Source: Methanobacteriota archaeon (GTDB taxonomy: Archaea > Thermoplasmatota > Poseidoniia > Poseidoniales > Thalassarchaeaceae). Taken from it: a DNA stretch of 64,000 nucleotides. The position numbers and the translations under genes are program-made. Numbering within the stretch: the first letter of the stretch is position 1; each line of letters starts with the position of its first letter. The stretch spans positions 68,359 to 132,358 of the forward strand of contig JABIGF010000028.1 of assembly GCA_018650285.1 (NCBI GenBank), in the 5' to 3' direction. This document shows, piece after piece, positions 1-64,000 of this stretch. The notes beneath the pieces were generated by a model. That model was not told where the DNA came from and made no database searches. It saw nothing but the letters and a program-made list of their open reading frames with translations.

Positions 1-1
1 G

Positions 2-760
2 CTAGTTCACAAACCAGATTTTACTAATATACCAATTGATATAGATGGCTGGAAAACGGCTTACGAAGAGACTGTTGCTATGGCTGAACAGGTCAGGGCA
101 GAATTAGATTTGAGGGTAAGAGTTGTACTTGGACCCCACCCTGCGTCTTGGGTTCATCAAAGTGCGTCACTTGGTTATGAAGTGGCGAATGAATTACACT
201 TAGATGCAGTCGAACTCGCAATTGAATTTTGTGAAGAAAATCTAGCAGTAGGTGTAGGTGAAGTCGGGCGACCACATTGGGATGCAGGTGAAGAGATAAT
301 GGCTCGTGCTGATGAGGTATTGCTTGAGGTGTTGGGGTTGTGTAAACAAGCAAACGTTCCAGCCCAACTTCATTTGGATGGAAACGGTGAAGCAACAAAT
401 CGTGAAATTGCCAAAATTTGTGACCGCGTCCGCTTCCCCCGTTTTGGTGCTATTCACCATCATGCCGAGGGAAATGTCAGCAAGCAGTTCACCCACGGCT
501 TGACATCATCAGTTGTTGTTGGCCGTGAATCAATCAAAGATATCTCGGATTCAATATGGAAAAATGAAGGTGGCTTTTTGATGGAGACTGATTACATGGA
601 TGATCCACGTAGGCCAGGGGCAGTTCTAGGGCCAAAGACAGTCCCTCGTAGAACGCAAGCGTTAGCAACTTCTTTGATAGGAAAAGGAATTGATGCTGAA
701 ACAGCTCTTTGTGCAGTTCACATTGACTTACCTGAGGCGTTATACGGGGAATATGAGTAA
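2..760 (+). CDS. TatD-family metal-dependent hydrolase (TIM-barrel fold), 5'-partial
   Basis: The frame is open from the window edge, with no stop between nt 2 and the first ATG at 80, so the gene probably starts upstream of the window. The segments GEVGRPHW, QLHLDGN, IHHHAEG and METDYMDD resemble metal-ligand strands of TatD/amidohydrolase-fold proteins. Recognition is by eye only. Confidence 0.5.
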   Translation, partial: LVHKPDFTNIPIDIDGWKTAYEETVAMAEQVRAELDLRVRVVLGPHPASWVHQSASLGYEVANELHLDAVELAIEFCEENLAVGVGEVGRPHWDAGEEIMARADEVLLEVLGLCKQANVPAQLHLDGNGEATNREIAKICDRVRFPRFGAIHHHAEGNVSKQFTHGLTSSVVVGRESIKDISDSIWKNEGGFLMETDYMDDPRRPGAVLGPKTVPRRTQALATSLIGKGIDAETALCAVHIDLPEALYGEYE

Positions 761-781
761 TATCTACTCATCAGCTCATTA

Positions 782-806
782 TTTTCTCCGACCTACGGTC
801 GGAAAA
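782..806 (+). terminator. Hairpin downstream of the TatD-like gene (CCGACC-TAC-GGTCGG, flanked by T/A runs)
   Basis: A perfect 6-bp stem at 788-793/797-802 has a TAC loop and can be extended by U-A pairs. It lies 22 nt after the stop at 760, in a 195-nt gap before fabI. Confidence 0.3.
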
Positions 807-955
807 TTACTATTATATTCAAAACCCCTCCTTTTGGGGCATGATTCAGCAATACTTAGATGTCTAACCGAATGATGCTATCGGTTCACACAATAGGCAA
901 AGGTCTTGAAGCCGTCGTCGCCGGCCGACCGATGTTAGTAGGAACAGGTGGTTTA

Positions 956-1747
956 ATGTTGGAACTAGAGGGGAAAACTGCACTAGTCTTTGGTGTCGCA
1001 AGTGAAGAAAGTATTGCGTGGGCTATTTGCGAGCAATTAGCAGCGGCTGGATGCAAACTAATTCTTGGGTTTCAAAAGAGATTCATGAGTAGAGTATTCC
1101 AACTCAAAGATAAGTTGGACGCAATAGAAGCATTCTATCCAATTGATGTTGCGACAAATGAATTGACTGCTGAATTTTTCACCGAATGGCAGGCTGCAAA
1201 CCCTGGTGCGAAAGCTGACATCATCATTCATGCAATCGGATTTGCTCCCAAAGAATGTTTTGACCGTCCAACACTTTTCGTAGACAATGAACCAATGAAT
1301 ACAGCGATGACAATCAGTGCCCATTCGCTTCAAAGGGTGATGCGTCATGCATTACCACACCTGGCATCTAATTCATCAACCATCACTTTGACATACGCCG
1401 CATCTACAAGATGGGTTCCAAATTATGGTATCATGAGTATTGCTAAAGCGGCCCTTGAAGCGTGGACAAGGGAACTTGCCAACAATGTTGGACCAGATGG
1501 TCACCGAATTAATGCGATTTCATCAGGGCCTATCAAAACACTAGCAGCAGGAGGAATTCCTGGTTTTGATGATATTTTATACCATGTTGAGAGAAATGCA
1601 CCACTACGAAGAAATGTAACTCAGAAAGATGTTGCCGGTTGTGCAACTTGGTTAGCATCTCCGATGTCTTCTGGTGTAACGGGACAAATAATTCATGTTG
1701 ATGCTGGTTATTCTAGCATCATGGTCCCAGATAGCATTTCTGATTGA
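956..1747 (+). CDS. fabI: Enoyl-[acyl-carrier-protein] reductase, FabI type (SDR)
   Basis: The N-terminus MLELEGKTALVFGVASEESIAWAI matches the FabI glycine-rich NAD(P)H motif. PNYGIMSIAKAALEA carries the FabI Y-x6-K catalytic pair, and INAISSGPIKTLAA matches the FabI lid. The ORF is open from an ATG at 860, but the ATG at 956 has AGGTGG 5 nt upstream and aligns with FabI N-termini. Confidence 0.85.
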   Translation: MLELEGKTALVFGVASEESIAWAICEQLAAAGCKLILGFQKRFMSRVFQLKDKLDAIEAFYPIDVATNELTAEFFTEWQAANPGAKADIIIHAIGFAPKECFDRPTLFVDNEPMNTAMTISAHSLQRVMRHALPHLASNSSTITLTYAASTRWVPNYGIMSIAKAALEAWTRELANNVGPDGHRINAISSGPIKTLAAGGIPGFDDILYHVERNAPLRRNVTQKDVAGCATWLASPMSSGVTGQIIHVDAGYSSIMVPDSISD

Positions 1748-1752
1748 GGTGA
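1746..1752 (+). promoter_or_regulatory. Shine-Dalgarno site (GAGGTGA) for the megasynthase, overlapping the fabI stop codon
   Basis: GAGGTGA lies 4-5 nt upstream of the ATG at 1757. It is complementary to the canonical 16S rRNA 3' end. It indicates fabI and the megasynthase are co-transcribed and translationally coupled. Confidence 0.6.
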
Positions 1753-1756
1753 AAAA

Positions 1757-4700
1757 ATGTCAGGTCAAAAGCGGAAACCGACATCGCACTCATTCCCTCC
1801 TATTGCGATTGTTGGCCAATCTGCTCTTCTCCCAGGCGCTCCCGATATTGACACGTTTTGGCGTAATGTATTGAACGCGCATGTATCAATTAAGGAAGTC
1901 TCTCCGACAAGGTGGGACCCTAGGGATTTTTGGATTGAAGGTGAACCTGGTAGTGCTCCTGAAGGGAAAACCTATTCTAAAATCGGTGGTTTTATTGAGG
2001 ATTTCGAGTTTGATTGGCGGAGATGGAAACAACCACCGGGTACACTAACTCAAATTGATGACACACAACTTTGGGCTGTTAAAGTTGCAGCAGCAGCATT
2101 AGAAGATGCAGGGTATCTAGGTGAGAAGAATCGTCTTGAACTCGATAGTGAGATGTGTGGTGTCATCTTTGCAAACGCTTTGGGCGGCGAAAATCGGTTG
2201 TTGTCTGGTTTCCGTGTTCATGCTGATGAGATAACTCGTAAAGCAATGGAGGCTGGAATGCCTTCTGAGGGTAGTGAGAAATTCAAAGAAGCACTTGTTG
2301 AGGGTACGCCTCGTGTTGACGAGGATACAATGGCTGGTGAGTTGGCCAATGTTGTTGCCGGTAGAGTAGCAAATCTTCTTGATTTACAAGGCCCTAATTT
2401 CAGTGCTGATGCTGCTTGTGCATCCACTTTTGCTGCTTTAGTGTCGGCTTGTCAAATGCTACATTCTGGTCAAACTGATGTAATGATTTGTGGTGCAAGT
2501 GATCGCACCATGGATCCCGCAACTTATGCGAAGTTTAGTGCGATTGGTGCTTTATCTCCAATCCATTCTCGTCCTTTTGATGCTAGAGCAAATGGATTTG
2601 TAATGGGTGAAGGTGCTGGTTGTGTTGTTCTCAAGCGCTTGGAAGACGCAATTGCAGATGGTGACACAATCTACAGCGTTATTCGTGGTATCGGTGCATC
2701 AAGCGATGGTCGAGGAAAAGGAATTACCGCTCCATCAACCCGCGGGCAAAAACAAGCGTTGAATCGAGCATACGAGCAGGCAGGATATTCAGCATCTACA
2801 GTTGAGTTAATTGAGGCACACGGAACAAGTACCAAAGTTGGTGATGCAACAGAACTCTCAACGTTAGCAGAAGTATTCTCTAATTTGGATGGTGGAGATG
2901 CCGTTGCAGTTGGTTCGGTAAAAAGTCAGATTGGCCATCTCAAAGCAGCGGCTGGGATGGCTGGCTTGCTCAAGGCAAGTTTGGCGTTGCATCACAGAAC
3001 AATCCCGCCGTCTGCAGGATTTGAACAACCAAATACTGCTGTGAATTGGAATGAAATCCCATTTTTTGTTCCAACAGTGGCCACTGAATGGCCTCTTTCA
3101 ACATCAAATACACCTCGCCGTGCAGGAATATCTTCGTTTGGTTTTGGTGGGACAAATTTCCATTGCGCCCTTGAGCAGTACGACCCAGAGCACCACTTGT
3201 CCTTGCTAGAGGATTGGGATAAACCGATTCAAAATCAACCTCTCTTGGCGGATAGTGTGCTTGATAATAGTGCAAATCCATCAATGACTCATGAAGAGTT
3301 GAAAGCGATAGAAGGAGGGGTATTATTGCTTAATGCGAGTGACTTTGAATCACTCGCAGTTGAAATTGAAAAGACAAAAGCAATATTGTTTTCCTCTGAT
3401 TTGAATTTTGATAATACTGCAGAAGGTCGTCGTCTATCGGCAGTATTGCCTGAAATATCTGCTGAATTCTTAGCAAAGGGTGCCCGCTGTGCAGTTGTTG
3501 CAACTAGTTGGGCTCAATTAGAGAAGAGAATGCAACTATTATCGGACAATTTGGATGACCGTGACAAGTGGGATTTCTTGGCCAAGCAGATGGTTTTCAT
3601 TACCGATGAACCACCTCTGCCGTCGTCTGCAAAATTAGTTCAGATGTTTCCTGGGCAGGGTAGTCAATATGTTGGTATGACTCTAGATTTGTCAAAACGA
3701 TTCAATGTAATTGGTGAAACGTGGGATGAGGCTGACAAAACAATGATTGAAATTCTTGATGGAGAGAAACTGTCAGAGTTTGTATTGCGTGAAAATTTAT
3801 CACCCGATGAAGTGAAGATTGCTGAAGAGAAATTGAAGCAAACAGAATTCACTCAGCCAGCAATGTTGACAGCCGATTTAGCAATTTACCGCCTTCTGCA
3901 AGAACATGACATCAATCCAGATATGGTCGCAGGTCATAGTTTGGGTGAATATGCAGCACTAATGGTCTCTGGAATCATAAAGTTCCACGACGCTCTGCGT
4001 GCTGCTGCTGCTCGCGGAACAGAGATGGGTAATGTTGATGTTCCAGATCAAGGATTAATGGCAAGTGTAACTGCTCCTTTTGGAAAAGTGGAAGAAGTCA
4101 TCAATTCAGTTGATGGATATGTGATTGCTGCTAACAAGAATTCACCGTTAATGACAGTCATTGCTGGAGATACTCCGTCTATGCAGTCAGCAATATCAAA
4201 ATTTGATGAATTAAACATCCCATGCGTCACTCTACAAACTAGTCACGCATTCCATTCAAGCATTATTGCTCCAGCAAACGAACCGTTACGCCGTTTCCTT
4301 GAGGGCTTGGAACTATCACTTCCTACAATTCCTATCACTGCTAATTATGATGGGCAATTTTATCCCAATAATTTGGCAGAAGGAGAGACAATTCATGACG
4401 CAATTCTAAGGCAATTAGCACCACAAATGTCGTCAGCAGTTGAATGGACTGAACAAGTTCAAGAAATGTATAGTAAAGGTGGTAGACTATTCATGGAAGT
4501 AGGTCCAAAGAGGGCATTAGCTCTTTTTGCTGAACAGATTCTTCATGACCGTGAAAAAGTAGTGACTAACACAAATCACCCTAAGGTTGGAGGGGTTGCA
4601 AGTTTCCTATCTTCGATAGCAGTTTGTGCATTGGCTGGTCGTGTGCCATCTATGCACGCGCTAAACTCGGACCGCCTATCTAGTGGCTTTAGGGCAGGGC

Positions 4701-7700
4701 CGTTGGAAGTTTGGCAGACAGGTTCGAAAGCCTCAGTTACATCTGCAGCAAGTTCTGCAGAGATGGAAGATTTGCGGGTTCGAGCCCGCCCGCTTCCTAG
4801 TAGTGGTGTCACTAGTCATTCAGCGCCACAAACTAACACGCCATTTGCCGACTCAGTAGTAGAGGAGTTGGTAGACAAAGAGGGTTATTTGGCACATCGT
4901 ATTTCTGAGCTTTCTGGATATCCTACTCGCCATGTTAGGGGGGAACTTGATTTGAGCACATTTGGAATCGCCGGTGCATCTTTGACCAGTTTACTGACGA
5001 AAATTGCAGCAGAAGCAAATGTTTCGGGACCAGCAGATGCTAGTCAACATACCACATTAACGGCTCTTAATGAATGGGTATTATCTCCGCCTACCGGTTT
5101 TACAATTTCTCGTAAAGTCAAGGGCGGTGGTAGCGCTAGTCAGAGTGTAGTTTCTTTGGACTCAATGGCTGAACGTAAAGCGAATCCATATGTCGTAACA
5201 GGAGTGAGCCTCGGATTACCCGGTTTGAGTGAGGTTTTCGCGCCCGATGCACTTGAGCGAATTGTTGCAGGTGAGAATTTTATCAGTGAACTTCCTGATG
5301 AGGTCAAGCAGCGATTATTGGACAAAAATATGGTAAGGATTGTCAAGCATCAAGATGGCCGCGCTGAATTTGTTGCTTGTGATTCGTTTGCAACAATTCC
5401 TCAACTTGCTGGCGTGGGTGGTTACTTTGACTTGGCAGAACAGTATGGTGTAGATGAAAAAATTGTGGCGGCGATGGATATTGCAACCACTCTGTCATTC
5501 GCCGCTGGCTTGGAAGCATTAACCGATGCAGCACTTCCATTGTTACCTGTTGAACAGGTGAGTAGTGTTGGAAAGAGGTTGATTAGAGGTTGGAATCTAC
5601 CCAATTCAATTCGAGAAAGAACCGGTGTAGTGTTTGCTTCGGTATTCCCTGGAATTGCTATGGCTATGCGGCACGCTTTGAATAACGGAGCGGATGAGAA
5701 TGGGACTTTTGATAGACGCTTCCTTCTTCAAGTTTTGACAATGGGGCATGCTCAATTCGCTCAATGGATTGGGGCGCGTGGGCCAAATGCTGCGATTAAC
5801 AATGCTTGCGCATCAACACCTGCAGCCTTCGCAATTGCTGAAGATTGGCTGGCAACCGGCCGCTGTGACCGAGTTATTGTGATTAGCGGTGATGATTCAA
5901 CTGGCGACGATTTGATGGAGTGGATCGGCGCAGGTTTTGCCGCTGCTGGCGCCCATTCAATGGGCAATGTAGTTGAAGAAGTCGCTTTACCATTTGATGC
6001 ACGCCGAAATGGAATGTTACTTGGAATGGGTGGTGCAGCTTTCGTCATAGAGAAATCATCTCATGCAAATGAGAGAGGTGTTGTACCATATGCTGAACTG
6101 TTGGGTGCACATATTGGCAACTCAGCATTCCATCCAACACGTTTGGATGTAGAACATGTCGTGACCACATTTGATAATTTTGTCACAAATATGGAAAATC
6201 GTTGGGGGATTGACCGACATCAAATTGCTCCAAAAACGACCTTCATGTCACACGAGCCGTTCACTCCACCGCGTGGTGGTTCTGCAGCAGCAGAAATCGA
6301 ATCACTACGCGGGGCATTCAAGGAATCTGCTGAGCAGGTCATTATTACCAATACGAAAGGTTTCACTGGACATCCAATGGGCGTAGGTATTGAAGATGCT
6401 ACTGGATTGTATGCTCTTGCATCTGGGAGATTACCACCTATTGCTAATTTCAAAGAACCAGATGAGTCGTTAGGCAATCTCAGATTATCTGAAGGTGGTG
6501 AATATGATGTTGAATATATGTTGAGACATGCTGCTGGATTTGGTAGCCAAATTGCCTTGACAATGTTCAAGCGAATTGCTCGTACACTAAACCGAGTTGA
6601 CCGTGAAGCGGTCATTCGTTGGGCTGCAATTGAGGCTGGAGATGATGTTGAATTGCGTTTGCTGAAACGCAAATTGGTTGCATATGTTTCTCCTGATGAC
6701 TCATTGATAGGTGGTATGGAAGGAAACGAATGGGTTGTTTCTGCCCAAGATGCAGCGCCAGAAAATCAAACCGTAGAAATCCATATAGAAAAGCCCGTAG
6801 AAGTTGTAGCACCGATGCCAACTCCTGAGCCTGATGAACCAGTATCAAAACCCGCTCCAACAATAGTTGGTGGCACTTCACCCGATATTGAGGCGAAGGT
6901 GATTGAAACAGTAGCGGAGCATACAGGTTATCCTGCTGATTTCATAGAACTCGACCAAGATTTAGAGGGTGAGTTAGGAATTGATACAGTCAAACAGGCA
7001 GAAATAATGGCCGATTTAAGAACTGCATACTCATTGCCAGTTGATGATACGTTCCAATTGCGAGAACATCCGACATTGAACCATATGATTGCTTACATCG
7101 TTCGTATGAATGGGGATTCAGAATCTTCCGAACATCAGCCTTTAGAGCCTGTTGAGGATGAACAAACATCAGGTGAAGAGGAAATTGAGTCAATAGATGA
7201 GAATCAATCTGACGACATATCGCCGCCCATTCAGTCAGCAGCCGTGGATAGTGATGTTGAAGCAGGAGTCCTTGAAATTGTGGTAAAACACACTGGTTAT
7301 CCCGAAGATTTTCTTGAATTAGATCAAGACTTGGAAGGTGAATTGGGTATTGATACAGTCAAACAGGCTGAGATTATGGCTGATTGCCGAGAGCGCTATT
7401 CACTTCCAGTAGATGAGGAATTCCAGTTACGAGAGTATCCAACCTTAGCCCACATGATTGGTTATATCATCTCAATGAGAGGTGATTCTGCTACCGTTGA
7501 AACAATTGATGAAATAGAAACGGAGGAAGTGGTGGAAATTCAATCTGATGAAGAACCAGTTGAGAAGCCCTCTACCGACGCCATTGAAAGTGGCGTCCAC
7601 CGTTGGGTTGTAGAAGTTGAAGAGGCAGAACTAGGTCAAGCCCATCCACTTGATATGGGTGGCTCATATGTTATCGTTACAGATGATTCATGGGGCTTGG

Positions 7701-10198
7701 GTAATGCAATATGCCAAAGATTAGAATCAGATGGAATTGAAGCAGTTAGGCTGATGCTAGATCCAAGTATTAAGTCAAAGGTGCGAATTGAAAAAGATGG
7801 TGAAGTTGACATTATTCGTCTTGACCCAGGGAACCCAGATCATATTCTACAGTTTGGCGAAGTAATTACCGACTTAGATGTTGCAGGTGTAATTCACACA
7901 GCACCTTGTACACTTGCTGGTATGGCTTGGGCGGAGGTCACTAGTCGGCAGCAGACACAGATGGTCTGTCACGGATTATTCGGTGTGTTGCAGCAAATTG
8001 ATGCAAAATTGGCACAAAGAAGCGATGGTATAGTCTGTTCAATTTCGGCATTAGATGGCCGACACGGAAATGGCGGCCACAGATTCAATGCACTTGGTGC
8101 AGGCGCTCATGGTATAGTCAAATCATACGGGAGAGAAAGACCAAACATTCGTTCTCGTGCATTAGATGTTGCTCCAGAATTACTTGTGAATGCTGATGAT
8201 TTAGCAGCCACAATTCTCAGTGAAATTGAACAGATGGGCCCACGTGAACTTGGAATTGATGCAGATGGTAGGCGTTGGAGCGTTTGCATTTATGATGAAC
8301 CGCATGAGAATGGAGTGGAGTCATTACAATCAGATGATGTGTTCCTTGTTTCAGGTGGCGGCTCTGGTGTTACTGCTGCTTGTGTCGTAGGTTTAGCAGA
8401 GGCAAACCAAAATGTGGGTTGTCACTTCAGTCTTCTTGGTAGGACTACATTAGACGCTTCACTCTCAAAGCACATCGATGTATCTGATGAAGAGTTGAAC
8501 CAGATGAAGATGGAATTGCGTGAACAGATGCAATCAGAATCAGGTAAGGTGACAATTGTTGATTGGGAAGGTGCATGGTCCAAGATAGTACGTTCATTAG
8601 ACATTCACCGCACTATTGCACTTATTACGGCGTCTGGGAACAGTGCATCATACCATGTTTGTGATGTTACTAATAGCAAACATATTCGTAAGGTTTTGAA
8701 GAAGTTGAAGAAGAAGCGCCCGCCAGTTACTGGAATCATTCATGGGGCAGGAATTGAAGACTCAAAATTGATTTCAGACAAAGATTGGGATACTTTTTCA
8801 AAGGTTATGGCGGTAAAGGTTGATGGTTGGCAAGCTCTCATTAATGCGGTCAAAGACCATAGTAAGGAATTGCGATATTGTTGCGCTTTTACTTCAATTG
8901 CTGGCAGATTTGGCAATGGCGGGCAGACTGATTATGCTGCAGCCAATTGCATTCTTGATGCTGAAATGTCAAGGCTTACTCATACCGATAATGAGCCGCA
9001 CGGTTTAGCAATCGCTTGGACCGGTTGGAGAGATGTCGGCATGGCTACCCGCGGTTCAATTGAGAAAGTATTCTCTGATGCAGGGATTGAGACCGTATCT
9101 GTTGACCAAGGTGTTGACATGTTTGTTGAAGAGGTGATGCGAGGCGGTAAGCGCCGAGTCGTAATTGCTGGCAGTCTTGGTATTCTCAATGATGATGGTT
9201 CAGATAGGGAGCCACCACAACGACTTGCTCCAGAGGTTGCTGCTTTGCTGTCAGATGCAGCACGCTTCCCATTTGTTGACAAGATAACTAACCACGAATC
9301 ATTTGACACACTCTCTTATGAGTGCACATTGGATACAACTCGTTTTCCATTCTTAGATGATCATGAGATTGAAAATGTCCCATATCATCCTGGGGTGATG
9401 GCATTGGAAATGTTTTCAGAAGCTGCTCAATTACTTTGGCCTCCATGTTCAGTAATCGGTTTTGCAGGAGTTAACTTTGGTTTGCCAATCAAATTACTCA
9501 AAGATGAGATGAAGGTTAGAGTGGTTGCTGAATTCTCACATCAAAACGACAACAATGTATGGGTGAAGTGTCGGCTTGAATCGGATTTGATTAACAAAAA
9601 GGGGGAGATATTTGGCGAACCAAGGATTCATCACAAGGCTTTGGTCAGGCTTTTGAAAAAGAAAGCGGACCGAGGTCTTCTCAAATTACCTTCTATTGGC
9701 ATGCCTTCAAAAGGTGGCGTATCATACGGTTCTGAGTTTGTATACAAACGCTTTTTCCACGGTCCTAAATTCCAATCTCATGGCGGTATTCAAGGTGGTT
9801 GCCACATCAATGGCATGGATGGGGCAGATGGTATTGCTTTGTCGCGCCATCAATTGCCAGATGTCAAACAGTTTGCAGTTGGTGAAGTAATTCTAGAAGC
9901 GCAACCAATGTTGATTGAGGCTTGTTTCCAAAATGCGGGCATGGTGGCAATGGAGATTGATAAAATTCAATCATTGCCAATTGGAATCGAGATGCTTGAG
10001 TTGATTAGAACTCCTGAGGTTGGCGATTCATTGAGAATGAGGGCGGTTCGTCGTGGTGCAGAAGATGATGGCGTGACAATTCATGATTGCATGATTGTCA
10101 ATCAAGATAGCAAACCAGTGGTGGCGCTGAAGGGGCTGCGATTGAAGGGAATGGCTCCGATAGATTCGGATGATTATTTCTCATTAAATCGCAATTGA
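1757..10198 (+). CDS. Type I iterative fatty-acid/polyketide megasynthase, PfaA-like (KS-AT-ACP'-KS-ACP-ACP-KR-DH), 2813 aa
   Basis: Motifs were read directly from the translation. KS1 is at about 1796-3181: DAACAS with Cys221 at 2417-2419, EAHGTSTKVGD, GSVKSQIGHLKAAAG, FGFGGTNFH. The AT domain is at about 3638-4550: FPGQGSQ, GHSLGEY with Ser728 at 3938-3940, and HAFHS, the malonyl-type specificity motif. An ACP-like helix bundle is at about 4847-5085 (FGIAGASLTSLL). KS2 is at about 5183-6580: NNACAST with Cys1351 at 5807-5809, SHEPFTPP, TKGFTGHPMG. Two tandem carrier domains are at about 6881-7110 and 7249-7480 (ELGIDTVKQAEIMAD). KR is at about 7590-9190 (VSGGGSGVT, FGNGGQTDYAAAN). A double-hotdog PKS-type dehydratase (PS-DH) is at about 9262-10195 (LDDHEIENVPYHPGV, HGPKFQ). 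Confidence 0.9.
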   Translation: MSGQKRKPTSHSFPPIAIVGQSALLPGAPDIDTFWRNVLNAHVSIKEVSPTRWDPRDFWIEGEPGSAPEGKTYSKIGGFIEDFEFDWRRWKQPPGTLTQIDDTQLWAVKVAAAALEDAGYLGEKNRLELDSEMCGVIFANALGGENRLLSGFRVHADEITRKAMEAGMPSEGSEKFKEALVEGTPRVDEDTMAGELANVVAGRVANLLDLQGPNFSADAACASTFAALVSACQMLHSGQTDVMICGASDRTMDPATYAKFSAIGALSPIHSRPFDARANGFVMGEGAGCVVLKRLEDAIADGDTIYSVIRGIGASSDGRGKGITAPSTRGQKQALNRAYEQAGYSASTVELIEAHGTSTKVGDATELSTLAEVFSNLDGGDAVAVGSVKSQIGHLKAAAGMAGLLKASLALHHRTIPPSAGFEQPNTAVNWNEIPFFVPTVATEWPLSTSNTPRRAGISSFGFGGTNFHCALEQYDPEHHLSLLEDWDKPIQNQPLLADSVLDNSANPSMTHEELKAIEGGVLLLNASDFESLAVEIEKTKAILFSSDLNFDNTAEGRRLSAVLPEISAEFLAKGARCAVVATSWAQLEKRMQLLSDNLDDRDKWDFLAKQMVFITDEPPLPSSAKLVQMFPGQGSQYVGMTLDLSKRFNVIGETWDEADKTMIEILDGEKLSEFVLRENLSPDEVKIAEEKLKQTEFTQPAMLTADLAIYRLLQEHDINPDMVAGHSLGEYAALMVSGIIKFHDALRAAAARGTEMGNVDVPDQGLMASVTAPFGKVEEVINSVDGYVIAANKNSPLMTVIAGDTPSMQSAISKFDELNIPCVTLQTSHAFHSSIIAPANEPLRRFLEGLELSLPTIPITANYDGQFYPNNLAEGETIHDAILRQLAPQMSSAVEWTEQVQEMYSKGGRLFMEVGPKRALALFAEQILHDREKVVTNTNHPKVGGVASFLSSIAVCALAGRVPSMHALNSDRLSSGFRAGPLEVWQTGSKASVTSAASSAEMEDLRVRARPLPSSGVTSHSAPQTNTPFADSVVEELVDKEGYLAHRISELSGYPTRHVRGELDLSTFGIAGASLTSLLTKIAAEANVSGPADASQHTTLTALNEWVLSPPTGFTISRKVKGGGSASQSVVSLDSMAERKANPYVVTGVSLGLPGLSEVFAPDALERIVAGENFISELPDEVKQRLLDKNMVRIVKHQDGRAEFVACDSFATIPQLAGVGGYFDLAEQYGVDEKIVAAMDIATTLSFAAGLEALTDAALPLLPVEQVSSVGKRLIRGWNLPNSIRERTGVVFASVFPGIAMAMRHALNNGADENGTFDRRFLLQVLTMGHAQFAQWIGARGPNAAINNACASTPAAFAIAEDWLATGRCDRVIVISGDDSTGDDLMEWIGAGFAAAGAHSMGNVVEEVALPFDARRNGMLLGMGGAAFVIEKSSHANERGVVPYAELLGAHIGNSAFHPTRLDVEHVVTTFDNFVTNMENRWGIDRHQIAPKTTFMSHEPFTPPRGGSAAAEIESLRGAFKESAEQVIITNTKGFTGHPMGVGIEDATGLYALASGRLPPIANFKEPDESLGNLRLSEGGEYDVEYMLRHAAGFGSQIALTMFKRIARTLNRVDREAVIRWAAIEAGDDVELRLLKRKLVAYVSPDDSLIGGMEGNEWVVSAQDAAPENQTVEIHIEKPVEVVAPMPTPEPDEPVSKPAPTIVGGTSPDIEAKVIETVAEHTGYPADFIELDQDLEGELGIDTVKQAEIMADLRTAYSLPVDDTFQLREHPTLNHMIAYIVRMNGDSESSEHQPLEPVEDEQTSGEEEIESIDENQSDDISPPIQSAAVDSDVEAGVLEIVVKHTGYPEDFLELDQDLEGELGIDTVKQAEIMADCRERYSLPVDEEFQLREYPTLAHMIGYIISMRGDSATVETIDEIETEEVVEIQSDEEPVEKPSTDAIESGVHRWVVEVEEAELGQAHPLDMGGSYVIVTDDSWGLGNAICQRLESDGIEAVRLMLDPSIKSKVRIEKDGEVDIIRLDPGNPDHILQFGEVITDLDVAGVIHTAPCTLAGMAWAEVTSRQQTQMVCHGLFGVLQQIDAKLAQRSDGIVCSISALDGRHGNGGHRFNALGAGAHGIVKSYGRERPNIRSRALDVAPELLVNADDLAATILSEIEQMGPRELGIDADGRRWSVCIYDEPHENGVESLQSDDVFLVSGGGSGVTAACVVGLAEANQNVGCHFSLLGRTTLDASLSKHIDVSDEELNQMKMELREQMQSESGKVTIVDWEGAWSKIVRSLDIHRTIALITASGNSASYHVCDVTNSKHIRKVLKKLKKKRPPVTGIIHGAGIEDSKLISDKDWDTFSKVMAVKVDGWQALINAVKDHSKELRYCCAFTSIAGRFGNGGQTDYAAANCILDAEMSRLTHTDNEPHGLAIAWTGWRDVGMATRGSIEKVFSDAGIETVSVDQGVDMFVEEVMRGGKRRVVIAGSLGILNDDGSDREPPQRLAPEVAALLSDAARFPFVDKITNHESFDTLSYECTLDTTRFPFLDDHEIENVPYHPGVMALEMFSEAAQLLWPPCSVIGFAGVNFGLPIKLLKDEMKVRVVAEFSHQNDNNVWVKCRLESDLINKKGEIFGEPRIHHKALVRLLKKKADRGLLKLPSIGMPSKGGVSYGSEFVYKRFFHGPKFQSHGGIQGGCHINGMDGADGIALSRHQLPDVKQFAVGEVILEAQPMLIEACFQNAGMVAMEIDKIQSLPIGIEMLELIRTPEVGDSLRMRAVRRGAEDDGVTIHDCMIVNQDSKPVVALKGLRLKGMAPIDSDDYFSLNRN
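6881..7480 (+). repeat. Tandem duplication of the carrier-protein (ACP) module, period about 369 nt / 123 aa
   Basis: VAEHTGYPADFIELDQDLEGELGIDTVKQAEIMADLRTAYSLPVDDTFQLREHPTLNHMIAYI repeats as VVKHTGYPEDFLELDQDLEGELGIDTVKQAEIMADCRERYSLPVDEEFQLREYPTLAHMIGYI. The two copies are separated by acidic linkers. Confidence 0.85.
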
Positions 10199-10227
10199 AA
10201 AATTAATTTATCAATTGAGGAATTACA

Positions 10228-10926
10228 ATGTGGGAACCAGTCGGAAAACCTACTTTTCTAGACCTTCCAAAAGGTGCTCACCAAGAGTCAATAGCCGCAT
10301 GGATTGAAGTGCGTCCAACTTCTCCTATGGATCCTGTTCCCGATGTATCTGCACAGAGGTTTGTTGATTCAATTGAAGCATCTAAATTTGCCATGGCGAA
10401 AAGGGCTGAGGAGCATGCCGCCGCTCGTTGGTTAGTTGAATACCTATTATTGGAGAGTGGTCGCAATCCTAAACTGTTCAAAATTCAACGTGATGATTAC
10501 CGTCGCCCTCGCCTCATAGGTCAAAATGCCCCATCTATGACAATCACTCATAGCGGTGGGATTGCTGCAGTATTACTAGGTCCCAAGGATATTGATATTG
10601 GATTAGATTTGGAACCATTGATGCCTCGTCCTAGGAATATTCTCTGCATGATGTCTTCTGGCAAGGAGAGAGCTGAACTTGAATCTCTATATGATGAAGA
10701 TGAGAAGAACGCTTCTTCTCAAACCACAGATGTGTGGGTTGCTAAGGAGGCAATACAGAAGGCTGCAGGGCTTGGGATGGGTCTTCCTCCTCAATCGTTT
10801 GAGGTGTATGGGCGTAATGTGGTCAATGTTGGTATTGATGGCGTCAATAATATTTTCAATCTTCATTGCTGGAAAGCAAATCTCAATGGTCAATTAACTT
10901 CATTGGCCATTGCAGAAAAGGTCTAA
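10228..10926 (+). CDS. 4'-phosphopantetheinyl transferase, Sfp/PfaE type
   Basis: ITHSGGIAAVLL...DIGLDLE and WVAKEAIQKAAG correspond to the PPTase G-x-D-x-E and W-x-x-KEA-x-x-K motifs. A GAGG site lies 7 nt upstream of the ATG, and the gene starts 29 nt after the megasynthase stop. Confidence 0.85.
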   Translation: MWEPVGKPTFLDLPKGAHQESIAAWIEVRPTSPMDPVPDVSAQRFVDSIEASKFAMAKRAEEHAAARWLVEYLLLESGRNPKLFKIQRDDYRRPRLIGQNAPSMTITHSGGIAAVLLGPKDIDIGLDLEPLMPRPRNILCMMSSGKERAELESLYDEDEKNASSQTTDVWVAKEAIQKAAGLGMGLPPQSFEVYGRNVVNVGIDGVNNIFNLHCWKANLNGQLTSLAIAEKV

Positions 10927-13251
10927 TCACTTGCTAATTTCAGCATCTAGGATACTTTCATCTTGTGACAATTGTTTTGTCAACCAATAGGTGAAAGCAA
11001 TTGCAATTATCCATAGAGGGATATTTGCTCTGTAGAATGTCTCGTATGCGATGATATCAGTTTTCCCTGAACTAATGAAATATCCTAGGGCAAAGAAACC
11101 TGCTAGAATTCCAATTGATTGCCCTAAGAAGGCTACGAGACTCGCCATGCCAATTCCACGATTCCTTTCATCTTCATTGGTGAATTTAGCCATTAGCGCA
11201 TCGTTTGAGACTAGCAACATTGGATAGATTGGTACTACAAAGATTAGAACCGCAATCATTGGTGGTAACCCAATGCTGAATATGGACCAAAGTGTCCCAT
11301 ATGCTGCTGCAGACCAAAATAGAACGGTCTGCGCTCCTCTTTCATCACATACCTTGCCAATTACTGCGTATAGGACTAGAACGGCAACTACTGCCCATGC
11401 CTCTAACAGTCCCGTGAAGTCCACATCAAATCCTACGACTTCTAGATAGCGCAGAGCAGTCAATACTACTGCACCGCGTGGAATTGCTACTAGTATTACT
11501 CCAAGTAAACAGAGCATAGCCCATTTACTTTCAAATCTGAATATCCCACGGAACATTGTTAACTTCTCTTTGAAACTTAATTTCACAGGCTCTGGCTTAT
11601 TACCTCCCTTCAGCATCCAAATAGGCCAGGAAAAATCATCACCTTCGAATTTCATTATCATTAAGGCACCGACAACTAATGCTGGGATTGAAAATCCAAC
11701 AAGCCCAAGCATTGCATAGGTTGACCCTGAAGGCAATAGCATCACATACAATTTGCTGCATACCATTGAACCAATTGCTGCTGCGAATGAAGCGAATGCG
11801 TAGAGTACTCCAAGGAACTCACCTTTCTGTTCAGGGAACCATTCTGTACCAACAGCGACCCCCATTCTGACTGAAGCAAATAATGCAATTTGTATTGTTG
11901 AAGCAATGATGTACGCTTCAAGTGGGAGGAATGGGAATGAGGCCATTATGACACTGGCACCAATCATGGCAAACAACATCAATTGTTTTCTGTGGCCCCA
12001 TTTGTCTGCAATAGCGCCCCAAATAGGCCCAAAGGCACCAAGGGCAAAAGCGAGTAAACACAGATGGAGAATAACCACATCTTCAGAAGCGCCCAATTCA
12101 CGAGAATGGAAGGAATACAGAATCAGTGCGTTGTTAATTCCACCTATTAGGAATGCTGCTGCAATAAATAATCGCTTTAGATCCCCCTCTTCTCTAGAAC
12201 CATGCCCCAACTCTTTTGCACTTTCTTTTAGGGAACGATAGCGCCCCATGAGCCAGAATCCTACAGCCACAAGTACTGGTATTGTGAGATAAAACAGGAC
12301 ATCCTTGAATCCGCTAGAGAGAATGCTAGGCCCTCTGTCATCCATTTCGAATACGGCTTGATTGGTATTTCCTTGATTACCCGAAGAGTCATTCCACATT
12401 ATGTGGGCTTCTAGAATGGTCCCATCTTTCCATACTTCAATTTCCCAACGATAGACGCCACCATCCGAATCAGTGCCGTCTTCTGTTGGTTCAAGGAGGT
12501 GCTCATCATTACCATCAGTTGCGTGAATAATCAGTGTCCCTTCCTCAAACAATTTGTCACTTAGAGCCCACCTAACTTGAGCGGCCCAAATCACATCAGA
12601 GCGCGAATAGTTCTCATGCTCACCTCTGAACATTGTCCCCTCACTCTCGAGGTAAGGGTCGTCAACTTGGTACATACCAGCAGAGATTGTTAGATTGGTG
12701 GGTGTCTCTGATGAGCCCCAGTGGATGGTGCAAGAGTTAGTATCAAAGGGATTTATTTCTTCACTGTTAACTGTCCAGCGAATTGAAAGAGTTTGGTCAA
12801 TTGAAATATTATCTGGTAAATTCCCTCCCGAGAAATCAATACGCTGCTTCTCTTCAGAAAGTGAAATCCCACCACTATTGATTTGGTCTAATTCAGTTCC
12901 ATCAATGAACAGAAAGAGGTCAATATTTACTTGTCCGCTTCCACTTGCCCAAAGTGAGAAATTCCAAGACTCGCTACCAATCGGGGCATCCCTAACAAAA
13001 TTCGTAGTAGTGAGGGTGGGGCCATCGGAGGCAAAAGATACGAACTGCAAAGGGAAATCGTGAGTAGACATCTCTGCCTGTTCTTTCAATTCAGGAGAGA
13101 GTGTATCTTGACTTTGAGCAAAAAGAGAGGTAGTCCTAATGGGTGGAGAATACTCAACTTCAGGGGGAAGAACATCCTCTTCTCCTGTTGTTGTGGGTAT
13201 GACAAGAGTCCCAATCACCAAAACTAGTGTGACTAGGATAATTCGTTTCAT
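10927..13251 (-). CDS. MFS transporter fused to an N-terminal extracellular domain of about 330 aa
   Basis: It has a signal/anchor sequence (MKRIILVTLVLVIGTLVIP) followed by a soluble Asn/Ser/Trp-rich domain. About 12 TM helices follow, with the MFS loop motif GAIADKWGHRKQ. Its stop codon directly abuts the PPTase stop, a convergent junction with 0-nt spacing. Confidence 0.75.
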   Translation of the reverse strand: MKRIILVTLVLVIGTLVIPTTTGEEDVLPPEVEYSPPIRTTSLFAQSQDTLSPELKEQAEMSTHDFPLQFVSFASDGPTLTTTNFVRDAPIGSESWNFSLWASGSGQVNIDLFLFIDGTELDQINSGGISLSEEKQRIDFSGGNLPDNISIDQTLSIRWTVNSEEINPFDTNSCTIHWGSSETPTNLTISAGMYQVDDPYLESEGTMFRGEHENYSRSDVIWAAQVRWALSDKLFEEGTLIIHATDGNDEHLLEPTEDGTDSDGGVYRWEIEVWKDGTILEAHIMWNDSSGNQGNTNQAVFEMDDRGPSILSSGFKDVLFYLTIPVLVAVGFWLMGRYRSLKESAKELGHGSREEGDLKRLFIAAAFLIGGINNALILYSFHSRELGASEDVVILHLCLLAFALGAFGPIWGAIADKWGHRKQLMLFAMIGASVIMASFPFLPLEAYIIASTIQIALFASVRMGVAVGTEWFPEQKGEFLGVLYAFASFAAAIGSMVCSKLYVMLLPSGSTYAMLGLVGFSIPALVVGALMIMKFEGDDFSWPIWMLKGGNKPEPVKLSFKEKLTMFRGIFRFESKWAMLCLLGVILVAIPRGAVVLTALRYLEVVGFDVDFTGLLEAWAVVAVLVLYAVIGKVCDERGAQTVLFWSAAAYGTLWSIFSIGLPPMIAVLIFVVPIYPMLLVSNDALMAKFTNEDERNRGIGMASLVAFLGQSIGILAGFFALGYFISSGKTDIIAYETFYRANIPLWIIAIAFTYWLTKQLSQDESILDAEISK

Positions 13252-13254
13252 ACA

Positions 13255-13467
13255 TCATTCCTCTTCAGTTGATTTGGCAATGTGTTGCTCAATATCTTTT
13301 TGTGTTGGATAAAAGAGAAATAATAGGCCTAATAGAAACATTGGAGGCGTTGTAAACTCACCAGAAATATTCAGTTCAAGGGCTGAAAATAATATATTCC
13401 AAAGAGGGATATTTACTGGCAAAAATAAGAACAACAATGCTACACCCACCCAGTTGCGGCCTCTCAT
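13255..13467 (-). CDS. Small hypothetical membrane protein (70 aa, 2 TM)
   Basis: The ORF starts with ATG. It has two hydrophobic segments and an acidic tail. Its stop lies 3 nt before the MFS-fusion start, suggesting co-translation. No recognisable family. Confidence 0.4.
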   Translation of the reverse strand: MRGRNWVGVALLFLFLPVNIPLWNILFSALELNISGEFTTPPMFLLGLLFLFYPTQKDIEQHIAKSTEEE

Positions 13468-13546
13468 GAATTTGGGTGCGACGGTCTTCTAACATCAAGC
13501 CTCGCATAGACGCGGTTAAGACAGATAGGTTGGTCGGAAGGGCTAC

Positions 13547-13617
13547 GCGTCCATGATGTAGGGGTAGCATCAGAGGTTTCCAACCTCTTCGCCCGGGTTC
13601 AAATCCCGGTGGGCGCA
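13547..13617 (+). tRNA. tRNA-Gly (anticodon UCC), 71 nt, no encoded CCA, no intron
   Basis: Folded by hand. The acceptor stem is GCGTCCA/TGGGCGC, 7 bp with one G-U pair. The D arm is ATGT-AGGGGTA-GCAT. The anticodon arm is AGAGG-TTTCCAA-CCTCT, giving anticodon UCC. The variable loop is TCGC, the T arm is CCGGG-TTCAAAT-CCCGG, and the discriminator is A. Confidence 0.88.
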
Positions 13618-13629
13618 TCTCGCTTTTTC

Positions 13630-14373
13630 TCAAACGTCGCCTTCAACACGTGGTGCTAAGAAATAGATTACTTTGGCACCACCGTCAGCAAATTCAAATT
13701 CTAATTTAAGCGGATAATTTTCACCAAACCTTGCAGTTATTGTGTCAACAGTTGCTTCAAGTTTTTTTGCTAGTGGGAGTAAATACTGGAGGCTGTACTG
13801 ACTTTTGACAGGACTAGTACAATTCAATTCTTGTAATTCTCCAGCGTCGTAACTGACATTGACGGCATCTGATTCGCCAGTTACATTGACACTAAAGCGA
13901 GTTTGATCAATTGAAAATGTTACCAAGTCACCGACTTGTTCAGCCGCTTTGAGAGCACGAGCAAACTTTGCACCAGAAAGACTGACTGAAATGTCGGTAT
14001 CCAAATCTGGGACTTTAGGTTCCTGCATATTTTGGCGGTCTAGTGGTCGGATAGTTCTTTCAATTTCGCCAACTTGGAATTCAACTTTTCCAACCGCATC
14101 GTTATAGTTGACTAGAATCAAATCACCGGCTCCAGCTAATTGAACAAGTTTGGAGATTTTTGCTAATTCTAATCCAAGAACAGTTTCATTGACATCCCAT
14201 GATTCAAATGCAGCAGAATCAACCTCCATATGTATCATGGCCACATGGCTTGGGTCTACAACCCTAATTACCAATTTATCTTCTTCAAAATTAAAGCGCG
14301 CCTCTTCAACTAAAGTTGACAAAATGTCAACCACCATTCTGAAAGTGTCTTGTCGGGCTGTTATGTTCATCAT
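13630..14373 (-). CDS. pcn: DNA polymerase sliding clamp (PCNA)
   Basis: The length and sequence pattern are typical of archaeal PCNA (MMNITARQDTFRMVVDILSTLVEEARFNFEEDKLVIRVVDPSHVAMIHMEV... LKLEFEFADGGAKVIYFLAPRVE). The ORF is open from a GTG at 14409, but the ATG at 14373 follows GGTAGGGAG. Confidence 0.9.
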   Translation of the reverse strand: MMNITARQDTFRMVVDILSTLVEEARFNFEEDKLVIRVVDPSHVAMIHMEVDSAAFESWDVNETVLGLELAKISKLVQLAGAGDLILVNYNDAVGKVEFQVGEIERTIRPLDRQNMQEPKVPDLDTDISVSLSGAKFARALKAAEQVGDLVTFSIDQTRFSVNVTGESDAVNVSYDAGELQELNCTSPVKSQYSLQYLLPLAKKLEATVDTITARFGENYPLKLEFEFADGGAKVIYFLAPRVEGDV

Positions 14374-14474
14374 GTCGCTCCCTACCCCTACGATAACCAC
14401 CTGTCTCACAAGGGGGCTCTAAAGCCTTCGCTATGCTAAGTAAATTCTATATCGTGACAATAGAGGTGGAAAAA

Positions 14475-15512
14475 TCACTCATCACGATCAGAATGGCGCT
14501 CCATTGGTGCCCGTTCAAAGTCTATGAAATTGATATCAAGAGGCTTGTCATTTTTTAACAAAAGTTGTTGGCATTTCACTCTGAAATCCTCTTCATTCAT
14601 CTCTCCTGCGAAATCAATGAGTAGTTCATTACCACTCATTTCTCCTCTCATCCAGTCTCCGTCACCACGGTGGTTTTGTGCTGGTTGTGGATAGATGATG
14701 TCAGTACTCCAAGGAGTGACTCTAACGATGGTCTTCTCACCCTTTTCGGAGGTGCTAATAATATCGTATTCAAGATGTCCATCACTGAATTCTCGGTGAG
14801 CAATAATGGTTCCATCCTCAAGTAATTCAAGACTAATTTCAGGCGCCTCTTCTCTTTCGCCTCTTTCTCCATGGCTATTTCTTAGTCGCTCCATTAATAC
14901 CCGCAATTCTCTGCATGATTCATCATCGCCACTTTCACAAGCTTCTCTCAAATTGCCAATCATTTCTCTAAGGTCGCCACGGTCTCGTGACTCATTATCA
15001 TGAGTGGAATCATTGTGGGGTGCCCAACCATGTTCTTCTAGGAAAGAAGAAAAATTTTCCCTGGAATAATTGGTGGTAGTTGTGACGCCGTTTGCATCAA
15101 TTATTGATACTACATAGCCCGAATCAGTACGGGATACTGAAATGTGGTCAGGAAGATGCCAGTCAACTTCGGTAGTGTTGTCTGATGAGTTATCAGGCTC
15201 ATTTGCTTGCCTTCCAGCCGCCGTGTTTCTTTCACGTATTGAGGTGGATAAATCCCACTCACCTAGATTTCTGTCAGTAGGTATTCCATCATCTAGGTTG
15301 TTGCATCGCTCAATCCAAGCATCATCAGATTTCAATGAAGTAGAATCAGAAGCAGCCTTTTCATTGGTATTCCCACTATTGTCAGTTGCAGCAGTGTCGT
15401 CCATTTCAAGAGATGTCATTGATGCCATCCCTCCTAAAACTAAGAGTACAACTAGAAGGATGCTTAGGGCGCCGTTTAATCGAATTCCTGTGCCTGATGC
15501 CATATTAACCAA
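14475..15512 (-). CDS. Hypothetical secreted/anchored acidic protein
   Basis: It has an N-terminal signal anchor (ALSILLVVLLVLGGMASM) followed by an acidic, Asp/Glu/Ser/Asn-rich sequence. No recognisable catalytic motif. Confidence 0.55.
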   Translation of the reverse strand: MVNMASGTGIRLNGALSILLVVLLVLGGMASMTSLEMDDTAATDNSGNTNEKAASDSTSLKSDDAWIERCNNLDDGIPTDRNLGEWDLSTSIRERNTAAGRQANEPDNSSDNTTEVDWHLPDHISVSRTDSGYVVSIIDANGVTTTTNYSRENFSSFLEEHGWAPHNDSTHDNESRDRGDLREMIGNLREACESGDDESCRELRVLMERLRNSHGERGEREEAPEISLELLEDGTIIAHREFSDGHLEYDIISTSEKGEKTIVRVTPWSTDIIYPQPAQNHRGDGDWMRGEMSGNELLIDFAGEMNEEDFRVKCQQLLLKNDKPLDINFIDFERAPMERHSDRDE

Positions 15513-15557
15513 TTATTGAGGAGCGGTGGTCCTTTCAATAGTTTGTGTTTGTGAATT

Positions 15558-15573
15558 TGACCCTTTAGGGTCA
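15558..15573 (-). terminator. Palindromic hairpin TGACCC-TTTA-GGGTCA downstream of the TSP3-repeat gene
   Basis: A perfect 6-bp stem lies 24 nt after the stop at 15597, in the 84-nt gap before the next minus-strand gene. Confidence 0.3.
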
Positions 15574-15596
15574 CCTAGGGTGGTGAAAAGTGAAAT

Positions 15597-17999
15597 TCAA
15601 CCTTGATACTTTTGCCAGTGGTTTGTTTGTCTATCTCGGTACCACCAATTGTCAGAACTTGGTGGATGCTCAAGATATTCATACCCGTCTGGTTGCATAA
15701 CCCCCACTTGTGATGGATGTGGGGCTGAAACTTCTGCAGGCGCTCTAGAAGTGGGTACTAATTCTGGCGCCCCGTGTCTTCTTGATGGCATTCCAGCGCC
15801 GGCAAATTGCATATTGCTTTCTTGCCTTTCAAAGAGGTATTCTTCTTCGCTAGGTCCATCGTTATTATTTCCGCCCCTAGACATTGTAATTAACCCGATT
15901 AAAATACCTAGAGCTGCAATTATCCCAATAATCCCCCCGATTAATGGAATTGTCCCCACTCCTCCTGATAATCCTAGGGCAGATTTTTCGCAGCCGGCTT
16001 CATCAACATCTACTCCCGATGCAGTATCAAGACAATCATCGTCATCATTTGCGATTCCATCAGCATCGTTGTCAAGTAATTCATCACAGCCATCAGCAAT
16101 TCCGTATCCATCTACATCAACGCCGTCATCATGTCCAGCACACTTGTCATCAATATCTGCTACTCCATCACCATCAGAGTCAATGAGAGTATCACATCCG
16201 TCAGCAATTCCATCTCCATCTAAATCAACGCTGTCATCATGTCCTTCACAGGTATCATTAGAGTTGGAAACTCCGTCATTATCTGAATCAATGATATCAT
16301 CACAGCCGTCAGGTTTGCCATCTGCATCAACATCAACATTGTCATCATACCCTGGGCATACTTCAAATGAATCAGCAACACCATCTGCATCTGAATCAAT
16401 AATTGTGTCACATCCATCAACGATTCCATCTTGGTCAACATCAATTGCATCATCGTAACCCATGCATTCATCTACAGCATCAGCAACACCATCAAAGTCG
16501 CTATCGACTATGTTGTCGCACCCATCTGGAACTCCATCTTGGTCAACATCAATACTATCATCATGGCCAGGACAGAGGTCAGCTGTATTGTTCACTCCAT
16601 CTCCATCATTATCAATCAGTGAATCGCATCCATCGGGAATACCATCCGCATCAGCATCAATGCTGTCATTGTATCCCGGGCATTGATCCATTGCATCCGT
16701 CACTCCATCATTGTCAGTATCTTTCTGGCTTGCGGAGCATCCTTGCCATGGTGGCTCAGTATCAGCGGTTTCGTTTGCAGGCGTTGCTGGACAATGGTCA
16801 TCTGGATTGAGGATAGTATCGCCATCTTCATCTCTTTGTTCCCAAGCACAACCATTCGCATTAATGTCGGTCATTTCTGCAGTAGTATTTGCACAGGTGT
16901 CATTAGGATTCAATACGCCATCAGAATCTGCATCTCTTTGTTCCCAAGAGCATCCATCGGAATCTAATCCGGTATGTGCTACAGGTGTGTTAGGGCATAG
17001 GTCATCTGAATCACGAACTCCATCATTATCTGCATCAACCCATACGCCATTTGAGAATTTCCAGGACATGATTGTCATATTATTTACAGAGATAGGATAT
17101 CCCCATTCACCAAGTACTACGCTTTCGTCCATATCGCCTCCCTCATTCCAATATTCAACCTCAATACCGGTAACTGAAGTTGGCCCACTTCCACTACTAT
17201 CCGCTAAATTATAGCCAGGGCTCTGAATAGTTACTTCTCTTGTAGCATTGCTGGTTTCATTTTGTTCATGGTGTTCACTATCAGCAAATGAGTTAGAAGA
17301 ATCAGGTGCCCAAATATTGCCTCCTGTATTAAATTCCCCATTTTCCTCACTCGTCCAATTATTCCATTCTTTGTAGTTTAGAGTCCAAATGTCTCCAACA
17401 GTAAAGTTGTCTTGGTAGCCAGTTTGGAGGATTTCAACAGTTTCATTCTCCCAACTGCTCATGCGATACATATCTTCATTCCCGCTTTGTTCTTTCATCC
17501 ACATCCGCGTATGAGAAATACTCACTTCTTTATGCCAGCCAGTGTAGGTGGTTGGAATTAACTCCAAATTATTCATTGACAAATTCATAATCATTTCCGA
17601 ATTATCGGTGTCATTGTATGCAGTGACATTCATTTGGAATGTCAGCCTAGTTTGATGACATTGCCCAGAATAGGCAGGGAATGAACAGTAGATATCACCG
17701 GGTAAATCAGCCCGGAAATCTGAGACCCAATTCACTTCTGCTCGGTCGATCTCACTCTCATTTTCCCAATCTGAACGCATTTCTTCAGCCATGGGAGAGC
17801 CATTGAAGGAGCCAAAATCTCCAGCAGTAAACTGCCAAACAACATATGGATTTTGAATGACAATAGGGGTTTTTCCTACCGGGTTTACTGTATTTTCATT
17901 CTCAAGTTCAACATCAATTGATTCTAGTAAAGGGCTTAGAGCAGCCAGTGGCAGCATTAGAAACAGTATTACATGACTTATTTTCATTATTATTGGCAC
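15597..17999 (-). CDS. Surface protein with thrombospondin type-3-like calcium-binding repeats, a C-terminal TM anchor and a cytoplasmic tail
   Basis: It has a signal peptide, an N-terminal Trp/Asn-rich domain of about 320 aa, and then Asp-rich D-x-D-x-D-G-x-x-D-x-x-D repeats with conserved Cys from aa 321 to 670. A TM helix follows (GGIIGIIAALGILIGLITM) and then a 94-aa tail. Confidence 0.8.
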   Translation of the reverse strand: MPIIMKISHVILFLMLPLAALSPLLESIDVELENENTVNPVGKTPIVIQNPYVVWQFTAGDFGSFNGSPMAEEMRSDWENESEIDRAEVNWVSDFRADLPGDIYCSFPAYSGQCHQTRLTFQMNVTAYNDTDNSEMIMNLSMNNLELIPTTYTGWHKEVSISHTRMWMKEQSGNEDMYRMSSWENETVEILQTGYQDNFTVGDIWTLNYKEWNNWTSEENGEFNTGGNIWAPDSSNSFADSEHHEQNETSNATREVTIQSPGYNLADSSGSGPTSVTGIEVEYWNEGGDMDESVVLGEWGYPISVNNMTIMSWKFSNGVWVDADNDGVRDSDDLCPNTPVAHTGLDSDGCSWEQRDADSDGVLNPNDTCANTTAEMTDINANGCAWEQRDEDGDTILNPDDHCPATPANETADTEPPWQGCSASQKDTDNDGVTDAMDQCPGYNDSIDADADGIPDGCDSLIDNDGDGVNNTADLCPGHDDSIDVDQDGVPDGCDNIVDSDFDGVADAVDECMGYDDAIDVDQDGIVDGCDTIIDSDADGVADSFEVCPGYDDNVDVDADGKPDGCDDIIDSDNDGVSNSNDTCEGHDDSVDLDGDGIADGCDTLIDSDGDGVADIDDKCAGHDDGVDVDGYGIADGCDELLDNDADGIANDDDDCLDTASGVDVDEAGCEKSALGLSGGVGTIPLIGGIIGIIAALGILIGLITMSRGGNNNDGPSEEEYLFERQESNMQFAGAGMPSRRHGAPELVPTSRAPAEVSAPHPSQVGVMQPDGYEYLEHPPSSDNWWYRDRQTNHWQKYQG
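15990..16724 (-). repeat. Seven tandem units of about 36 aa (108 nt) of the type D-x-(I/L)-(I/V)-D-S-D-x-D-G-V-x-(6)-C-x-G-(H/Y)-D-D-x-(I/V)-D-V-D-x-D-G-x-x-D-G-C
   Basis: The units cover aa 426-458, 459-494, 495-530, 531-566, 567-602, 603-638 and 639-670. Five are exactly 36 aa. The reverse-strand Ser/His/Ile-rich ORFs in the track are mirror artefacts of these GAT/GAC-rich repeats. Confidence 0.85.
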
Positions 18000-18078
18000 T
18001 CAGACTTCACATATCAATCCCTCGCAATGAGTGACATTGGCACATTAGGCTTGAAATGGGGGTGGTGGTCGGGCCACC

Positions 18079-19212
18079 ATGGACAGAGAGGGGGAAGACT
18101 TGCGCGTCTGCGTTATTATCCCCAGTTTACGCAATTCTGAAGAATTAGCTATTGTTTTGCAAGGGCTTTCCAATCAAACTTGGCCTAATGAAGAAGCAAG
18201 TGCATCTGGTGCGTCATTTGAGGTTGTAGTCGTAGGCCCAAGTGGAGACCCCGGTCAACTAGTTGCAGAGTCAAACGGTGCACGTTTCATTGATGATGAA
18301 GGTTCACGCACACGGGCTGATGCTTGCAATGTTGCACTACGAGAAGTAGAATGTGATTTTGTCTTCTTTACTGATGATGATGTGTGGGTTGAGCCGGATT
18401 GGGTTGAGAAATTAGTACGCTGGTTTGAGCGTGAAGAGGTGTCTGGAGTAGGCGGCCCAAATTTTGCACCCCCAGATGATAGGTCAACCTTTTGGCAGCG
18501 TGTAATTGATGTCACATTTTGTTCAAAATGGGTGACTGCGGGAACCAATTATGGCAAAAGAGGTACGGCTGACTTGGAGCCAGCAGAACAACTTCCTGGT
18601 GTCAATGCAGCATATCGAAAATCAGTACTTGATGCTGTTGAAGGTTTTGATAACGGTGCAATTGGTTGTGAAGATGCAATGTTAGATTATCGCATTGAGC
18701 AAGCAGGATACAAATTGTGGACTGACGGTTCAGCCGTCATGTGGCATCGCCGTCGTAATCCAGCCCGTGTCCGAAAGCAAATTCAGAATTATGGTCTAGT
18801 CAGAATTCTTGCAAGCGAGGTTCACCCCGGCATGAAGGCGTGGTCGCATACAGCGGTTGGGTTCTTCCCAATCCTTGCATTAATTGGTATTGGGGCCTTC
18901 GTTTGTGGTGCTATGAGTGGCGGACTTGCTTGGCCAGAATTTTGGAATATTTCTCCAGATGTCGTGCCTTTTGGTTGTCCAAGAACAGCAGTTCATTTGC
19001 CAGTAAGTTTAGGCGCTTTGTACACAATTTTATGTTGGGCTGGAGCGGCAAAAGGCAATTCACCAAGCCGAACTTTTGCAACAGTATTAGTTGCTCCTTT
19101 GATGACCTTTTTGCTCCATTGGTCTTATGGCACTGGTGTAATCAAAGCATGGTGGAGAATTTATGTTTCAAAGAAACCAGGTTTACAAGTTGATGACAAA
19201 GACCGCTCTTGA
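18079..19212 (+). CDS. Family-2 glycosyltransferase with a C-terminal multi-TM domain
   Basis: VCVIIPSLRNSEE...LSNQTWP and FVFFTDDDVWVEPDW form a GT-A fold with a DxD motif. It has about 4 C-terminal TM helices. Confidence 0.8.
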   Translation: MDREGEDLRVCVIIPSLRNSEELAIVLQGLSNQTWPNEEASASGASFEVVVVGPSGDPGQLVAESNGARFIDDEGSRTRADACNVALREVECDFVFFTDDDVWVEPDWVEKLVRWFEREEVSGVGGPNFAPPDDRSTFWQRVIDVTFCSKWVTAGTNYGKRGTADLEPAEQLPGVNAAYRKSVLDAVEGFDNGAIGCEDAMLDYRIEQAGYKLWTDGSAVMWHRRRNPARVRKQIQNYGLVRILASEVHPGMKAWSHTAVGFFPILALIGIGAFVCGAMSGGLAWPEFWNISPDVVPFGCPRTAVHLPVSLGALYTILCWAGAAKGNSPSRTFATVLVAPLMTFLLHWSYGTGVIKAWWRIYVSKKPGLQVDDKDRS

Positions 19213-19971
19213 TTAATTCCTACTTTTTTCCATTTGATTACCATCTTTAGAGACTTGATAAGAAGGCCATCGGGGCCGCCAAATAAATCCCGAAACTAGA
19301 GAAATAAAGATGCCACCAAAGGCAATATTTGCCCAGCCCTCGCTGATATAACCGGCTGATGCAAAATTGTAAGCCCAGAGAAATGCAGGAATAATTCCAA
19401 TAAAAAGAGCGAACAATAGTTCACGAATTAATAGAGGCATTTTGTTTTCATTAGGAAGTGTTGGTGGATTAGTTTGTGGTTCAGTAGCTCGAACTAAACG
19501 GGTGACTTCTTTTCCCTTTTGAGAAGGTTCCACTTCAGTAGTGTGACTAGTTTCGGGATTATTTCCATCCCATTTTATTACCAATTTGAGTTTTGCTTGA
19601 TAGGATGTTTGGCGTGGTTGCCCATCACATCTTTGCCCCCAATATCCTAAACGCGGCCTCTCATCTGCAAGTATCTCCCACTTTGCCTCCGTTTTTTCAA
19701 TCAAACCTTGAGAATGGGCAATCATCCATTCAGCCTCTGAAGGCGGCCTCAGTCCTTCTTTTTCAAATTCATTTTCTGTCAAGTTAATACTTTCAAGAAG
19801 GTTGTCAAGTGAGTATGCTTTTTTTGTAATTTCAAACTTGTATTCTGTTTGAACTTCGTGACGTGGGCTGTAATTGATGGGATGTAGTGATAGTCGCCCT
19901 TCATCACTACCTAGCCAAACTGAACTAGGCTGTACTGATAACCATTCAATAGTACTTGATTCAGCCGTCAT
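19213..19971 (-). CDS. Hypothetical membrane protein (soluble N-domain plus 2-3 C-terminal TM helices)
   Basis: The gene overlaps the upstream ABC gene by 11 nt. LRPPSEAEWMIAH faintly recalls the formylglycine-generating enzyme (FGE/SUMF1) fold, but the protein is too short for a confident call. Confidence 0.5.
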   Translation of the reverse strand: MTAESSTIEWLSVQPSSVWLGSDEGRLSLHPINYSPRHEVQTEYKFEITKKAYSLDNLLESINLTENEFEKEGLRPPSEAEWMIAHSQGLIEKTEAKWEILADERPRLGYWGQRCDGQPRQTSYQAKLKLVIKWDGNNPETSHTTEVEPSQKGKEVTRLVRATEPQTNPPTLPNENKMPLLIRELLFALFIGIIPAFLWAYNFASAGYISEGWANIAFGGIFISLVSGFIWRPRWPSYQVSKDGNQMEKSRN

Positions 19972-21847
19972 GGCGAGTCGCCTCTCCAGTTGCTTTGTCT
20001 AATTCACCTGTTTGGACAGCCCATAAATCGGCGTATACTCCATCTTGTGAAATTAGTTCATTGTGGGTACCACGCTCGACGACGACTCCTTCTACGAGAA
20101 CTAGGATGAGGTCAGCGTCCCGAATTGTTGAGAGGCGATGGGCTACTGCTACTGTCATTCTTCCATCCTTGAATTGGTTGAGATTGCGTTGGATAATCTC
20201 TTCAGTTCGGGTATCAACAGCACTTGTTGCCTCATCAAGAATCAATAGTGGCGGGCGTCGTAGAATTGCTCTTGCAAGAGAAATTCGTTGCCTTTGGCCA
20301 CCTGACAATTTGACTCCTCTGTCACCAACAATCGTATCATATCCCTCGGGAAATCCTTCAATGAAATCCTTCGCACCTGCTAATGCTGCGGCGTCTTCAA
20401 TTGATTCTTCACTTGCGCCTTGATCAGCGTAAGCGATGTTTTCTCGCACGGTACCATGGAAGAGATAGACATCTTGGGAAACATAACCAATCTGATTACG
20501 AATTGAACTGAGTTTCAAGTCATGTATGTCTGAGCCATTCATTGAGATAGTTCCTCCATCCGTCTCGTAATATCTTAACAATAGTTTGACGATGGTCGAT
20601 TTACCTGCTCCAGTAGGTCCTACAATCCCCACACTTTGATTGCGTTTGAGTGCAAAAGATACACCATTCAACACTTTGTTTCCATTAGGATAGGCAAAGT
20701 GTACCTCTTCAAAAGCGATAGCATTTGCAGGGTCTTCAAGAGATTCGACCCCCTCTTTGTCAATGATAGATGGTTCTAGGTCAACCATTGCAAACACTCT
20801 GCGGGCGCTTGCTTCAGATTTCTGAATTTGATTTACTAACATTCCAAGAATGAAGAGTGGCATAGACATCCTAGTACTCATCAATAGGAAGGTGACGAAT
20901 TGACCTGGGGAAATGCCCCCATTTTCAGCACCTTGTAGCATTAGGTAACCGCCTGCGGTAGCGAGTAGGCCAAATGCAATTCCAGCGATAACATAGATCC
21001 CTGGTAGGAATTTAGTGCGTTGAACAGTCGCTCCAATTGCGTGGTCTTTGTATGAGGATGATTCTCCACCAACACGCTCTGCTTCGTAAGTTTCAGCATT
21101 GTATGCTTGAACTACTCCCATTCCAGAAATATTGTTTGATAGAACCGCATTTATGTCGCCAAAAGATTGACGGGATTCGCGATATTTTTTCTGTACACGG
21201 GTTGAGAAAAAGTAGATGAGTGGCATAATGAAGATAATTGGAATAAACAATATTAATGCCAATTTCCATGACATCCAAGCGAGAATAATGAATCCTGTTG
21301 AGAAGGTAATGACGATACGTATCATAGATGTTGAAGCATCGGAAAGGAAATTTTCTAGTTGATTTACATCGGCAGAAAGAACCGACATGATGTCTCCTGT
21401 TTGCCTGTCTTCAAAATATCGTATTTCCATTTTAATAAGCGAATCAAATGCTGCCATTCTGATATCATGTTGTAAATATTGAGCTAGAGTTTCCCAGCAG
21501 TAGTTCGAAATTCCTTGGGCTATTGCGAGACCTGTAAAGGCTGCCAAAATTAGAATTCCATAGAAGGCAAATTCTTCTACTTCACTGATATTTCCTGCAA
21601 GGATTGAATCGGTTAGTAGTCCCATTGCAACAAATGGCAGCAAGTCAAAAGCCCGTGCCAATGCATTAGATAGAATGCCGAGGGTAAATCGCTTCCGATA
21701 GGATTTGACATAGGGCAGAATACGCCACAACTGACGTCCAAGCACCTGTTTATCGCCAGATTCGCTCGTCCCATCAGCAAAATCGACGGGGGCGCCACCC
21801 TTTGGTGCAGGCATCATCATGCTCGCCTTATGCCACCCCTCTTTCAA
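19961..21847 (-). CDS. ABC exporter, fused permease-ATPase (MsbA/MdlB-like)
   Basis: It has six N-terminal TM helices. Walker A is GPTGAGKST, the signature is LSGGQRQRISLARA, and Walker B is LLILDEATSAVD. Confidence 0.9.
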   Translation of the reverse strand: MKEGWHKASMMMPAPKGGAPVDFADGTSESGDKQVLGRQLWRILPYVKSYRKRFTLGILSNALARAFDLLPFVAMGLLTDSILAGNISEVEEFAFYGILILAAFTGLAIAQGISNYCWETLAQYLQHDIRMAAFDSLIKMEIRYFEDRQTGDIMSVLSADVNQLENFLSDASTSMIRIVITFSTGFIILAWMSWKLALILFIPIIFIMPLIYFFSTRVQKKYRESRQSFGDINAVLSNNISGMGVVQAYNAETYEAERVGGESSSYKDHAIGATVQRTKFLPGIYVIAGIAFGLLATAGGYLMLQGAENGGISPGQFVTFLLMSTRMSMPLFILGMLVNQIQKSEASARRVFAMVDLEPSIIDKEGVESLEDPANAIAFEEVHFAYPNGNKVLNGVSFALKRNQSVGIVGPTGAGKSTIVKLLLRYYETDGGTISMNGSDIHDLKLSSIRNQIGYVSQDVYLFHGTVRENIAYADQGASEESIEDAAALAGAKDFIEGFPEGYDTIVGDRGVKLSGGQRQRISLARAILRRPPLLILDEATSAVDTRTEEIIQRNLNQFKDGRMTVAVAHRLSTIRDADLILVLVEGVVVERGTHNELISQDGVYADLWAVQTGELDKATGEATRHDG

Positions 21848-21918
21848 GCCTCGGTATCAATATAGATACTATTTCAACAAGTAAGAATTTCCTTTTAGGT
21901 AATTCGTTAGGCAAAAAA

Positions 21919-22329
21919 TTAGTATTCACGCCATCCGTGACTACAGTCTTTACAAGTTAGGATGCGAGTTTCAGGTTCATCAGATGCACGTGTTTGTTTT
22001 AATTCTGCAAAGACATCAGTTGCTTCACACTTTGGACAAACATACATTTCATGGGTTAGAACTCCACGGAATTGATCAGCATCATCAATTACTTCAGTCA
22101 AATGTTTCAGGTCAGTGACTTTTGAAGAAGATACAGTATCAGTGGTATCTATTTCTTCACCGCTGTGCAATTTGACTTTTCCCTTTGTAGGGCCAATGTA
22201 GTTGCAACGACCATTTGGGCATTTGATATTCCCATCAGGGCCTGGGAAGGCAAGGGTTCCACACTCTGGACAGAAGATGATATCACTCTCCGATAGGCGT
22301 AGGGATGCACATTTGCTTTTAAGCCCCAC
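21919..22329 (-). CDS. tfs: Transcription factor S (TFS / RpoM-like, TFIIS-type zinc ribbon)
   Basis: The N-terminal zinc ribbon is CPECG...CPNGRC. The C-terminal TFIIS-type ribbon is CPKC...QTRASDEPETRILTCKDCSHGWRE, which includes the acidic DE loop. The start codon is GTG. Confidence 0.8.
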   Translation of the reverse strand: MGLKSKCASLRLSESDIIFCPECGTLAFPGPDGNIKCPNGRCNYIGPTKGKVKLHSGEEIDTTDTVSSSKVTDLKHLTEVIDDADQFRGVLTHEMYVCPKCEATDVFAELKQTRASDEPETRILTCKDCSHGWREY

Positions 22330-22354
22330 CCTTTAGAGATAAATCTCAAACGCC

Positions 22355-22362
22355 AATAAAAT
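22355..22362 (-). promoter_or_regulatory. TATA-like box (ATTTTATT) about 26-33 nt upstream of the tfs GTG, suggesting a leaderless transcript
   Basis: This is the AT-rich element at the archaeal TATA distance from the start codon. There is no SD between it and the GTG. Inference from spacing only. Confidence 0.3.
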
Positions 22363-22451
22363 AATTATTATATTGTTCAAGAGCAATTCCTTATACATAT
22401 TCATGGCTGTCAAAGGCTTCTCCTTTTCAAGTAAGACCGGTTGGGCTTGTT

Positions 22452-23450
22452 ATGCGCCTCAGTTGGGACTGGCGACTTGCACGTATCTTTGATGATGCGG
22501 GAGAAGTTGTTGATGAATCAATATGGGATGCAGGTCGTAAGGCTAGTACCGTCGCTGAACGATTATCATTACTTAGCGCAGGAAGACAAACAGATGAGGC
22601 GCGTCGACTAGGCGAGCGATTTCCTGAAGCTGTAGCAACTCCAATTCATGAGTTGCCTGATGGTTGGTGGCCAATGATGTCAGATACTGAAGCAGATTTG
22701 ATTCAAGATGCTACTTTGTTGATTGCTCAGGCCGGCGTAGCAGCGGCATCAAGTGACCCTGACCGTCGTCTTGAGCATCTTGTTGGTGCAGGCGATGAGA
22801 TACGAGCAAGTTGGACAACTATTGAGGCGAGAGTAATAGAATGGGCTGGATTATTTTTGCCAGAAATTGATTTAGATGCTCGCCGTAATGATATTCCCAA
22901 AGCGATTGCAGTAGCCGAATCATTAGATTTAGCAGCATCTTCGCTAGAGACGGCATCTAGTCCAACCGGAATTAGCGATTCTGAATGGGTAGCACTTTCA
23001 CAATGGGCTAAAGGTGTAGTTGAAATTGAAGAACGCTTGCAATTCGTTGAATCTGCTATTCGAGAGGTCGCAATAGTTCACTTGCCATCAACCTCCGCAC
23101 TAATTGGTCCGCTTCTAGCAGCTAGGATGTCAACAGCCGCTCACGGGCGAGAACGTTTGGCAAGGTTACCTTCAGGCACAGTTCAAGTTCTTGGTGCTGA
23201 AACAAGTTTCTTTCTTCATTTGAGGGATGGTATTCCCGTACCAAAACATGGCCATCTATTCCAACACCCTTGGGTTTCTCGTTCACCTCGTTGGATTCGA
23301 GGCAAAGTCGCTAGAATGTTATCCGGGAAAGTTTCTATTGCTGCACGGCTCGATGCTTATGGTGGAGACCCTTGGGGGGCCGCTGAAGTAGAACTCGTTG
23401 AGGCAAAAGTAGCAGATATTCGTAAGCGCCATCCAAAGCCACAGAGGTGA
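22452..23450 (+). CDS. Nop5 (Nop56/58) C/D-box sRNP core protein
   Basis: The Nop domain is clear: LIGPLLAARMSTAAHGRERLARLPSGTVQVLGAETSFFLHLRDGIPVPKHGHLFQHPWV...RGKVARMLSGKVSIAARLD. Confidence 0.85.
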   Translation: MRLSWDWRLARIFDDAGEVVDESIWDAGRKASTVAERLSLLSAGRQTDEARRLGERFPEAVATPIHELPDGWWPMMSDTEADLIQDATLLIAQAGVAAASSDPDRRLEHLVGAGDEIRASWTTIEARVIEWAGLFLPEIDLDARRNDIPKAIAVAESLDLAASSLETASSPTGISDSEWVALSQWAKGVVEIEERLQFVESAIREVAIVHLPSTSALIGPLLAARMSTAAHGRERLARLPSGTVQVLGAETSFFLHLRDGIPVPKHGHLFQHPWVSRSPRWIRGKVARMLSGKVSIAARLDAYGGDPWGAAEVELVEAKVADIRKRHPKPQR

Positions 23451-23454
23451 GAAT

Positions 23455-23688
23455 ATGACAAATGATTCATCAATGACCACAGAATATAGGAATCGTTTAC
23501 TTGTATTTTGGCTAGTAGCGTCATCATTTGGAATAATGTTTGCAGTTCTTTCTTGGATGCAGGAATCTGGATTGATTCCATCTGCTAGCGAAATGGGTGC
23601 GTGGAAAGGTCTTCTAGCCGTATTGACTGGATTTATTCTCTACTGGTTTGTAGCACGCAACATTCCAGGGGGCCCCGGAGATGAGTGA
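23455..23688 (+). CDS. Small hypothetical membrane protein (77 aa, 2 TM) between nop5 and flpA
   Basis: It starts 4 nt after the nop5 stop. Its stop overlaps the flpA start (ATGAGTGA). It has two clear hydrophobic helices. No recognised family. Confidence 0.5.
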   Translation: MTNDSSMTTEYRNRLLVFWLVASSFGIMFAVLSWMQESGLIPSASEMGAWKGLLAVLTGFILYWFVARNIPGGPGDE

Positions 23689-24415
23689 ACGGAGCCGCAA
23701 TAAATCGCGTGGAAAAACGACTAAATTGAGTTCAACAGTTCTTGTGAAAGGGCGTGGCCTATGGTCCAAAAACGCGGTGCCAGGTGTAAAGGTTAGAGGT
23801 GAGAACCTTAGAAAGATGGAGGGCGACGAGTGGAGAAATTGGTCGCCAAGACATTCAAAATTAGCAGCAGGTATCCTTAGAACTAAGCAAGAATCATCAC
23901 TTCTTCCTTTTCAAGGTAGTCAAGCACTTTATCTCGGTGCGGGCCATGGTACGACAATTTCTCATATCCATGACCATATGTGTGGTGTTGAAAATGAAAT
24001 GGGTGGTTCAATTGTTGCCGTCGATGTTTCACCACGATGCATTCGTGACCTCATATCATTAGCAAAAAAGCGGCCAGGTATCTTGCCGCTTTTAGCAGAT
24101 GCAAGAAAACCTGAATCTTTGCGCCCGTGGCTAAACGGTCGCGTTGATTGGCTATTTCAAGATGTATCGCAAGCAGGACAAGTTGATTTTTTCCTTGATG
24201 CTTGTGAACACTTTCTTGCTGCTGAAGGAATAGCCCTTCTTTCATTGAAGTCCGCATCAGAGAGAGCTGTTAGTGGTGGCTCTGAGGAGCATTATTCTAA
24301 CGCTGCAAAAGCTATGGAAGAAGTTGGTTTAGAGGTGCTTGAAGTCATTCGCTTGAAAGGGTGGGAAGAACAACACGCTTTGATTATAGGATGTGCTCCG
24401 CATGATTGGAAGTAA
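23681..24415 (+). CDS. flpA: Fibrillarin, rRNA/tRNA 2'-O-methyltransferase
   Basis: The SAM motif is ALYLGAGHGTTISHIHD. Other matches are WRNWSPRHSKLAAGIL, DARKPE and FQDVSQAGQV, typical of archaeal fibrillarin. Confidence 0.9.
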   Translation: MSERSRNKSRGKTTKLSSTVLVKGRGLWSKNAVPGVKVRGENLRKMEGDEWRNWSPRHSKLAAGILRTKQESSLLPFQGSQALYLGAGHGTTISHIHDHMCGVENEMGGSIVAVDVSPRCIRDLISLAKKRPGILPLLADARKPESLRPWLNGRVDWLFQDVSQAGQVDFFLDACEHFLAAEGIALLSLKSASERAVSGGSEEHYSNAAKAMEEVGLEVLEVIRLKGWEEQHALIIGCAPHDWK

Positions 24416-24475
24416 TTTTCAGATGACATAGAAGTACAGACAAACTGCTTTTTGTGATGACAAGGACGGATGAAT

Positions 24476-25339
24476 ATGCCTGAACTACCCGAAGTTGAGA
24501 CAGTCCGTAAAGGGTTGGAGAATAAGATGCTCCACGGTGTGGTGTCATCACTAGAACTGCGTCGAGAGGGGCTAAGATACCCTTTTCCTATTGGGTTCAG
24601 TGATAGTGTAGTTGGTCGTACAATAGTGTCAATTGACCGGCGAGCAAAATATCTTCTAATACGCATGAGTGATGGTTTGACTTGGATAGTCCATCTTGGG
24701 ATGACTGGTAAATTTACTCTGTATCAAAATGATAGTGAGTTAGAATCTGTAGGCGGATTTGCAAAACATGATCATGTTGTAATAAAGTTAGAATCTGGTG
24801 TGATTGCAATATACAATGACCCTCGTCGTTTTGGATTCATGGATTTGATTGATACTGATGGGGAGCAGAATCACCGCCATTTAGCCAACATCGGTTGCGA
24901 GCCTCTATCTGATGATTTTCATGCACAGGCGCTTGCCTTTGAATTAAAAGGAAAAAAAACACCAATCAAAACAGCCCTTCTAGACCAACGAATAGTGGCT
25001 GGGTTAGGGAACATCTATGTTTGTGAAATTCTTTATCGAGCAAAAATCTCCCCTAAACGTTCTGCAAAGTATGTGGCAGGGGCTAATCAGCAAGTAAGCC
25101 ATCGTTGTGAAAATATTGTGTCCCACACAAAAGATGTGTTGAGAGAAGCGATTATTGCAGGCGGTTCAACAATTTCTGATTTTGCAGCAGTTGATGGCGA
25201 CTTAGGATATTTCGCACACTCATTTAGAGTGTATGGGCGAGAGGGTGAAGTATGTCTTGGAGAAAAGTGTGAAGGTGTTGTTAAGAGAATCACGCAAGCG
25301 GGTAGATCAACTTTCTATTGTCCACAATGTCAAAAATGA
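24476..25339 (+). CDS. mutM: Formamidopyrimidine-DNA glycosylase (Fpg/MutM family)
   Basis: MPELPEVETVRKGL provides the catalytic N-terminal Pro and Glu, so the start is the ATG at 24476, not the one at 24470. The helix-two-turn-helix (H2TH) region is NIYVCEILYRAKISP. The C-terminal zinc finger is CxxC-x16-CPQC. Confidence 0.9.
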   Translation: MPELPEVETVRKGLENKMLHGVVSSLELRREGLRYPFPIGFSDSVVGRTIVSIDRRAKYLLIRMSDGLTWIVHLGMTGKFTLYQNDSELESVGGFAKHDHVVIKLESGVIAIYNDPRRFGFMDLIDTDGEQNHRHLANIGCEPLSDDFHAQALAFELKGKKTPIKTALLDQRIVAGLGNIYVCEILYRAKISPKRSAKYVAGANQQVSHRCENIVSHTKDVLREAIIAGGSTISDFAAVDGDLGYFAHSFRVYGREGEVCLGEKCEGVVKRITQAGRSTFYCPQCQK

Positions 25340-25373
25340 GCGTAATCTCTCAATTCAATAATTAATTATTGTA

Positions 25374-25397
25374 ATCACACTATGTGTGGTATTTTTT
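25374..25397 (+). terminator. Hairpin (ATCACAC-TAT-GTGTGGT) followed by a T6 run, downstream of mutM
   Basis: A 7-bp stem with one G-U pair lies at 25374-25390. TTTTTT follows at 25392-25397, 35 nt after the mutM stop. Confidence 0.45.
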
Positions 25398-25691
25398 GAA
25401 TTATGGGGCGTATTCTCCTTTTTTATTTTAAAATTAGTATGAAATTCAGCGGCCCGATATACGGGGGTCTTTGGGAAAAACATGCGTTTTTAAGGATTTA
25501 TCGCCCCCTTTCCCCCCTTATTCGGTGGCCAGTGTTGCTAGCCACACCTACTAACTTGTAGTGCATCGGCAATAATAAAAATGTTCCGAAAATGGCTTGT
25601 AAATGGCCATTAATAGCGAATCCATTATAAGTAGCCCGTAAAACACGGAATCAATCGCAAAAGAGCGATAGGAAAAAAGGAGTGAATTGAA

Positions 25692-26261
25692 ATGGATAAT
25701 AAAAGAGCAGTAACTGAATTGATAGGCAGCATGGCTGTTGTTTACTTCGCTGTAAGCGGAGGAGCAATGGCGACAGGACTTGTCCTGGCAGTCTTCATGA
25801 TAGCAATGGGTGGGACCATTTTGCCAATGTTTACCTTGGCTAAGATGGCTTCTGGACGAGACGAAATAGAGGATGGTGCATTGGACTTTGTAATGCAAAT
25901 TCTCGGTGGTGTATTGGCTTATACCTTCGTATGGTGGCAGACTTCAGCAACAGGTGATATGACCTGGTCTGGTGTCGCAGAGTTAGGACCTTTTACAGCG
26001 GTTGCATCGCTGTTTGCAGGTTTTCTAATGATGATGGTCTATGACCGTAAAGGTGCAGGTTGGGAAATCGGTATCCTTGCATGGATGGTTGCAGCAGGTG
26101 GCGCAACAATTTCTGGTGCAGGAGATGTCGGTGGAATGCTGGTTGATTCCGCATGGAATGGAGCAAATATCCTAGGTGTATTCGGTGGCATGGTCTGTGC
26201 TGCACTTGGTGCATACATCGCTATCATGTTCGGCGAGACAATACTTGGCGAAGAAGAATAA
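25692..26261 (+). CDS. Polytopic membrane protein, possibly a short MIP/aquaporin-like channel lacking NPA boxes
   Basis: AAGGAGTGA lies 6 nt upstream of the ATG. The protein has about 6 hydrophobic helices. ELIGSMAVVYFAVSGG and MQILGGVLAY resemble MIP helix-1 and helix-3 signatures, but LPMFTLA stands where NPAVT is expected. The functional call has low confidence. Confidence 0.6.
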   Translation: MDNKRAVTELIGSMAVVYFAVSGGAMATGLVLAVFMIAMGGTILPMFTLAKMASGRDEIEDGALDFVMQILGGVLAYTFVWWQTSATGDMTWSGVAELGPFTAVASLFAGFLMMMVYDRKGAGWEIGILAWMVAAGGATISGAGDVGGMLVDSAWNGANILGVFGGMVCAALGAYIAIMFGETILGEEE

Positions 26262-26300
26262 TCTTCAACAAGTAAGCCTGAATTCAAAGTAATGCGAACA

Positions 26301-26346
26301 GCCCGTTTGGGGGGGTTTACGCCTCCCCAAGCGGGCCATTTTTTTT
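26301..26346. terminator. Strong GC-rich hairpin with a T8 run between convergent genes
   Basis: GCCCGTTTGGGGGG-gtttacgc-CTCCCCAAGCGGGC (26301-26336) is followed by a TTTTTTTT run (26339-26346). It sits between the stop at 26261 (+) and the stop at 26365 (-). Confidence 0.6.
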
Positions 26347-26364
26347 GTAATAATCTCATCCTCA

Positions 26365-27117
26365 TTATGCGAATGGGTCATACTTGTCATCTGATTGAAT
26401 GTTTGAAAACTTCTCAACGATATCTTTGCTAGTAGCATTAGGGTTTGAGTCTAGATAAGGAAGGATTTGATTTGCCAAGGCTTCACTCGCTTTTATTGCG
26501 GTTTGATCTGCTTCTAGGTCGAAACTATCTAGGATTCCATCAAAGGTTGTATCCAACATTTCTGCTTCTGATACTTTGCCATCTTTGTTTTTGTCCATGT
26601 ATAGTAATGAAGCAATCGCAAATGCCCTTCCTTGGTTATTTTCTTCATAATCAGATAGGATATCAGAAATCGTAGAATCAAGTTTTTGTTCTACTTCAGC
26701 TTCATCCATGGCCATGAATTTCTTGGCGAATTTCTTTTGTAATTCATAATCCTTCTTTGTTTTCTCCTTTGTTTTTCGGAATACTAACGAGCCCTGATCT
26801 TCATACATTCCTTGGTTATGAGCCATTGTTTGTTTACCAACTGCAACAAGAACGGTATTCCCCATTAATACGTCCAATAGTCCTTTCAACATGAGTAATG
26901 ATAGAATTGCCCCAAGCCCGCAATAAGGACTGACAAAGAGGTATCCAGCTCCTGAAACGGCAAGAACTAAGACAAGCCAAATTAATGTATATACAATATT
27001 AAAAAAGAATGATTTAGGTTTATCCCCGTGTCTAAATGCAATTTTTGGGTAACGTAATTCCATCAACCGCATCTCTTCATCATAGTCCATGAGGTCAAGC
27101 GATTGAGTGTACTTCAT
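26365..27117 (-). CDS. Membrane-anchored EF-hand calcium-binding protein
   Basis: It has two N-terminal TM helices. A canonical 12-residue EF-hand loop, DKNKDGKVSEAE (aa 175-186, nt 26560-26595), sits in an acidic helical C-domain. Confidence 0.7.
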   Translation of the reverse strand: MKYTQSLDLMDYDEEMRLMELRYPKIAFRHGDKPKSFFFNIVYTLIWLVLVLAVSGAGYLFVSPYCGLGAILSLLMLKGLLDVLMGNTVLVAVGKQTMAHNQGMYEDQGSLVFRKTKEKTKKDYELQKKFAKKFMAMDEAEVEQKLDSTISDILSDYEENNQGRAFAIASLLYMDKNKDGKVSEAEMLDTTFDGILDSFDLEADQTAIKASEALANQILPYLDSNPNATSKDIVEKFSNIQSDDKYDPFA

Positions 27118-27256
27118 GATGTTTTGTATTTGTTTATAATATGGTTAGAATTGCTTGGTTGTTTGCTGAATGCCCGTATCTTGAACTTATTACTCGATGT
27201 CATAGGTCAGTATGGCCGTGTGAATACTCATAACCTATCCACATTGTCCCGATATC

Positions 27257-28741
27257 ATGGCACAACCTGGTCGTGATGCGACTGCCCCTTGGGGAGATAT
27301 TCCCTCTTCTTCGGAAACATCTGAAGTTTCTTCTTCTCCGCCCCAACCTATTGTTTTGGGTGGGGGGTCTAGCGGTCTCTCAATAAATTCACAGATGCAG
27401 GGGAACATGCCAACCCAACTAACTCCTGCGTCAGGTTCGACTTTGACTGGCCAAGTAGGTTCTATTGACTCAAGTACTTGGACAGAGCAATCAGTAAACA
27501 ATGGCAAAGGTTCGTATCTTAAGGGGATGGGAATCACCTGTCTGTTTGCATTTTTCATATTGTCTGTTCCTATGCTTACATTGGCTTTTTATGATGGGGG
27601 TGCACCTAGGCATCATGAAGAATTAATTGTCGATTGGGATGAAGCCGGTTTGAATGGTACTTTTCAGCTTGATAATGCGCCAATGGAACCCTGCACTCTA
27701 AGTATTGAAAACGATAATTCATACGATGATTACTATGGAGCAGGGGCACCAGATTTTTTCAGAGTGTATGCTCGTTGCGGAATGGATGGCGAATTAATTC
27801 AAAACAAGGTGCATACTAAAATTAAATTTAGAGAAGGCCAAGGAGAAGTGATAAGAGCGGTATTTAGCAATCTAACAGAAGAAGGAGCGATGTTTACTAT
27901 ATTCCCGCGTGAGTATGAAAATCCAAATGATTCTGTTACTTTGCATCTTCCAAGTGCTTTGCAACCTGAGATAGGCACACAAACTTTTGATGCCAATATG
28001 GCACCTTTGGTTTTCATGGTTGATACTACAAATTGGACTGAACCCTGTCCTCAAACTAATGAATTAATGATTATTGATAGTAATGGATTCACGTCATACG
28101 ATTCTTCAATAGATGATTCAAGCACATCTTGTCATTTGAACTACACTGATTACCATTATGAATACACAGTTTTTGCAGGAGTTGATGATAAAGTAAATTA
28201 TTCAGTATCATTATTTATTCCTGAAATAAATCTAGCTCTTGGCCAACAAAATTTTGATGCCAATATGACACCGTTAATTTTCCCAGTTTATACTAATGAT
28301 TGGACAACTGGTTGTGTGATGGAATTAAATGTAGAATCTACTAACCAAGGGCACGATTGGTTTTATCCAGATTATAATGAATGGAGTAGCCCTCCAATGT
28401 GTTCAGAAATGACATACTACGATCATTATCAAATCAATATTGGTTCAATAGATGCTGAAAGTGGTTTTGGAGAAATTTTTCTTACTGAACCGTTAGCAGA
28501 TGGTGGAAATTTAACTGTTAGTTATGACGAGTCTTATGATGACTTGTGGGGTGATATTATTCCGTGCTTTGGGAGTTTATTCAGCCTAGCCTTGTTTGTG
28601 TATTGGATTGTTCAGATTGTGAGAAATTTCCAAGCAGGCCAGTCAAGTACTGGTGCTGGTATGTTGATTGGGGTTATTCCCGGCATACCTCTTTCTTTGA
28701 TTTCAAACTTTGTCCTATTGTTGATGATGTTTGGTTTCTAA
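27257..28741 (+). CDS. Hypothetical surface/membrane protein with an internal duplication
   Basis: It has a low-complexity Ser/Pro N-terminus, a TM helix near aa 95-112 and C-terminal TM helices. The module G(T/Q)Q(T/N)FDANM(A/T)PL(V/I)F...(T/N)(N/D)WT..C occurs twice. No family recognised. Confidence 0.6.
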   Translation: MAQPGRDATAPWGDIPSSSETSEVSSSPPQPIVLGGGSSGLSINSQMQGNMPTQLTPASGSTLTGQVGSIDSSTWTEQSVNNGKGSYLKGMGITCLFAFFILSVPMLTLAFYDGGAPRHHEELIVDWDEAGLNGTFQLDNAPMEPCTLSIENDNSYDDYYGAGAPDFFRVYARCGMDGELIQNKVHTKIKFREGQGEVIRAVFSNLTEEGAMFTIFPREYENPNDSVTLHLPSALQPEIGTQTFDANMAPLVFMVDTTNWTEPCPQTNELMIIDSNGFTSYDSSIDDSSTSCHLNYTDYHYEYTVFAGVDDKVNYSVSLFIPEINLALGQQNFDANMTPLIFPVYTNDWTTGCVMELNVESTNQGHDWFYPDYNEWSSPPMCSEMTYYDHYQINIGSIDAESGFGEIFLTEPLADGGNLTVSYDESYDDLWGDIIPCFGSLFSLALFVYWIVQIVRNFQAGQSSTGAGMLIGVIPGIPLSLISNFVLLLMMFGF

Positions 28742-28751
28742 TGATTGCCCA

Positions 28752-29474
28752 TCAATTAATTGGCAATAAGTTCCCATCAAATTTAGTTTTAGAGGCGTGT
28801 ATTGTTGGTTCTTTTCCAGATTGGAATACAGTAGCATCGCCACCAATAAGTAAGCCAACTTCCCCATCCCAACGTAGGTATGTGCCTTCTGATAACCCCA
28901 GCACAGGAGTTTGGTTATGTTCGTGAAATTCTCGCAAGCGATCTATTCTTGTTTCACCATGGTGTGGCGTAAATGTGTCCCCATTCTTTTTCCATGTCTG
29001 ACCTGAAAAGAAGTGGGGGTTTATCTGAAAAGGAACTATGTTGAGTGTTTCAAGCGAAGGCGGGGCAACTATTGGCATGTCATTTGTGGTTTGCATGGTT
29101 GGGCCAGCAACATTTGAGCCTGCACTTACTCCCATGTAAGGCATCTCTGCCCTCACCCTTTTTCGAATTGATTCAATTAATCCATTATTGTGCAAATCTC
29201 TGGTGAGAAGAAATGTGTTGCCGCCACCAACATAGATGCCTTGAGCCTCTTCAACCGCTTTGATAGGGTCGCTTGATTGGTGAATTCCAACTAGTTTAAT
29301 TCCTGATTGAGCACTAAAATTTTGCATTCGTTCGAGGTAGTAATCGTGGTCAGCACCAGCGTATGGAATAAAGAGAACTTCATCAACGCCTTGGAAATGG
29401 TTTGCCGTTTCGTCATGATAGAGTTTCACTTGTTCTTCAGTTCTAATGCCGCCACTGCCAAGTAGAACTCGCAT
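28752..29474 (-). CDS. pepE: Peptidase E-like (family S51 alpha-aspartyl dipeptidase)
   Basis: VGGGNTFLL and the nucleophile motif YMGVSAGS are typical of S51. The size of about 240 aa also fits. Confidence 0.75.
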   Translation of the reverse strand: MRVLLGSGGIRTEEQVKLYHDETANHFQGVDEVLFIPYAGADHDYYLERMQNFSAQSGIKLVGIHQSSDPIKAVEEAQGIYVGGGNTFLLTRDLHNNGLIESIRKRVRAEMPYMGVSAGSNVAGPTMQTTNDMPIVAPPSLETLNIVPFQINPHFFSGQTWKKNGDTFTPHHGETRIDRLREFHEHNQTPVLGLSEGTYLRWDGEVGLLIGGDATVFQSGKEPTIHASKTKFDGNLLPIN

Positions 29475-29485
29475 ACCAATTCATC

Positions 29486-32400
29486 TCACATGTTACGACG
29501 GTATTGGCCACCTACTTCAAAGAGAGATTCTGTTATTTGACCTAGACTCGCTACTTTGACAGTCTCCATCAATTCTTCAAAGACATTCCCGCCATTACGG
29601 GCAACTTGTTGAAGGCGCTCAAGTGCTTTTGGTGCCTCGTCAGCGTGTTGATTATGGAATTCTTCTAGTCGGCTGAGACAACCTTGTTTTTCTTCGGTAG
29701 TAGCCCTGCTTAACTTCATGTCAAAAGAGTCGGCCGCCGATTCATCAAATGCATCAGCATCAGGATTTTCAAACATATTGACGCCTACAATTGGCAATTC
29801 ACCCGAGTGCTTCAATTCCTCATAATACATTGATTCATCTTGGATTTTTGAGCGTTGATACATCATTTCCATGCTTCCTAGAACGCCACCACGCTCGCTA
29901 ATTCGTTCAAATTCGCGTAGCACAGCCTCCTCAACTAAATCAGTTAATTCTTCAACAAAGTGTGAACCTTGAAGAGGATTCTCACATTTATTCCAACCAA
30001 ATTCTTTGTTGTTTATCATCTGTATCGCCAATGCACGGCGTACTGATTCAGTTGTTGGCGTAGTTACAGCCTCATCGTATGCATTGGTGTGCAGAGAATT
30101 GGCATTGTCTTGGACTGCGAGTAGTGCCTGTAAGGTAGTTCGGATATCGTTGAATGACATCTCTTGTGCGTGGAGAGAGCGGCCAGAAGTTTGGATGTGC
30201 ATTTTGCATTTTTGGGCTCTTTCATTTCCCCCATACAAGTCGCGCATTGCAATCGCCCAGATTCTTCTTGCGACTCGTGAAATAACTGTGTATTCAGGGT
30301 CCATGCCATTAGAGAAGAAGAATGAGAGGTTAGGTGCAAACGCGTTGACATCCATTCCGCGGGAGCGGTAGTATTCAACATAAGTCAAACCATTTGCGAG
30401 GGTGAAAGCTAGTTGTGAAATTGGATTTGCACCCGCTTCAGCAATGTGATAACCAGATATTGAAACGGAGTAGTGATTTCTGACATTGTTATCAATGTAA
30501 AATTGCTGTACATCTCCCATTAATTTGAGACTGAAGTCTGTTGAAAAGATACAGGTATTCTGTGCTTGGTCTTCCTTTAGGATGTCTGCTTGAACTGTTC
30601 CTCGCACACTTGAGAGTGTGTTTGTTCGGATTTCAGCAACTTCATCTGAACTAGGTTCGCGACCATTTTCTACCAAGAATTTTGCTTCTTGCTGTCGAAT
30701 TGCAGCATTGAAGAACATTGCTAATACAATTGGTGCAGGTCCATTAATTGTCATTGAAACGCTGGTATTTTTATCACACAGATCAAATCCTTCATACAAT
30801 TTTGATATTTCATCAACAGTAAAAATTGAAACTCCAGATTCACCAACTTTCCCATATACATCCGGTTCTTCATCAGGATTCCGGCCATAGAGTGTGACAG
30901 AATCAAAAGCAGTAGAAAGTCGTGCATATGGTGATGATTCACTCAAAAGGTGGAAGCGGGCATTCGTTCTGCTTGCAGGCCCCTCTCCAGCAAACATCCT
31001 TGTTGGGTCTTCATCAGCCCGTTTGAATGGGAATACGCCACCAGTAAAGGGGAAACTTCCAGGGATGTTTTCTTTGCGTAACCAGTTCAATAGTGTACCC
31101 TTGTCTTCTGTTCTAGGGAGAGCAACACGAGGGATTAGTGAGCCGGATAGTGATTCGGTTTTGGTAGGCACTGAGAAATTTTTGTCCCTCACTTGGTAGG
31201 TGAATTCTCCACTATCGTACATCTTTACGATGTCAGGCCAATCACTTAGAAGTTGGCTGGCGGAAGGATGTAGGTCTTCAAGAACTTCAGTCGCTTCATG
31301 GCGTAGTTCAATTGCTGCATCTTGTTTTCCAATCGCTTCAAGGTGAATTGCTGCTTCTGCTAATTGTTGCGCCAATCTTGCTTTTTGTACTTCACCATAA
31401 GTGCGCTCGTGATAACTACGAACACTTGCAGATACTTCTGCGAGATAGTTGACTCTCTCTGGCGGAATGATATGTCTTGGTTCAGGCATTCCAGATGGCG
31501 GGAGTTGGGGTGGTGAAGAGAGGGGTGTAGTCCCATCTGCTAATGTGAGAATTGATGCTAATCGATGCCAAAGATCGTCAACACCAGGGTCTGAGAATTG
31601 GCTAGCAATTGTCCCACAAACGGGTAATTCAGCATCATTTACAGCAAACAAATTACGGTTTCTGCGAACTTGTTTTCTGACTGCTTTGAGAGCGTCAATT
31701 GCACCACGGCGCTCAAACTTGTTGATGACTACGAGGTCAGCCACATCAAGCATCTCGATTTTTTCTAGTTGAGTGTGGGCTCCATATTCTGCTGTCATTA
31801 CATAGAATGTATGGTCAACAAGATTTGTGATGGCATCATCTGCTTGTCCGATGCCGCTAGTTTCTGCAAATATCAAATCAAATCCAACTGCTTGGCAGAC
31901 TGCAATGGCTTCTTCTAATCGGTCACTGACCTCTTTTCCTGAGCCTCGACTTGCTAGACTGCGCATGTAGAAGTTTGGATGTGAGAGGGCGTTCATACGA
32001 ATTCTATCCCCTAGTAGAGCACCTCCTGTTCGTTTGCGAGTTGGGTCTGTACAAAGGAAAGCGACATTCAGTTCGGGTGAATCTCGAATTATTCGTAGCA
32101 TCAACTCATCAAGTAGGGATGATTTTCCTGCGCCACCAGTTCCTGTAATGCCTATAACTGGTGCTTTTTTGTTTTTAGGGGAGGAACGACATCGTTCTAA
32201 TGCAGTTTCAAATTCTTCTGCTTTACCATTTTCTGCAAGGGTGATTAGGCGGGCAATTGCCCCTTTGTCATTTGGTGTTAATGGGTTGAAAAGCGCACCA
32301 AGTTTCCCCCCTCCAAGAAGGTCCAAATCAATTGTTTGCTCCATTAAATGGTCAATCATGCCGACTAGTCCGAGTGTTCTCCCATCATCTGGCGAGTAGA

Positions 32401-32791
32401 TTTTCGTGATACCCGCTTCATGTAAGTCACGTATTTCAACAGGTGTAATAGTGCCCCCTCCGCCACCAAAAATTTTGACATAATCTCGGCCAGCATCATC
32501 TAGAAGTTGGCGTATGTATGTGAAATATTCCACATGTCCTCCTTGGTATGATGAAAGGGCAACAGCGTGCGCATCTTCTTGGATGATAGCATTGACAACA
32601 TCCTGTGCTGAGCGGTCGTGGCCCAAGTGAATGACTTCTGCACCGGCTGCTTGAATTAGTCGACGCATGACATTAATTGCAGCATCATGGCCATCAAAAA
32701 GTGAAGCGGCTGTAACAACTCTGCGGGGTGTGGAATCAACGGGGTTAGAGTCAGAATCAGCTTGAGTTGGCTTATCGGCGTCTCCCCCCAT
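29486..32791 (-). CDS. icmF: Fused isobutyryl-CoA mutase (IcmF): B12-binding domain, MeaB-like GTPase and acyl-CoA mutase barrel
   Basis: The N-terminal cobalamin motif is SLFDGHDAAINVMRR. The G-protein P-loop is GITGTGGAGKSSL, with INKFE (NKxD-like). A C-terminal methylmalonyl-CoA-mutase-type barrel of about 550 aa follows. The total of 1101 aa matches the IcmF architecture. Confidence 0.9.
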   Translation of the reverse strand: MGGDADKPTQADSDSNPVDSTPRRVVTAASLFDGHDAAINVMRRLIQAAGAEVIHLGHDRSAQDVVNAIIQEDAHAVALSSYQGGHVEYFTYIRQLLDDAGRDYVKIFGGGGGTITPVEIRDLHEAGITKIYSPDDGRTLGLVGMIDHLMEQTIDLDLLGGGKLGALFNPLTPNDKGAIARLITLAENGKAEEFETALERCRSSPKNKKAPVIGITGTGGAGKSSLLDELMLRIIRDSPELNVAFLCTDPTRKRTGGALLGDRIRMNALSHPNFYMRSLASRGSGKEVSDRLEEAIAVCQAVGFDLIFAETSGIGQADDAITNLVDHTFYVMTAEYGAHTQLEKIEMLDVADLVVINKFERRGAIDALKAVRKQVRRNRNLFAVNDAELPVCGTIASQFSDPGVDDLWHRLASILTLADGTTPLSSPPQLPPSGMPEPRHIIPPERVNYLAEVSASVRSYHERTYGEVQKARLAQQLAEAAIHLEAIGKQDAAIELRHEATEVLEDLHPSASQLLSDWPDIVKMYDSGEFTYQVRDKNFSVPTKTESLSGSLIPRVALPRTEDKGTLLNWLRKENIPGSFPFTGGVFPFKRADEDPTRMFAGEGPASRTNARFHLLSESSPYARLSTAFDSVTLYGRNPDEEPDVYGKVGESGVSIFTVDEISKLYEGFDLCDKNTSVSMTINGPAPIVLAMFFNAAIRQQEAKFLVENGREPSSDEVAEIRTNTLSSVRGTVQADILKEDQAQNTCIFSTDFSLKLMGDVQQFYIDNNVRNHYSVSISGYHIAEAGANPISQLAFTLANGLTYVEYYRSRGMDVNAFAPNLSFFFSNGMDPEYTVISRVARRIWAIAMRDLYGGNERAQKCKMHIQTSGRSLHAQEMSFNDIRTTLQALLAVQDNANSLHTNAYDEAVTTPTTESVRRALAIQMINNKEFGWNKCENPLQGSHFVEELTDLVEEAVLREFERISERGGVLGSMEMMYQRSKIQDESMYYEELKHSGELPIVGVNMFENPDADAFDESAADSFDMKLSRATTEEKQGCLSRLEEFHNQHADEAPKALERLQQVARNGGNVFEELMETVKVASLGQITESLFEVGGQYRRNM

Positions 32792-32961
32792 ATTCTATCC
32801 GATTCCGACCATACTCATCATATCTACTACTTGGCGGCCTACGGCCGCCAGTATTTATTCAGAATTGTATGAACCCGATAATTGAGACAATGATACACTT
32901 TCAAGCTATGTGCCTCTTATCCGAACGGGATTGAAATAATTACCCACCTAGGGCGGAATAA

Positions 32962-34863
32962 TTATCTCAATGCATCAATATCTGCTTGATGTCTTTTCAT
33001 CAAAGCGCTTCTCTTTACCTTCAATGAAGGTGTAATTAATTCATTTGAAGTGGTCCATTCTTCAGAGTCTAGGATTACACCTCCAGAGATTTCGAATCCT
33101 TTCCAATTAGGTGCCATGACTTCTTTCTTTAGTGATTCAAGAACAAAGGTACGAACATCTGTAGATGCACAAAGTTCTGCAAAGGTACCAGAGTCATTTT
33201 TACCAGCAGCACGAAGTCCTTCTCTCAACACTTTTTCATTTGGATGAAGGATTGAGAAAGTCTTGATTTTATTTGTACCATCAACACAACACTGTTCAAC
33301 TAGTGCCGAAAGTTTCAGCGATTCTTCTAAAGGAGAAGGCGCAACATATTTTCCATTCTCTAACTTGAATTGTTCTTTGACACGTCCTGTTATCTTGATG
33401 AATCCATCATCTAATCGGCCAAGGTCACCAGTACGGAATCCGCCATCATTTGTCATGACTTCAGCAGTCGCATCTGGTTTATTCCAGTAACCTTTCATGA
33501 TATTAGGGCCATAAACGACGATTTCTCCATCGTCGCTATCTGGGTCGTCCCAAGCATCTTGATCAATCACAACACGTACGCCAGGTATTGCACGCCCAAC
33601 AGTTCCTAGTTTGCATGGGTGTCCTTCTTCCCAACCATTGAGAGAGATGAGAGGTGCAGTCTCGGTTAATCCATACCCTTCAAACATGGAAAATCCAACA
33701 CACTGAATGAATGAAGCAACTTCTGGAGATAGAGCCGCACCACCTGAGATACAGAATCGCATTTCCCCACCAAATCGTCCACGTATTTTTCCAAGAACAA
33801 TCTTGTCGAGTTTTTTGTCCATGAATCCATTTGGCTTGATTTTGATACAGTCTCTTCCATCCTTTGCAATTCTTGCTTTTGCCTTTCTAAAAGCAGCAGC
33901 ACCAAGGCGCTTTTTTATCGGTGAGGCGTTGAGTCCTGCCATTACTTTGCCATACAATTTGTTCCAAACTCTTGGTACAGCAAAGAGTGCATGTGGTTTT
34001 ATTTCTTGACACTCTTCTGCAATTTTTAGTACATCTGAAATTAGGTTAATGTGAATGCCCTGATGGACCATATAGTGTAAATCCCCCATTTGTCCAAATG
34101 AATGGGCCCAAGGCAAGAATGAAGCGGTTCTGTCACCTTTGTAAATAGGGAAGCGACCTTGCATCACAATGATGTTGTGTAGGATATTCCAATTGCTTAG
34201 CATTACACCCTTTGGATTACCGGTAGTTCCGCTTGTGTAGAGTAGAGTTGCTAATGCATTGGGGTCATGTTCTATTTCCCCTAATGGTTCTGATTGGCCT
34301 CCGGCGGCGACAAAATCAGACCATGATGTGACAAGAACACCCTCTGGAGGTATTGCGTTTGGACCTTCGTCTCCAACTAGAACCACACCACCAACTGGCC
34401 AAGATTCTTCAGGTAGGTGTTCACATAGTCTGTCAAGTACATCTGTGTCTGCAACTACAATTACTGTTGGTGTTGAATCTCCTATGATATAGGACCATTC
34501 TCCACCATGTTGATGAGTGTACATTCCTGTGTATGCTGCCCCAAGAGCGTTAGTCGCATATGCGATTGCAGCCCATTGTATTGAGTTGTTTAGAATCATT
34601 GCGACTCTGTCGCCTTTTTGCACACCAGCATCGCGCAAACTTCGAGAACATGAGTCAACAAGCGTACCAAATTCATTGAAAGTAACATGAATTCTTGGCG
34701 CACCTTTACTTGGAATATATCCGAAGAGTTTTGCATCATTGTTACGCCCTACGGCATTTCTCATCATTTCGTTTAGAGTTCTTGGGTCTCCATCAATCGG
34801 GTTATACCAGTCTCGGTCATTGGGTTGAATCGCCATTGAAATATTGTTTTCTTCATCACTCAT
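32962..34863 (-). CDS. Long-chain acyl-CoA synthetase (AMP-forming, FadD-like)
   Basis: The AMP-binding motif is LLYTSGTTGNPKGVMLSN. Other motifs are GYGLTET and TGDLGRLDDGFIKITGRVKEQFKLENGKYV. The ORF is open from a TTG at 34950, but the ATG at 34863 is preceded by GGTGA with a 5-nt spacer. Confidence 0.85.
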   Translation of the reverse strand: MSDEENNISMAIQPNDRDWYNPIDGDPRTLNEMMRNAVGRNNDAKLFGYIPSKGAPRIHVTFNEFGTLVDSCSRSLRDAGVQKGDRVAMILNNSIQWAAIAYATNALGAAYTGMYTHQHGGEWSYIIGDSTPTVIVVADTDVLDRLCEHLPEESWPVGGVVLVGDEGPNAIPPEGVLVTSWSDFVAAGGQSEPLGEIEHDPNALATLLYTSGTTGNPKGVMLSNWNILHNIIVMQGRFPIYKGDRTASFLPWAHSFGQMGDLHYMVHQGIHINLISDVLKIAEECQEIKPHALFAVPRVWNKLYGKVMAGLNASPIKKRLGAAAFRKAKARIAKDGRDCIKIKPNGFMDKKLDKIVLGKIRGRFGGEMRFCISGGAALSPEVASFIQCVGFSMFEGYGLTETAPLISLNGWEEGHPCKLGTVGRAIPGVRVVIDQDAWDDPDSDDGEIVVYGPNIMKGYWNKPDATAEVMTNDGGFRTGDLGRLDDGFIKITGRVKEQFKLENGKYVAPSPLEESLKLSALVEQCCVDGTNKIKTFSILHPNEKVLREGLRAAGKNDSGTFAELCASTDVRTFVLESLKKEVMAPNWKGFEISGGVILDSEEWTTSNELITPSLKVKRSALMKRHQADIDALR

Positions 34864-34957
34864 CTCTCTCACCGTCGCCAAGCGGTGATTTAACTTGCTA
34901 ATCAGTTTTAGGGCGGCATTAATTGAAGGGGATAATGCATATTTGTACAAGAATTAT

Positions 34958-35677
34958 TCACAAATCTGACAGAGTATTTCTAACTGCATCTCGCCAATCA
35001 GCGCCACCGTTTCGGTTGGAAAAAGGGCTAGCAGGTGATGGATGTGGTATTCTTTCGATTTCAATATCTATGCCAATAAGTGCTTTCTTGGCTTGCTTTT
35101 CGGCATAAGCACCCACCCCAATCACTTTTTTTGCATCAAGAATCTCAACCACATCTCTAAGATGTTGGTCACAGAGTGAGAGCAGGTCTTTTGCTGCAGT
35201 TCCGCTTAATTTGTCAGGGGTCAAATTTTTGCCATTGTCATCAAACATTAACAGCGGACAGTGGTTGACAACGAATAATTTCTGATGAGATAATTCGGCA
35301 CTACCAAACATCTCCTCAATAATGCTCCAAAGGCGAGTTCCAGAAACTTCATTCCTCGTTGAATCAAGTCCAATAACTGGGCGCTTCTTATGCAACCTTG
35401 GTGGTTGTTTTACTTCACCTTGTAGCCCGAGATAACTGATAGTTTTGTCAACATCTCCGAAAGGAACACCTGTTTGCCCCATCCCCCATGGCCCCGGGTT
35501 CATCCCTAGAAGTATGGTTTTAGCGCCCAATTCGCCATATTTGGTGAGGTAGTGGTTGTGTACTTCCCACGCATAATTAAGAGGATTGTATACCATTGAT
35601 ACCGGTTTTGACAATTTAGAAGAGAGTGCATCGCACGCTTGCGAGAGGCTCTTTGCCGCCATAGCTAACTCATTCAA
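34958..35677 (-). CDS. SMUG1-type uracil-DNA glycosylase (UDG family 3)
   Basis: Both family-defining motifs are present: LLGMNPGPWGMGQTGVPFG and IPHPSPASPFSN. The TTG start is preceded by GGAGGTG and overlaps the upstream stop by 4 nt. Confidence 0.85.
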   Translation of the reverse strand: MNELAMAAKSLSQACDALSSKLSKPVSMVYNPLNYAWEVHNHYLTKYGELGAKTILLGMNPGPWGMGQTGVPFGDVDKTISYLGLQGEVKQPPRLHKKRPVIGLDSTRNEVSGTRLWSIIEEMFGSAELSHQKLFVVNHCPLLMFDDNGKNLTPDKLSGTAAKDLLSLCDQHLRDVVEILDAKKVIGVGAYAEKQAKKALIGIDIEIERIPHPSPASPFSNRNGGADWRDAVRNTLSDL

Positions 35678-37326
35678 TCCACCACCTCCAATACTTGCAA
35701 AGCCAACTCCGGCGCATCAATATTTACTGATGTAAACGCCTCTTCAACAGAGGAGAATTGTTTGCCGCGGTGTTGCCTTTTTACTCGCTCACTGATTAAT
35801 TTCCAAGCAGATTTTTCTCCTATTCCAGTTATTGCTTCTAACTGTTTTTGACTTACTGTATTTATGTCAAGAGATGCTTCAACTGCTGACATTGATCTCT
35901 TTCCGTGGCCAGTGATAATGACATCTGAAATCGACTCAAGTGGAATATGATATGGTACTCCAATAAGGATTGGATAGGCGCCAATTTGACGGCCAAAGGT
36001 GACACCAGACCCACCTCTACAAGATTCACTTCTGTGATTTTCGTCAGTTACATTGCTAGGCATCCTAATCCGTTCGTCATGACTTTCCCAGCGTACTTGA
36101 CCCAATTTTTGACCAAGAGGAAACATTTCTTGAAGCAGTGGCGCATCAATTTCATCACGAACCCACTCTTTGAACTCACTAAATTCAGGTTCAGATATTT
36201 CTTGAAATCCCTCACCTTCGACTTGGCGGATATTGATTCTCCGCAACCAAGCACCATTTTCTCGTAATTCTGTAAGGAGTTGTTGATTCAATTGGTAAGT
36301 ATTTGCTGTTTCACCGTTCAATCCAGCAATGAAATTCAAGCCCGGTAGTAGTTTTGGTAATCCTCTAGGCCCCCTTTCACGACCAAATTTATTGATATGC
36401 TCAACTGCACTTTTCAATTGTTTTGAATCACAGTTTAGCCAGTTTGCTGCATGTACATTAGGGTCAGCAGATTCCAATCCAAAAGAGAGAACACTACCAT
36501 CGCTGAGCGTTTCTATCAGTGTGTTGGTAATCTCACCAGCCAATTCAAGATGCTCAGCGATGATACTTGGATTTGCATTATCAGTATGCAGAATGTCAAG
36601 TCGTTCATCATCTCTTAATCCATGCAATAGTTTTGCTAATGGTTTTGGGTTTGGTTGCGGATATTCTAGTTCAACCACGCCATCAGCCATGTAGGTGTAA
36701 ATGTCGGTCATGCCGCCCAGTCTCACGTTTGTAACGCCGGAATCAAGGGCAATTTCAACTTCTTTGATGACCTCTTCAGGGCTTCTCCATATCGGTACAC
36801 CCTTCTTGGGTTCAATACAAAATTTGCATCCCCGTTTGTATCTAACACAGCCTTGGTAAACTTCAACTTCGTAGGTTAGAGGTCCGAGTATCTTCTCATC
36901 CTCTCTCATGATTACTAGATCAGGATGCTCTAGAACAGCCTTTGATGCTGCTCCATGATTTGCCCACAAATTCCACTGTTCGTGGTTTCTTCTTTGGTGT
37001 TTGAATTCACCATTTTCAAGAAAATAATTCAGAGTAGCATCAGTATCTTGGACGCAGAGAAATAGATTGGCTCGTAATGGAGTCCACCCTTGTTGCCTCC
37101 AGCCTCGAACCGCCCATCCACCAGCAATCATCGGTACATTTCGTGGCACAGTGCGTAGAAGTTCATCTGTTTCCCGCAATGAAACAGGTGTGCCACGCAG
37201 GTATTTTCCTGGGACGATTGCTCCAGCAAGGAGGACAATCCCTTCACATTCGGATAAATCAGGCCGCCTACCAAGTCGCCATTGGTCAATAGTGACATAG
37301 TCATAGTCTAGATTTTTTGATTCCAA
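35674..37326 (-). CDS. Radical-SAM-superfamily protein with a C-terminal helix-hairpin-helix (HhH) motif (archaeal family of unknown function)
   Basis: The Cys cluster is GCVRYKRGCKFC. A TIM-barrel-like core has GLESADP, and the C-terminal HhH is LEAITGIGEKSAWKLI. The called start is a TTG. The frame stays open upstream to about 37428 and encodes the conserved-looking segment LVIDGYEDEPAAFGVPPYIG (see findings). Confidence 0.75.
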   Translation of the reverse strand: MESKNLDYDYVTIDQWRLGRRPDLSECEGIVLLAGAIVPGKYLRGTPVSLRETDELLRTVPRNVPMIAGGWAVRGWRQQGWTPLRANLFLCVQDTDATLNYFLENGEFKHQRRNHEQWNLWANHGAASKAVLEHPDLVIMREDEKILGPLTYEVEVYQGCVRYKRGCKFCIEPKKGVPIWRSPEEVIKEVEIALDSGVTNVRLGGMTDIYTYMADGVVELEYPQPNPKPLAKLLHGLRDDERLDILHTDNANPSIIAEHLELAGEITNTLIETLSDGSVLSFGLESADPNVHAANWLNCDSKQLKSAVEHINKFGRERGPRGLPKLLPGLNFIAGLNGETANTYQLNQQLLTELRENGAWLRRINIRQVEGEGFQEISEPEFSEFKEWVRDEIDAPLLQEMFPLGQKLGQVRWESHDERIRMPSNVTDENHRSESCRGGSGVTFGRQIGAYPILIGVPYHIPLESISDVIITGHGKRSMSAVEASLDINTVSQKQLEAITGIGEKSAWKLISERVKRQHRGKQFSSVEEAFTSVNIDAPELALQVLEVVD

Positions 37327-37491
37327 GACGCCACAGATGTAACGTATGTGAAATCCAATGTATGGGGGGACACCAAATGCTGCGGGTTCATCTTCGTAAC
37401 CATCGATAACTAGCCATGTCAGATGAATCCCCCCTGCCTGCGGGTAGGGTCATCAGTTGTCAGCAATTCCCTTGCTGATGCAATAATTGGC

Positions 37492-38793
37492 TCAGCGGCG
37501 TTCTCTACGATTATCTCGGCCTCGGTTTCCGCCACCGCGTCCACCACGCCTGTCGCCACCTCGGCCACCGCCAGATTTCGCTTCTTGGACGGTTAATTTA
37601 CGACCGCCCAACTTTAGATTCTTCAGATTTGGAAGCGCTTTCTTTCCAGTAGCATGGCTAGCATAAGTGATGAAAGCAAACCCTTTGCCCTGTCCTGTTT
37701 CTCGGTCAGTTGCAATATGTACTTCTTTCAATTCACCATGTTCTGCAAATAATGCAGTGAGTTCTTCTTGGTCAGTTTCGTAAGGCAATCCACCAATGAA
37801 CATCTTGAATCCAGCCGTTTCTTGGCCTGCCGCTTTTGCAGCAAGTAGAATTTTTCTTTCTGCAGCTAACTCATCAGGTGTTGCTTCACCATCTTCGATT
37901 TTAGCCATGCATGGTCGACAGCGAATTGGTTTTCCAGGTGTAGGCTTGAATGGTACTTCGCAATCATCCGAACAAAGTGTACACTTTGTCTTGTGCATCT
38001 CTCGACGTGGTCTGCTATCACGACCTCCACGGCCACCACCACCACTACCACGTCCAAGGAATTGTTTTGGAATTTCATGAACTGAACCGCGACGATAGTC
38101 TGCCAATGGTGAAAGATATGGGCGTGAACCATCGTGTGAAAGGCGAGCCTCTGCATCAGAAGACCAGCGCTCACCACCACGGTTGAGGGCACTGTTTCCA
38201 CTTCCTTCTTCGAAGAAACCGTGGCCGTAATCATCTGCTAATCCACGGTATGCGGTATAGTCACAGCGAGTGCAAGCGACATTGAAATCATCAACAGCAT
38301 CACTTGGCACTAATATTTCGCCACATGCTGGGCATGCTGCATGAAGTACACCATAACGTGCCTTGGTTTTTGTTGAGAGACGCATTACTGGCTTAGTTTG
38401 AATCACCTCAGCACGAATAACATCGTTGAGTCGCATTGCATCTCCTGGGGCAGGGAGGAATCTGTCAACAACTTCTGCGACAAAGACATCTCCGAATAAT
38501 TGCTCAGCAGGAAGGTCGCGAATTGGCTTTCCTTCTACATGTAATATTTTGATTTCAGCAGTCTTTGTTTGTAATCTAGCGACTTGACCAATCACTACAT
38601 CTCCGACTTCAGGAAGTCTTGGGCCATCGGTAGCAGGTGAAACAGTTACACATTCTCCATCTAATGCAACTATCCCTATTCGTGTAGCGACTAGTGAACC
38701 TTCTACTTCGGCAACACCAGTGCCAGCATCTCCTGAGAGACTGATCTTCTCTCCTGGGGTGACAAACTCCCCTTCACTAACTGAACTTGACAT
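37492..38793 (-). CDS. csl4: Exosome cap subunit Csl4 fused to a zinc ribbon, an RRM domain and RGG boxes
   Basis: Residues 1-182 form a Csl4 N-domain, an S1 domain and a CPAC...CTRC zinc ribbon. Residues 246-264 are Arg/Gly-rich. Residues 271-295 are CTLCSDDCEVPFKPTPGKPIRCRPC. Residues 329-406 form an RRM with RNP-2 (MFIGGL) and RNP-1 (KGFAFITY). Residues 407-433 form the RGG tail (GGGRGGDRRGGRGGGNRGRDNRRERR). Confidence 0.85.
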   Translation of the reverse strand: MSSSVSEGEFVTPGEKISLSGDAGTGVAEVEGSLVATRIGIVALDGECVTVSPATDGPRLPEVGDVVIGQVARLQTKTAEIKILHVEGKPIRDLPAEQLFGDVFVAEVVDRFLPAPGDAMRLNDVIRAEVIQTKPVMRLSTKTKARYGVLHAACPACGEILVPSDAVDDFNVACTRCDYTAYRGLADDYGHGFFEEGSGNSALNRGGERWSSDAEARLSHDGSRPYLSPLADYRRGSVHEIPKQFLGRGSGGGGRGGRDSRPRREMHKTKCTLCSDDCEVPFKPTPGKPIRCRPCMAKIEDGEATPDELAAERKILLAAKAAGQETAGFKMFIGGLPYETDQEELTALFAEHGELKEVHIATDRETGQGKGFAFITYASHATGKKALPNLKNLKLGGRKLTVQEAKSGGGRGGDRRGGRGGGNRGRDNRRERR

Positions 38794-38875
38794 GAGAATG
38801 TGACTCCTGAAGCATCTCTACGAGATGGTTTGTTGATGCGGCCGACCCGACAGGGGTTCTTCAAGCCGCCGGATA

Positions 38876-39526
38876 CTACTTATTTGGGGTCAATCGCCAA
38901 AATGCGGCCTGAGTTTTGTTTCTTTGCGATGTGTGGTGTTCAAAATTTGCTGGAAGAGCGAAGTCAGCGACACCATATTTTTCAGCATTCCATCCTGCAT
39001 CGGAGAAGAATGGTTCGATATGTGTCGCTTTGGCGCTGTGAAGAAGATGAGCAGTTGCTCCACAATCTATTATCGCTTGGAAAAAAGGTCGGTCAGCATG
39101 CATCTTTTGTCGACCCCAAGGTGGATTTGTAATTACTAAATCAACATCTGAGATATGATGCAGTTCTGCCTCAAGTATGGAGGCTAAATCATCTGCTCCT
39201 ATCGTTGCATGTATGGGGACACCCATCTCCCAGAAACCTTCACCCTTTAGGTTCGATTTTGCTACACCCCATGCTTCTTCATCGGCTTCGATTGCAAGTG
39301 CTTTTCCTGCACCTAAAAGCAATGCTCCGACCGCCATGATGCCATTGCCACAACCAAGGTCGGCAACCATGCAATCTTGAGTTAAATCACCAAACTCAAT
39401 GATGTCCATTAGCCAGCGTGCCGCAAGTTCACCTTCAATGCTGTATTGCTCTAATTCAACATTATTGCAGGGGTGTTGCTCCAACTGTGATAGCGTGATT
39501 GCGAGTTGCTTTAGCCCCCCTGCCAT
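38876..39526 (-). CDS. SAM-dependent N6-adenine-type methyltransferase (METTL5 / predicted RNA methylase family)
   Basis: The SAM motif is VADLGCGNGIMAVG and the catalytic tetrad is ITNPPWG. It lies directly upstream of csl4, a neighbourhood I recall as recurrent in archaea. Confidence 0.75.
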   Translation of the reverse strand: MAGGLKQLAITLSQLEQHPCNNVELEQYSIEGELAARWLMDIIEFGDLTQDCMVADLGCGNGIMAVGALLLGAGKALAIEADEEAWGVAKSNLKGEGFWEMGVPIHATIGADDLASILEAELHHISDVDLVITNPPWGRQKMHADRPFFQAIIDCGATAHLLHSAKATHIEPFFSDAGWNAEKYGVADFALPANFEHHTSQRNKTQAAFWRLTPNK

Positions 39527-39608
39527 ATTTGTCCGGCGGCGACATCTAACATCAAATCACTTGCTTGAGTTGAATGAAAATAATGAAACAAGGGTGGAGC
39601 CTTGAGTT

Positions 39609-39965
39609 TCAAAAATCTCGCATCAGGTCTTTCAAATTGTGAGTTGCTTGTTGAGATGCCTGGCGATGAACTCCGTTATTTACGGGTTTGTTAGTGCCAC
39701 CATTATCCCCATTTTGTTGAATAGCGGCAATAGTTTTTGCAGTCTCTGCTTGAGCCTCAGATAAGTGCTTTCCACTTCTTTGACTTGCTAGTGCTAGTGC
39801 TTCGTTTCGAAGTTTAATCATTGTTTCTTGCCCTGGGAGTGTATCTCCACAGAAACGACAGAATTTCGTTACATCTTCCTGTTGTTCTGAGCAGGATGGG
39901 CAGTACACCATGGGTAACGAGCCTTGCCCACTGCTGACTGCAATTGAACTTGCCGCCGGAATCAC
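39609..39965 (-). CDS. Hypothetical zinc-ribbon protein
   Basis: CPSC-x11-CRFCG is followed by a helical Ala/Gln-rich region. The true start is probably at the internal MVYCPSC. Confidence 0.5.
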   Translation of the reverse strand: MIPAASSIAVSSGQGSLPMVYCPSCSEQQEDVTKFCRFCGDTLPGQETMIKLRNEALALASQRSGKHLSEAQAETAKTIAAIQQNGDNGGTNKPVNNGVHRQASQQATHNLKDLMRDF

Positions 39966-40013
39966 TCATACAAAAGAAGTTGAAGTATAATTACAACAAC
40001 ATTCTATTTGTTA

Positions 40014-41066
40014 TTAGTTCGCATTTTCAATGAAGATGGACCAGACATCTAGGCCAGCCGCAGTTGCACGTTCAGAAACCTCTTGGAAAGCAGGGCTTTC
40101 AAGAATTTGTTCAGCCTCTAATCCTCCTGCTTTCAACAGTTGAATAGTGTCTAACAATTCTACTTTTATCTCCACACCTTCACCTTTAGGTCCTTCATCA
40201 GGGGTAGGGATTGCAGTTGGAATTTCTTCAGTAATTGTATTGTCTACATCTGCTTTTGTTTGCTTTTGTGGCGCATCCACAGGGACTGGTGAAAGACTTG
40301 AAGGAACAGGAGCTTCTTCTTCCATAACCGGTGTTGCTGGTTCAGGGATTGTTACTGGTGCACCACCAAGTGAAGGTATTGAAATTGGGCCAGACGGCAT
40401 CACAAATGCAGGTGTGTCAGGTACTGCTGTAGGTGTGCTTGGTGTATTTACTACAGGAGCAGGTGTTTCAGGTGCAACCATTCCAGCGCCAAAACTATGA
40501 GTTAAATCGGCTAATTTCCCAGCAAATGCAGAATCTTCTGTTGCATTGCTGTTGATTGTGGCCGTTGCAGATGGTGAAGTTAACCATGCTTTAGCATTAA
40601 TTTCATGAGGCGATTTCGCTAGTGGTAGTACATCTAGTGATTCAAGCCAAGGATCTCTAAACATCGTCCATTTTGTTGAAGTAAAATCTTCAGCGTTTTC
40701 AGAGGGGGTGATGATAACCTCTTCTCTAAGCCATTCGTCTTTTGCCAAAGGTCCGACCCACTTACCGAGGTCTTCTAGCGCGACATCAAGAAACATGAAT
40801 GATGCTGTTTTCGGGTCAAACCCACCTTCTTCAATATCTCCCGCTTCTGCACGTGGGCGATAGAAAAGAGACCAACACGGGTGTTTGAGTTGAAGTGTAG
40901 CGGCGTGTCCCTCAAATTTTTGGCGGTGATGGCGTTGAATCAAAATCAAAAGTTGTGTGCGTTGGTGGCCAGACTGCCAAATGGTTGCAAGTTGCTGTGG
41001 TATTGACTCGGTCAAACTTGCTAGGCTGACGTCCTTCAATATCTCTACTTGCGCCATCTTACTCAA
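40014..41066 (-). CDS. Hypothetical protein with a central Pro/Thr/Ala-rich linker
   Basis: The 350-aa ORF has a globular N-domain, the linker PETPAPVVNTPSTPTAVPDTPAFVMPSGP and a small helical C-domain. No family recognised. Confidence 0.55.
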   Translation of the reverse strand: MSKMAQVEILKDVSLASLTESIPQQLATIWQSGHQRTQLLILIQRHHRQKFEGHAATLQLKHPCWSLFYRPRAEAGDIEEGGFDPKTASFMFLDVALEDLGKWVGPLAKDEWLREEVIITPSENAEDFTSTKWTMFRDPWLESLDVLPLAKSPHEINAKAWLTSPSATATINSNATEDSAFAGKLADLTHSFGAGMVAPETPAPVVNTPSTPTAVPDTPAFVMPSGPISIPSLGGAPVTIPEPATPVMEEEAPVPSSLSPVPVDAPQKQTKADVDNTITEEIPTAIPTPDEGPKGEGVEIKVELLDTIQLLKAGGLEAEQILESPAFQEVSERATAAGLDVWSIFIENAN

Positions 41067-41101
41067 GCAGACGACTCGGGCACTTAGTTAGAAGTTTATG
41101 C

Positions 41102-42193
41102 TCACAAGAGCAGTTCTTGCTTGAATGCAAGTTCGGCTAGAAGTAGGCATCCTCCTGCGGCGCCGCGAATAGTATTTTCAGAAAACGCTGAGAAACTCAA
41201 AACATTTCTTTCAACTGATAAATTGCTGATTACGATAGCCATTCCGGCTTTCAAATCTATTGCAGGGTCGCGGTTTTGAGGGTTTGTTGCCCCCGCCCAA
41301 CAATCTTCTTTTGGAGATATGTCATCATCTCTAATGATTATGGGATTAATCGGCGCCGAAGGCAGATCTAACGTTTGTGGTAGTGAAGTATAGTTGGCAA
41401 GCAGGTCAACAACATCATTCAATTCAGGTTCTCCATCAAGTTCTGTTTTGACATGAACAGTATGGCCGAATTGCCGCATGATTCTTTGGCATGCAATATT
41501 TGTTGAGAAGGTGGCCGGCGAAATTGTACTTGATTCAATTTTTCCAAGAAGGCGAAGTGCCTCTTCCGCAATCTTTTCTGCTTCCCCAGGTATTTCAGGA
41601 TTTATTGCGGTTGAATTTGTTGCGGCAGCCATCAATTCCAGCCCACCGCCAGACAATGATTGTTCACTTCGAACATTGAGTGAAATAATTCCAAATTTTG
41701 TTGCTATAGTTGCCAATGGTATAGCTACAGGCATTACGGTGCAATTAGTTGAACAAGCGATAGCACCGCTGCCGTTGTTTCTTTGTAGAGTGAATAATTG
41801 CAAATGTTCTGGATTCAACTCAGGAATGACTAGAGGGACGTCACTATCCATTCTGTGTGCTGCTGAATTTGAAAAGACAAAATTTCCTCCCGCTCTTAGT
41901 ATTGATTCAATAAGTTCTGCTTCGGCTGTAGGCAGGGCTGAAAATACCAATTGGATATTTAATTTCCTTAATTGAAAGTTAAGTTCATTATTGGGGCAAT
42001 TAATCACCTTGATATCTGGTAATTCAGGTGGTGTTTCTGGCAAATTCCAAGGTAATTCTTGTAGTGAAATACCACTATTTTTTGAGGAACCAAATACAGC
42101 CGCTAACTCAAACCAAGGGTGGTTGGCCAAGCGTTGTTGGAATCGTTGAGAGACAATTCCACTTGAACCGAGTAGTGCTACTTTCAATCGCAT
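41102..42193 (-). CDS. asd: Aspartate-semialdehyde dehydrogenase (archaeal type)
   Basis: The N-terminal Rossmann motif is VALLGSSGIVSQRFQQRLANHPWFEL. The active-site Cys lies in CSTNCTVMPVAIPL. The C-terminal motif is IRGAAGGCLLLAEL. Confidence 0.8.
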   Translation of the reverse strand: MRLKVALLGSSGIVSQRFQQRLANHPWFELAAVFGSSKNSGISLQELPWNLPETPPELPDIKVINCPNNELNFQLRKLNIQLVFSALPTAEAELIESILRAGGNFVFSNSAAHRMDSDVPLVIPELNPEHLQLFTLQRNNGSGAIACSTNCTVMPVAIPLATIATKFGIISLNVRSEQSLSGGGLELMAAATNSTAINPEIPGEAEKIAEEALRLLGKIESSTISPATFSTNIACQRIMRQFGHTVHVKTELDGEPELNDVVDLLANYTSLPQTLDLPSAPINPIIIRDDDISPKEDCWAGATNPQNRDPAIDLKAGMAIVISNLSVERNVLSFSAFSENTIRGAAGGCLLLAELAFKQELLL

Positions 42194-42317
42194 CTATTCT
42201 CCCCATTCTCCTCGAAATCTCTCTGCTTCATAGCAACGCCGGTTGAAGCGACATGCTCTTGGACCGCCGCTTCAAGTTGCACTTGTTTCAAATAGGGTGG
42301 CATCCAGAGGCGATTTA

Positions 42318-43547
42318 ATGGAAGATATAGTTGGCATCATTCTAGTATTGATTGGAATTGGTACCGGAGTTTCAGTTGGCTGGTTTATTGCTAAGTCCCG
42401 ATTCTCTACTGATTTAGTTCGCTCAGAAGAGAAAATGATAGCGCAACAAGAAGCCATGGAAACAAGTAAAGAGATGCTCCATTTACAAATGCAAAAAGTG
42501 GCATCAGATGTTGCAAGTCAAAATTCTGAAGATTTCCTTCGACTTGCAGAAGAGAGGCTTGGCAAAGTACAATCTGAATCAGGTAAGGATTTAGAGGCGA
42601 GAAAGAAAGAGGTTGAAAATCTCATTAAACCGCTTCGTGACGAAATGGAAAAGTTATCCAAATCAAATATTGAAATGGAAAAAGATAGAGTTGGCGCATA
42701 TGAAGGAATTAAGCGACAATTGGAAGGTTTAGGTGAGCAAACCGAAAAATTAGGAATGCGAGCAACAGCCCTTTCCACCGCATTAACTACCTCGGGTCAA
42801 GCAAGAGGAAATTGGGGCGAGATTAAGTTACGACGCCTTTTTGAAATGGCTGGGCTAAGTGAGCATATTGACTTTTTTGAACAAGAGACAATAGAGGGCG
42901 GAGGGCGTCCTGATTTTATTGTGAGACTGCCTGAAGAAGGCATCTTGCCAATCGATTCAAAGGCATCTGGTGCAGCATTCCTCAAAGCAGTAGAACTGGA
43001 ACCTGGTCCTGAACAAGATTCACTACTTGCGGACCATGCTGTAGCAATGAAGAATAGAATTAAGGAATTAAGTTCAAAGGGCTATCAAGAAAACATTGAT
43101 GGCAATTTTGATCATGTAATAATGTTCATTCCTAGTGAAGCAACAGCAGCAGCAGCTTTCACAACTGATCCTGGATTAATGTCCTATGCAATGAGTAAAT
43201 CAATCTTAATCGCTACCCCCGTCACAGTTCTTGGATTGTTAAGAACAGTTGCACTATATTGGCAGCAGCATGATTTGGCAGAAGGGGCCCGAGAAATTTA
43301 CGAAGTATCACGTGAGATGTACAAAAGAACCAATGTTCTTGCTGAGCATTTGATAAAAGTAGGCGGACATCTTGAGAAGGCGGGAAAATCGTATAATGAA
43401 GCCATGCGTTCCTATGAATCAAGAGTTTTACCACAAGGCCGTCGTTTAGACGAGTTGAAAGTTTCTGAAACATTAACTAAATCATTACCTGAACCAAAAG
43501 AGGTTGAAACTCTCCCGCAACGAACAGAATCTTCTGAAGAAGAGTGA
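42318..43547 (+). CDS. rmuC: DNA recombination protein RmuC
   Basis: It has an N-terminal TM helix and a long coiled coil. The RmuC core follows: ARGNWGEIKLRRLFEMAGL...FIVRLPEEGILPIDSKA...MFIPSEA. The ORF is open from a TTG at 42243, but the ATG at 42318 follows AGAGG. Confidence 0.85.
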   Translation: MEDIVGIILVLIGIGTGVSVGWFIAKSRFSTDLVRSEEKMIAQQEAMETSKEMLHLQMQKVASDVASQNSEDFLRLAEERLGKVQSESGKDLEARKKEVENLIKPLRDEMEKLSKSNIEMEKDRVGAYEGIKRQLEGLGEQTEKLGMRATALSTALTTSGQARGNWGEIKLRRLFEMAGLSEHIDFFEQETIEGGGRPDFIVRLPEEGILPIDSKASGAAFLKAVELEPGPEQDSLLADHAVAMKNRIKELSSKGYQENIDGNFDHVIMFIPSEATAAAAFTTDPGLMSYAMSKSILIATPVTVLGLLRTVALYWQQHDLAEGAREIYEVSREMYKRTNVLAEHLIKVGGHLEKAGKSYNEAMRSYESRVLPQGRRLDELKVSETLTKSLPEPKEVETLPQRTESSEEE

Positions 43548-43581
43548 AGTGCTAAAGCCGCTATCTTACTGAGATGGTTTG

Positions 43582-44508
43582 ATGGAGTGGGCAGGCAAGC
43601 GGGTACTGATTACCGGCGGGGCCGGCTTCATCGGCTCTCATCTAGCCAATAGGTTGCTTGAACTAGGGGCGGATGTGACTGTATTGGACGACTGTTCGGC
43701 AGGTGATTCAGCCAAAGTTCCTGAGGCTGCAAATTTCATTGAAGGTTGCATAACAGATTCTGCTACTCGCACCTCTGCATTAGATGGAGTTGATGCCGTA
43801 TTCCATCTTGCAGCAATTGCATCAGTCCCTCTGTGCGAAGCAAATCCTGAGTGGTCAGATAAGGTAAATCTTCAAGCAAGTCTCAAAATCCTTCAAGAGG
43901 CAAGCTGCCCTATTGTGTTTGCAAGTAGTGCAGCAATTTACGGTGAACCAGTTAGTATCCCCATCAATGAAGACCACCCTATTGCCCCAGTGGGCCATTA
44001 TGGTGAGCAAAAAGCAGCGGTTGACAATGCCATTCGTTCTATTGGTGTTGATTCAAATTCAGCAGCAGCCCTCCGTTTCTTCAACGTCTTTGGTAAAGGC
44101 CAAGACCCATCATCTCAGTATAGTGGGGTGTTGTCTATTTTCATCGATCGGTCTACTAGCAATCGTCCTATTACCATATTTGGAGATGGAGAACAGACTC
44201 GTGATTTCATCCATGTTTCTGATGTGATTGCAGCACTGATTACATGCGGAGAATCTCTAATTGAACAAGGCACTTCATCCCCTGCTCACGGTGAATCATT
44301 CAACGTTTGTACAGGTCAACCTGTGACCTTAAATCAGGTAGTCAAAGTGATTGAAGATAGTATAGGCAACAAGTTAGAAGTCGGTTATGATAAAGCAAGA
44401 GATGGCGATATCAAATATAGTAGTGGAGACTCAATAAAGTTGCAACAAAATTTTGGTTGGGCTCCAAAAACCACTCTATCTGAAGGCATCTCTGACTTGA
44501 TTTCTTAA
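43582..44508 (+). CDS. NAD-dependent nucleotide-sugar epimerase/dehydratase (UDP-glucose 4-epimerase-like)
   Basis: It has VLITGGAGFIGSHL, the catalytic YGEQK (Y-x3-K) and a FNVFG segment. Confidence 0.85.
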   Translation: MEWAGKRVLITGGAGFIGSHLANRLLELGADVTVLDDCSAGDSAKVPEAANFIEGCITDSATRTSALDGVDAVFHLAAIASVPLCEANPEWSDKVNLQASLKILQEASCPIVFASSAAIYGEPVSIPINEDHPIAPVGHYGEQKAAVDNAIRSIGVDSNSAAALRFFNVFGKGQDPSSQYSGVLSIFIDRSTSNRPITIFGDGEQTRDFIHVSDVIAALITCGESLIEQGTSSPAHGESFNVCTGQPVTLNQVVKVIEDSIGNKLEVGYDKARDGDIKYSSGDSIKLQQNFGWAPKTTLSEGISDLIS

Positions 44509-44509
44509 T

Positions 44510-45253
44510 CTAATTAAGAGGCCTTCTGAAAAATCTTCTGACAAACAACTTGCGGAAAATCCTCACTCCATCGTGAATGCTTCCTAATTTTGCAGTCCCA
44601 ATTCTGTTGTGATACCTGATTGGGACTTCACCAATACGCATTTTGTTGTGAGAACAAGCAGCATACATTTCAGCTTCAATTTCAAATGAAATAGAATTGA
44701 GTTGCATGGCTGCAATCGATTGGCGTTTGAATGCCCAAAAGCCAGTACAAAGGTCACTGACAAAATTACGATAAAGAGCCACAGCAGCCCAAGTAAGAAT
44801 GTGATTTCCAATATAATTAATTCTTCCCATGGCCCCATCATCCATTTGTCCACGTAAGCGAGAACCAATGACCACATCATAATCTCCTCCATCCATTTTT
44901 GCTAGTAAATTTGGGATGTCTCTTGGGTCATAAGTTCCATCTGGGTCAAGCATCACCAATGCGTCATCATTACTTTCAAGATAGTAGGAAAACGCTTGAC
45001 GTAATCCCATTCCTTTCCCTAAACCATCACGTTGTCCATATACCTTTATCCCTAAGTCTTGTGCCACTTTTGCAGTACCGTCAGTAGAATATCCGTCAAC
45101 AACTATTATTCTGTAATTCCAACCCATTTCCTCTAGTTGAGAGGTTGGAATCATATCAACAACGACACCTAATCCTTCCACCTCGTTGCGGGCCGGAAGG
45201 AGAATGGTCAGATTCCTCATTGTATTTTCCACGCTACCTTCTCCTTCATTCAA
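44510..45253 (-). CDS. Family-2 glycosyltransferase, dolichyl-phosphate hexose synthase-like
   Basis: It has LTILLPARNE, IIVVDGYSTDGT and VMLDPDGTYDP. The TTG start at 45253 overlaps the upstream gene by 8 nt. An ATG at 45220 is an alternative start. Confidence 0.8.
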   Translation of the reverse strand: MNEGEGSVENTMRNLTILLPARNEVEGLGVVVDMIPTSQLEEMGWNYRIIVVDGYSTDGTAKVAQDLGIKVYGQRDGLGKGMGLRQAFSYYLESNDDALVMLDPDGTYDPRDIPNLLAKMDGGDYDVVIGSRLRGQMDDGAMGRINYIGNHILTWAAVALYRNFVSDLCTGFWAFKRQSIAAMQLNSISFEIEAEMYAACSHNKMRIGEVPIRYHNRIGTAKLGSIHDGVRIFRKLFVRRFFRRPLN

Positions 45254-47789
45254 CCATCGGTCGCACTTCTACCCAGTGGATTCTAACTCCATCATAGTCG
45301 AAGAGGCGATCACCTCTGCCAGTTATTGCTAATGGATTGACCCATCCATCACCTCCACCAGAGATGACAATTTCAACCTCAAAAGAGTCTTCAAGACTAG
45401 TTTCTGTGATTACTGTAAGTTGCTGCCAACCACCCTTTGTAGTGTATTGGCGTCCTTCCATTTCACTACCATCCATTGAATAGATTGCAATTTTTATTCC
45501 TTCGGGCGCATCAATCATTACATTGACTTTGGCTGTTTGGTCGTGATTTCCTCGTTCAAGTGGAATTGTAATATTCAATTCTCCTTCGCTGATGAATGGT
45601 TGAGAGTCGGGTCTTGTTACTAATTGGTCAGCATCAACCATCCACCATGGGTCAGGGCGCCATTCGCAGTCATCTTGACAAGAGGATTCAGAAGGATAGA
45701 CAAAAGTACTCATTACCGCAGAACGGCTTGTTGGAATTACCTTCAACTCCCATAGTCTACTGCCATCAATATCTCTATCTAATTCCCAGTAGGGTGAAAT
45801 GGCAATAATTTCTCCAAAAGTCCCCATTGGACTTGTTAATGCGTGCGTCACTCCAAATTGTTGCAGTGTTTCTACATCATCCCTAATGATTGCGGAACGA
45901 ACTATTCCCTGGTTGTTTACTTGTACATCAACTAACCCAAGGGACGGGAAAGTAGTCACTCCAATGTCTGGGTCCAAATCGTAGGCATTCCCCCAGTGCG
46001 CGTCCTCTGTGAAAATAACAGAATTTTCTGGTAATGCTAGAGTGCTCATTAGTTTTCGATCACCATTTGTTTGAACACGTAATTCTTCATGTGTTGATAA
46101 TTCAATAAGGAGTGCATTTGCAATTGTTAGTTGGAAAAGAACAAAAAGGAAAATTGCAATTAACCAATTACTATTGATTGGCCCAGGTAATTTCATTGGC
46201 AGCCACATCATTTCTGACTTCTCATCAATTGCTTCTTGCGCACTTGCAGAAATCTCTTCCGCACTGAGGTTTCTGCTCGCTTCTAACATTTCTTGCATGA
46301 GCGCTTCTCCAGTTTGGTCAATAGGAATAGGTCTCTCTCTTGGAGTTAATTTTGCTCGTTTCGATATCAACAGTCCAGCCAATATTGCTAGAGGTATGTG
46401 GAATGCGTGAAGTGCCATACTGTAGAGAACATATGATAACAAGGTGAAAAATGAAAATGCTAATATCCCATTCATTAGATGAATTAGAGTTAGTATCCAA
46501 TTCAAAGCAATCCAGGCGGCTAACAGAATGATTTCAACGCTATTTCTATTTCGCCAAATCGCCCAACCAGCTAAGCCTATGATAATCGGCCCGTTGAAGA
46601 TAATGAGGCTGAGTCCACCTTGCCACCCATATTCTGAAAATATTGGTTCTGAGAGAAGTCTTGGGGCAAAAGTAACGAGAACAATGTATGATGCTATTGA
46701 TAAAACAATTACCGAAGTAAGTGCTAAACGACTGACTGAAGCCTCTCTCCTAATTCCAAATTTATGAGTGAGAAGATACGCTATCAATAATGTTCCAAGG
46801 TAAAGAGAACCAGTGGGGTGGATTGCTCCAGTAGTGATAACACATAATGCGAAGAGAATATCTTGCCCCTTTCTTCTTTCAGCAACTGGCCGCAATAATA
46901 CAAGAAGTCCAATCACTAATCCAAGTTGGCTAGCGACAGTAGGGTAACCAGAATCATGTGCTTTTACGAAAAGTGCCGGGACCAAGGCGAGGCAGAGCAG
47001 GGTGGGTCCACTAGCGCCCCAGCGGTCGGCCGCCCCAGCAATTCCCCAAAGAAGTGCAAACAATGAGAGTTGTCCAACGAGGTGAACTGCTGATGCAGGT
47101 GTCATCCCTAAGGTCGATTCAAGAAGGGCAGCAGTAGCAGGGAATGCCGGCGGATAGGTCCAAAATCCCTGTGAAATTGCTGGCAGTGACAAATCGCCAG
47201 TAGTTGCTAAACGGTGAGAAAGTGTTGAAAATCCAATCCAATCGACTCCGTTTGGATACTCAAATAGCAGCAATGGAAGAAGAGAGAGAAGTGCTGCTGC
47301 TGCAAGAGCAAAAGGAAGCCAAGGTGAGCGATGTGCTGCAAGTTCTTCGACTAAAGTTTGTTTCTTCGCCACATCTTCTTCTAATTCTGTAACCCCTCCA
47401 TTGAGTGATTCAGTATTGATTGATTTTGGCATTTCTCCTTCTGCTTCAATGATGTCAGTTTTTTCTTGTAATAATTCCCATTGTGTTAAACGACGGACTC
47501 TGACAACATCTCGCTTCCAATAAATCCCTACTGATGCAAGATTTATGAGAATAAATAGCATCAATAATTTTGCCGAACTGAAATTACCTGTCATGACAAC
47601 CATCCATCCTGAAACGCCGAATACGACTAACAGAGAAATTGCTGGGGTCAGCATTATTTTGCGAAGAGTGTCAGACAATGGGTCAAGGATTCGAATGATG
47701 TGAAGGGCAGGAAATAATCCAGCGCCAAATAAGAGAATGCTACCAGCAAGAAGATGCCAAATAGCAACCGCGAACTCTCCCTCCATCAT
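45246..47789 (-). CDS. Large polytopic membrane protein (about 16 TM helices plus a C-terminal extracellular domain), possible GT-C-type glycosyltransferase
   Basis: The hydropathy pattern and the operon with a dolichyl-phosphate-sugar-synthase-like GT2 suggest a lipid-linked-sugar-dependent transferase. No diagnostic motif such as WWDYG was seen, so the function is inferred. Confidence 0.55.
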   Translation of the reverse strand: MMEGEFAVAIWHLLAGSILLFGAGLFPALHIIRILDPLSDTLRKIMLTPAISLLVVFGVSGWMVVMTGNFSSAKLLMLFILINLASVGIYWKRDVVRVRRLTQWELLQEKTDIIEAEGEMPKSINTESLNGGVTELEEDVAKKQTLVEELAAHRSPWLPFALAAAALLSLLPLLLFEYPNGVDWIGFSTLSHRLATTGDLSLPAISQGFWTYPPAFPATAALLESTLGMTPASAVHLVGQLSLFALLWGIAGAADRWGASGPTLLCLALVPALFVKAHDSGYPTVASQLGLVIGLLVLLRPVAERRKGQDILFALCVITTGAIHPTGSLYLGTLLIAYLLTHKFGIRREASVSRLALTSVIVLSIASYIVLVTFAPRLLSEPIFSEYGWQGGLSLIIFNGPIIIGLAGWAIWRNRNSVEIILLAAWIALNWILTLIHLMNGILAFSFFTLLSYVLYSMALHAFHIPLAILAGLLISKRAKLTPRERPIPIDQTGEALMQEMLEASRNLSAEEISASAQEAIDEKSEMMWLPMKLPGPINSNWLIAIFLFVLFQLTIANALLIELSTHEELRVQTNGDRKLMSTLALPENSVIFTEDAHWGNAYDLDPDIGVTTFPSLGLVDVQVNNQGIVRSAIIRDDVETLQQFGVTHALTSPMGTFGEIIAISPYWELDRDIDGSRLWELKVIPTSRSAVMSTFVYPSESSCQDDCEWRPDPWWMVDADQLVTRPDSQPFISEGELNITIPLERGNHDQTAKVNVMIDAPEGIKIAIYSMDGSEMEGRQYTTKGGWQQLTVITETSLEDSFEVEIVISGGGDGWVNPLAITGRGDRLFDYDGVRIHWVEVRPMVE

Positions 47790-47869
47790 GTCTCCTAGAG
47801 CGCATCACTCTTCAAGTGATGCGAAAAGGCAAACATTGGTTTGAAGTGGAATAGCCTCTAGCGTATGAC

Positions 47870-48460
47870 ATGAATGGGGCGATTGACTGGTCATCCCAGA
47901 ATTATCGTGAGGTAGTTCAATTACCTGAAAATTACGAGGTTCTAGACTTGACAAAAGGTGTTGTTCCTGAATCCTCGGCACTATACAAAATTGGTCGTTA
48001 TGATGAATTAAGAAAAGGGCTCTACGAGAGTGACATTTTTCAAGGCGATAGGTTCCTCCATATAGGCATTGATATTGGTGGTCCGATTGGAACTCAGTGT
48101 TACGCTTTTTGTGATTGCGAAGTGACTCATTTTGGCTACAATCCAGCGGAGGGTGATTACGGAAATGTGGTCATTACAAAACAGGTCATAGATGGTGCTG
48201 AAGTGTGGGCACTTTTTGGTCACTTAAGCAGCGAATCCATTGTGGGGAAAAAGGTAGGTCAGAAGATACCTGCCGGCGAAGTAATTGGTTGGTTTGGCGA
48301 TAAGACTGAGAATGGAGGTTGGGAGCCGCATTTGCATTTTCAATTGTCATTGATTGAACCAGTATCGCATGATATGCCAGGTGTTGTTGCTCCTGAACAG
48401 CGCACTCAAGCATTGATTGATTTCCCTGACCCTAGAAATGTGCTAGGCCCCATATATTGA
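47870..48460 (+). CDS. M23-family (LytM-type) metallopeptidase domain protein, no signal peptide
   Basis: The metal-ligand motifs are present: HIGID (H-x3-D), GDYGNVVI and PHLHFQ (H-x-H). Confidence 0.7.
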   Translation: MNGAIDWSSQNYREVVQLPENYEVLDLTKGVVPESSALYKIGRYDELRKGLYESDIFQGDRFLHIGIDIGGPIGTQCYAFCDCEVTHFGYNPAEGDYGNVVITKQVIDGAEVWALFGHLSSESIVGKKVGQKIPAGEVIGWFGDKTENGGWEPHLHFQLSLIEPVSHDMPGVVAPEQRTQALIDFPDPRNVLGPIY

Positions 48461-48508
48461 GTTGCAAGAATTGTTGTATCATATAGCAGGCCAATTGGCA
48501 ATGCAAGA

Positions 48509-49528
48509 TTATTCACTCAAGAATTCTTTGAGATTTCTAATCGCACCGATTGCACTAGGATCCTTTCCACGCAAAATTGCCACAGCACATGAAATCCAAT
48601 CCATGGCAATGCAAGAGTATAGCATTGCTTCAAGCAGTGATTCGCCTTCACAATGAAGTTGCCAAGCAATCTCAACATCAACATTATCCATCATCCATTC
48701 AACTCGCTTGGCAGTACGTTCATGCATACCACTCCAAGTCAAGAAAATTAGTGTTTGACTTTGTTTTGCGGCTTCTTCAGTCCAAGCGATAATCTCATTA
48801 TGGTTCATTTCAGGTAGTGTATTTGAACGAGCGAAAACTCCACCATTCTCATTCAATTGATTGACAAAACGGGTGCCGGCACAATCTAATTCGTGGGCGG
48901 TAACAATTCCAATTTCCTTGTCAATCATTGTCTGTGCAAGAGATAGTGTTGGTGAGTCTGGATTATTGACAAAATCAAATTCTTCAACGGTTTCTTGTAA
49001 TCTTTCTTGTAATCCCGTTAATTCTTCATAATTAACAACGCCATTCATACTTGCATTTCGTAACAGTGCCCCAAAGAGGTGGCCAAAAGCTGAACGAGGT
49101 GGTTGCCCACTAGGGACAGAGATATGGTTGGGATAAGTTGACAATTTGCCGCCACTTGAGATGACAGTAAGAGAAAGATTTCTTTCAACTGCTTTTGCAA
49201 CCCCATCCAAAGTTTCCTCAGTATTACCTGAATAGGATGTTGCGACAACATTTACTTCACTATTTGTCCAATTAGGTAAACCATAGTTTCTCCAAGTTGT
49301 CACTTGACTGTTGCCATCGTAATTTGCTAGTGATGCAAGAAAATCTCCAGCCGCTGCAGAACCACCCATGCCTAGGCAAAGTAAGTTCCGTGGCACATTT
49401 GTATTTGTGTCCATTTCTTCATTTTGGGCCATTTGTGCCATGAAATCACTAGGGAATTGGCGAAGGAATCCTAGCATATCTTCACTATCTAGTGAAGCAA
49501 CTAATTGTGAAATATTTGGTTCACTCAT
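48509..49528 (-). CDS. Bifunctional phosphoglucose/phosphomannose isomerase (SIS domain)
   Basis: It has LGMGGSAAAGDFL and ATSYSGNTEETL. The ATG at 49528 overlaps the NMD3 stop (ATGAGTGA). The track ORF extends to 49570. Confidence 0.8.
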   Translation of the reverse strand: MSEPNISQLVASLDSEDMLGFLRQFPSDFMAQMAQNEEMDTNTNVPRNLLCLGMGGSAAAGDFLASLANYDGNSQVTTWRNYGLPNWTNSEVNVVATSYSGNTEETLDGVAKAVERNLSLTVISSGGKLSTYPNHISVPSGQPPRSAFGHLFGALLRNASMNGVVNYEELTGLQERLQETVEEFDFVNNPDSPTLSLAQTMIDKEIGIVTAHELDCAGTRFVNQLNENGGVFARSNTLPEMNHNEIIAWTEEAAKQSQTLIFLTWSGMHERTAKRVEWMMDNVDVEIAWQLHCEGESLLEAMLYSCIAMDWISCAVAILRGKDPSAIGAIRNLKEFLSE

Positions 49529-50585
49529 CGTTGGCACCACCCGTGATTGCAGGCAGAGCGACCCATTCATCGCCTATGAAACCGATGCGGATAGAACTCT
49601 GAATACCATCATCATCATAGGGAAGTGATACAGTCTTGACTTTCCAATCATTTGTATCCATGAATTCGGCAGCAGATGAATCACGATTCAACAACTCAAC
49701 ATCAATTTGCTCAACATATCTGCTAACGACAGTAGTCTTCTCAAGGTCACGCCATGTCAAACCAGTTCTTTCTTGCCGGTCAACAGCAGTGATAACAGCG
49801 CCTTCTTTTTGCCATGAATAAATTAGCCAATACCTATCTTTTCTGCGAATTACATCCCCGATATCAAATGCTGGTTTACGATAAGAGATGGTCAATCGAG
49901 TGAGGTCTTCTCCGTCTTTGCGGCCAACGATTGAGTTGGTTTCTTTTGAGGTGCCACCGAATTTTCTCAAGAGATGTTTTGTCCATCCCCGAGCCAATGC
50001 TTTGCTACCAAGTACCATGTCGTAACCACCTGGTACATCACCTTCATTGTTAATGAAAAATAGAGGGTCTGGGTCAATACTGTCAATGTAGTTGTCAAAT
50101 GTTGTACGTACAGCTTTTACTTCATCTTCACCGAGTCGACGACCAGATGATCTCAGTTGCACGGTCGCCTCGAAATAATTGCCAGCCTTGCGCGTGCAAG
50201 TTGGACAAACAGCGTTGGAAATACGAACCATTGTTGAATGTATAGTTTCAAATTCAATTTCTTCAATGAATCCTGAAACTTGCACTGAAATCCTAGTATT
50301 CCGGTCATCAATTGGCTGGTGTAACATGGCGATGCCTAGGGCATTTGTTCTGCCATCTACTTCCAATACCTCTTCAATTAATCCCTCTTGATATTCTTCA
50401 TCTGTATGGTGTCCCCATCTTTTTGCGTGTAGATACATCATACATTTTGGACAACGATATCCTTGGACGGTTTCTGGAAGTTTTGAGAGTGTAGTGCGTT
50501 GTTTGAAACAAGGGATACAGAGGCGCTCAGTGGTTAGTTCACCTTCGGCGCCACAGAGGACACAAAATGCTCCGCCTAGTGCCAT
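49521..50585 (-). CDS. NMD3-family ribosomal large-subunit biogenesis/export adaptor homologue
   Basis: The N-terminal Cys clusters are CVLCG...CIPC and CPKC...C. The length is typical of archaeal NMD3. The ATG at 50585 follows AGGAGGGGG. The ORF is open from a GTG at 50639. Confidence 0.8.
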   Translation of the reverse strand: MALGGAFCVLCGAEGELTTERLCIPCFKQRTTLSKLPETVQGYRCPKCMMYLHAKRWGHHTDEEYQEGLIEEVLEVDGRTNALGIAMLHQPIDDRNTRISVQVSGFIEEIEFETIHSTMVRISNAVCPTCTRKAGNYFEATVQLRSSGRRLGEDEVKAVRTTFDNYIDSIDPDPLFFINNEGDVPGGYDMVLGSKALARGWTKHLLRKFGGTSKETNSIVGRKDGEDLTRLTISYRKPAFDIGDVIRRKDRYWLIYSWQKEGAVITAVDRQERTGLTWRDLEKTTVVSRYVEQIDVELLNRDSSAAEFMDTNDWKVKTVSLPYDDDGIQSSIRIGFIGDEWVALPAITGGANDE

Positions 50586-50717
50586 TCCGCCCCCTCCTGA
50601 TGGTTTTGGGCCGTGTGTAGTGCGCTTGAATCCTTGCACGAGAATATTGTTAGCGCATCTATCGCAGAGATATACTCAGTATCTATTATTGAGGTATTAT
50701 TGGACATATAGTTAGCG

Positions 50718-50882
50718 TCATTCTTCTTCAGTTGATTCAGCACCATCATTCAGGGTTGCTTCGGCAGCGGTAAGGCGTTCTGATAATTCGCCGACTCTAG
50801 CGAGTAGTTTCCATGTCCAGCCGCCGATAATCCCAATCATTGCCACATATGCAATTGCGAGAAATAGTGTTCCATCTGCCAT
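50718..50882 (-). CDS. ccmD: Probable heme exporter protein D (CcmD), 54 aa; below the ORF-track length cut-off
   Basis: Hand translation gives MADGTLFLAIAYVAMIGIIGGWTWKLLARVGELSERLTAAEATLNDGAESTEEE. It has a single TM helix, starts 1 nt after the ccmC stop, and has the position and size expected for CcmD. Confidence 0.55.
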   Translation of the reverse strand: MADGTLFLAIAYVAMIGIIGGWTWKLLARVGELSERLTAAEATLNDGAESTEEE

Positions 50883-50883
50883 C

Positions 50884-51624
50884 TTAATACCTCTTGTCTA
50901 ATTTACTTTGAATCTCGCTCAATCGCTCTTCCAAGCCACCAACGAGATATCTCAACATCACCTGTCCGGCGACTAAAATTTGGAATGCTACTAAGCCTAG
51001 CAACATGACCATCAGAATTTGCGGGTCAAGTCCACTATTTTCGGCGCCACCAATGACTGGCGCAGGGTGGCGATTTTGCCAAATTCTAATGGAGACAATA
51101 GTTAGTGGTACGAGAACGAATCCAAATAGGCCAATTGAAGCAAAAGTATCGCGAGAATCTTCAGTGTCAGTTTGCCCTTCATGCGCCATCACTAAGAAGA
51201 GGGAAAGTGAGGTTAATACTGCATATGTATTCAATCTCACATCAGTTAAATCCCATGGAGTCCCCCATTCAGCGGCCCCCCAAATAGGCCCACTGATAAT
51301 TACACAAAGTCCGAATACAAGTCCAAGTTGGGCGCCGACTACGTGTAATTTCCATCCCCATTCAAGTCGCTTTAGGAACCATGCTCCTGAACCAATGAAA
51401 AGCAGAGTAAATGCTTGGAATGATGCCCATGCTGCTGGTACGTGCCAAAATAGAATCCTGTATGCTTCAGGCGCCTTCCAATCATCGGGATTAACTCCTG
51501 GAGCCCAAGTGAATCCAAGCCAAAGAGTGATTGCAGCCATCAATAATCCGAGAAGAGTGAGAACTATCCCAAGAGTTAGGACCCACCTCTTCATATCACT
51601 CGTGAGTTGTCGGTTATCCTTCAA
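50884..51624 (-). CDS. ccmC: Heme exporter / heme lyase subunit CcmC
   Basis: It has the conserved FWHVPAAW His motif and the Trp-rich WGAAEWGTPWDLTDVRL motif (WGxxWxWD-type), with 6 TM helices. Confidence 0.85.
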   Translation of the reverse strand: MKDNRQLTSDMKRWVLTLGIVLTLLGLLMAAITLWLGFTWAPGVNPDDWKAPEAYRILFWHVPAAWASFQAFTLLFIGSGAWFLKRLEWGWKLHVVGAQLGLVFGLCVIISGPIWGAAEWGTPWDLTDVRLNTYAVLTSLSLFLVMAHEGQTDTEDSRDTFASIGLFGFVLVPLTIVSIRIWQNRHPAPVIGGAENSGLDPQILMVMLLGLVAFQILVAGQVMLRYLVGGLEERLSEIQSKLDKRY

Positions 51625-51654
51625 CTTGATGGAGAGTTGCCCCGCCGTATTTCT

Positions 51655-53016
51655 TCATTCAGGGGCTATCATTGGGACAAATATCCAAATTACGATTGGC
51701 ACGAGATAGGTTGTAAGTAATTGGCTCCAAACTTCATTGCCAGTGAAATCTGCAGAAGATATGGTTAGGAGGTCAACAGAGAGTAAAAAGGGCCATATTA
51801 GAATGATTAGAATGAGCAACATCATTGATGCCCCTTGACGTGGTAAAGTGCTCTCAAGAGCATGAATTTTTTCTGCCCCAAAGGTCATCAGACCGAAACT
51901 TATGGCGATTAGAATTGCTGGTAATTCAATTTCCCCGAATACAAAGTAGATTGATATTAATGCCAAGGAGAATGGAATTAATGCCATAGTTGGTAATAGT
52001 AGCTGCATTTGTAGTGGTCTACCGAGTTGACTATTCCACCAATCACTTGCGCGTGAATCATTTAGGTGGCTTAGATAACCAGGCCTAACGAGTGCCGAAA
52101 TTAGTGCTGGCGAAAGAGCGAGAAGGGCAAGCCATGCAGTATTTGCGGGTGCTGGAATTTGAGCTAGCATCCCGCCAATGACCGCGAGAGTAATCAATCC
52201 CACTAGACTTCTGTTGATTGTTGATATTCGAGTTCTTGATTCTAATTTTGCAGCCCATTGATTAGCAGCATTTTTTACAAATTTTTGCTCAATGGATTTG
52301 AGTGGTATCAATGTCCCATCTTCAACTTCGATAGACTCCCCATCCTCCTCTTCTTTTGTTGAACTTTCATCAATGCTGATAGTGCGCGTAGCTAGTGAAT
52401 GAAGTGATTTATCATGTGTGGCTATGACAAAGGAGTGGCCGACTTTGGCTAGTGTAGATATTTGTTCTTTTAGGGTTGTGATACTCATATCATCAAGCCC
52501 TTCTGATGGCTCATCAAGAAGGATGAGACGAGGTTCATTACTAGATAATGCAGGAGTTAAGCCAGCAATGATTCCAACCTTGCGTTTCATTCCACCTGAA
52601 AGCCAAGCGATTCTGTCTTCTGAGCGGTGCCTAAGGCCCCATTCAGAAAGTAGTTCATTGATCCACGTCGAATTTGCTTCACTGCCGGTAATTGCCGCGG
52701 CAGTTGCAATTCTTTCACGCGTCAATTCATCTTGGCAGAAGCCGCCACTTTGTAGAGTCAATCCGAAAGGTGGAGGTTGATTTCTTCGACCTTCAGAATC
52801 GCGCACAAGTTGGCCAGAATGATTGACAGTTCCATCACTAAGATTGAGGATTCCTGCTGCTGCTTCTATCAACGTAGATTTCCCGGCCCCATTTTCTCCA
52901 ACAAGAATGATAATTTCTCCACTTTCAACAATTAGGTCAATTGATTCAAGCACCGTCGTCTTACCACGACGTACAGTGATTCCTGCTAATTCAAGCAAGG
53001 GCGCATCACCGCTCAT
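51655..53016 (-). CDS. ccmA: ABC ATPase (CcmA-like) fused to a 6-TM permease domain (CcmB-like)
   Basis: Walker A is GENGAGKST, the signature is LSGGMKRKVGIIAGL, and Walker B is LILLDEPSEGLD. An acidic linker follows, then six TM helices at aa 270-466. The ORF is open from a TTG at 53055, but the ATG at 53016 (MSGDAPLLELAGI) fits ABC N-termini better. Confidence 0.75.
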   Translation of the reverse strand: MSGDAPLLELAGITVRRGKTTVLESIDLIVESGEIIILVGENGAGKSTLIEAAAGILNLSDGTVNHSGQLVRDSEGRRNQPPPFGLTLQSGGFCQDELTRERIATAAAITGSEANSTWINELLSEWGLRHRSEDRIAWLSGGMKRKVGIIAGLTPALSSNEPRLILLDEPSEGLDDMSITTLKEQISTLAKVGHSFVIATHDKSLHSLATRTISIDESSTKEEEDGESIEVEDGTLIPLKSIEQKFVKNAANQWAAKLESRTRISTINRSLVGLITLAVIGGMLAQIPAPANTAWLALLALSPALISALVRPGYLSHLNDSRASDWWNSQLGRPLQMQLLLPTMALIPFSLALISIYFVFGEIELPAILIAISFGLMTFGAEKIHALESTLPRQGASMMLLILIILIWPFLLSVDLLTISSADFTGNEVWSQLLTTYLVPIVIWIFVPMIAPE

Positions 53017-53066
53017 GTCTCGCCGAGGTATGTTTTCCGCTTCATATCTCCGCAACCACCCATAGG

Positions 53067-54152
53067 GTGATTTGTGACTTGCCTATCGGCCAACTGAGTC
53101 AGATGGTTGGTTTTGATTGGGTAGGGGTCACCGCCATTGGCTGGGGATTGATACTTGTTTTTCTTATCCTAGCAATCGCTCCCATTGTTTACGCATGGCG
53201 GCAACGAATTCCAATTTCATTATCAATTGTAATTTCTCTTCTAGCATGTTGGTTTTTCCAAACCATTCTCCAATATTTTGACGGCACTCGAGATTTCATG
53301 TCTCTCGCCTTTGCTCTCAATCCTGCTTGGCAGCCATCGCCATCAGAATTTCATCGATTACTAACTGCCGGTTGGTTACATGCAGTTGGACGTGGTGGAA
53401 GTGATATTGTCATTCAACATATTCTTGGAAATATCTTAGTTATTGCTTTGGTCGGCGTTCCTCTTGAACAGAGATTAGGGCGTAAAAGATTCCTTTTGAT
53501 TTACCTCTTGGGTGTAGTCTCTGGTAATCTAGCTTGGTGGTTCTCTCATTGGGGTGAATTTGGGTTTGCACTAGGAGCAAGTGGTGCAGCATTCGGTCTG
53601 CTAGGTTGCTATTTGGCATGCTGGCCACGGGATGAAATTGAGTTCCCATTGATTCTCATTAGAAAGTGGCCTGTTTCATTAATTGCATTATTGAAAGTCG
53701 GTTTAGAGATATTTCAAGTTGGTATGTTGTATAGTGGCTGGACCAGTTCGTCACCCATTGCTCATCTCGCACATATTGGTGGATTTTTCGTCTGTTATGC
53801 CGTTGGTCGACCGATAGCACGTGGCGGCCCAACTCCTCCTGAAATAAACGATGGAGGGCCGTCAGCAGCAGCAGCTGAAAAAGGTGAAGAACTGGTACGA
53901 AAAAAGCGCATGGGCGGGCTCAAATTTGACCCATGGGAGGATGCTGGAAAGCCACTTTCTGGTAACGCAGAAAAAGTGCTTCAACGGCTGCGTGCAGAAG
54001 GTGATGAATTAGAAACTAGAAGAGCGTGGCTTGAAGAGTTAGCAGAGTTCGCTAACTGCCCCGAATGTGGCGCGGCGTTGAAAGTGGAAATTCATGATGA
54101 AGTGACTCAATTATCCTGTTCAGATAGCCGCAAGCATTTGCTATGGCCTTGA
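53067..54152 (+). CDS. Rhomboid-family intramembrane serine protease with a C-terminal soluble Cys-containing tail
   Basis: It has WLHAVG...HILGNIL, the catalytic motif GASGAAFGLLG (GxSG) and HLAHIGGF (catalytic His). The tail contains CPECG. Confidence 0.85.
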   Translation: MICDLPIGQLSQMVGFDWVGVTAIGWGLILVFLILAIAPIVYAWRQRIPISLSIVISLLACWFFQTILQYFDGTRDFMSLAFALNPAWQPSPSEFHRLLTAGWLHAVGRGGSDIVIQHILGNILVIALVGVPLEQRLGRKRFLLIYLLGVVSGNLAWWFSHWGEFGFALGASGAAFGLLGCYLACWPRDEIEFPLILIRKWPVSLIALLKVGLEIFQVGMLYSGWTSSSPIAHLAHIGGFFVCYAVGRPIARGGPTPPEINDGGPSAAAAEKGEELVRKKRMGGLKFDPWEDAGKPLSGNAEKVLQRLRAEGDELETRRAWLEELAEFANCPECGAALKVEIHDEVTQLSCSDSRKHLLWP

Positions 54153-54254
54153 AATGATGATTTTACTCCTATGGAGTAACTAGTTTGCAAGCGAACTAAT
54201 GGCAATCGTGCTTATATCACACTTCGGAGTCTTAGACTCCGTCAGGTGGGACTC

Positions 54255-57200
54255 ATGAGCGGACAGCAGAGTAAATGGGCTTTCGTCCTTGTACTCATAT
54301 TGCTTTTACCCACTGTCATATTGTCACTGACTAGCGACCCAATTGATGGCCAACTTCCTTCTTTGTTGGATGATCCAAAAAGAGAATCTCCCGTATTGTC
54401 AAATGAACCAATTCTCATTGATGGTTTGCCCCCGCTAATCTGTCCTAATGGATTGATTTGTCCCACTCCCGAAAGGATGCCAGATATTCCGACAAATAGT
54501 TGGACACATGAGGACCCACAATGGTGGTTTAGATATGGTCCAGATTTGGATTGGAACGGGATGGATGATCGATTACAATACATCTTGGCCGATGTTTATC
54601 CTTCACAATCGCCAACAGCAATTACCGGTGAGGACGGTAGGCTCACACTTGCTTTAGTAATCGATTTTGCTTGGCATCCAGAATCTTCTGAAATGGCCCA
54701 AGTTGAAGAAATTCTTCTCCGCCACGGATGGGTCGGCCAAGAGGGTGGTGCAATGTTTTTCACCGTAGGGGAGATTGATTCTATTATCGTCGATAAAGTT
54801 CCCCAAAGTGCATTGATGGAATTGTATCACCTTGAGGGGGTTGTAGTGATTGAGCAACAAAATGTGATGGTTCCTTCAATGGCTGTAGCATCTCGTGCAG
54901 TCAAATCCAGGTCGAGTGAAACTTACACTAGCGCTGCCGATATGATGGGTATCAGAGGAGATGGTGTTGTAATTGCAGTGCTTGATTCAGGTGTTGATAA
55001 TGAACATCGTTCATTGAATGATTTCGATGACGTCAATGATGCACCTGATGCAGACGCGGAGTCGTACAGTGACCAGAAGTGGCTGGCAGGTTTTGATTCA
55101 ACAGATAATCTCAACAGTCAGACGACGGATGGTTCGGTTGACCCTGATGATACAGCAGGCCACGGCACTCACGTTGCTGGAATCGCGATAGGTACAGGAG
55201 ATGCTAGTCGCAATCATGTTGGTATCGCTCCAGGTGCTTACCTTGTTGATGTCAAGGTGTTTACAGACATTGGTCGCTCTAATTCACAATATACAATTTC
55301 TGGAATGAATTGGACTATCAACAACAAGAATACCGATTGGGGTAACAATGCTTCTAGCAATGGTATTGATATTATGTCAATGTCTTTTGGACGAGCACGC
55401 TCACCAATAGGTGGACAAGATACAGGCGACAATGGTTCTGATGCAGAGGCACGTTTGGTGAATGATGCTTGGGATGCTGGTATTGTGCCAGTTTGTGCTA
55501 TGGGCAATGATGGTGCAAATTATGTTGCAAGTCCAGCCTCGGCTGACCATTGTATTGCTGTTGCAGCATCAGATGATTTAGACACCGTTGCCCGTGGTGA
55601 TGATGTTGTTGCAAGTTACTCTAATTGGGGGCCACGTCAAGATGACGGCGATTCAGACCAATGGGACGAATTAAAACCAGATATAATTGCTCCAGGGTCA
55701 AACATCAATTCAGCTCAGCATGCAGCAAGTGGGCCGATTGGTGGTAGCACGGTTTTAGCAGATGACCAATACACCTCAATGTCTGGAACAAGTATGTCAA
55801 CGCCTGTTATTTCAGGAATATGCGCACTGATTCTGCAAGCAAATCCTCAGTTTGAGCCTGCTGATGTCAAATCGGCTCTTCAAAATTATAGCGAATTTAT
55901 TGTTGATGAAGAGGAATCAATCAATGGCCAATCATGGAATGCTAGCGAAGGATTTGGTAGAGTTGACGCTATTCAAGTGCTTGAACAGAGCGGTGGTGGT
56001 GGTGGTGGTGGTAGGGTCAATCTAACATTACCAACCAATGGCACTTGGATGAATGTTGGCGACACATATCGTTTGAGAGGCAATGCATCGATTCCTACTG
56101 AGGAATTATTTGATTCAAATAATAGTATCACATCAATAAAAGTTTCAGCGAGGTATACTTACTGGACTTCAAACGGTAACGGATATAGTTTCAATAACAG
56201 AACCGCATTTTCTTGGATTAATGCTACAGGGATTGAAGATTGGACATTTGACTTAGGTCCAGAATTGTGGCATGATGGGGCTGGCTTGTATGTGGAAGTA
56301 CGCGCCTTAGATAATCTTGGGAGATGGTCACAGCCGGCATGGGCAGAGTACTACATCGGTCAATCTTCACTAACACTTGTTGAGCCAAGTGGACATGGTT
56401 CGGTGTCAGGTGATGTTGAATTAAAGGGTGAATACAAAGCAGTTTACGGCGACCGAATTGAATACAAAATTGGTCAAGATGGTGATTGGCAGGTAGCTAC
56501 GAGCAATATTGTCTATCCTTATGTTTGTGTAGAATCAGAAAAGGATGATTGCAGTGCGCGTGATTGGTCTGCGACATGGGATTCAACAACCGTTCAAGAT
56601 GGTGGTTGGGTGATGTATACTCGCTTAGTATCAGACAATGGTTGGGCGAGTGATCCAATTGAACGCTATGTCAATGTAGACAATATTCCTGCTGCATCCG
56701 ACCTTGAAGCGATTGGTAGTATTGTAGTATCCGATAATGGAATCCCTGTAGATTCAGCCTATATTGACTCCTTCCTAAATATTGGTGTTACTGTGAGAAA
56801 TAGTGGAGATGCACATGCTCGTAATTTTGATGTGACTCTGTATGAAGATGGTTCACAAATTGCAACACAATCAATCAATAAATTAGATTCAACAAAATCT
56901 ATTGAATTAGTATTAGGATACCATCCCACGACATCTGGTAACCACGAGTTGAAAGTTCTCATTGACCCTAGTAATAAAGAAGAAGAATCACGCGAAGATA
57001 ATAACGAGTATCTTCTTTCATACCCAATAAATGAACGACCAAATGGTGTTGATTTAGCACTTAGAAAAGGTGCTGCAAAGACTAACCCTCCAGTCCCTAA
57101 TCCAAATGGAGACATTACGCTCAATATACGGGTTGAAAATCTTGGTGGAGATTCGGCTTCGGGTGCTACATTCAAACTTGAAATGTGGAGCGAATTAGGT

Positions 57201-59126
57201 TGGGAATCACTTGAAAGTGGTAGAAGTTTGAATACAGTACCACAAGCAAGTTATGTGGATGTGCCATTTACTATTCATGAAGGAATGCTTGATGTAGGTT
57301 CTGTGAAATTTAGAGCAACAGCCACCTATGATGGGGGGATTGATATTGATGCTGACAATAATCAACTTGAATTCACAATACTTGTTGATGAATCTCAATT
57401 GCAAGGGGCGCGTAGCCTTGATCTTCCAGATGGACATGATGTGCTTGGGTTCTTTGGGGTAAGTGGGGAAAACCTCCTCTTTACTGGTGAGGGCTCTTCA
57501 GTTTGGGTTCATCGGATTAATTCTCAATACGACCTTATTACTTGTCTTGAGTTAGAGGATGATTGGGCTGGCGAATTTGAACTAGACCAAGGTGAATCTG
57601 ATAGTACTTATGTTACTTGGACCCGCCGTTTTACTGACCGTTTTGGAGTTACACAATCTACTCTTTCCTTTGCAGCAATTGACCTTTCTTGTACGAGTTC
57701 TGAACCCTTTGATTTAATGACACCTTTGATGCTTGCAGAAGGCACGTATTGGGGAATAGATATCTCAATGAATGAGGGAGAAGCTCTCATTGGTGGTTAT
57801 CACCGTGACCTCTTTACTGATGGAAGTTATGATGATGAAACATCAATATTCATATTGGCGGCTGAATCTCCTCTTGATAGCGATTCTTGGAATTTGACTG
57901 AAGATGTAATCCCTATTTTGGAACCTCCAATTGGTCAAGTTGGTAGTGTGAATGTTGCACAAGGGGATGATTGGACTCATATTACATTTCAGGCGACTAG
58001 AGATGATGAAACAGCAATTGAGCGCGTCGGCACATTCTATGCGCATGGAAGGCTAGGTCAAGAAAACTGGTCATTCCATATTGCAGTTGGCGACGAGACA
58101 ACAATTAGTGAATTAGCCATCTTAACCAATGATGATGGTAAAGATGTTGTAGTAATGGCTTGGAGTGAAGGCTATGGCCACGATTCACAACTTGTTGTGA
58201 CTAGAGCAGATAGCAGCATGCAGGACCAAGTCGTTGAATCTGTAAATGCTCCTGGATTGTCAGGGCTAGAATTTGTTCTTACCGCTAGAGGTATTCAGTT
58301 ATTCCATGATTCGGTTGGGCCATCAGGAAGGCAAATCATCTACTCTCTTATTGATGATAATAATACGATGGTTGGGACACCTATAGGTGAAGGTGATTTG
58401 ATGATGGTTGGGCGTTCTGATAGTTCAGGTGAAACCCATATTTTCTATCTTTCACCTACTCAAGATTGGCGAGCAAGGATGTTAATTGATGATAGTGCTT
58501 TGAATGGAGCTAATAATGGCATTCTTGATACAATTAGATTGTGGACTGGATTGGATGAAAGAACATTTGATTTGGCTTGGAAGATCGCTCTTCTTGTTTG
58601 CGGAGTAGGTTGTCTATTGATGTTTTTAGCCTCAGCAGGAATCATCACTCATCGCCGTAGGTCGGGTCCAAAATTAACTGTTGAAGTTGAAGATGAATAT
58701 GATGATGAAATCATTGATGTTGATGACGATTTTGTATCTCTAATTGATGAGCCATCTATTCCCGCAGTTGAGGATTCTAAGCCGGTGGTTGAAATTGATG
58801 ACGACCCTCTCTCAACTGAAATTCTTAGTGATGAAACTGAAGCAGAAGATGATGTTGATGATGGGTCTGGTAGTTCTAAACGCCGTCAGCGCCGTCAAGC
58901 ACGAAGGGAAGAGGTTGAACCAACATCAGTTGACCTACCTCCTCCTCCATCTCCTGCAGAAATAATTGAAGAATTACCTCCCCCTCCTTCGCCGATGGAA
59001 TTAGGAACCCTTCCCCCACCGCCAGGTCGTGATATCGTCTGTGAGTGTGGTGCAAGCTTCAAAATCAAGACAATTGAATTGAAGTATGTAGAATGTCCTG
59101 TGTGTTCAGAGAGAATTAATTTGTGA
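54255..59126 (+). CDS. Giant membrane-anchored subtilisin-like (S8) serine protease with CARDB-like domains and a cytoplasmic Pro-rich / zinc-ribbon tail
   Basis: The protease has a signal sequence. The catalytic triad motifs are VLDSGVDNEH, GHGTHVAGIA and MSGTSMSTPVISG, within about 54940-55990. Two CARDB-like Ig domains contain VTVRNSGDAHARNFDVTLYEDG and NIRVENLGGDSASGATF. A TM helix lies at about 58570-58650. The tail contains acidic and PPPPSP repeats and C-x-C...C-x-x-C. The ORF is open from a GTG at 54246. Confidence 0.9.
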   Translation: MSGQQSKWAFVLVLILLLPTVILSLTSDPIDGQLPSLLDDPKRESPVLSNEPILIDGLPPLICPNGLICPTPERMPDIPTNSWTHEDPQWWFRYGPDLDWNGMDDRLQYILADVYPSQSPTAITGEDGRLTLALVIDFAWHPESSEMAQVEEILLRHGWVGQEGGAMFFTVGEIDSIIVDKVPQSALMELYHLEGVVVIEQQNVMVPSMAVASRAVKSRSSETYTSAADMMGIRGDGVVIAVLDSGVDNEHRSLNDFDDVNDAPDADAESYSDQKWLAGFDSTDNLNSQTTDGSVDPDDTAGHGTHVAGIAIGTGDASRNHVGIAPGAYLVDVKVFTDIGRSNSQYTISGMNWTINNKNTDWGNNASSNGIDIMSMSFGRARSPIGGQDTGDNGSDAEARLVNDAWDAGIVPVCAMGNDGANYVASPASADHCIAVAASDDLDTVARGDDVVASYSNWGPRQDDGDSDQWDELKPDIIAPGSNINSAQHAASGPIGGSTVLADDQYTSMSGTSMSTPVISGICALILQANPQFEPADVKSALQNYSEFIVDEEESINGQSWNASEGFGRVDAIQVLEQSGGGGGGGRVNLTLPTNGTWMNVGDTYRLRGNASIPTEELFDSNNSITSIKVSARYTYWTSNGNGYSFNNRTAFSWINATGIEDWTFDLGPELWHDGAGLYVEVRALDNLGRWSQPAWAEYYIGQSSLTLVEPSGHGSVSGDVELKGEYKAVYGDRIEYKIGQDGDWQVATSNIVYPYVCVESEKDDCSARDWSATWDSTTVQDGGWVMYTRLVSDNGWASDPIERYVNVDNIPAASDLEAIGSIVVSDNGIPVDSAYIDSFLNIGVTVRNSGDAHARNFDVTLYEDGSQIATQSINKLDSTKSIELVLGYHPTTSGNHELKVLIDPSNKEEESREDNNEYLLSYPINERPNGVDLALRKGAAKTNPPVPNPNGDITLNIRVENLGGDSASGATFKLEMWSELGWESLESGRSLNTVPQASYVDVPFTIHEGMLDVGSVKFRATATYDGGIDIDADNNQLEFTILVDESQLQGARSLDLPDGHDVLGFFGVSGENLLFTGEGSSVWVHRINSQYDLITCLELEDDWAGEFELDQGESDSTYVTWTRRFTDRFGVTQSTLSFAAIDLSCTSSEPFDLMTPLMLAEGTYWGIDISMNEGEALIGGYHRDLFTDGSYDDETSIFILAAESPLDSDSWNLTEDVIPILEPPIGQVGSVNVAQGDDWTHITFQATRDDETAIERVGTFYAHGRLGQENWSFHIAVGDETTISELAILTNDDGKDVVVMAWSEGYGHDSQLVVTRADSSMQDQVVESVNAPGLSGLEFVLTARGIQLFHDSVGPSGRQIIYSLIDDNNTMVGTPIGEGDLMMVGRSDSSGETHIFYLSPTQDWRARMLIDDSALNGANNGILDTIRLWTGLDERTFDLAWKIALLVCGVGCLLMFLASAGIITHRRRSGPKLTVEVEDEYDDEIIDVDDDFVSLIDEPSIPAVEDSKPVVEIDDDPLSTEILSDETEAEDDVDDGSGSSKRRQRRQARREEVEPTSVDLPPPPSPAEIIEELPPPPSPMELGTLPPPPGRDIVCECGASFKIKTIELKYVECPVCSERINL
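55992..56012 (+). repeat. (GGT)7 trinucleotide microsatellite encoding a Gly7 linker in the S8 protease
   Basis: Seven perfect GGT copies were read directly. The repeat is in frame, between the protease domain and the downstream beta-rich domains. Confidence 0.9.
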
Positions 59127-59136
59127 GATGATTTCT

Positions 59137-60960
59137 ATGTGTGGTATTTTTGGATATATTGGAGATAAGCAGGCTACGAATTTGTTGCTAGATGGCTTAC
59201 GCCGCCTTGAATATCGCGGTTATGATTCTGCGGGAATAGCCATATTAAATTCCAATATCTCTTCATCAAAATGTATCGGGAGAGTTGCAAATCTAGAGTC
59301 AATAGTGACATCTGAGTTGAATGGTACATGCGGGATTGCACACACACGTTGGGCAACTCATGGTGGCGTCACCGATGCAAATGCTCACCCGCATCTTTCA
59401 GAAGATGGCACGGTGGCAATTATTCATAATGGTATTATTGAGAATTCACGCGCTTTGAGAAATTGGTTAACCTCCGAAGGGGTCCTTCTTCGTTCTGATA
59501 CTGATTCAGAGGTTCTCGCTCATTTAATTCATCGTGCACGCAAGGATGGGCTTTCACCATTAGATTCAGTGCGCCGTGCTTTGAGGCATACTAGAGGCAC
59601 TTGGGGACTATGTGCAATTTTTGAGGATGAAGAAGTAATCGTTTGCGCTCGTAATGGTTCACCATTAGTGGTGGGAGTTGGTGATGGAGAATCTTTTGTT
59701 GCTAGTGACCCTCATGCTTTGACTCCTCATACTCAGAGAGTCATATTCTTGGAAGATGGCGATTTAGCAGTGTTAACTGCTGGTGGGATCAAAACATCAA
59801 GATTGGATGGTGGCGTATCAGATGCAATTGTTACTACAATTGATGAGAGTTGGGGCGAGGCTGATTTGGGCGATTTTCCACATTTCATGTTGAAGGAAAT
59901 TTACGAACAGCCAGAAGCATTGAGGCAATGCATTTCTGGTAGAATTTTATTAGGGTCTGGTAATGGTAAATTAGGTGGTCTTGACTTAGCAACTAAGTCA
60001 CTAAGAGATATTCCCCACATACGATTAATCGGATGTGGTACTGCTCTACACGCTTGCCAAGTTGGGAGGTTAGCGATTGAGGAGTTAGCACGTGTACCAA
60101 CTCAATCGCATGTTGCAAGTGAATTTCGTTACAATAATCCAGTGATAGATCCAAACTCTCTTTATTTTGCTGTCAGTCAATCTGGAGAAACTGCTGATAC
60201 CCTTTCAGCAGTAAAGGAAATTCAACTCAAAGGTGGGCAAGTAATGGGAATCATCAATGTTGTCGGCTCATCAATTGCCCGTCAATGTGCTCGGGGCGTC
60301 TATATTCACTCTGGACCTGAACAGGCTGTTGCGTCCACAAAAGCATTCTCTAACATGATTGCTGCGTTGACTATTTTTAGTGTTCAAATTGGTAGAGCAA
60401 GGTCACTATCTAAATCCGATGGCGTATCTGTTCTAAAAGCACTAAATGATGTGCCAGACCAAATTGAGAGATATCTTTCAGATGTTGGCCCAATAATGGA
60501 TGCTGTTGAGGCAGTTAAGGATGCAAAACATGTCCTCTTCTTGGGTCGAGGTGCATCTGCACCAGTTGCTCGTGAAGGGGCGTTGAAGTTAATGGAAGTG
60601 GCATATATCCCTTGTTTGGCTTATCCAGCTGGAGAGATGAAACACGGGCCAATTGCATTACTAGAAGAGGGAAGTCCGGTAGTGGTAATTTGTCCAAATG
60701 ATAAGTTCAGGTCAAAGACTCTCTCAAATATTCAAGAGTGTAAGGCCAGGGGTGCGAAAATCATTCTCATCCACGATGAAGGGGATGATGAAGCAGCAGC
60801 GGAAGCAGATGTAGCAATCGCCGTACCATCATCTCATTCAATAGTGTCGCCATTGCTTACAGTAGTCCCTCTGCAATTGATAGCATATCATGCTGCAGTT
60901 GTACTTGAGAAAGATGTTGATAAGCCAAGAAACTTGGCTAAATCTGTAACAGTCGAATGA
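59137..60960 (+). CDS. glmS: Glutamine--fructose-6-phosphate aminotransferase (isomerising)
   Basis: MCGIFGYIG provides the catalytic N-terminal Cys, which sets the start at 59137. Two SIS domains follow (SQSGETADT), and the C-terminus is KPRNLAKSVTVE. Confidence 0.95.
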   Translation: MCGIFGYIGDKQATNLLLDGLRRLEYRGYDSAGIAILNSNISSSKCIGRVANLESIVTSELNGTCGIAHTRWATHGGVTDANAHPHLSEDGTVAIIHNGIIENSRALRNWLTSEGVLLRSDTDSEVLAHLIHRARKDGLSPLDSVRRALRHTRGTWGLCAIFEDEEVIVCARNGSPLVVGVGDGESFVASDPHALTPHTQRVIFLEDGDLAVLTAGGIKTSRLDGGVSDAIVTTIDESWGEADLGDFPHFMLKEIYEQPEALRQCISGRILLGSGNGKLGGLDLATKSLRDIPHIRLIGCGTALHACQVGRLAIEELARVPTQSHVASEFRYNNPVIDPNSLYFAVSQSGETADTLSAVKEIQLKGGQVMGIINVVGSSIARQCARGVYIHSGPEQAVASTKAFSNMIAALTIFSVQIGRARSLSKSDGVSVLKALNDVPDQIERYLSDVGPIMDAVEAVKDAKHVLFLGRGASAPVAREGALKLMEVAYIPCLAYPAGEMKHGPIALLEEGSPVVVICPNDKFRSKTLSNIQECKARGAKIILIHDEGDDEAAAEADVAIAVPSSHSIVSPLLTVVPLQLIAYHAAVVLEKDVDKPRNLAKSVTVE

Positions 60961-60969
60961 CTGTTAGTT

Positions 60970-61692
60970 TCAGTTTACTGTGAACTTGCTTGTACTTTTG
61001 TCCCAACGGTATGGTTGGTATCCAAGCATGTGGTCTGTATGTCTCATCTTGACAACACCGATTTTTCTTGTTACAGCGTCACCAGCCCTATCCATGGTCA
61101 AGTGAATAACTCCATCTGAAAGGTAATCTTCAATACCAAATTCACCGTATTGGTTCTTTGATTCACCCATCATCTCACAGATAATAATTCCAGTTAATCC
61201 CATTCGGCGAATTGCTTCAAAGAAGCGAAATACTTCATCACGTGGATTTTCCATTTTTGTTAGTGTAAAGAAAGCTCCCAGAGAGTCAAAAACAACGACT
61301 TCAAAACCAATACTATCTCGGTAGTTTGCTAATTGCTTGATTAGTTGCCCCATCCAATCAACACTATCAGTCAAACCTTGTGAATCAAGTTGAACACGTA
61401 GATCTGCTAAATCAATAATTGCAATTCTACTTCGAACTCGTGCATCTTGAACATCCATCCCCATGCCCGCCATGTGGCTTGCTAGGCTGTCTTTTCCTTG
61501 TTCAAGTGTGACATAAATTCCAGAAGTCTTTCCTTCCATGACTGCATTGTACAGCATTGAAAATCCAAGGCTAGATTTCATTGAACCTGATACGCCTGCG
61601 AGTAAAACAATATGGCCCTTTGGAATGCCACCTTGCATCTTTTCATCAAGCCCTGACACATATGTTGGAATACGTTCTATTGCTCCGTCCAC
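60970..61692 (-). CDS. KaiC/RadA-like single-domain RecA-superfamily ATPase
   Basis: It has ERIPTYVSGLDEKMQGGIPKG, Walker A LLAGVSGSMKSS and Walker B VVVFDSL. The GTG at 61692 follows GGGAGGGGTGGGG and removes the overlap with maf. The track ORF extends to a GTG at 61776. Confidence 0.75.
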   Translation of the reverse strand: MDGAIERIPTYVSGLDEKMQGGIPKGHIVLLAGVSGSMKSSLGFSMLYNAVMEGKTSGIYVTLEQGKDSLASHMAGMGMDVQDARVRSRIAIIDLADLRVQLDSQGLTDSVDWMGQLIKQLANYRDSIGFEVVVFDSLGAFFTLTKMENPRDEVFRFFEAIRRMGLTGIIICEMMGESKNQYGEFGIEDYLSDGVIHLTMDRAGDAVTRKIGVVKMRHTDHMLGYQPYRWDKSTSKFTVN

Positions 61693-61752
61693 TATTATCC
61701 CCACCCCTCCCACAAAGGTCCCGATGATAAACGCGCTCCTTCTCCCGTGTAT

Positions 61753-62397
61753 ATGGTGAAAGGTCGCCGAGTCCACTTGGCTAGTGCTTCATCACGTCGT
61801 TTCGCCCTGTTAAAAAGCAGGTTTGAGGGTGAATCTGTTGAATTTTCTGCATCCGGATTAATTGCAGAAGAATCTCAGCCTTCAAATGGCTTAGATGTTA
61901 GGAGTCAAGTTGCAAGCATCTTGGCTTCGAAAATTGAAAACGCTCAGGCAGAGTTTACAATTGTCCAAAATGCGGGCAAGCAAATCCCTGATTACATCAT
62001 TGTTGCAGATACACTTGTTGAAGATCCAGATGACCCAACAGTTTCACTTGGTCAACCCGCTGATAAAATCGGTGCGGCGGCGATGTTACTACGGCTGACT
62101 GGCCGCCGTCATAATGTCTGGTCTGGGACCGCTGTAATCAGCAAATTATCTGTTGGTTGGGAGGTGAAATCTGCCGTTGAATATGCAACGGTTGAAATCA
62201 AACAGTTGGCTGATAGTGATTTTGCTGAATTACTTGAATCAGATAGTTGGGTTGGAAAAGCAGGTGCTTATGATTTAGCAGGAGAAATGAGGCAATTTGC
62301 TGACCTTTATGCTGGCTCAGAAATGTGCGTGCTTGGATTTGCCCCTTCAATCATCGAGGATTTAATTCAACGATTATCTAATGATGTGAAAAAATAG
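61753..62397 (+). CDS. maf: Maf-like nucleoside-triphosphate pyrophosphatase
   Basis: It has VHLASASSRRFALL, IIVADTLV and WVGKAGAYDLAGE (the Maf GKAGAYGIQ-type motif). Confidence 0.85.
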   Translation: MVKGRRVHLASASSRRFALLKSRFEGESVEFSASGLIAEESQPSNGLDVRSQVASILASKIENAQAEFTIVQNAGKQIPDYIIVADTLVEDPDDPTVSLGQPADKIGAAAMLLRLTGRRHNVWSGTAVISKLSVGWEVKSAVEYATVEIKQLADSDFAELLESDSWVGKAGAYDLAGEMRQFADLYAGSEMCVLGFAPSIIEDLIQRLSNDVKK

Positions 62398-62406
62398 TAT
62401 TGAATT

Positions 62407-63939
62407 CTATTCTTCTTCAATAGAAACAATATCATCTTCTGGCATTTTCAATTTGACAATGATGGATGCCAATAATGCTATTACTGCTGCAATAATACAA
62501 GCACCAACCATTCCCTCAATGAAAGATTCTCTTGCCGATGCAATCAACATCGCCCCTTCTGAATTTCCCGCTGCCAGCATTTGTTGACCAATAGTCATCG
62601 CTGCAGGAAATGATTCCTGAATCATCGATGATTGTGCAGATGCTGATGCGGGGATGACAATTGTTGATTGGTAAATTTCGTTTAGTACACTACCACCGAT
62701 TGCTATTCCTAGAGCGCCACCTACTTCTCGGCTTGAATCATTTGTTGCACTGCCAACACCCGCTTTGGATTCAGGAATGGAGTCCATTACTGCTGTTGTT
62801 GAAGGTGCCATGGTTAATCCAATTCCTAGGCCTAGGAGGACAAACGTGGCAGCAATTTGCGCATAACTGGTATCAATGTCAACTAGGGTAAAGAGACCCA
62901 ATCCCAATGCTACAAGAATTAAGCCAGTCGCTATGACATTTGGTCGTCCAAACTTAGCGACCAACCGATCGCTATTGGCTGCCGCTGGCATCAAACCCAG
63001 TGGCAATGGGAAGAAGCGGATGGCTGCGGATAAAGGTGAATGTCCTCGTACAAGTTGGAAGTGTAGCATTTGCATAAACATGAAAGAGAACATGACAAAG
63101 AATGCCATTGAAATGGCGAGCAAGCCAATTGTAAAATTCTTGTTTTTGAAGAATTCCAGGGGCAATAGGGGGTATTCAGTTTTATTTTGCCAATAGATAA
63201 ACAAGAAAATAGCAACAAGGAAGGTGGCAAAAGAAGCAATTACTCGATAGTCTGTCCAACCTAGGCTGGGCCCCTCAATAATTCCATACAGAAGTGAGCC
63301 AAGGACAAGTATTGACAAAATTGCTCCACCACCATCAAGTGGGCGCCCTTCTTCATCTTTAGAACGAGGTACAATAATTGCGCCTAAAATCAAGGCGAGG
63401 ATAATTACTGGGACATTAATCAAGAATGCCATTTCCCAATTGTAATTTTCAACAGCCCAACCACCTACAAGTAGCCCGATAGGTGCGCCTATCCCTGCCA
63501 TTGCAGCCCAAATACCAATGGCTTTTCCACGTTCACTAGATGGGAACACCACCAATACTACGGATAATGTGGAGGGCATTACCAATGCTGCACCTAGCCC
63601 CATAATTGCTCGTGCGAGGATAACATCTGTGGAGGAATCAGCAAAAAATGCAGTCCATGCAGATGCTGCACAGACAATCACCAAACCAACTTGTAATGCG
63701 CCTTTACGGCCAAATCGGTCTCCAAGAGCGCCCATGACTAGAAGAGTTCCACCGAAGACAAGTGCGTATGCATCCATAATCCATTGTAATTCAGAATTAT
63801 CAGCCCCAAGAGAAGTTGATAGATTGGGAAGTGCTACATTCAGCGTGACATTGTTTAGCATTACGATGACAAGACTCAAACTCATCACTCCAAGAATCAA
63901 CCATCGGTTGTCAGGGTATTGAGATTCAGAATTGTTCAT
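62407..63939 (-). CDS. MFS drug/H+ antiporter, 14-TM DHA2 (EmrB/QacA) family
   Basis: It has 14 predicted TM helices, the motif-A-like GALGDRFGRKG, and the size and layout typical of DHA2. Confidence 0.85.
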   Translation of the reverse strand: MNNSESQYPDNRWLILGVMSLSLVIVMLNNVTLNVALPNLSTSLGADNSELQWIMDAYALVFGGTLLVMGALGDRFGRKGALQVGLVIVCAASAWTAFFADSSTDVILARAIMGLGAALVMPSTLSVVLVVFPSSERGKAIGIWAAMAGIGAPIGLLVGGWAVENYNWEMAFLINVPVIILALILGAIIVPRSKDEEGRPLDGGGAILSILVLGSLLYGIIEGPSLGWTDYRVIASFATFLVAIFLFIYWQNKTEYPLLPLEFFKNKNFTIGLLAISMAFFVMFSFMFMQMLHFQLVRGHSPLSAAIRFFPLPLGLMPAAANSDRLVAKFGRPNVIATGLILVALGLGLFTLVDIDTSYAQIAATFVLLGLGIGLTMAPSTTAVMDSIPESKAGVGSATNDSSREVGGALGIAIGGSVLNEIYQSTIVIPASASAQSSMIQESFPAAMTIGQQMLAAGNSEGAMLIASARESFIEGMVGACIIAAVIALLASIIVKLKMPEDDIVSIEEE

Positions 63940-64000
63940 GATTCCATTCGGTTAAAATTGGTTTATTATTATTCGTTGTATTCAATCTTCTGATTATCAG

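What the first reader, a model, noticed from the sequence alone, without database searches (positions are those of the whole stretch)
956..10926. Self-contained fabI-megasynthase-PPTase operon: an ACP-dependent type I fatty-acid/polyketide machine in an archaeal genome
Three co-directional genes are packed with 9-nt and 29-nt gaps, each preceded by a GAGG-type SD. The first is a FabI enoyl-ACP reductase with the Y-x6-K pair. The second is a 2813-aa KS-AT-ACP'-KS-ACP-ACP-KR-DH protein. The third is an Sfp/PfaE-type PPTase. Together they supply every activity of a fully reducing elongation cycle: condensation, malonyl loading (HAFH motif), carrier, KR, DH and ER, plus carrier activation. The motif style (DAACAS, GSVKSQIGHLKAAAG, the EKTGYP-like ACP leader, FGNGGQTDYAAAN) is closest to PfaA of bacterial PUFA / secondary-lipid synthases. 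The layout is not the canonical pfaABCD. A second Cys-containing KS sits in front of the ACPs, a trans FabI stands where PfaD would be, there is no PfaB or PfaC, and no thioesterase or reductase release domain is present. The surrounding genes are clearly archaeal (tRNA-Gly and PCNA within 3.5 kb; TFS and Nop5-fibrillarin further on). I found no transposase, integrase or flanking repeat that would mark an island. Archaea are generally regarded as lacking ACP and ACP-dependent fatty-acid synthases. This would therefore be an autonomous acyl-chain factory in an archaeon, relevant to the debate on bacterial-type lipids in marine planktonic Euryarchaeota. The product and the off-loading route are unknown.
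Basis: partly seen in the sequence, partly recalled or inferred. Interest (0 to 1): 0.88.

Follow-up and report, generated by a model that had tools for sequence, protein, structure and literature searches.

The report
Archaeal lipid megasynthase with threonine carriers
A marine planktonic archaeon (Marine Group II) carries, as an old and conserved part of its genome, a bacterial-type three-gene fatty-acid/polyketide factory of a family already catalogued in bacteria, and its carrier domains have a threonine where all characterised carrier proteins have the serine that holds the cofactor.

Summary
Three co-directional genes encode a FabI-like enoyl reductase (956-1747), a 2813-aa KS-AT-(vestigial ACP)-KS2-ACP-ACP-KR-DH protein (1757-10198) and an Sfp-type PPTase (10228-10926). 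They lie in a genuinely archaeal context (PCNA, TFS, Nop5, fibrillarin, NMD3). It is not a chimera. The same locus occurs in four independent assemblies, composition is flat, and about 50 Marine Group II species share TatD-FabI-synthase-PPTase synteny. The KS2 tree mirrors the MGIIa/MGIIb split.

The layout is not new. It is the "Type R secondary lipid synthase" of Shulse & Allen (2011), which is widespread in bacteria. In the bacterial loci read here, a long acyl-CoA dehydrogenase (often with ETF) lies upstream, and in most loci an acetyl-CoA carboxylase lies downstream. MGII replaced these with FabI.

The "CLF" is a FabF-like KS with an intact Cys-His-His triad.

Both ACPs carry Thr (T1744, T1867) at the phosphopantetheine site. 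This holds for 922 of 987 ACP domains in the family.

Most likely function: an iterative, fully reducing acyl-chain synthase. The product, the release route and modification of the threonine are all inferred.

The parts
956..1747 (+). FabI-like trans enoyl reductase (263 aa from ATG 956; an upstream in-frame ATG at 860 gives 295 aa)
   Evidence: Pfam adh_short_C2 5e-66. The best NCBIfam models are all FabI, but scores fall below the equivalog cut-offs (229 vs 391 bits). Y157-x6-K164 aligns with E. coli Y156/K163. It lies directly upstream of the synthase in nearly all MGII loci that extend that far, at 67-92% identity.
1757..10198 (+). 2813-aa iterative type I synthase: KS1-AT-(vestigial ACP)-KS2-ACP-ACP-KR-DH
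   Evidence: The best NCBIfam model is TIGR02813 PfaA at 858 bits, below the 1010 cut-off. More than 100 full-length homologue clusters are named MGII, Poseidoniales or Thalassarchaeaceae.
1799..3196 (+). KS1, PKS/PfaA-type ketosynthase (C221, H355, H394)
   Evidence: Pfam ketoacyl-synt plus Ketoacyl-synt_C plus KAsynt_C_assoc. The triad is invariant. The closest solved structures are type I PKS KS-AT didomains.
3644..4609 (+). Acyltransferase, malonyl-type (GHS728LG, H830AFH)
   Evidence: Pfam Acyl_transf_1. NCBIfam FabD 1.3e-53. The motifs are invariant.
4889..5083 (+). Gly sits at the attachment position, so it is not a functional carrier.
   Evidence: 4.6 bits against a family ACP HMM. No Pfam hit. 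0-4% invariant columns. The equivalent position holds D, E, A or G in other MGII proteins and an intact Thr-ACP in some bacterial relatives.
5324..6676 (+). KS2, FabF-like ketosynthase with an intact triad (C1351, H1499, H1539). This domain was labelled 'CLF' in the 2011 classification.
   Evidence: phmmer hit to FabF structures, 4ddo 1.5e-23, with active-site residues aligned. The triad is invariant in 19 MGII homologues and 13 cross-phylum sequences.
6884..7114 (+). ACP1, with Thr1744 (ACA, nt 6986-6988) at the phosphopantetheine site
   Evidence: Pfam PP-binding. The alignment to PDB ACPs puts T on the DS serine. The AlphaFold model has T as the first residue of helix II and matches ACP folds at TM 0.7-0.8.
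7250..7483 (+). ACP2, with Thr1867 (ACA, nt 7355-7357)
8324..9046 (+). Ketoreductase (Rossmann motif VSGGGSGVT; catalytic Tyr in GQTDYAAAN)
   Evidence: Pfam KR 9e-28. The motifs are conserved. PKS KR structures match.
9293..10147 (+). PKS-type double-hotdog dehydratase (H2536; second-half motif PMLIEACFQN)
   Evidence: Pfam PKS_DH_N plus PS-DH. The His and the E/Q motif are invariant.
10228..10926 (+). Sfp-type 4'-phosphopantetheinyl transferase
   Evidence: Pfam ACPS 5.6e-9 plus 4PPT_N. It aligns to Sfp with ITHSG, GLDLE and WVAKEAIQK in place of ISHSG, GIDIE and WSMKESFIK. A profile finds it directly downstream of the synthase in 41 MGII loci and in several bacterial loci.
10927..13251 (-). 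Convergent MFS transporter with an unannotated 370-aa N-terminal extension. It is a conserved neighbour and its link to the operon is uncertain.
   Evidence: Pfam MFS_1 and MFS_1_like. It holds the same position in several MGII loci.

Best explanation
This is the Marine Group II (Poseidoniales, MGIIb/Thalassarchaeaceae-like) version of the bacterial 'Type R' Pfa-like iterative type I synthase. A bacterium donated it before MGIIa and MGIIb diverged, and it has been inherited vertically since.

Proposed mechanism:
1. The Sfp-type PPTase installs phosphopantetheine on the two tandem ACPs, on Thr1744 and Thr1867 (inferred).
2. The AT loads malonyl units from malonyl-CoA (motif-level inference).
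3. Two catalytically intact ketosynthases share the condensations, probably over different chain-length ranges. KS1 is PKS-type and KS2 is FabF-like (inferred by analogy with dual-KS PUFA synthases).
4. KR and the PKS-type DH process each beta-keto intermediate.
5. The co-transcribed FabI reduces the enoyl-ACP in trans. In the bacterial relatives a long acyl-CoA dehydrogenase, often with ETF, appears to fill this role.

The expected product is a saturated or largely saturated long acyl chain. There is no TE, reductase or FabA-type isomerising DH domain, so a PUFA product is not expected. Release is probably by a trans acyltransferase or thioesterase encoded elsewhere, for example the PlsC homologues reported in MGII. 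The chain would then feed ester-type or other 'secondary' lipids.
For: Shown:
- Gene order, spacing and domains.
- All catalytic residues of KS1, AT, KS2, KR, DH, FabI and the PPTase are present, and those of the synthase domains are conserved across MGII homologues.
- KS2 aligns to FabF with its triad.
- The same locus occurs in 4 independent assemblies.
- GC content is flat, and the tetranucleotide correlation of 0.95 lies inside the window's range of 0.94-0.966.
- TatD-FabI-synthase-PPTase synteny holds in about 50 MGII species.
- MGII is monophyletic in a KS2 NJ tree and splits into MGIIb and MGIIa groups.
- Bacterial homologues share the full domain order at 44-54% (KS1) and 44-50% (KS2) identity. 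Almost all that extend far enough have a long ACAD directly upstream, many also have ETF and an Fe-S protein, and most have a multidomain ACC downstream. None has FabI.
- The architecture matches published Type R.
- dS is saturated while dN is 0.15-0.48 against an orthologue (L008), which indicates purifying selection.

For functional carriers:
- The ACPs are among the best conserved parts of the protein.
- Copy number varies from 1 to 4.
- Thr is encoded by all four ACN codons.
- Ser and Thr interchange among orthologues with identical synteny, and within one tandem array in P0226.
- A PPTase gene is always attached.

Against: - There are no experimental data of any kind for this family. The Type R product was unknown in 2011, and I found no later characterisation in the held library.
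- The carrier serine is absent. From my own recollection, an E. coli ACP S36T mutant is not modified by AcpS, so threonine modification cannot be assumed.
- No release domain or adjacent acyltransferase or thioesterase was found.
- No acetyl-CoA carboxylase lies next to the MGII operon.
- FabI scores below all NCBIfam equivalog cut-offs.
- The tree is a distance tree without support values.
- Chain length, degree of saturation and the fate of the product are guesses.
Confidence: 0.7

Rival explanations
1. It is a specialised 'secondary lipid' or polyketide pathway rather than a supplier of membrane acyl chains. Possible products include a long-chain hydroxy, alkenyl or alkyl compound, a glycolipid aglycone as made by HglE, or a primer for another enzyme as made by ArsA/ArsD.
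For: The family was classified as a secondary lipid synthase. An antiSMASH-based survey (retracted paper) lists T1PKS and HglE-KS clusters in Poseidoniaceae. There is no TE. A conserved MFS transporter lies next to the operon. Bacteria that carry the family are likely to have FAS II as well, although this is my own inference and was not tested.
Against: The operon is conserved in both MGII families, sits among housekeeping genes, and includes a full reducing set with FabI. The bacterial clusters carry their own acetyl-CoA carboxylase, which suggests bulk flux. No tailoring genes lie within 10 kb.
Confidence: 0.22
2. The Thr-for-Ser ACPs are not phosphopantetheinylated. In that case the synthase is either inactive or works on CoA-bound or otherwise tethered substrates, and the ACP-like repeats have a structural role.
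For: Thr occupies the exact attachment position. I found no described natural Thr-linked phosphopantetheine in the held library. Archaea are thought to run ACP-independent fatty-acid chemistry (my own knowledge: Lombard 2012, Dibrova 2014).
Against: Thr is maintained in 922 of 987 ACP domains, across bacteria and archaea, with all four codons in use. A PPTase gene with intact catalytic motifs is co-inherited. Ser and Thr swap between close orthologues. A truly dead ACP in the same protein (aa 1045-1109) has degenerated completely, which shows what relaxed selection looks like in this protein.
Confidence: 0.06
3. The operon is bacterial DNA mis-assembled or mis-binned into an archaeal contig.
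For: All its nearest relatives outside MGII are bacterial. MAG-derived data are prone to chimeras.
Against: Four independent assemblies give the same junctions to PCNA, TBP-like and TatD genes. About 50 MGII species show the same synteny. There is no GC or tetranucleotide break. The gene tree follows the MGIIa/MGIIb split.
Confidence: 0.02

Closest known systems
Type R secondary lipid synthase (Shulse & Allen 2011, PMC3098273): a pfaA homologue KS-MAT-CLF-ACP(3-6)-KR plus a PPTase, in Koribacter, Solibacter, Elusimicrobium and Roseiflexus
   Same: It is a single megasynthase with a second KS-like domain between AT and tandem ACPs, followed by KR, and it has an associated PPTase of the P1b' (hShxH) type. 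The product is unknown. Bacterial relatives retrieved here share the whole domain order at 44-54% (KS1) and 44-50% (KS2) identity, and they also have Thr-ACPs.
   Different: The host is an archaeon. The trans reductase is FabI, not a long acyl-CoA dehydrogenase with ETF and an Fe-S oxidoreductase. No acetyl-CoA carboxylase is attached. There are only 1-4 ACPs. The ACP between AT and KS2 is degenerate. The 'CLF' label does not fit, because KS2 keeps its Cys-His-His triad. The four named Type R genomes themselves were not among my loci.
PfaA of pfaABCD(E) PUFA synthases
   Same: The KS-AT-tandem ACP-KR-DH backbone is shared. PfaA is the best NCBIfam model (TIGR02813). Both are iterative systems with a trans ER and a dedicated PPTase.
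   Different: The score is below the family cut-off (858 vs 1010). There is no PfaB, no PfaC (KS-CLF plus FabA-type DH2) and no PfaD (FMN-dependent ER). An extra FabF-like KS sits inside the protein. The ACP motif is LGIDTVKQAEI, whereas PfaA has LGIDSIKRVEI (from my own knowledge). PUFA products are not expected.
Bacterial type II FAS components FabF and FabI
   Same: KS2 aligns to FabF structures with an intact triad. The reductase is FabI-like with Y-x6-K.
   Different: KS2 is embedded in a type I polypeptide. FabI is below the equivalog cut-offs, and here it serves a megasynthase rather than free AcpP.
HglE/HglC heterocyst glycolipid synthase and ArsA/ArsD type I FAS of Azotobacter (own knowledge)
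   Same: These are Pfa-like iterative synthases that make saturated or hydroxylated long chains. They hand the chain directly to a downstream enzyme without a TE.
   Different: The domain partition differs, with KS-CLF on a separate protein. Their ER domains are of other types and their ACPs carry Ser. No partner type III PKS or glycosyltransferase lies nearby here.
Proposed ACP-independent archaeal fatty-acid synthesis (Lombard 2012 and Dibrova 2014, cited)
   Same: It addresses the same question of how archaea obtain fatty acyl chains.
   Different: That proposal uses thiolase-type and beta-oxidation-type enzymes on CoA esters. The system here is a carrier-domain megasynthase of bacterial origin.

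Membership tests
Type R secondary lipid synthase (Shulse & Allen 2011) | One pfaA homologue with KS-MAT-(second KS-like domain)-tandem ACP-KR | tested here: met
   Pfam on the whole protein and on pieces. The same order is found in bacterial loci by tblastn.
Type R secondary lipid synthase (Shulse & Allen 2011) | PPTase gene associated with the synthase, with a P1b'-type (hShxH) motif | tested here: met
   The PPTase starts 29 nt downstream. The motif reads ITHSG. A profile finds the PPTase downstream in 41 MGII loci.
Type R secondary lipid synthase (Shulse & Allen 2011) | KS groups phylogenetically with Koribacter, Solibacter, Roseiflexus and Elusimicrobium Type R KS domains | tested here: inconclusive
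   The nearest non-archaeal relatives include many Acidobacteriota and an Anaerolineales MAG. The four named reference genomes were not in my set, and only an NJ tree of KS2 was made.
Type R secondary lipid synthase (Shulse & Allen 2011) | The second KS-like domain is a chain length factor with no active-site Cys | tested here: not met
   C1351, H1499 and H1539 are invariant in MGII and in cross-phylum relatives. The label 'CLF' seems inaccurate for the whole family, so this does not exclude membership.
PfaA (omega-3 PUFA synthase subunit A) | Scores above the TIGR02813 cut-off | tested here: not met
   857.9 bits against a cut-off of 1010.1.
PfaA (omega-3 PUFA synthase subunit A) | Partners PfaB, PfaC (KS-CLF-DH2) and PfaD in the cluster | tested here: not met
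   The neighbours are TatD, FabI, PPTase, MFS and PCNA. No such genes lie within 10 kb.
Acyl carrier protein / PP-binding domain | Four-helix carrier fold | tested here: met
   Pfam PP-binding 6.8e-15. The AlphaFold model has pLDDT 78.5. All top Foldseek matches are ACPs at TM 0.7-0.8.
Acyl carrier protein / PP-binding domain | Conserved Ser at the N-terminus of helix II as the phosphopantetheine attachment site | tested here: not met
   Thr1744 and Thr1867 occupy that position. Across the family, 922 of 987 ACP domains have Thr and 27 have Ser.
Acyl carrier protein / PP-binding domain | Actually carries 4'-phosphopantetheine | not testable with these tools
   This needs mass spectrometry of the domain co-expressed with the PPTase.
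FabI enoyl-ACP reductase | SDR fold with the Y-x6-K catalytic pair | tested here: met
   adh_short_C2 5e-66. Y157/K164 align to E. coli Y156/K163.
FabI enoyl-ACP reductase | Scores above an NCBIfam FabI equivalog cut-off | tested here: not met
   The best score is 228.8 bits against 391. The 12 best-scoring models are FabI, but none reaches its cut-off.
Sfp-type (group II) PPTase | About 230 aa with two ACPS-like halves, Mg-binding D-x-E and the W-x-x-K-E-x-x-x-K catalytic helix | tested here: met
   4PPT_N plus ACPS. Alignment to Sfp 1qr0 and 4mrt shows GLDLE and WVAKEAIQK. These motifs are conserved in 45 family PPTases.
Genomic island or recent horizontal transfer | Compositional break, mobility genes, patchy distribution | tested here: not met
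   plus the Pfam scans, show no integrase or transposase. The gene tree follows the host split.

The most novel reading that the evidence does not exclude
The whole Type R family, bacterial and archaeal, uses O-phosphopantetheinyl-threonine carrier domains installed by its own co-inherited PPTase. As far as I could find, this would be an undescribed natural variant of the otherwise serine-only carrier-protein modification. In Marine Group II this machine would be the cell's main fatty-acid synthase, supplying ester-linked acyl chains for a mixed archaeal/bacterial membrane.
Probability: 0.35. Interest if true: 0.85.

Novelty: new variant of a known kind. Interest (0 to 1): 0.62.

Why it matters
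Marine Group II archaea are among the most abundant planktonic archaea. They are uncultured, lack the G1P dehydrogenase of archaeal lipid synthesis, and have unknown membrane lipids. [quoted passage not shown]

Pinning that hypothesis to one conserved three-gene operon makes it directly testable, because about 10 kb can be expressed heterologously.

Separately, a family-wide threonine at the cofactor site of hundreds of carrier domains challenges a textbook invariant of carrier-protein biochemistry. If the threonine is modified, it would also define a new PPTase specificity that could be useful for orthogonal labelling.

The swap of a long ACAD (often with ETF) in bacteria for FabI in MGII points to the long acyl-CoA dehydrogenase as an unrecognised trans enoyl reductase.

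Tried and rejected
1. Chimera or island. Rejected on four assemblies, composition and synteny.
2. ACP' as a third functional carrier. Rejected, because it is vestigial.
3. KS2 as a CLF. Rejected, because the triad is intact.
4. An alternative serine in the ACPs. The only other Ser (AYSLP) is not conserved, being Gly in P0060.
5. A PPTase signature that co-varies with Ser-type versus Thr-type ACPs. Three columns, two of them in the catalytic helix, separate 4 Ser-type from about 36 Thr-type MGII PPTases. Bacterial Thr-type PPTases do not share those residues, so the signal is phylogenetic and inconclusive.
6. Tracing the PPTase to bacterial donors. The word-index search reached only 19 MGII proteins.
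7. A release enzyme in the neighbourhood. The MFS N-terminal extension, the 345-aa and 85-aa ORFs and the upstream 257-aa ORF gave no Pfam hits. The upstream 401-aa ACAD is an ordinary short ACAD, only 28% identical to the bacterial long ACAD, and is not conserved in most MGII loci.
8. dN/dS. dS is saturated, so only a qualitative statement is possible. The script then crashed on an N-containing codon.
9. Literature. Ten full-text searches found no paper analysing this synthase in archaea and none on threonine-linked phosphopantetheine. Villanueva et al. 2017 and the Beld 2014 PPTase review are not held, so prior description there cannot be excluded.
Full report
**Observation**

- A FabI-like gene runs 956..1747. 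An in-frame ATG at 860 is used by gene callers in this lineage. Orthologues are called at 263 aa, which matches the 956 start.
- A 2813-aa ORF runs 1757..10198.
- A 232-aa ORF runs 10228..10926.

The intergenic gaps are 9 and 29 nt. GAGGTG and GAGG sit upstream of genes 2 and 3, and GGTGG sits upstream of ATG 956.

Pfam gives these domains:
- adh_short_C2 (5e-66) for gene 1
- KS (aa 15-422), AT (630-951), a weaker second KS (about 1290-1570), two PP-binding domains, KR (2285-2426) and PKS_DH_N plus PS-DH for gene 2
- ACPS plus 4PPT_N for gene 3

NCBIfam ranks FabI models first for gene 1 and PfaA (TIGR02813) first for gene 2. Both fall below their curated cut-offs. There is no thioesterase or reductase domain.

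**Host and integrity**

The surroundings are archaeal:
- PCNA
- tRNA-Gly
- a TFS-type zinc ribbon at 21919-22329
- Nop5 and fibrillarin
- NMD3

GC content is flat. The operon's tetranucleotide profile correlates 0.95 with the rest of the window, inside the 0.94-0.966 range of other 10-kb segments.

The identical protein is found on four independently assembled contigs with the same neighbours. The 120 best homologue clusters (54-77% identity, full length) carry Marine Group II, Poseidoniales or Thalassarchaeaceae names wherever a name exists.

In species-representative genomes, about 50 MGII species have the same arrangement. TatD-FabI-synthase was detected by tblastn and the PPTase by profile.

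A neighbour-joining tree of the KS2 domain puts all 52 MGII sequences in one clade of 55 tips. That clade splits into a 12-tip group holding the window and Thalassarchaeaceae (MGIIb) and a 43-tip Poseidoniaceae (MGIIa) group.

Against an orthologue (L008), synonymous sites are saturated while dN is 0.15 (FabI), 0.31 (synthase) and 0.48 (PPTase).

The locus is therefore a long-resident, selected part of MGII genomes. It is not a chimera or a recent island.

**What the synthase is**

All catalytic residues are present, and they are invariant in 19 diverse MGII homologues:
- KS1: C221, H355, H394
- AT: GHS728 and H830AFH
- KR: Rossmann motif and the Tyr in GQTDYAAAN
- DH: H2536 and the PMLIEACFQN motif

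The second KS aligns to solved FabF enzymes (4ddo, 1.5e-23). Its Cys (C1351), His (H1499) and His (H1539) fall on the FabF triad, and these are invariant across phyla. It is therefore a potentially active condensing domain, not a chain length factor.

It gives no Pfam hit, lies in the least conserved stretch of the protein, scores 4.6 bits against a family ACP profile and has Gly at the attachment position. In some bacterial relatives an intact ACP sits at this place. The ancestral layout was therefore probably KS-AT-ACP followed by KS-ACPn-KR-DH.

**The family beyond archaea**

A profile-free search with aa 1150-1950 against 50%-identity representatives found 926 clusters below 1e-30.

After MGII, the best hits are Acidobacteriota, Myxococcota, Actinomycetota, Calditrichia, Anaerolineales and a deltaproteobacterium, at 56-60% identity in the KS2 core. 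These share the complete KS1-AT-KS2-ACPn-KR-DH order.

Their neighbours differ from the MGII arrangement.
- Almost all bacterial loci that extend far enough have a long (530-560 aa) acyl-CoA dehydrogenase directly upstream. It is 61-93% identical between phyla.
- Many also have ETF-beta, ETF-alpha and a CCG-type Fe-S protein upstream.
- Most have a multidomain acetyl-CoA carboxylase downstream, sometimes with the PPTase.
- No FabI is present.

This matches the "Type R" secondary lipid synthase of Shulse & Allen (2011). Type R is a pfaA homologue KS-MAT-CLF-ACP(3-6)-KR followed by a PPTase. It occurs in Koribacter, Solibacter, Elusimicrobium and Roseiflexus, with an ACC gene in Koribacter, and its product is unknown. 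No archaea were listed.

The MGII operon is thus a variant of a known but uncharacterised kind. The long ACAD and its ETF partners are replaced by FabI, and the carboxylase is not attached.

**The threonine**

Both ACPs read ELGIDTVKQAEIM. HMMER alignments to solved ACPs place the Thr exactly on the DS serine. An AlphaFold model (pLDDT 78.5) has it as the first residue of helix II, and every top structural match is an ACP.

A family ACP profile finds 987 ACP domains in the proteins and loci collected here:
- 922 have Thr
- 27 have Ser
- the D, E, A and G cases are mostly the vestigial first ACP
- bacterial loci have Thr in 83 of 84 domains

Thr is encoded by all four ACN codons, and the Ser cases use TCN.

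Ser-type proteins occur in a few MGIIb subclades with unchanged synteny. They also occur in a protein named as from a Heimdallarchaeota MAG, and mixed with Thr in one tandem array, P0226.

The PPTase keeps the Sfp catalytic motifs.

I infer that the threonine is the functional attachment site, but nothing here proves it. A search for PPTase residues that track Ser versus Thr was inconclusive.

**Mechanism**

Shown:
- domain content
- intact active sites
- operon structure
- conservation

Inferred:
- phosphopantetheinylation of the Thr-ACPs
- malonyl loading by the HAFH-type AT
- condensation shared between KS1 and the FabF-like KS2
- KR and DH processing
- trans enoyl reduction by FabI
- iteration to a saturated long chain

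Release is unresolved. No candidate lies within 10 kb. PlsC homologues reported for MGII are the obvious candidates. A specialised secondary-lipid role remains a serious rival.

**Literature position**

MGII papers state that the group lacks G1P dehydrogenase and has G3P dehydrogenase, PlsC homologues and a "putative" or "hypothetical" bacteria-like fatty acid pathway.

A retracted antiSMASH survey lists T1PKS and HglE-KS clusters in Poseidoniaceae.

I found no analysis of this synthase itself. Villanueva et al. 2017 could not be read.

**Verdict**

I rate it a new variant of a known kind, of moderate to high interest, mainly because it makes the MGII lipid question and the threonine-carrier question experimentally tractable.

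Noticed in passing
L053, L058, L059, L069, L073, L075, L076, L082 (Acidobacteriota), L065 and L084 (Actinomycetota), L080 (deltaproteobacterium); about nt 500-6300 and 14800-20900 of each locus: The bacterial relatives of the synthase sit in a strongly conserved cassette. Its order is CCG-type Fe-S protein, ETF-beta, ETF-alpha, a long acyl-CoA dehydrogenase (61-93% identical across phyla), the synthase, sometimes a PPTase, then a eukaryote-like multidomain acetyl-CoA carboxylase. The ACAD may be the trans enoyl reductase that FabI replaces in MGII.
   Followed up: partly
P0151 (3234 aa; NCBI MCY3414055.1): A homologue named as coming from a Candidatus Heimdallarchaeota MAG has six Ser-type ACPs. 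The family may therefore be present in a second archaeal lineage. Its genomic context was not examined.
   Followed up: no
window 6986-6988 and 7355-7357; family-wide: Within any one protein the functional tandem ACPs are almost always all Thr or all Ser. This suggests concerted evolution of the repeats or co-adaptation with the PPTase. P0226 is an exception, with the order S, T, S.
   Followed up: partly
window 10927-13251 (-): The convergent MFS transporter has a 370-aa N-terminal extension with no Pfam match. Orthologues next to Ser-type synthases (L004, L005) are about 460 aa and lack the extension.
   Followed up: partly
L001 7496-8113 and window 80-760: A small protein with a weak TBP-domain match, followed by a TatD-type hydrolase, precedes FabI in most MGII loci. 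The conserved block is therefore larger than the three genes.
   Followed up: no
window 29486-32791 (-) and 32962-34950 (-): A fused B12-binding/MeaB/methylmalonyl-CoA mutase (IcmF-like, 1101 aa) lies next to an AMP-forming acyl-CoA synthetase. These are acyl-CoA metabolism genes about 20 kb from the synthase.
   Followed up: no
window 15597-17999 (-), 45246-47789 (-), 54246-59126 (+): These are large ORFs of 800, 847 and 1626 aa. The first has thrombospondin type 3 repeats, the 847-aa ORF has no Pfam match, and the 1626-aa ORF was not scanned. They are possibly surface proteins.
   Followed up: no
window 10228-10926 and MGII loci: The PPTase evolves much faster than FabI or the synthase. Its identity to the window protein is 29-67% by tblastn, while FabI stays at 67-92%. 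A word-index search finds only 19 relatives.
   Followed up: partly
L077 3-5675 (Myxococcales MAG): A PPTase-profile hit lies inside the long synthase reading frame. This suggests a synthase-PPTase fusion in that lineage.
   Followed up: no

What the first reader, a model, noticed from the sequence alone, without database searches (positions are those of the whole stretch)
6881..7480. Both tandem carrier domains carry Thr (GIDT) at the canonical phosphopantetheine Ser position
The two ACP repeats align residue-for-residue with PfaA-type ACPs (consensus ...DLGIDSIKRVEI...). Both read ELGIDTVKQAEIMAD. The codon is ACA in each case: Thr1744 at 6986-6988 and Thr1867 at 7355-7357. The phosphopantetheine (PPant) acceptor in known carrier proteins is an invariant Ser. 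Finding Thr in both diverged copies argues for selection rather than a sequencing error. Three readings are possible. The adjacent PPTase may modify Thr. These domains may be non-pantetheinylated scaffolds, with the upstream ACP-like domain (G-A-S1075-L, nt 4979-4981) acting as the real carrier. Or the chemistry may differ in some other way.
Basis: seen in the sequence. Interest (0 to 1): 0.72.

Follow-up and report, generated by a model that had tools for sequence, protein, structure and literature searches.

The report
Carrier domains with threonine attachment site
A giant fatty-acid/polyketide-type enzyme of abundant marine archaea, and a whole family of relatives in bacteria and archaea, has threonine where every studied carrier protein has the serine that holds its phosphopantetheine arm, which suggests an undescribed protein modification made by the transferase encoded next door.

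Summary
Thr1744 (ACA, 6986-6988) and Thr1867 (ACA, 7355-7357) sit at the first residue of helix II in two well-folded acyl carrier domains. They align with the phosphopantetheine (PPant) serine of solved carrier proteins.

This is a family trait, not an error:
- 280 of 284 carrier domains in 120 Marine Group II (MGII) archaeal orthologues have Thr.
- 456 of 456 in 120 Chloroflexota-type homologues have Thr.
- 410 of 628 domains have Thr in the 150 best-scoring cluster representatives from 1.84 billion proteins.
- Apart from two degenerate copies, only Thr or Ser occurs at this site, and all four Thr codons are used.

The family matches the uncharacterised "Type R" secondary-lipid synthase. An Sfp-type PPTase with intact catalytic motifs lies adjacent here and is fused to the synthase in Asgard-like and Thermoplasmatota homologues. 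Its phylogeny tracks the carrier type.

The upstream ACP-like domain is a degenerate carrier, and its Ser1075 is not conserved.

The best reading (confidence 0.68) is that the dedicated PPTase attaches PPant to threonine. I found no report of this, and E. coli ACP S36T is reported not to be modified. No biochemistry was done here, so attachment to Thr is inferred. I classify it as a new variant of a known kind, with high interest.

The parts
860..1747 (+). FabI-like enoyl-ACP reductase, the probable trans-acting ER of the system
   Evidence: Pfam adh_short_C2 at 5e-66. NCBIfam FabI models score ~229 bits, below their cut-offs. It is syntenic upstream of the megasynthase in L001 and L002.
1757..10198 (+). 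2813-aa megasynthase with domain order KS1-AT-psiACP-KS2-ACP-ACP-KR-DH ('Type R' pfaA homologue)
   Evidence: It is 100% identical to P0001, a MAG Euryarchaeota protein. The architecture matches Type R of Shulse & Allen 2011 (PMC3098273).
4838..5110 (+). Degenerate ACP-like domain (psi-ACP) between AT and KS2; it contains Ser1075 (4979-4981)
   Evidence: Its HMM cross-hits true ACPs. The AF2 model has pLDDT 79.5 with ACP-like helices, and its Foldseek hits are ACPs/PCPs at TM ~0.6. No hydroxyl is conserved at or near the start of helix II.
5180..6574 (+). Second ketosynthase-like domain (KS2), retaining Cys1351, His1499 and His1539
   Evidence: Second ketoacyl-synt stretch plus a Pfam ACP_syn_III hit at aa 1347-1382.
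6878..7111 (+). Carrier domain 1 (aa 1708-1785)
   Evidence: Family ACP HMM 140.7 bits. Pfam PP-binding. AF2 model pLDDT 88.6. Foldseek hits are ACPs.
6986..6988 (+). Thr1744 codon (ACA) at the canonical PPant acceptor position, the first residue of helix II
7247..7480 (+). Carrier domain 2 (aa 1831-1908)
   Evidence: Family ACP HMM 140.7 bits. It is 71% identical to domain 1.
7355..7357 (+). Thr1867 codon (ACA) at the canonical PPant acceptor position
8609..9034 (+). Ketoreductase core (best Pfam KR stretch, aa 2285-2426)
   Evidence: Pfam KR at 9.4e-28.
9293..10198 (+). PKS-type dehydratase region (aa 2513 to the C-terminus)
   Evidence: Pfam PKS_DH_N at aa 2513-2594. The region is conserved in the KR-DH alignment A1.
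10228..10926 (+). Dedicated Sfp-type 4'-phosphopantetheinyl transferase (232 aa)
   Evidence: Pfam ACPS 36.4 bits (cut-off 25), plus a sub-threshold 4PPT_N match (22.2 bits, cut-off 27). The ITHSG, IGLDLEP and WVAKEAIQKA motifs align to Sfp H90, D107/E109 and E151/K155. It lies immediately downstream of the synthase in every MGII locus.

Best explanation
The two tandem domains are working acyl carrier domains whose prosthetic-group acceptor is threonine instead of serine.

Proposed mechanism: the Sfp-type PPTase encoded 30 nt downstream (10228-10926) transfers 4'-phosphopantetheine from CoA onto the side-chain oxygen of Thr1744 and Thr1867, at the N-terminus of helix II. The resulting holo-carriers then shuttle malonyl and acyl thioesters between KS1/KS2, AT, KR and DH in cis and the FabI-like reductase (860-1747) in trans. 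The product would be a fatty-acyl-type chain.

Thr is the family-wide state of the 'Type R' secondary-lipid synthases, with the motif LG[IV]DTVKQ[AV]E. These occur in MGII, Thermoplasmatota and Asgard-like archaea and in many bacterial phyla. Their PPTases form lineages of their own.

What is shown here:
- the fold of the carrier domains;
- the position of the Thr;
- its conservation;
- the restriction of the site to Ser or Thr;
- PPTase linkage and intact catalytic motifs;
- co-segregation of PPTase lineage with carrier type.

What is inferred: the actual transfer onto Thr, the product, and any selective advantage. Possible advantages are insulation from housekeeping AcpS-type enzymes or a more elimination-resistant phosphodiester.
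For: 1. Thr occupies the PPant position by sequence alignment to solved ACPs and by structure. Helix II starts at the Thr, mean pLDDT is 88.6, and all Foldseek hits are carrier proteins.

2. Thr is conserved as follows:
- 280/284 domains in 120 MGII orthologues;
- 456/456 in 120 Chloroflexota-type homologues, including Roseiflexus sp.;
- 410 Thr, 214 Ser, 1 Ala and 1 Asp among 628 domains of the best 150 cluster representatives.
So a hydroxyl is required, but either Ser or Thr will do.

3. All four Thr codons are used, and Ser is one nucleotide away (ACN vs TCN). The 20-aa core is identical between the two copies despite 10 synonymous differences.

4. Carrier copy number varies from 1 to 4 in MGII orthologues and 1 to 6 in the Chloroflexota-type homologues, with every copy keeping the motif. 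This is the pattern seen in productive tandem ACPs.

5. A PPTase with Sfp catalytic motifs is adjacent in the window and in all 13 MGII loci. It is fused to the C-terminus of the same polypeptide in L029, L032, L033, L036, L034 and L067. It is present in 26 of the 29 Thr-type loci.

6. PPTases of Thr-type clusters group apart from those of Ser-type PfaA-like clusters, and their tree mirrors the synthase tree.

7. Heimdallarchaeum L033 has Ser-, Thr- and Ser-type carriers in one protein with one fused PPTase. MGII Ser variants (L001, L002, L013) are nested within Thr clades with the same synteny. Ser and Thr are therefore functionally interchangeable at this site.

8. The acceptor and the +1 residue are coupled: T-V 407, S-I 205, S-V 7, T-I 3. 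This looks like a volume-compensating swap at the helix N-terminus.

9. The window holds no other carrier domain or PPTase. The upstream psi-ACP has no conserved hydroxyl.
Against: - No biochemical or proteomic evidence was obtained. Attachment to Thr is inferred.
- The one experimental precedent I found points the other way. E. coli ACP S36T is described as unable to receive 4'-PP and is non-functional (PMC3340395). That concerns AcpS, not an Sfp-type enzyme.
- I found no motif-level difference in the PPTase that would explain acceptance of Thr. The discriminating columns are confounded by phylogeny.
- Ser-type PfaA-like clusters also carry dedicated PPTases. PPTase linkage alone therefore does not prove that Thr is the target.
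- Three Thr-type loci (L015, L023, L037) showed no PPTase in the DNA available.
- The trees are quick NJ trees without support values.
Confidence: 0.68

Rival explanations
1. The Thr-type domains are never pantetheinylated. They act as structural or docking pseudo-carriers, and the real carrier is elsewhere: the upstream ACP-like domain (Ser1075) or a discrete ACP encoded elsewhere in the genome.
For: Classical carriers need Ser, and E. coli ACP S36T is not modified. An ACP-homologous domain does exist upstream, between AT and KS2.
Against: - Ser1075 is K, Q or E in most orthologues, and no nearby column keeps a hydroxyl.
- The window holds no other carrier.
- A scaffold would not need a strictly Ser-or-Thr residue at the helix II N-terminus across about 1,400 domains.
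- A scaffold would not need a near-invariant recognition helix, 1-6 amplified copies, or a dedicated or fused PPTase.
- From my own knowledge rather than a test here, archaea are generally reported to lack ACP and AcpS.
Confidence: 0.1
2. The Thr hydroxyl is used for different chemistry. It might carry another prosthetic group, be acylated directly as an oxoester, or be a regulatory phosphorylation site. In that case the PPTase would serve some other substrate.
For: The requirement for a hydroxyl fits any O-linked modification. Nothing here identifies the attached group.
Against: - The only modifying enzyme consistently linked to, or fused with, the synthase is a PPTase with intact Mg2+/CoA motifs.
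- Ser and Thr variants interchange within otherwise orthologous proteins, and within one polypeptide (L033). The Ser forms are ordinary PPant motifs.
- From general knowledge of FAS/PKS enzymology, KS, KR and DH chemistry in these synthases depends on the long thiol arm.
Confidence: 0.1
3. The Thr-type megasynthase in MGII is a decaying, non-functional relic acquired by horizontal transfer, so the Thr has no functional meaning.
For: The family is patchily distributed across phyla, which suggests horizontal transfer (PMC3098273).
Against: The 8.4-kb ORF is intact and conserved at 54-100% identity in at least 120 cluster representatives, with conserved synteny. Catalytic Cys and His residues are retained in both KS domains. 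There is synonymous turnover at a fixed Thr. In the 276 Thr-type proteins examined, only two degenerate carrier copies were found.
Confidence: 0.02
4. Sequencing or assembly error: the true codon is TCA (Ser).
For: None.
Against: The same residue occurs in hundreds of independent assemblies with all four Thr codons.
Confidence: 0

Closest known systems
'Type R' secondary lipid synthase cluster (Shulse & Allen 2011, PLoS One 6:e20146; PMC3098273)
   Same: Both have one pfaA homologue with KS-MAT-(second KS/CLF)-ACPn-KR, followed by a PPTase gene. Some members are associated with an acetyl-CoA carboxylase gene. Listed hosts include Roseiflexus and Elusimicrobium. My Thr-type set includes Roseiflexus sp., an Elusimicrobiaceae MAG and ACC-containing actinobacterial clusters.
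   Different: The paper lists only bacteria, and its main text contains neither 'threonine' nor 'serine' nor 'archaea'. No product or biochemistry is known. The MGII version has a FabI-like gene upstream, no ACC in the cluster, a psi-ACP, and a KS2 that keeps the catalytic Cys.
PfaA of bacterial and thraustochytrid PUFA synthases with PfaE PPTase (TIGR02813)
   Same: Both have KS-AT, tandem ACPs and KR-DH, an LGID-x-[IV]-K helix II motif, a dedicated Sfp-type PPTase and multiplied carriers.
   Different: PfaA-type carriers read LGIDSIKRVEI with Ser, whereas here the motif is LGIDTVKQAEI with Thr. This protein also has an extra psi-ACP and KS2 between AT and the ACPs. No PfaB, PfaC or PfaD is present. 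The score is 857.9 bits against the 1010.1 cut-off.
E. coli AcpP with AcpS (S36T mutant)
   Same: The four-helix carrier fold is the same, and the acceptor sits at the helix II N-terminus.
   Different: In AcpP, replacing Ser36 by Thr is reported to abolish 4'-PP modification and function (PMC3340395). Here Thr is the conserved natural state.
Sfp (B. subtilis) and other group II PPTases
   Same: The window PPTase aligns to Sfp across the H90, D107/E109 and E151/K155 motifs.
   Different: It is very distant (E = 0.011, 18.5 bits to Sfp). No NCBIfam model matches it. All characterised Sfp-type enzymes have Ser acceptors, as far as I know.
Enediyne PKSE (SgcE/CalE8) and fungal/CMN type I FAS with integrated PPTase
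   Same: These are iterative type I synthases with a C-terminal PPTase domain that loads their own carrier. The Thermoplasmatota, Asgard-like and some bacterial homologues have the same arrangement.
   Different: This comparison rests on my own knowledge of their architecture and was not tested here. Those systems use Ser carriers and have different domain sets.

Membership tests
Acyl carrier protein / PP-binding domain (Pfam PF00550) | Sequence match to the family model above its threshold | tested here: met
   PF00550 at 55.5 bits (cut-off 20.8), two stretches.
Acyl carrier protein / PP-binding domain (Pfam PF00550) | Helical carrier-bundle fold with the acceptor at the N-terminus of helix II | tested here: met
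   AF2 model pLDDT 88.6 with helix II starting at the Thr. Foldseek hits are ACPs at TM 0.7-0.8.
Acyl carrier protein / PP-binding domain (Pfam PF00550) | Invariant Ser as PPant acceptor (PROSITE PS00012 requires S; recalled from memory) | tested here: not met
   Thr at both sites.
Acyl carrier protein / PP-binding domain (Pfam PF00550) | Covalent 4'-phosphopantetheine on the acceptor residue | not testable with these tools
   This needs intact-mass or PPant-ejection mass spectrometry.
PfaA, omega-3 PUFA synthase subunit (TIGR02813) | Score at or above the curated cut-off | tested here: not met
   857.9 bits against 1010.1.
PfaA, omega-3 PUFA synthase subunit (TIGR02813) | Companion pfaB/C/D genes (KS-CLF-DH2 subunit and PfaD-type ER) | tested here: not met
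   The neighbours are TatD, a FabI-like gene, the PPTase and an MFS transporter. No such genes occur elsewhere in the 64-kb window.
'Type R' secondary lipid synthase (Shulse & Allen 2011) | A single pfaA homologue with KS-MAT-second KS/CLF-tandem ACP-KR architecture | tested here: met
   compared with the description.
'Type R' secondary lipid synthase (Shulse & Allen 2011) | A downstream PPTase (pfaE homologue) | tested here: met
   ORF 10228..10926.
'Type R' secondary lipid synthase (Shulse & Allen 2011) | Homology to the named Type R members (Roseiflexus, Elusimicrobium, Koribacter, Solibacter) | tested here: inconclusive
   Roseiflexus sp. proteins and an Elusimicrobiaceae MAG fall in the same Thr-type clade. 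The exact strains in the paper, and Koribacter and Solibacter, were not retrieved.
Sfp-type (group II) PPTase | ACPS-superfamily domain with conserved His, Asp-x-Glu and W-x-x-K-E-x-x-x-K motifs | tested here: met
   Pfam ACPS 36.4 bits. Alignment to Sfp.
Sfp-type (group II) PPTase | Transfer of PPant from CoA to a carrier Ser | not testable with these tools
   The only candidate acceptors in the cluster are Thr. This needs an in vitro assay.

The most novel reading that the evidence does not exclude
O-(4'-phosphopantetheinyl)-threonine is a real, widespread and so far undescribed protein modification. A distinct lineage of Sfp-type PPTases installs it on LG[IV]DTVKQ carriers. This Thr-carrier/PPTase pair is orthogonal to housekeeping Ser-ACP/AcpS systems. 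It drives an ACP-dependent type I fatty-acid (secondary-lipid) synthase in Marine Group II, Thermoplasmatota and Asgard-like archaea, lineages usually said to lack ACP-based fatty acid synthesis.
Probability: 0.55. Interest if true: 0.9.

Novelty: new variant of a known kind. Interest (0 to 1): 0.8.

Why it matters
- **Enzymology.** The PPant acceptor is taught as an invariant serine, and pattern-based annotation such as PROSITE PS00012 requires it. A large natural family with Thr would add a new modification. It would also imply a PPTase specificity that could be used as an orthogonal tagging or activation pair.
- **Annotation.** In the 11 database names I looked up, these proteins carry generic labels such as 'SDR family NAD(P)-dependent oxidoreductase'. 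Their carriers may be scored as inactive.
- **Biology.** The host is Marine Group II (Poseidoniales), described as the most abundant planktonic archaea in surface waters (PMC6461757). Its membrane-lipid chemistry is unresolved, and a bacterial-like fatty-acid pathway has been proposed for it (PMC6962369). A complete ACP-dependent type I synthase with its own PPTase and ER makes the question 'do these archaea make fatty acids, and how?' directly testable.
- **Tractability.** Roseiflexus castenholzii, Elusimicrobium minutum, Koribacter and Solibacter are listed as carrying Type R clusters. Native verification should therefore be feasible.

Tried and rejected
- **Sequencing error or recent duplication.** Rejected.
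- **Upstream Ser1075 as the real carrier.** Rejected, because the residue is not conserved. The domain is a genuine but degenerate ACP homologue.
- **MGII-specific oddity.** Rejected. The Thr motif is family-wide across Bacteria and Archaea.
- **PPTase residues explaining Thr acceptance.** I compared columns between PPTases of Thr-type and Ser-type clusters. Catalytic motifs are the same in both. The best discriminating columns, such as the residue equivalent to Sfp I154 (Q/L vs A/G), are confounded by phylogeny, and the MGII Ser variants do not follow them cleanly. This led nowhere.
- **Literature searches.** I searched for MGII or Poseidoniales with polyketide, ACP or PUFA synthase, for the motif DTVKQ, for six phrasings of threonine phosphopantetheinylation, and for archaeal megasynthases. 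None found anything relevant. One search call failed on syntax. The library covers open-access papers only, so absence there is not proof of absence.
- **NCBIfam.** No curated model covers the PPTase, and the megasynthase is below every model's cut-off.
- **Source names.** Names for ten Thr-type cluster representatives were generic or absent.
Full report
**1. The observation**

The window carries an intact 8.4-kb ORF (1757..10198, +) encoding a 2813-aa megasynthase. Pfam finds ketosynthase, acyltransferase, a second ketosynthase-like region, two PP-binding domains, KR and a PKS-type dehydratase.

Codons 6986-6988 and 7355-7357 are both ACA. They encode Thr1744 and Thr1867, each within ELGIDTVKQAEIMAD.

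phmmer against all PDB sequences aligns this Thr column with the phosphopantetheine Ser of both PigH ACPs (LGVDSI, LGIDSV), of the S. coelicolor FAS ACP and of others.

An AlphaFold2 model of repeat 1 is confident (mean pLDDT 88.6). Its helix II begins exactly at the Thr. Its Foldseek matches in the PDB are all carrier proteins at TM 0.7-0.8.

The two repeats are 71% identical in protein and 65% in DNA. Their 20-residue core is identical in protein although it differs at 10 synonymous nucleotide positions.

**2. Host and orthologues**

The protein is 100% identical to a protein from a 'Euryarchaeota archaeon' MAG. Its 120 best homologues (54-100% identity) come from Marine Group II archaea: Poseidoniales, Thalassarchaeaceae and Thalassarchaeum. 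The rest of the window is archaeal, with PCNA, Nop56/58, fibrillarin and NMD3.

In those 120 proteins the carrier domain occurs 1-4 times, giving 284 domains. Of these, 280 read LGIDTVKQAE[IV]M with Thr. The four Ser cases belong to two proteins, P0060 and P0095. Both sit on archaeal contigs with the same gene order, TatD - FabI-like - megasynthase - PPTase - MFS.

Across the fetched DNA loci, Thr is encoded by all four codons (ACG 34, ACC 30, ACT 10, ACA 9). Ser is always TCN, one substitution away. Thr is therefore held by purifying selection.

**3. Thr is a family trait, not an MGII peculiarity**

I scanned one genome per GTDB species with an alignment of the KR-DH region, chosen so that the query did not contain the motif. 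I then searched the retrieved loci with a carrier-domain HMM.

Thr-type carriers, LG[IV]DTVKQ[AV]E, appeared in these groups:
- Actinomycetota and Solirubrobacterales;
- Gemmatimonadaceae;
- Haliangium;
- Anaerolineales;
- Elusimicrobiaceae;
- an alphaproteobacterial MAG and a Desulfobacteraceae MAG;
- a Thermoplasmatota archaeon;
- Heimdallarchaeota-type archaea.

More distant PfaA/HglE-like loci carry the classical LGIDSIKRVEI with Ser.

An exhaustive HMMER search of 1.84 billion cluster representatives with one carrier domain gave 4728 hits. In the best 150 proteins, the 628 carrier domains have 410 Thr, 214 Ser, 1 Ala and 1 Asp at this column. The last two lie in degenerate extra copies. 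104 proteins are all-Thr, 40 are all-Ser and 2 are mixed Ser/Thr.

A further search seeded with the Anaerolineales homologue returned 120 Chloroflexota-type proteins, including Roseiflexus sp., Ca. Chloroploca and Ca. Oscillochloris. In these, 456 of 456 carrier domains have Thr.

The site thus tolerates Ser or Thr and essentially nothing else. This is what one expects if the side-chain hydroxyl is the functional group.

**4. The transferase**

ORF 10228..10926 starts 30 nt after the synthase stop. It is an Sfp-type PPTase:
- Pfam ACPS scores 36.4 bits against a cut-off of 25.
- Its nearest solved relative is Sfp, at E = 0.011.
- It keeps the motifs that align with Sfp's His90 (ITHSG), Asp107/Glu109 (IGLDLEP) and Glu151/Lys155 (WVAKEAIQKA).
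- No NCBIfam model recognises it.

A PPTase lies immediately downstream of the synthase in all 13 MGII loci. It is found in 26 of the 29 Thr-type loci. It is fused to the C-terminus of the same polypeptide in the Thermoplasmatota and Heimdallarchaeum homologues, confirmed by Pfam, and in L032, L036, L034 and L067.

In a neighbour-joining tree, PPTases linked to Thr-type carriers group apart from those linked to Ser-type PfaA-like clusters. The tree mirrors the synthase tree.

The window contains no other carrier domain or PPTase.

**5. Ser and Thr interchange**

In the KR-DH tree the Ser-bearing archaeal orthologues fall in two separate places inside the Thr-bearing MGII clade. L001 and L002 sit next to the Thalassarchaeaceae-like group, and L013 sits next to the Poseidoniaceae-like group. 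Bacterial and Asgard-like Thr-type sequences lie outside. The simplest reading is two Thr-to-Ser reversions. These are quick NJ trees without support values, so this is provisional.

Heimdallarchaeum L033 carries Ser-, Thr- and Ser-type carriers in one protein with one fused PPTase.

The acceptor residue is tightly coupled to the next residue. Counts in the representative set are T-V 407, S-I 205, S-V 7 and T-I 3. In effect a methyl group moves from position +1 onto the acceptor. This fits tight packing at the helix II N-terminus, although shared ancestry inflates the numbers.

**6. The upstream ACP-like domain**

The segment around aa 1040-1114 is a real but degenerate carrier homologue:
- An HMM built from it cross-hits true ACPs.
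- Its AF2 model has pLDDT 79.5 and an ACP-like helix pattern.
- Its Foldseek hits are ACPs and PCPs at TM ~0.6.

Ser1075, however, is K, Q or E in most orthologues. No column around the start of helix II keeps a hydroxyl.

**7. What the system is**

The architecture matches the 'Type R' secondary lipid synthase cluster of Shulse & Allen (2011). That cluster has one pfaA homologue, KS-MAT-CLF-ACP(3-6)-KR, followed by a PPTase gene, sometimes with an acetyl-CoA carboxylase gene. It was reported in Koribacter, Solibacter, Elusimicrobium minutum and Roseiflexus (PMC3098273).

My bacterial Thr-type clusters agree with that description. L041 and L025 carry an acyl-CoA-dehydrogenase-like gene, the synthase, a single-chain eukaryote-like ACC and a PPTase. 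The main text of that paper contains none of the words threonine, serine or archaea. No product is known.

The protein is not PfaA by NCBI's model (857.9 bits against a 1010.1 cut-off), and no pfaB/C/D genes are present.

In MGII the second KS keeps Cys1351, His1499 and His1539, so 'CLF' may be a misnomer here.

With KS, AT, carriers, KR and DH in cis and a FabI-like reductase upstream, the cluster has all the activities of a fatty-acid-type cycle. This is an inference. MGII have been proposed to have a bacterial-like fatty-acid pathway and PlsC homologues (PMC6962369).

**8. Mechanism and rivals**

The best-supported explanation (confidence about 0.68) is that the dedicated PPTase attaches 4'-phosphopantetheine to the Thr hydroxyl, and that the domains then work as ordinary thiol-arm carriers.

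Shown here:
- the fold of the carrier domains;
- the position of the Thr;
- family-wide conservation;
- the restriction of the site to Ser or Thr;
- tandem amplification of the carriers;
- PPTase linkage or fusion, with intact catalytic motifs;
- co-segregation of PPTase lineage with carrier type.

Inferred: the transfer itself, the product, and any advantage of Thr.

The main counter-evidence is the E. coli precedent. ACP S36T is reported to be unmodifiable and non-functional (PMC3340395). That concerns AcpS rather than an Sfp-type enzyme.

Rival explanations:
- unmodified scaffold domains (about 0.1);
- other O-linked chemistry (about 0.1);
- a decaying relic (about 0.02);
- sequencing error (0).

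**9. Novelty**

I found no paper describing Thr as a PPant acceptor, the DTVKQ motif, or the MGII synthase. The 11 Thr-type family members whose database entries I looked up have generic names or none. No solved structure is closer than PigH.

The literature library is open-access only, so prior mention elsewhere cannot be excluded.

I rate this a new variant of a known kind: a carrier/PPTase system with a Thr acceptor. Interest is high because it contradicts a textbook invariant across a large, ecologically important family. It is also testable in days by co-expression and mass spectrometry.

Noticed in passing
window 4838-5110 (+): A degenerate carrier-like domain (psi-ACP) sits between AT and KS2. 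In most orthologues its motif reads LG[ILM][ST][DE], with the hydroxyl one position early. In some distant homologues (L067, L034) the same place holds a Thr-type ACP with the full motif.
   Followed up: yes
window 5180-6574 (+): The second ketosynthase-like domain keeps Cys1351, His1499 and His1539. The 'CLF' label used for Type R clusters may therefore not apply, and the protein may have two active KS domains.
   Followed up: partly
L029 1202-12424; L033 4076-12262; also L032, L036, L034, L067: In Thermoplasmatota, Heimdallarchaeota-like and some bacterial homologues, the PPTase is fused to the C-terminus of the megasynthase, giving a self-loading synthase. L033 also shows a second, near-identical PPTase fragment downstream (ORF at 14335).
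   Followed up: partly
L041 25-1950 and 11662-17031; L025 1574-3274 and 11305-16992: Actinobacterial Thr-type clusters carry an acyl-CoA-dehydrogenase-like gene and a single-chain, eukaryote-like acetyl-CoA carboxylase (BC-BCCP-central-CT, ~1800-1900 aa) beside the synthase. This suggests a self-contained fatty-acid factory.
   Followed up: partly
carrier domains generally: The acceptor and the next residue are strongly coupled. Thr is followed by Val (407 vs 3 Ile), and Ser by Ile (205 vs 7 Val).
   Followed up: partly
window 10927-13251 (-): An MFS transporter with an unmatched N-terminal extension of ~360 aa lies convergent to the PPTase. An MFS gene holds the same position in L001 and L002, so it may belong to the cluster, perhaps for lipid or precursor transport.
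   Followed up: no
window 37492-38793 (-): A 433-aa protein combines an RRM_1 RNA-recognition motif with a treble-clef zinc finger. To my knowledge RRM domains are uncommon in archaea.
   Followed up: no
window 29486-32791 (-) and 32962-34950 (-): An IcmF-like fusion (B12-binding + MeaB GTPase + methylmalonyl-CoA mutase, 1101 aa) lies next to an AMP-binding acyl-CoA synthetase-like gene. Both concern acyl-CoA metabolism and lie ~20 kb from the synthase.
   Followed up: no
window 15597-17999 (-) and 54246-59126 (+): Two large, probably secreted or surface proteins: an 800-aa protein with thrombospondin type 3 repeats, and a 1626-aa S8 subtilase with a CARDB domain.
   Followed up: no

Follow-up and report, generated by a model that had tools for sequence, protein, structure and literature searches.

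Little is understood of how the archaeal exosome selects its substrates; the specificity factors known so far are Rrp4, DnaG and SmAPs. In eukaryotes, RNA is brought to the exosome by the adaptors NEXT (RBM7, ZCCHC8), TRAMP (Air1/2) and Nrd1-Nab3, which use RRM or small zinc-knuckle modules; these adaptors are separate proteins, recruited via the Mtr4 helicase. Canonical archaeal Csl4 (arCOG00676), as represented by A. fulgidus AF0206 (PDB 2BA1) and S. solfataricus Csl4, is a three-domain protein of about 180-200 residues. It terminates right after its zinc ribbon, as for instance in P0173, and its genomic partner is a METTL5-like methyltransferase. The Csl4-containing archaeal exosome gains extra RNA-binding capacity and a poly(A) preference from DnaG, a separate TOPRIM protein that acts in trans and attaches via Csl4 (PMC3672285, PMC4227792).

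Two other groups of small proteins are relevant here. Single-RRM glycine-rich proteins (the NF058537 family, cyanobacterial Rbp, CIRBP and GRP7) are free-standing proteins of about 90-170 residues in which a canonical RRM is followed by a Gly/Arg-rich tail. CxxC-x17-CxxC small zinc proteins (TIGR04272/PF23477), such as M. mazei A00184 and A01980, are also stand-alone; zinc binding has been demonstrated for two M. mazei members (PMC12704099). At the locus described here, carried by a 64-kb stretch of DNA (hereafter the window), such modules are covalently part of Csl4: an RRM with a Gly/Arg tail forms the C-terminal part of this probable exosome subunit, and a finger with the same domain model and the same cysteine spacing is embedded in the fusion. 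In the literature searched, no description of a Csl4-RRM fusion was found.

Organization of the csl4 gene and its product

The gene (positions 37492..38793) lies on the minus strand, as do all the features discussed below. It is a single, uninterrupted ORF running from an ATG at 38793 to a stop codon at 37492-37494 and encoding 433 residues. Public databases contain a protein 100% identical to its product under the name "exosome complex RNA-binding protein Csl4".

Residues 1-190 (38224..38793) form the Csl4 core, in line with the initial annotation, which had recognized a complete Csl4 at the N-terminus. The match to the NCBIfam equivalog NF034126 (104.7 bits, cut-off 90) covers residues 9-190, corresponding to positions 1-179 of the 180 of the model. 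In a PDB sequence search, A. fulgidus Csl4 (2ba1_A) was matched over residues 10-192 (E 1.1e-10), and the same structure was the top Foldseek match of the AF2 model (E 5e-15, target TM-score (TMt) 0.69, 187 columns). As in canonical archaeal Csl4, the fold comprises an N-terminal domain, an S1 barrel and a C-terminal four-cysteine zinc ribbon. The cysteines of this ribbon (CPAC...CTRC, residues 154-177, 38263..38334), C154, C157, C174 and C177, are invariant in an alignment of 96 homologues, on which all the invariance figures below are based. Conservation, expressed as the mean column majority frequency of a segment, is 0.64 for the N-terminal and S1 domains. The core is nevertheless markedly divergent from canonical Csl4 (104.7 versus about 170 bits): all Poseidoniia variants score 92-105 bits against NF034126, compared with 170 for a canonical Thermoplasmata Csl4.

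The protein exceeds a canonical Csl4 by 243 residues, which carry four extra elements beyond the core. Just after the ribbon comes a conserved motif of 47 residues (196-242, 38068..38208) reading LNRGGERWSxxAExxLSHDGSRPYLSPLADYRRGxxHE, with the family consensus LNRxGERW...RPYLSPLADxRRG. Its conservation (0.72) is higher than that of the N-terminal and S1 domains, and N204, R205, G207, W210, G222, R224, Y226, S228, D232, R234, R235 and G236 are invariant. The LNxxGxRW half is common to all long Csl4 variants. In the AF2 model, pLDDT is 75/67 for residues 201-220 and below 50 for residues 221-238. No family model matched the motif. A profile built on it retrieved four short MGII fragments only among 5.8 billion proteins, the shortness of the query making this a weak test. 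The following segment (residues 243-263, 38005..38067) is a variable linker of 21 residues, among them 8 Gly and 6 Lys+Arg, with a conservation of 0.52 and a pLDDT below 50. An Arg/Gly-rich segment had been proposed to follow the ribbon; this description holds for residues 243-263 but overlooked that residues 196-242 are a conserved, non-repetitive motif.

Residues 264-298 (37900..38004) correspond to a treble-clef zinc finger, C271-x2-C274-x17-C292-x2-C295, matched by PF23477 zf_Tbcl_2 (37.9 bits, cut-off 27) and by TIGR04272 CxxC-x17-CxxC (40.4 bits, cut-off 36), in agreement with the second zinc-binding module announced earlier. Its four cysteines are all invariant and it is the most conserved segment of the protein (0.78). 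A helical connector (residues 299-328, 37810..37899) leads to the RRM, the AF2 helices spanning residues 293-300 and 306-327 with a pLDDT of about 80.

The RRM (residues 329-405, 37579..37809) has intact RNP-2 (MFIGGL) and RNP-1 (KGFAFITY), as first read from the sequence, and a profile scan detected it readily: Pfam RRM_1 (PF00076) matches residues 332-400 with 62.4 bits (cut-off 20.7). Among the RNP aromatics, F332 and F374 show no variation, and at least 90% of the homologues retain F372. The predicted elements (E329-334, H342-350, E355-362, E369-377, H380-390, E401-404) follow the beta-alpha-beta-beta-alpha-beta topology, and with Foldseek this part reaches a TMt of about 0.9 to the RRMs of ELAVL1 and U2AF65 (0.86-0.91 for the RRMs of 4fxv and 5w0h). 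To our knowledge, the RRM is otherwise nearly absent from archaea, and the general view assigns it to eukaryotes and bacteria. The highest-scoring NCBIfam model here is NF058537, "RNA-binding regulator" (67.7 bits, below its own cut-off of 100), which we take to be bacterial; orthologues with two RRMs score 110-116 bits against it. The RRM is genuine, but its presentation as a eukaryotic hallmark was thus too strong.

The protein ends with a basic Gly/Arg tail (residues 406-433, 37495..37578) containing, as had been claimed, RGG repeats. RGG occurs at residues 255, 411, 416 and 419, the last three falling within the 28 residues of the tail, which also has 11 Gly, a net charge of +8 and a pLDDT below 50. 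Across orthologues the strict RGG box is not conserved, many MGIIb tails being short and basic without RGG (P0073, P0079, P0042); the basic composition is kept while the sequence varies (conservation 0.43).

Overall, the AF2 model consists of folded beads with a pLDDT of about 80-88, separated by low-confidence linkers (pTM 0.40-0.42). The computed pI is 4.65 for the acidic core and 9.59 for the basic arm. GC3 is uniform, the core having 0.28 and the extension 0.30; as there is no compositional break, there is no support for a recent gain of the extension by horizontal transfer.

Conservation and genomic context

The extended protein had been considered as a feature of one gene. The fusion is real, but it is clade-wide, with family-specific exchanges of modules. 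It is found, with one frame kept, in at least 117 full-length homologues and in 202 GTDB species genomes, and the ORF is unbroken in hundreds of independent assemblies, which settles the question of continuity raised at the outset. An identical fusion protein is present on two independently assembled contigs, including L001. Among the 120 best homologues, 117 have 418-479 residues and carry both RRM_1 and zf_Tbcl_2, down to 48% identity; the best 80 loci were assigned to Poseidoniales, Thalassarchaeaceae, MGII or a broader archaeal taxon. In distant relatives, identity is higher in the extension than in the Csl4 part. No abundant short Csl4 close in sequence to the 433-residue protein was found. 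The nearest canonical form is a Thermoplasmata protein of 192 residues (36% identity), and two of the three closest short proteins, both unnamed, proved on checking to be single-member clusters.

The gene lies between two putative RNA-modifying enzymes. Directly upstream (38876..39526) is a METTL5-family N6-adenine methyltransferase with an NPPW motif, an assignment already made initially and borne out by full-length PDB matches to PH1948 (E 5.9e-22), Ta1320 and human METTL5 (6h2u, E 8.1e-14). Downstream (35674..37326), a radical-SAM protein (Pfam Radical_SAM, 35.3 bits) carries a C-terminal helix-hairpin-helix, the HHH_3 match being weak (18.2 bits, below the cut-off of 27); no sequence relative in the PDB was found for it at E<=0.1. 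The true start of this gene is probably near 37420-37428, because the codons for a conserved N-terminus precede the first canonical start codon. The methyltransferase gene is directly upstream of csl4 in all of the 69 testable loci and the radical-SAM gene is downstream in 66 of 68. A csl4-methyltransferase neighbourhood is reportedly the usual arrangement in archaea. The order methyltransferase, csl4, radical-SAM is kept around variant architectures, including orthologues with two RRMs: by synteny, the gene occupies the ancestral csl4 locus.

At this locus, Thalassarchaeaceae have a finger plus an RRM, and Poseidoniaceae have two RRMs. In other Poseidoniia-like lineages, the csl4 orthologues carry two zinc fingers or one RRM, and in some other Thermoplasmatota the gene has an RGG tail only. 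All modules swapped between lineages (RRM, zinc finger, RGG) belong to nucleic-acid-binding types. The variants outside MGIIb terminate in a conserved short peptide, (S/K)RExxAxxEEG. In the forms with two RRMs, identities of 27-48% to both do not tell which one is orthologous to the Thalassarchaeaceae RRM.

A free-standing donor gene encoding finger plus RRM was also considered. Two matches of about 150 residues were inspected in their contigs and both were fragments of the fused gene, L002 starting 49 nt from a contig end and L003 being created by a run of N inside the gene; the other short matches of this size lie on contigs of 0.6-8 kb. Similarly, P0317, a "RNA-binding protein" of 115 residues, is identical to the C-terminus of the two-RRM form P0153. 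The short matches inspected thus gave no sign of a free donor gene.

Possible functions of the extended Csl4

Neither the window with its 10-kb flanks nor 88 related loci showed any exosome core gene: gene tables around the window list none, and a tblastn search with an approximate Rrp41 sequence gave no match in the window plus these 88 loci (1.26 Mb). At the level of the clade, exosome core genes are listed (Tully 2019, Suppl. Data 10). The "MGII Core" sheet records RRP4, RRP41, RRP42 and dnaG in 84-93% of genomes, with RRP4, RRP41 and RRP42 in 87-93% of MGII genomes (137-138 and 85-86 genomes), which answers at clade level the initial question on these genes; the supplements of Rinke 2018 have no exosome entries. 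The same pangenome table has no CSL4 entry (Tully 2019, Suppl. Data 10), and it has family-specific core entries named "CIRBP" (MGIIb; gene cluster GC_00000621) and "PABPC" (MGIIa; GC_00001250 and GC_00006539) (Tully 2019). These entries are probably the fused Csl4 proteins, mislabelled, with the consequence for annotation that CSL4 is missing from the table. Taking these data with the domain composition and the conserved locus, we favour, with moderate confidence, the view that the gene is the orthologous csl4 of a Marine Group II (MGII; Poseidoniales, probably Thalassarchaeaceae) archaeon and that its product is a subunit of the exosome cap to which a basic RNA-capture arm is tethered.

The divergence of the core makes altered or lost cap binding conceivable. 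The protein would then have left the exosome as a free-standing RNA chaperone or regulator, similar to bacterial Rbp or to CIRBP-type glycine-rich proteins, and might take part in the maturation of rRNA alongside the METTL5-like methyltransferase and the radical-SAM protein encoded next to it. The equivalog cut-off is indeed barely passed, annotation pipelines name the protein CIRBP or nucleolin, and the arrangement of the three genes is tightly conserved. However, selection has preserved all three Csl4 domains as well as the ribbon cysteines, the clade keeps the core exosome genes with no other Csl4 annotated to cap them, and the proximity of the methyltransferase gene is said to be common to archaeal csl4 in general. 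A departure from the exosome is thus unlikely.

The protein might also be a cap subunit in which the main task of the arm is to contact proteins, to localise the complex or to self-associate rather than to capture substrates. RRMs and RGG regions can mediate protein contacts too. RGG-driven clustering, docking to DnaG, to the ribosome or to the membrane, and autoinhibition of the pore may be envisaged. The highly conserved, non-domain peptide 196-242, with its second half predicted to be disordered, is typical of a docking motif, and the conserved terminal peptide of the variants outside MGIIb points in the same direction. Moreover, Sulfolobus Csl4 is the docking site of DnaG, and much of the exosome is found at the cell periphery (PMC3672285). 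Against a main role in protein contacts, the RNP-1 and RNP-2 aromatics that stack on RNA are invariant or nearly so, and the modules exchanged between lineages are all of nucleic-acid-binding types. UHM domains, the protein-binding RRM variants, usually lose these aromatics. Such a role therefore seems improbable as the main function of the arm.

Finally, although many gene calls of about 150 residues start at Met266 and at least 90% of homologues retain this residue, it is very improbable that the long ORF is an artefact (a chimera or a two-gene read-through), a reading refuted by its recurrence in independent assemblies, or that the C-terminal module is made separately from Met266: the inspected short calls are fragments, full-length homologues keep a single frame, and M-[HY]-x3-C is an integral part of the finger, both repeats of P0149 showing it.

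A possible role in substrate recruitment

As a cap subunit with an RNA-capture arm, the product would, like any Csl4, most likely be part of the trimeric S1-domain cap atop the phosphorolytic Rrp41/Rrp42 ring. The arm would extend from the C-terminus of the peripheral zinc ribbon. The first half of the post-ribbon peptide probably packs on the Csl4 core, whereas its second half would dock on a partner. Beyond it would follow, in order, a flexible Gly/Arg linker, the treble-clef finger, a rigid helix, the canonical RRM and the disordered, basic tail with its RGG repeats. A complex could bear as many as three arms; these would enrich single-stranded RNA 3' ends around the S1 pore and would thereby add affinity, and probably a sequence preference, to degradation or to A-rich tailing.

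Such an arm would work in cis, as compared with DnaG, which works in trans in other archaea, and with the NEXT and TRAMP adaptors of eukaryotes. Like DnaG, the arm would be an accessory RNA-binding part of the exosome. DnaG is still encoded in MGII, so the arm is no simple replacement for it. With regard to the eukaryotic adaptors, the finger is not homologous to their zinc modules and the likeness is one of analogy only.

Beyond extra RNA affinity, it may be imagined that the arm is a lineage-specific device for the selection of substrates, as family-specific modules, together with a shared, new post-ribbon peptide that may serve in docking, occur at one csl4 locus. We put this forward as a tentative possibility. 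If it were true, each family of these archaea would have its own cis-encoded exosome targeting code, and in the arm archaea would have evolved, by convergence, an equivalent of the TRAMP and NEXT adaptors of eukaryotes.

MGII are among the most abundant archaeal groups of the surface ocean. With the domain assignments made here, canonical RRMs would belong to the core RNA-decay machinery of an archaeal order. In this context, a Csl4 with a built-in RRM and zinc finger offers a natural experiment in exosome substrate recruitment.

A Csl4 protein with a composite extension

The csl4 ORF extends on the minus strand, without interruption, from an ATG at 38793 to a stop codon at 37492-37494 and encodes 433 residues. 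On all of the sequence, fold and synteny criteria tested, the product is Csl4; it departs only from the description of Csl4 as a single-module protein of about 190 residues. Residues 9-190 match the NCBIfam Csl4 equivalog NF034126 with 104.7 bits (curated cut-off, 90 bits), and Pfam RRM_1 is recognized at residues 332-400 (62.4 bits, against a cut-off of 20.7). The 28-residue tail (406-433) carries RGG at 411, 416 and 419, 11 glycines and a net charge of +8; one further RGG is found at residue 255. The Csl4, RRM and RGG elements named in the initial annotation are thus recovered. Its "second ribbon" is a described domain, residues 264-298 matching PF23477 zf_Tbcl_2 (37.9 bits) and TIGR04272 CxxC-x17-CxxC (40.4 bits), both above cut-off. 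Zinc binding has been shown for two small M. mazei proteins of the CxxC-x17-CxxC type (PMC12704099). The core (residues 1-190) is acidic (pI 4.65) whereas the extension (191-433) is basic (pI 9.59). Among 96 homologues, the RNA-stacking aromatics F332 and F374 of the RRM are invariant and F372 is kept in at least 90%.

A sequence search of the PDB aligns query residues 10-192 with A. fulgidus Csl4 (2ba1_A, E 1.1e-10) and also retrieves many RRMs. In the AlphaFold2 model, the Csl4, finger, helix and RRM segments are well folded (block pLDDT mostly 73-88), with confidence below 50 at roughly residues 221-260 and at 408-433, and a pTM of 0.40-0.42. In a Foldseek comparison with the PDB, 2ba1_A ranks highest (E 5e-15, target TM-score 0.69) and eukaryotic Csl4 chains come next; with RRMs of ELAVL1 and U2AF65, the RRM segment reaches a target TM-score of about 0.9.

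The segment following the Csl4 ribbon had been described as Arg/Gly-rich. This holds for residues 243-263, but most of the segment is a non-repetitive, very conserved motif (196-242), LNRGGERWSxxAExxLSHDGSRPYLSPLADYRRGxxHE, in which N204, R205, G207, W210, G222, R224, Y226, S228, D232, R234, R235 and G236 are invariant in the 96 homologues. Mean column conservation is 0.72 in the motif and 0.78 in the finger, as compared with 0.64 in the Csl4 N-domain and S1 domain; variable G/R-rich spacers are confined to residues 243-263 (0.52) and the tail (0.43). With a deeper alignment, residues 201-220 rise to pLDDT 75 and 67 as two short helices, and residues 221-238 and 247-260 remain below 50. From this model, the first half of the motif would pack against the core, with the second half acting as a docking peptide. 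A Pfam scan found no family model for the motif, the sole match being a weak, sub-threshold one to DUF5558, and a motif profile search, a weak test, gave no match outside the family.

That the long ORF is an artefact, or its C-terminal part a product of internal initiation, is essentially excluded. Public databases contain a 100% identical protein, named [quoted passage not shown], the same gene occurs in a second assembly, from ENA, and 117 of the best 120 homologues, down to 48% identity, are full-length (418-479 residues) with RRM_1 and zf_Tbcl_2, in agreement with the initial reading of a continuous ORF. These best homologues bear names such as Poseidoniales, Thalassarchaeum or Poseidoniia. 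A GTDB scan with one genome per species found a relative in 202 genomes, the best 80 loci being titled Poseidoniales, Thalassarchaeaceae, Marine Group II (MGII) or a broader archaeal taxon. Apparently free-standing finger-RRM proteins of about 150 residues were also considered. Both of the two inspected in their contigs are fragments of the fused gene, one beginning 49 nt from a contig end and the other broken by a run of N; the remaining candidates are all on short contigs. The Csl4 part (GC3 0.28) and the extension (GC3 0.30) are joined without a compositional seam.

Gene order and variant forms

As initially proposed, the upstream neighbour (38876-39526, minus strand) is METTL5-like: over its full length it matches PH1948 (E 5.9e-22), Ta1320 and human METTL5 (E 8.1e-14). 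This methyltransferase gene directly precedes csl4 in 69/69 testable loci, and a radical-SAM gene follows in 66 of 68. The methyltransferase is mosaic when compared with loci L006-L030. In close relatives whose Csl4 core is 74-80% identical (radical-SAM, where present, 73-80%), its identity is 84-93% (L014, L030), 67% (L017) or 41-45% (L006-L012, L015, L016, L018), a pattern suggestive of gene replacement at this site or of two very divergent alleles. The first ATG/GTG/TTG of the radical-SAM gene is at 37326, and a conserved N-terminus, WLVIDGYEDEPAAFGVPxYxGFHIRYICGV, is encoded in frame upstream (37327-37449, minus strand), matching the start of a 592-residue homologue in locus L003. The only candidate starts there, ATT (37426-37428) and CTG (37420-37422), suggest either that the gene starts at a non-canonical codon or that its start was misplaced.

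Elsewhere in the window, the region 860-10926 (plus strand) encodes a 2813-residue multidomain synthase (two ketoacyl-synthase domains, acyltransferase, PP-binding and KR in precomputed Pfam matches) flanked by a short-chain dehydrogenase (860-1747, plus strand) and a phosphopantetheinyl transferase (ACPS; 10228-10926, plus strand), together a cluster of PKS- or PUFA-synthase-like type, here in the genome of an archaeon. NMD3 is a homologue of a ribosome-export/60S-biogenesis factor; a match to it lies in a gene call overlapping the 5' end of a PGI-like gene (48509-49570) and taken to be the ORF 49521-50639 (minus strand). An S8 peptidase with CARDB domains (1626 residues) occupies 54246-59126 (plus strand), and tRNA-Gly(TCC), at 13547-13617, is the only RNA gene.

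The Csl4 part alone was searched against 1.84 billion cluster representatives, followed by domain scans and name look-up. Csl4 with two RRMs was found in P0156, whose cluster includes a "Candidatus Poseidoniaceae" member, and in P0161, P0153, P0155 and P0152, named "Thermoplasmatota" or Poseidoniales. P0159 has one RRM. P0157, encoded on a 3.0-Mb contig, combines two fingers with a long RGG region, and P0176, P0188 and P0180, from other Thermoplasmatota, have an RGG-only tail. Ordinary Csl4 of about 185-197 residues (e.g. P0173, "Thermoplasmata archaeon") appear from about 36% identity onward. The LNxxGxRW...AE half of the motif is common to all long forms. A short, conserved acidic C-terminal peptide, (S/K)RExxAxxEEG, ends P0156, P0161, P0153, P0155, P0159 and P0157, non-MGIIb forms from outside Thalassarchaeaceae (loci L089-L091); absent from the window's protein, it may be a second docking motif. 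The conserved gene order (Zn-ribbon protein, methyltransferase, csl4, radical SAM, UDG, AMP-binding) is seen again around the Poseidoniaceae-type two-RRM gene of locus L091 (P0156 cluster); L090 (P0161) has a shorter version, and L089 (two-finger form) keeps the methyltransferase upstream. In view of this conserved order, the variants are orthologues with exchanged C-terminal modules and not paralogues.

A proposed RNA-capture arm

No exosome core gene was found in the window, in the 10-kb regions flanking it or in related loci totalling 1.26 Mb, which is expected because csl4 normally lies apart from the rrp4-rrp41-rrp42 operon. The presence of an exosome to cap, which the initial annotation left to be checked, is settled at the clade level: RRP4, RRP41 and RRP42 are in the "MGII Core" with occurrences of 0.87 and 0.92-0.93 (137-138 and 85-86 genomes in the two groups), as is dnaG (0.84 and 0.91); CSL4 has no entry in this table (Tully 2019, Suppl. 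Data 10; PMC6336850). The "MGIIa-unique Core" lists "PABPC; polyadenylate-binding protein" (0.84, 77 genomes, 0 outside) (PMC6336850). Homologues found here carry the IMG names "cold-inducible RNA-binding protein" (P0084, P0115) and "nucleolin" (P0320 and others). From these entries and names, we infer that the CIRBP (MGIIb) and PABPC entries are the Csl4 fusions under a wrong label, best-hit annotation being dominated by the RRM. The same table has "RBM17" (both families) and "HNRNPL" (MGIIb-unique, 118 genomes), a hint of further RRM-like proteins in MGII (PMC6336850); no second RRM was found in the window or related loci.

The zinc ribbon of Csl4 is at the periphery of the cap, and an extension from it would project outward, as a partly flexible stretch of about 70 residues, then the finger, a rigid helix, the RRM and a basic disordered tail. 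In the simplest reading, this would be a tethered arm for RNA capture, present in up to three copies per complex, that would raise the affinity for the substrates reaching the S1 pore and probably add a sequence preference. RRMs and fingers have been swapped from family to family, suggesting that evolution acts on which kind of RNA is captured. In Sulfolobus, the accessory RNA-binding protein DnaG likewise attaches via Csl4 (PMC3672285), whereas here the arm would act in cis. By analogy, it could work similarly to eukaryotic RRM or zinc-knuckle exosome adaptors, but with its modules in cis. Another possibility is that the protein acts outside the exosome, a reading supported by the divergence of the core (all variants score 92-105 bits, a canonical form 170) and by the tight operon that csl4 forms with genes for two putative RNA-modifying enzymes. 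Alternatively, the arm might mediate protein contacts or localisation.

As for the origin of the RRM of the proposed capture arm, its best-scoring NCBIfam model is NF058537, "RNA-binding regulator", presumably bacterial (67.7 bits, below its cut-off; 110-116 bits in the two-RRM orthologues). RRM proteins occur in some bacteria, and eukaryotes probably acquired them from a bacterium (Vosseberg 2023; PMC9887622). It is plausible that the MGII RRMs came from bacteria.

No account of a Csl4-RRM fusion turned up in full-text literature searches; databases already contain the proteins, under assorted names. While the function in RNA capture is what we infer, it is readily testable, and with the fusion a core subunit of RNA decay has been remodelled, under strong selection and throughout the clade, in archaea that are very abundant.
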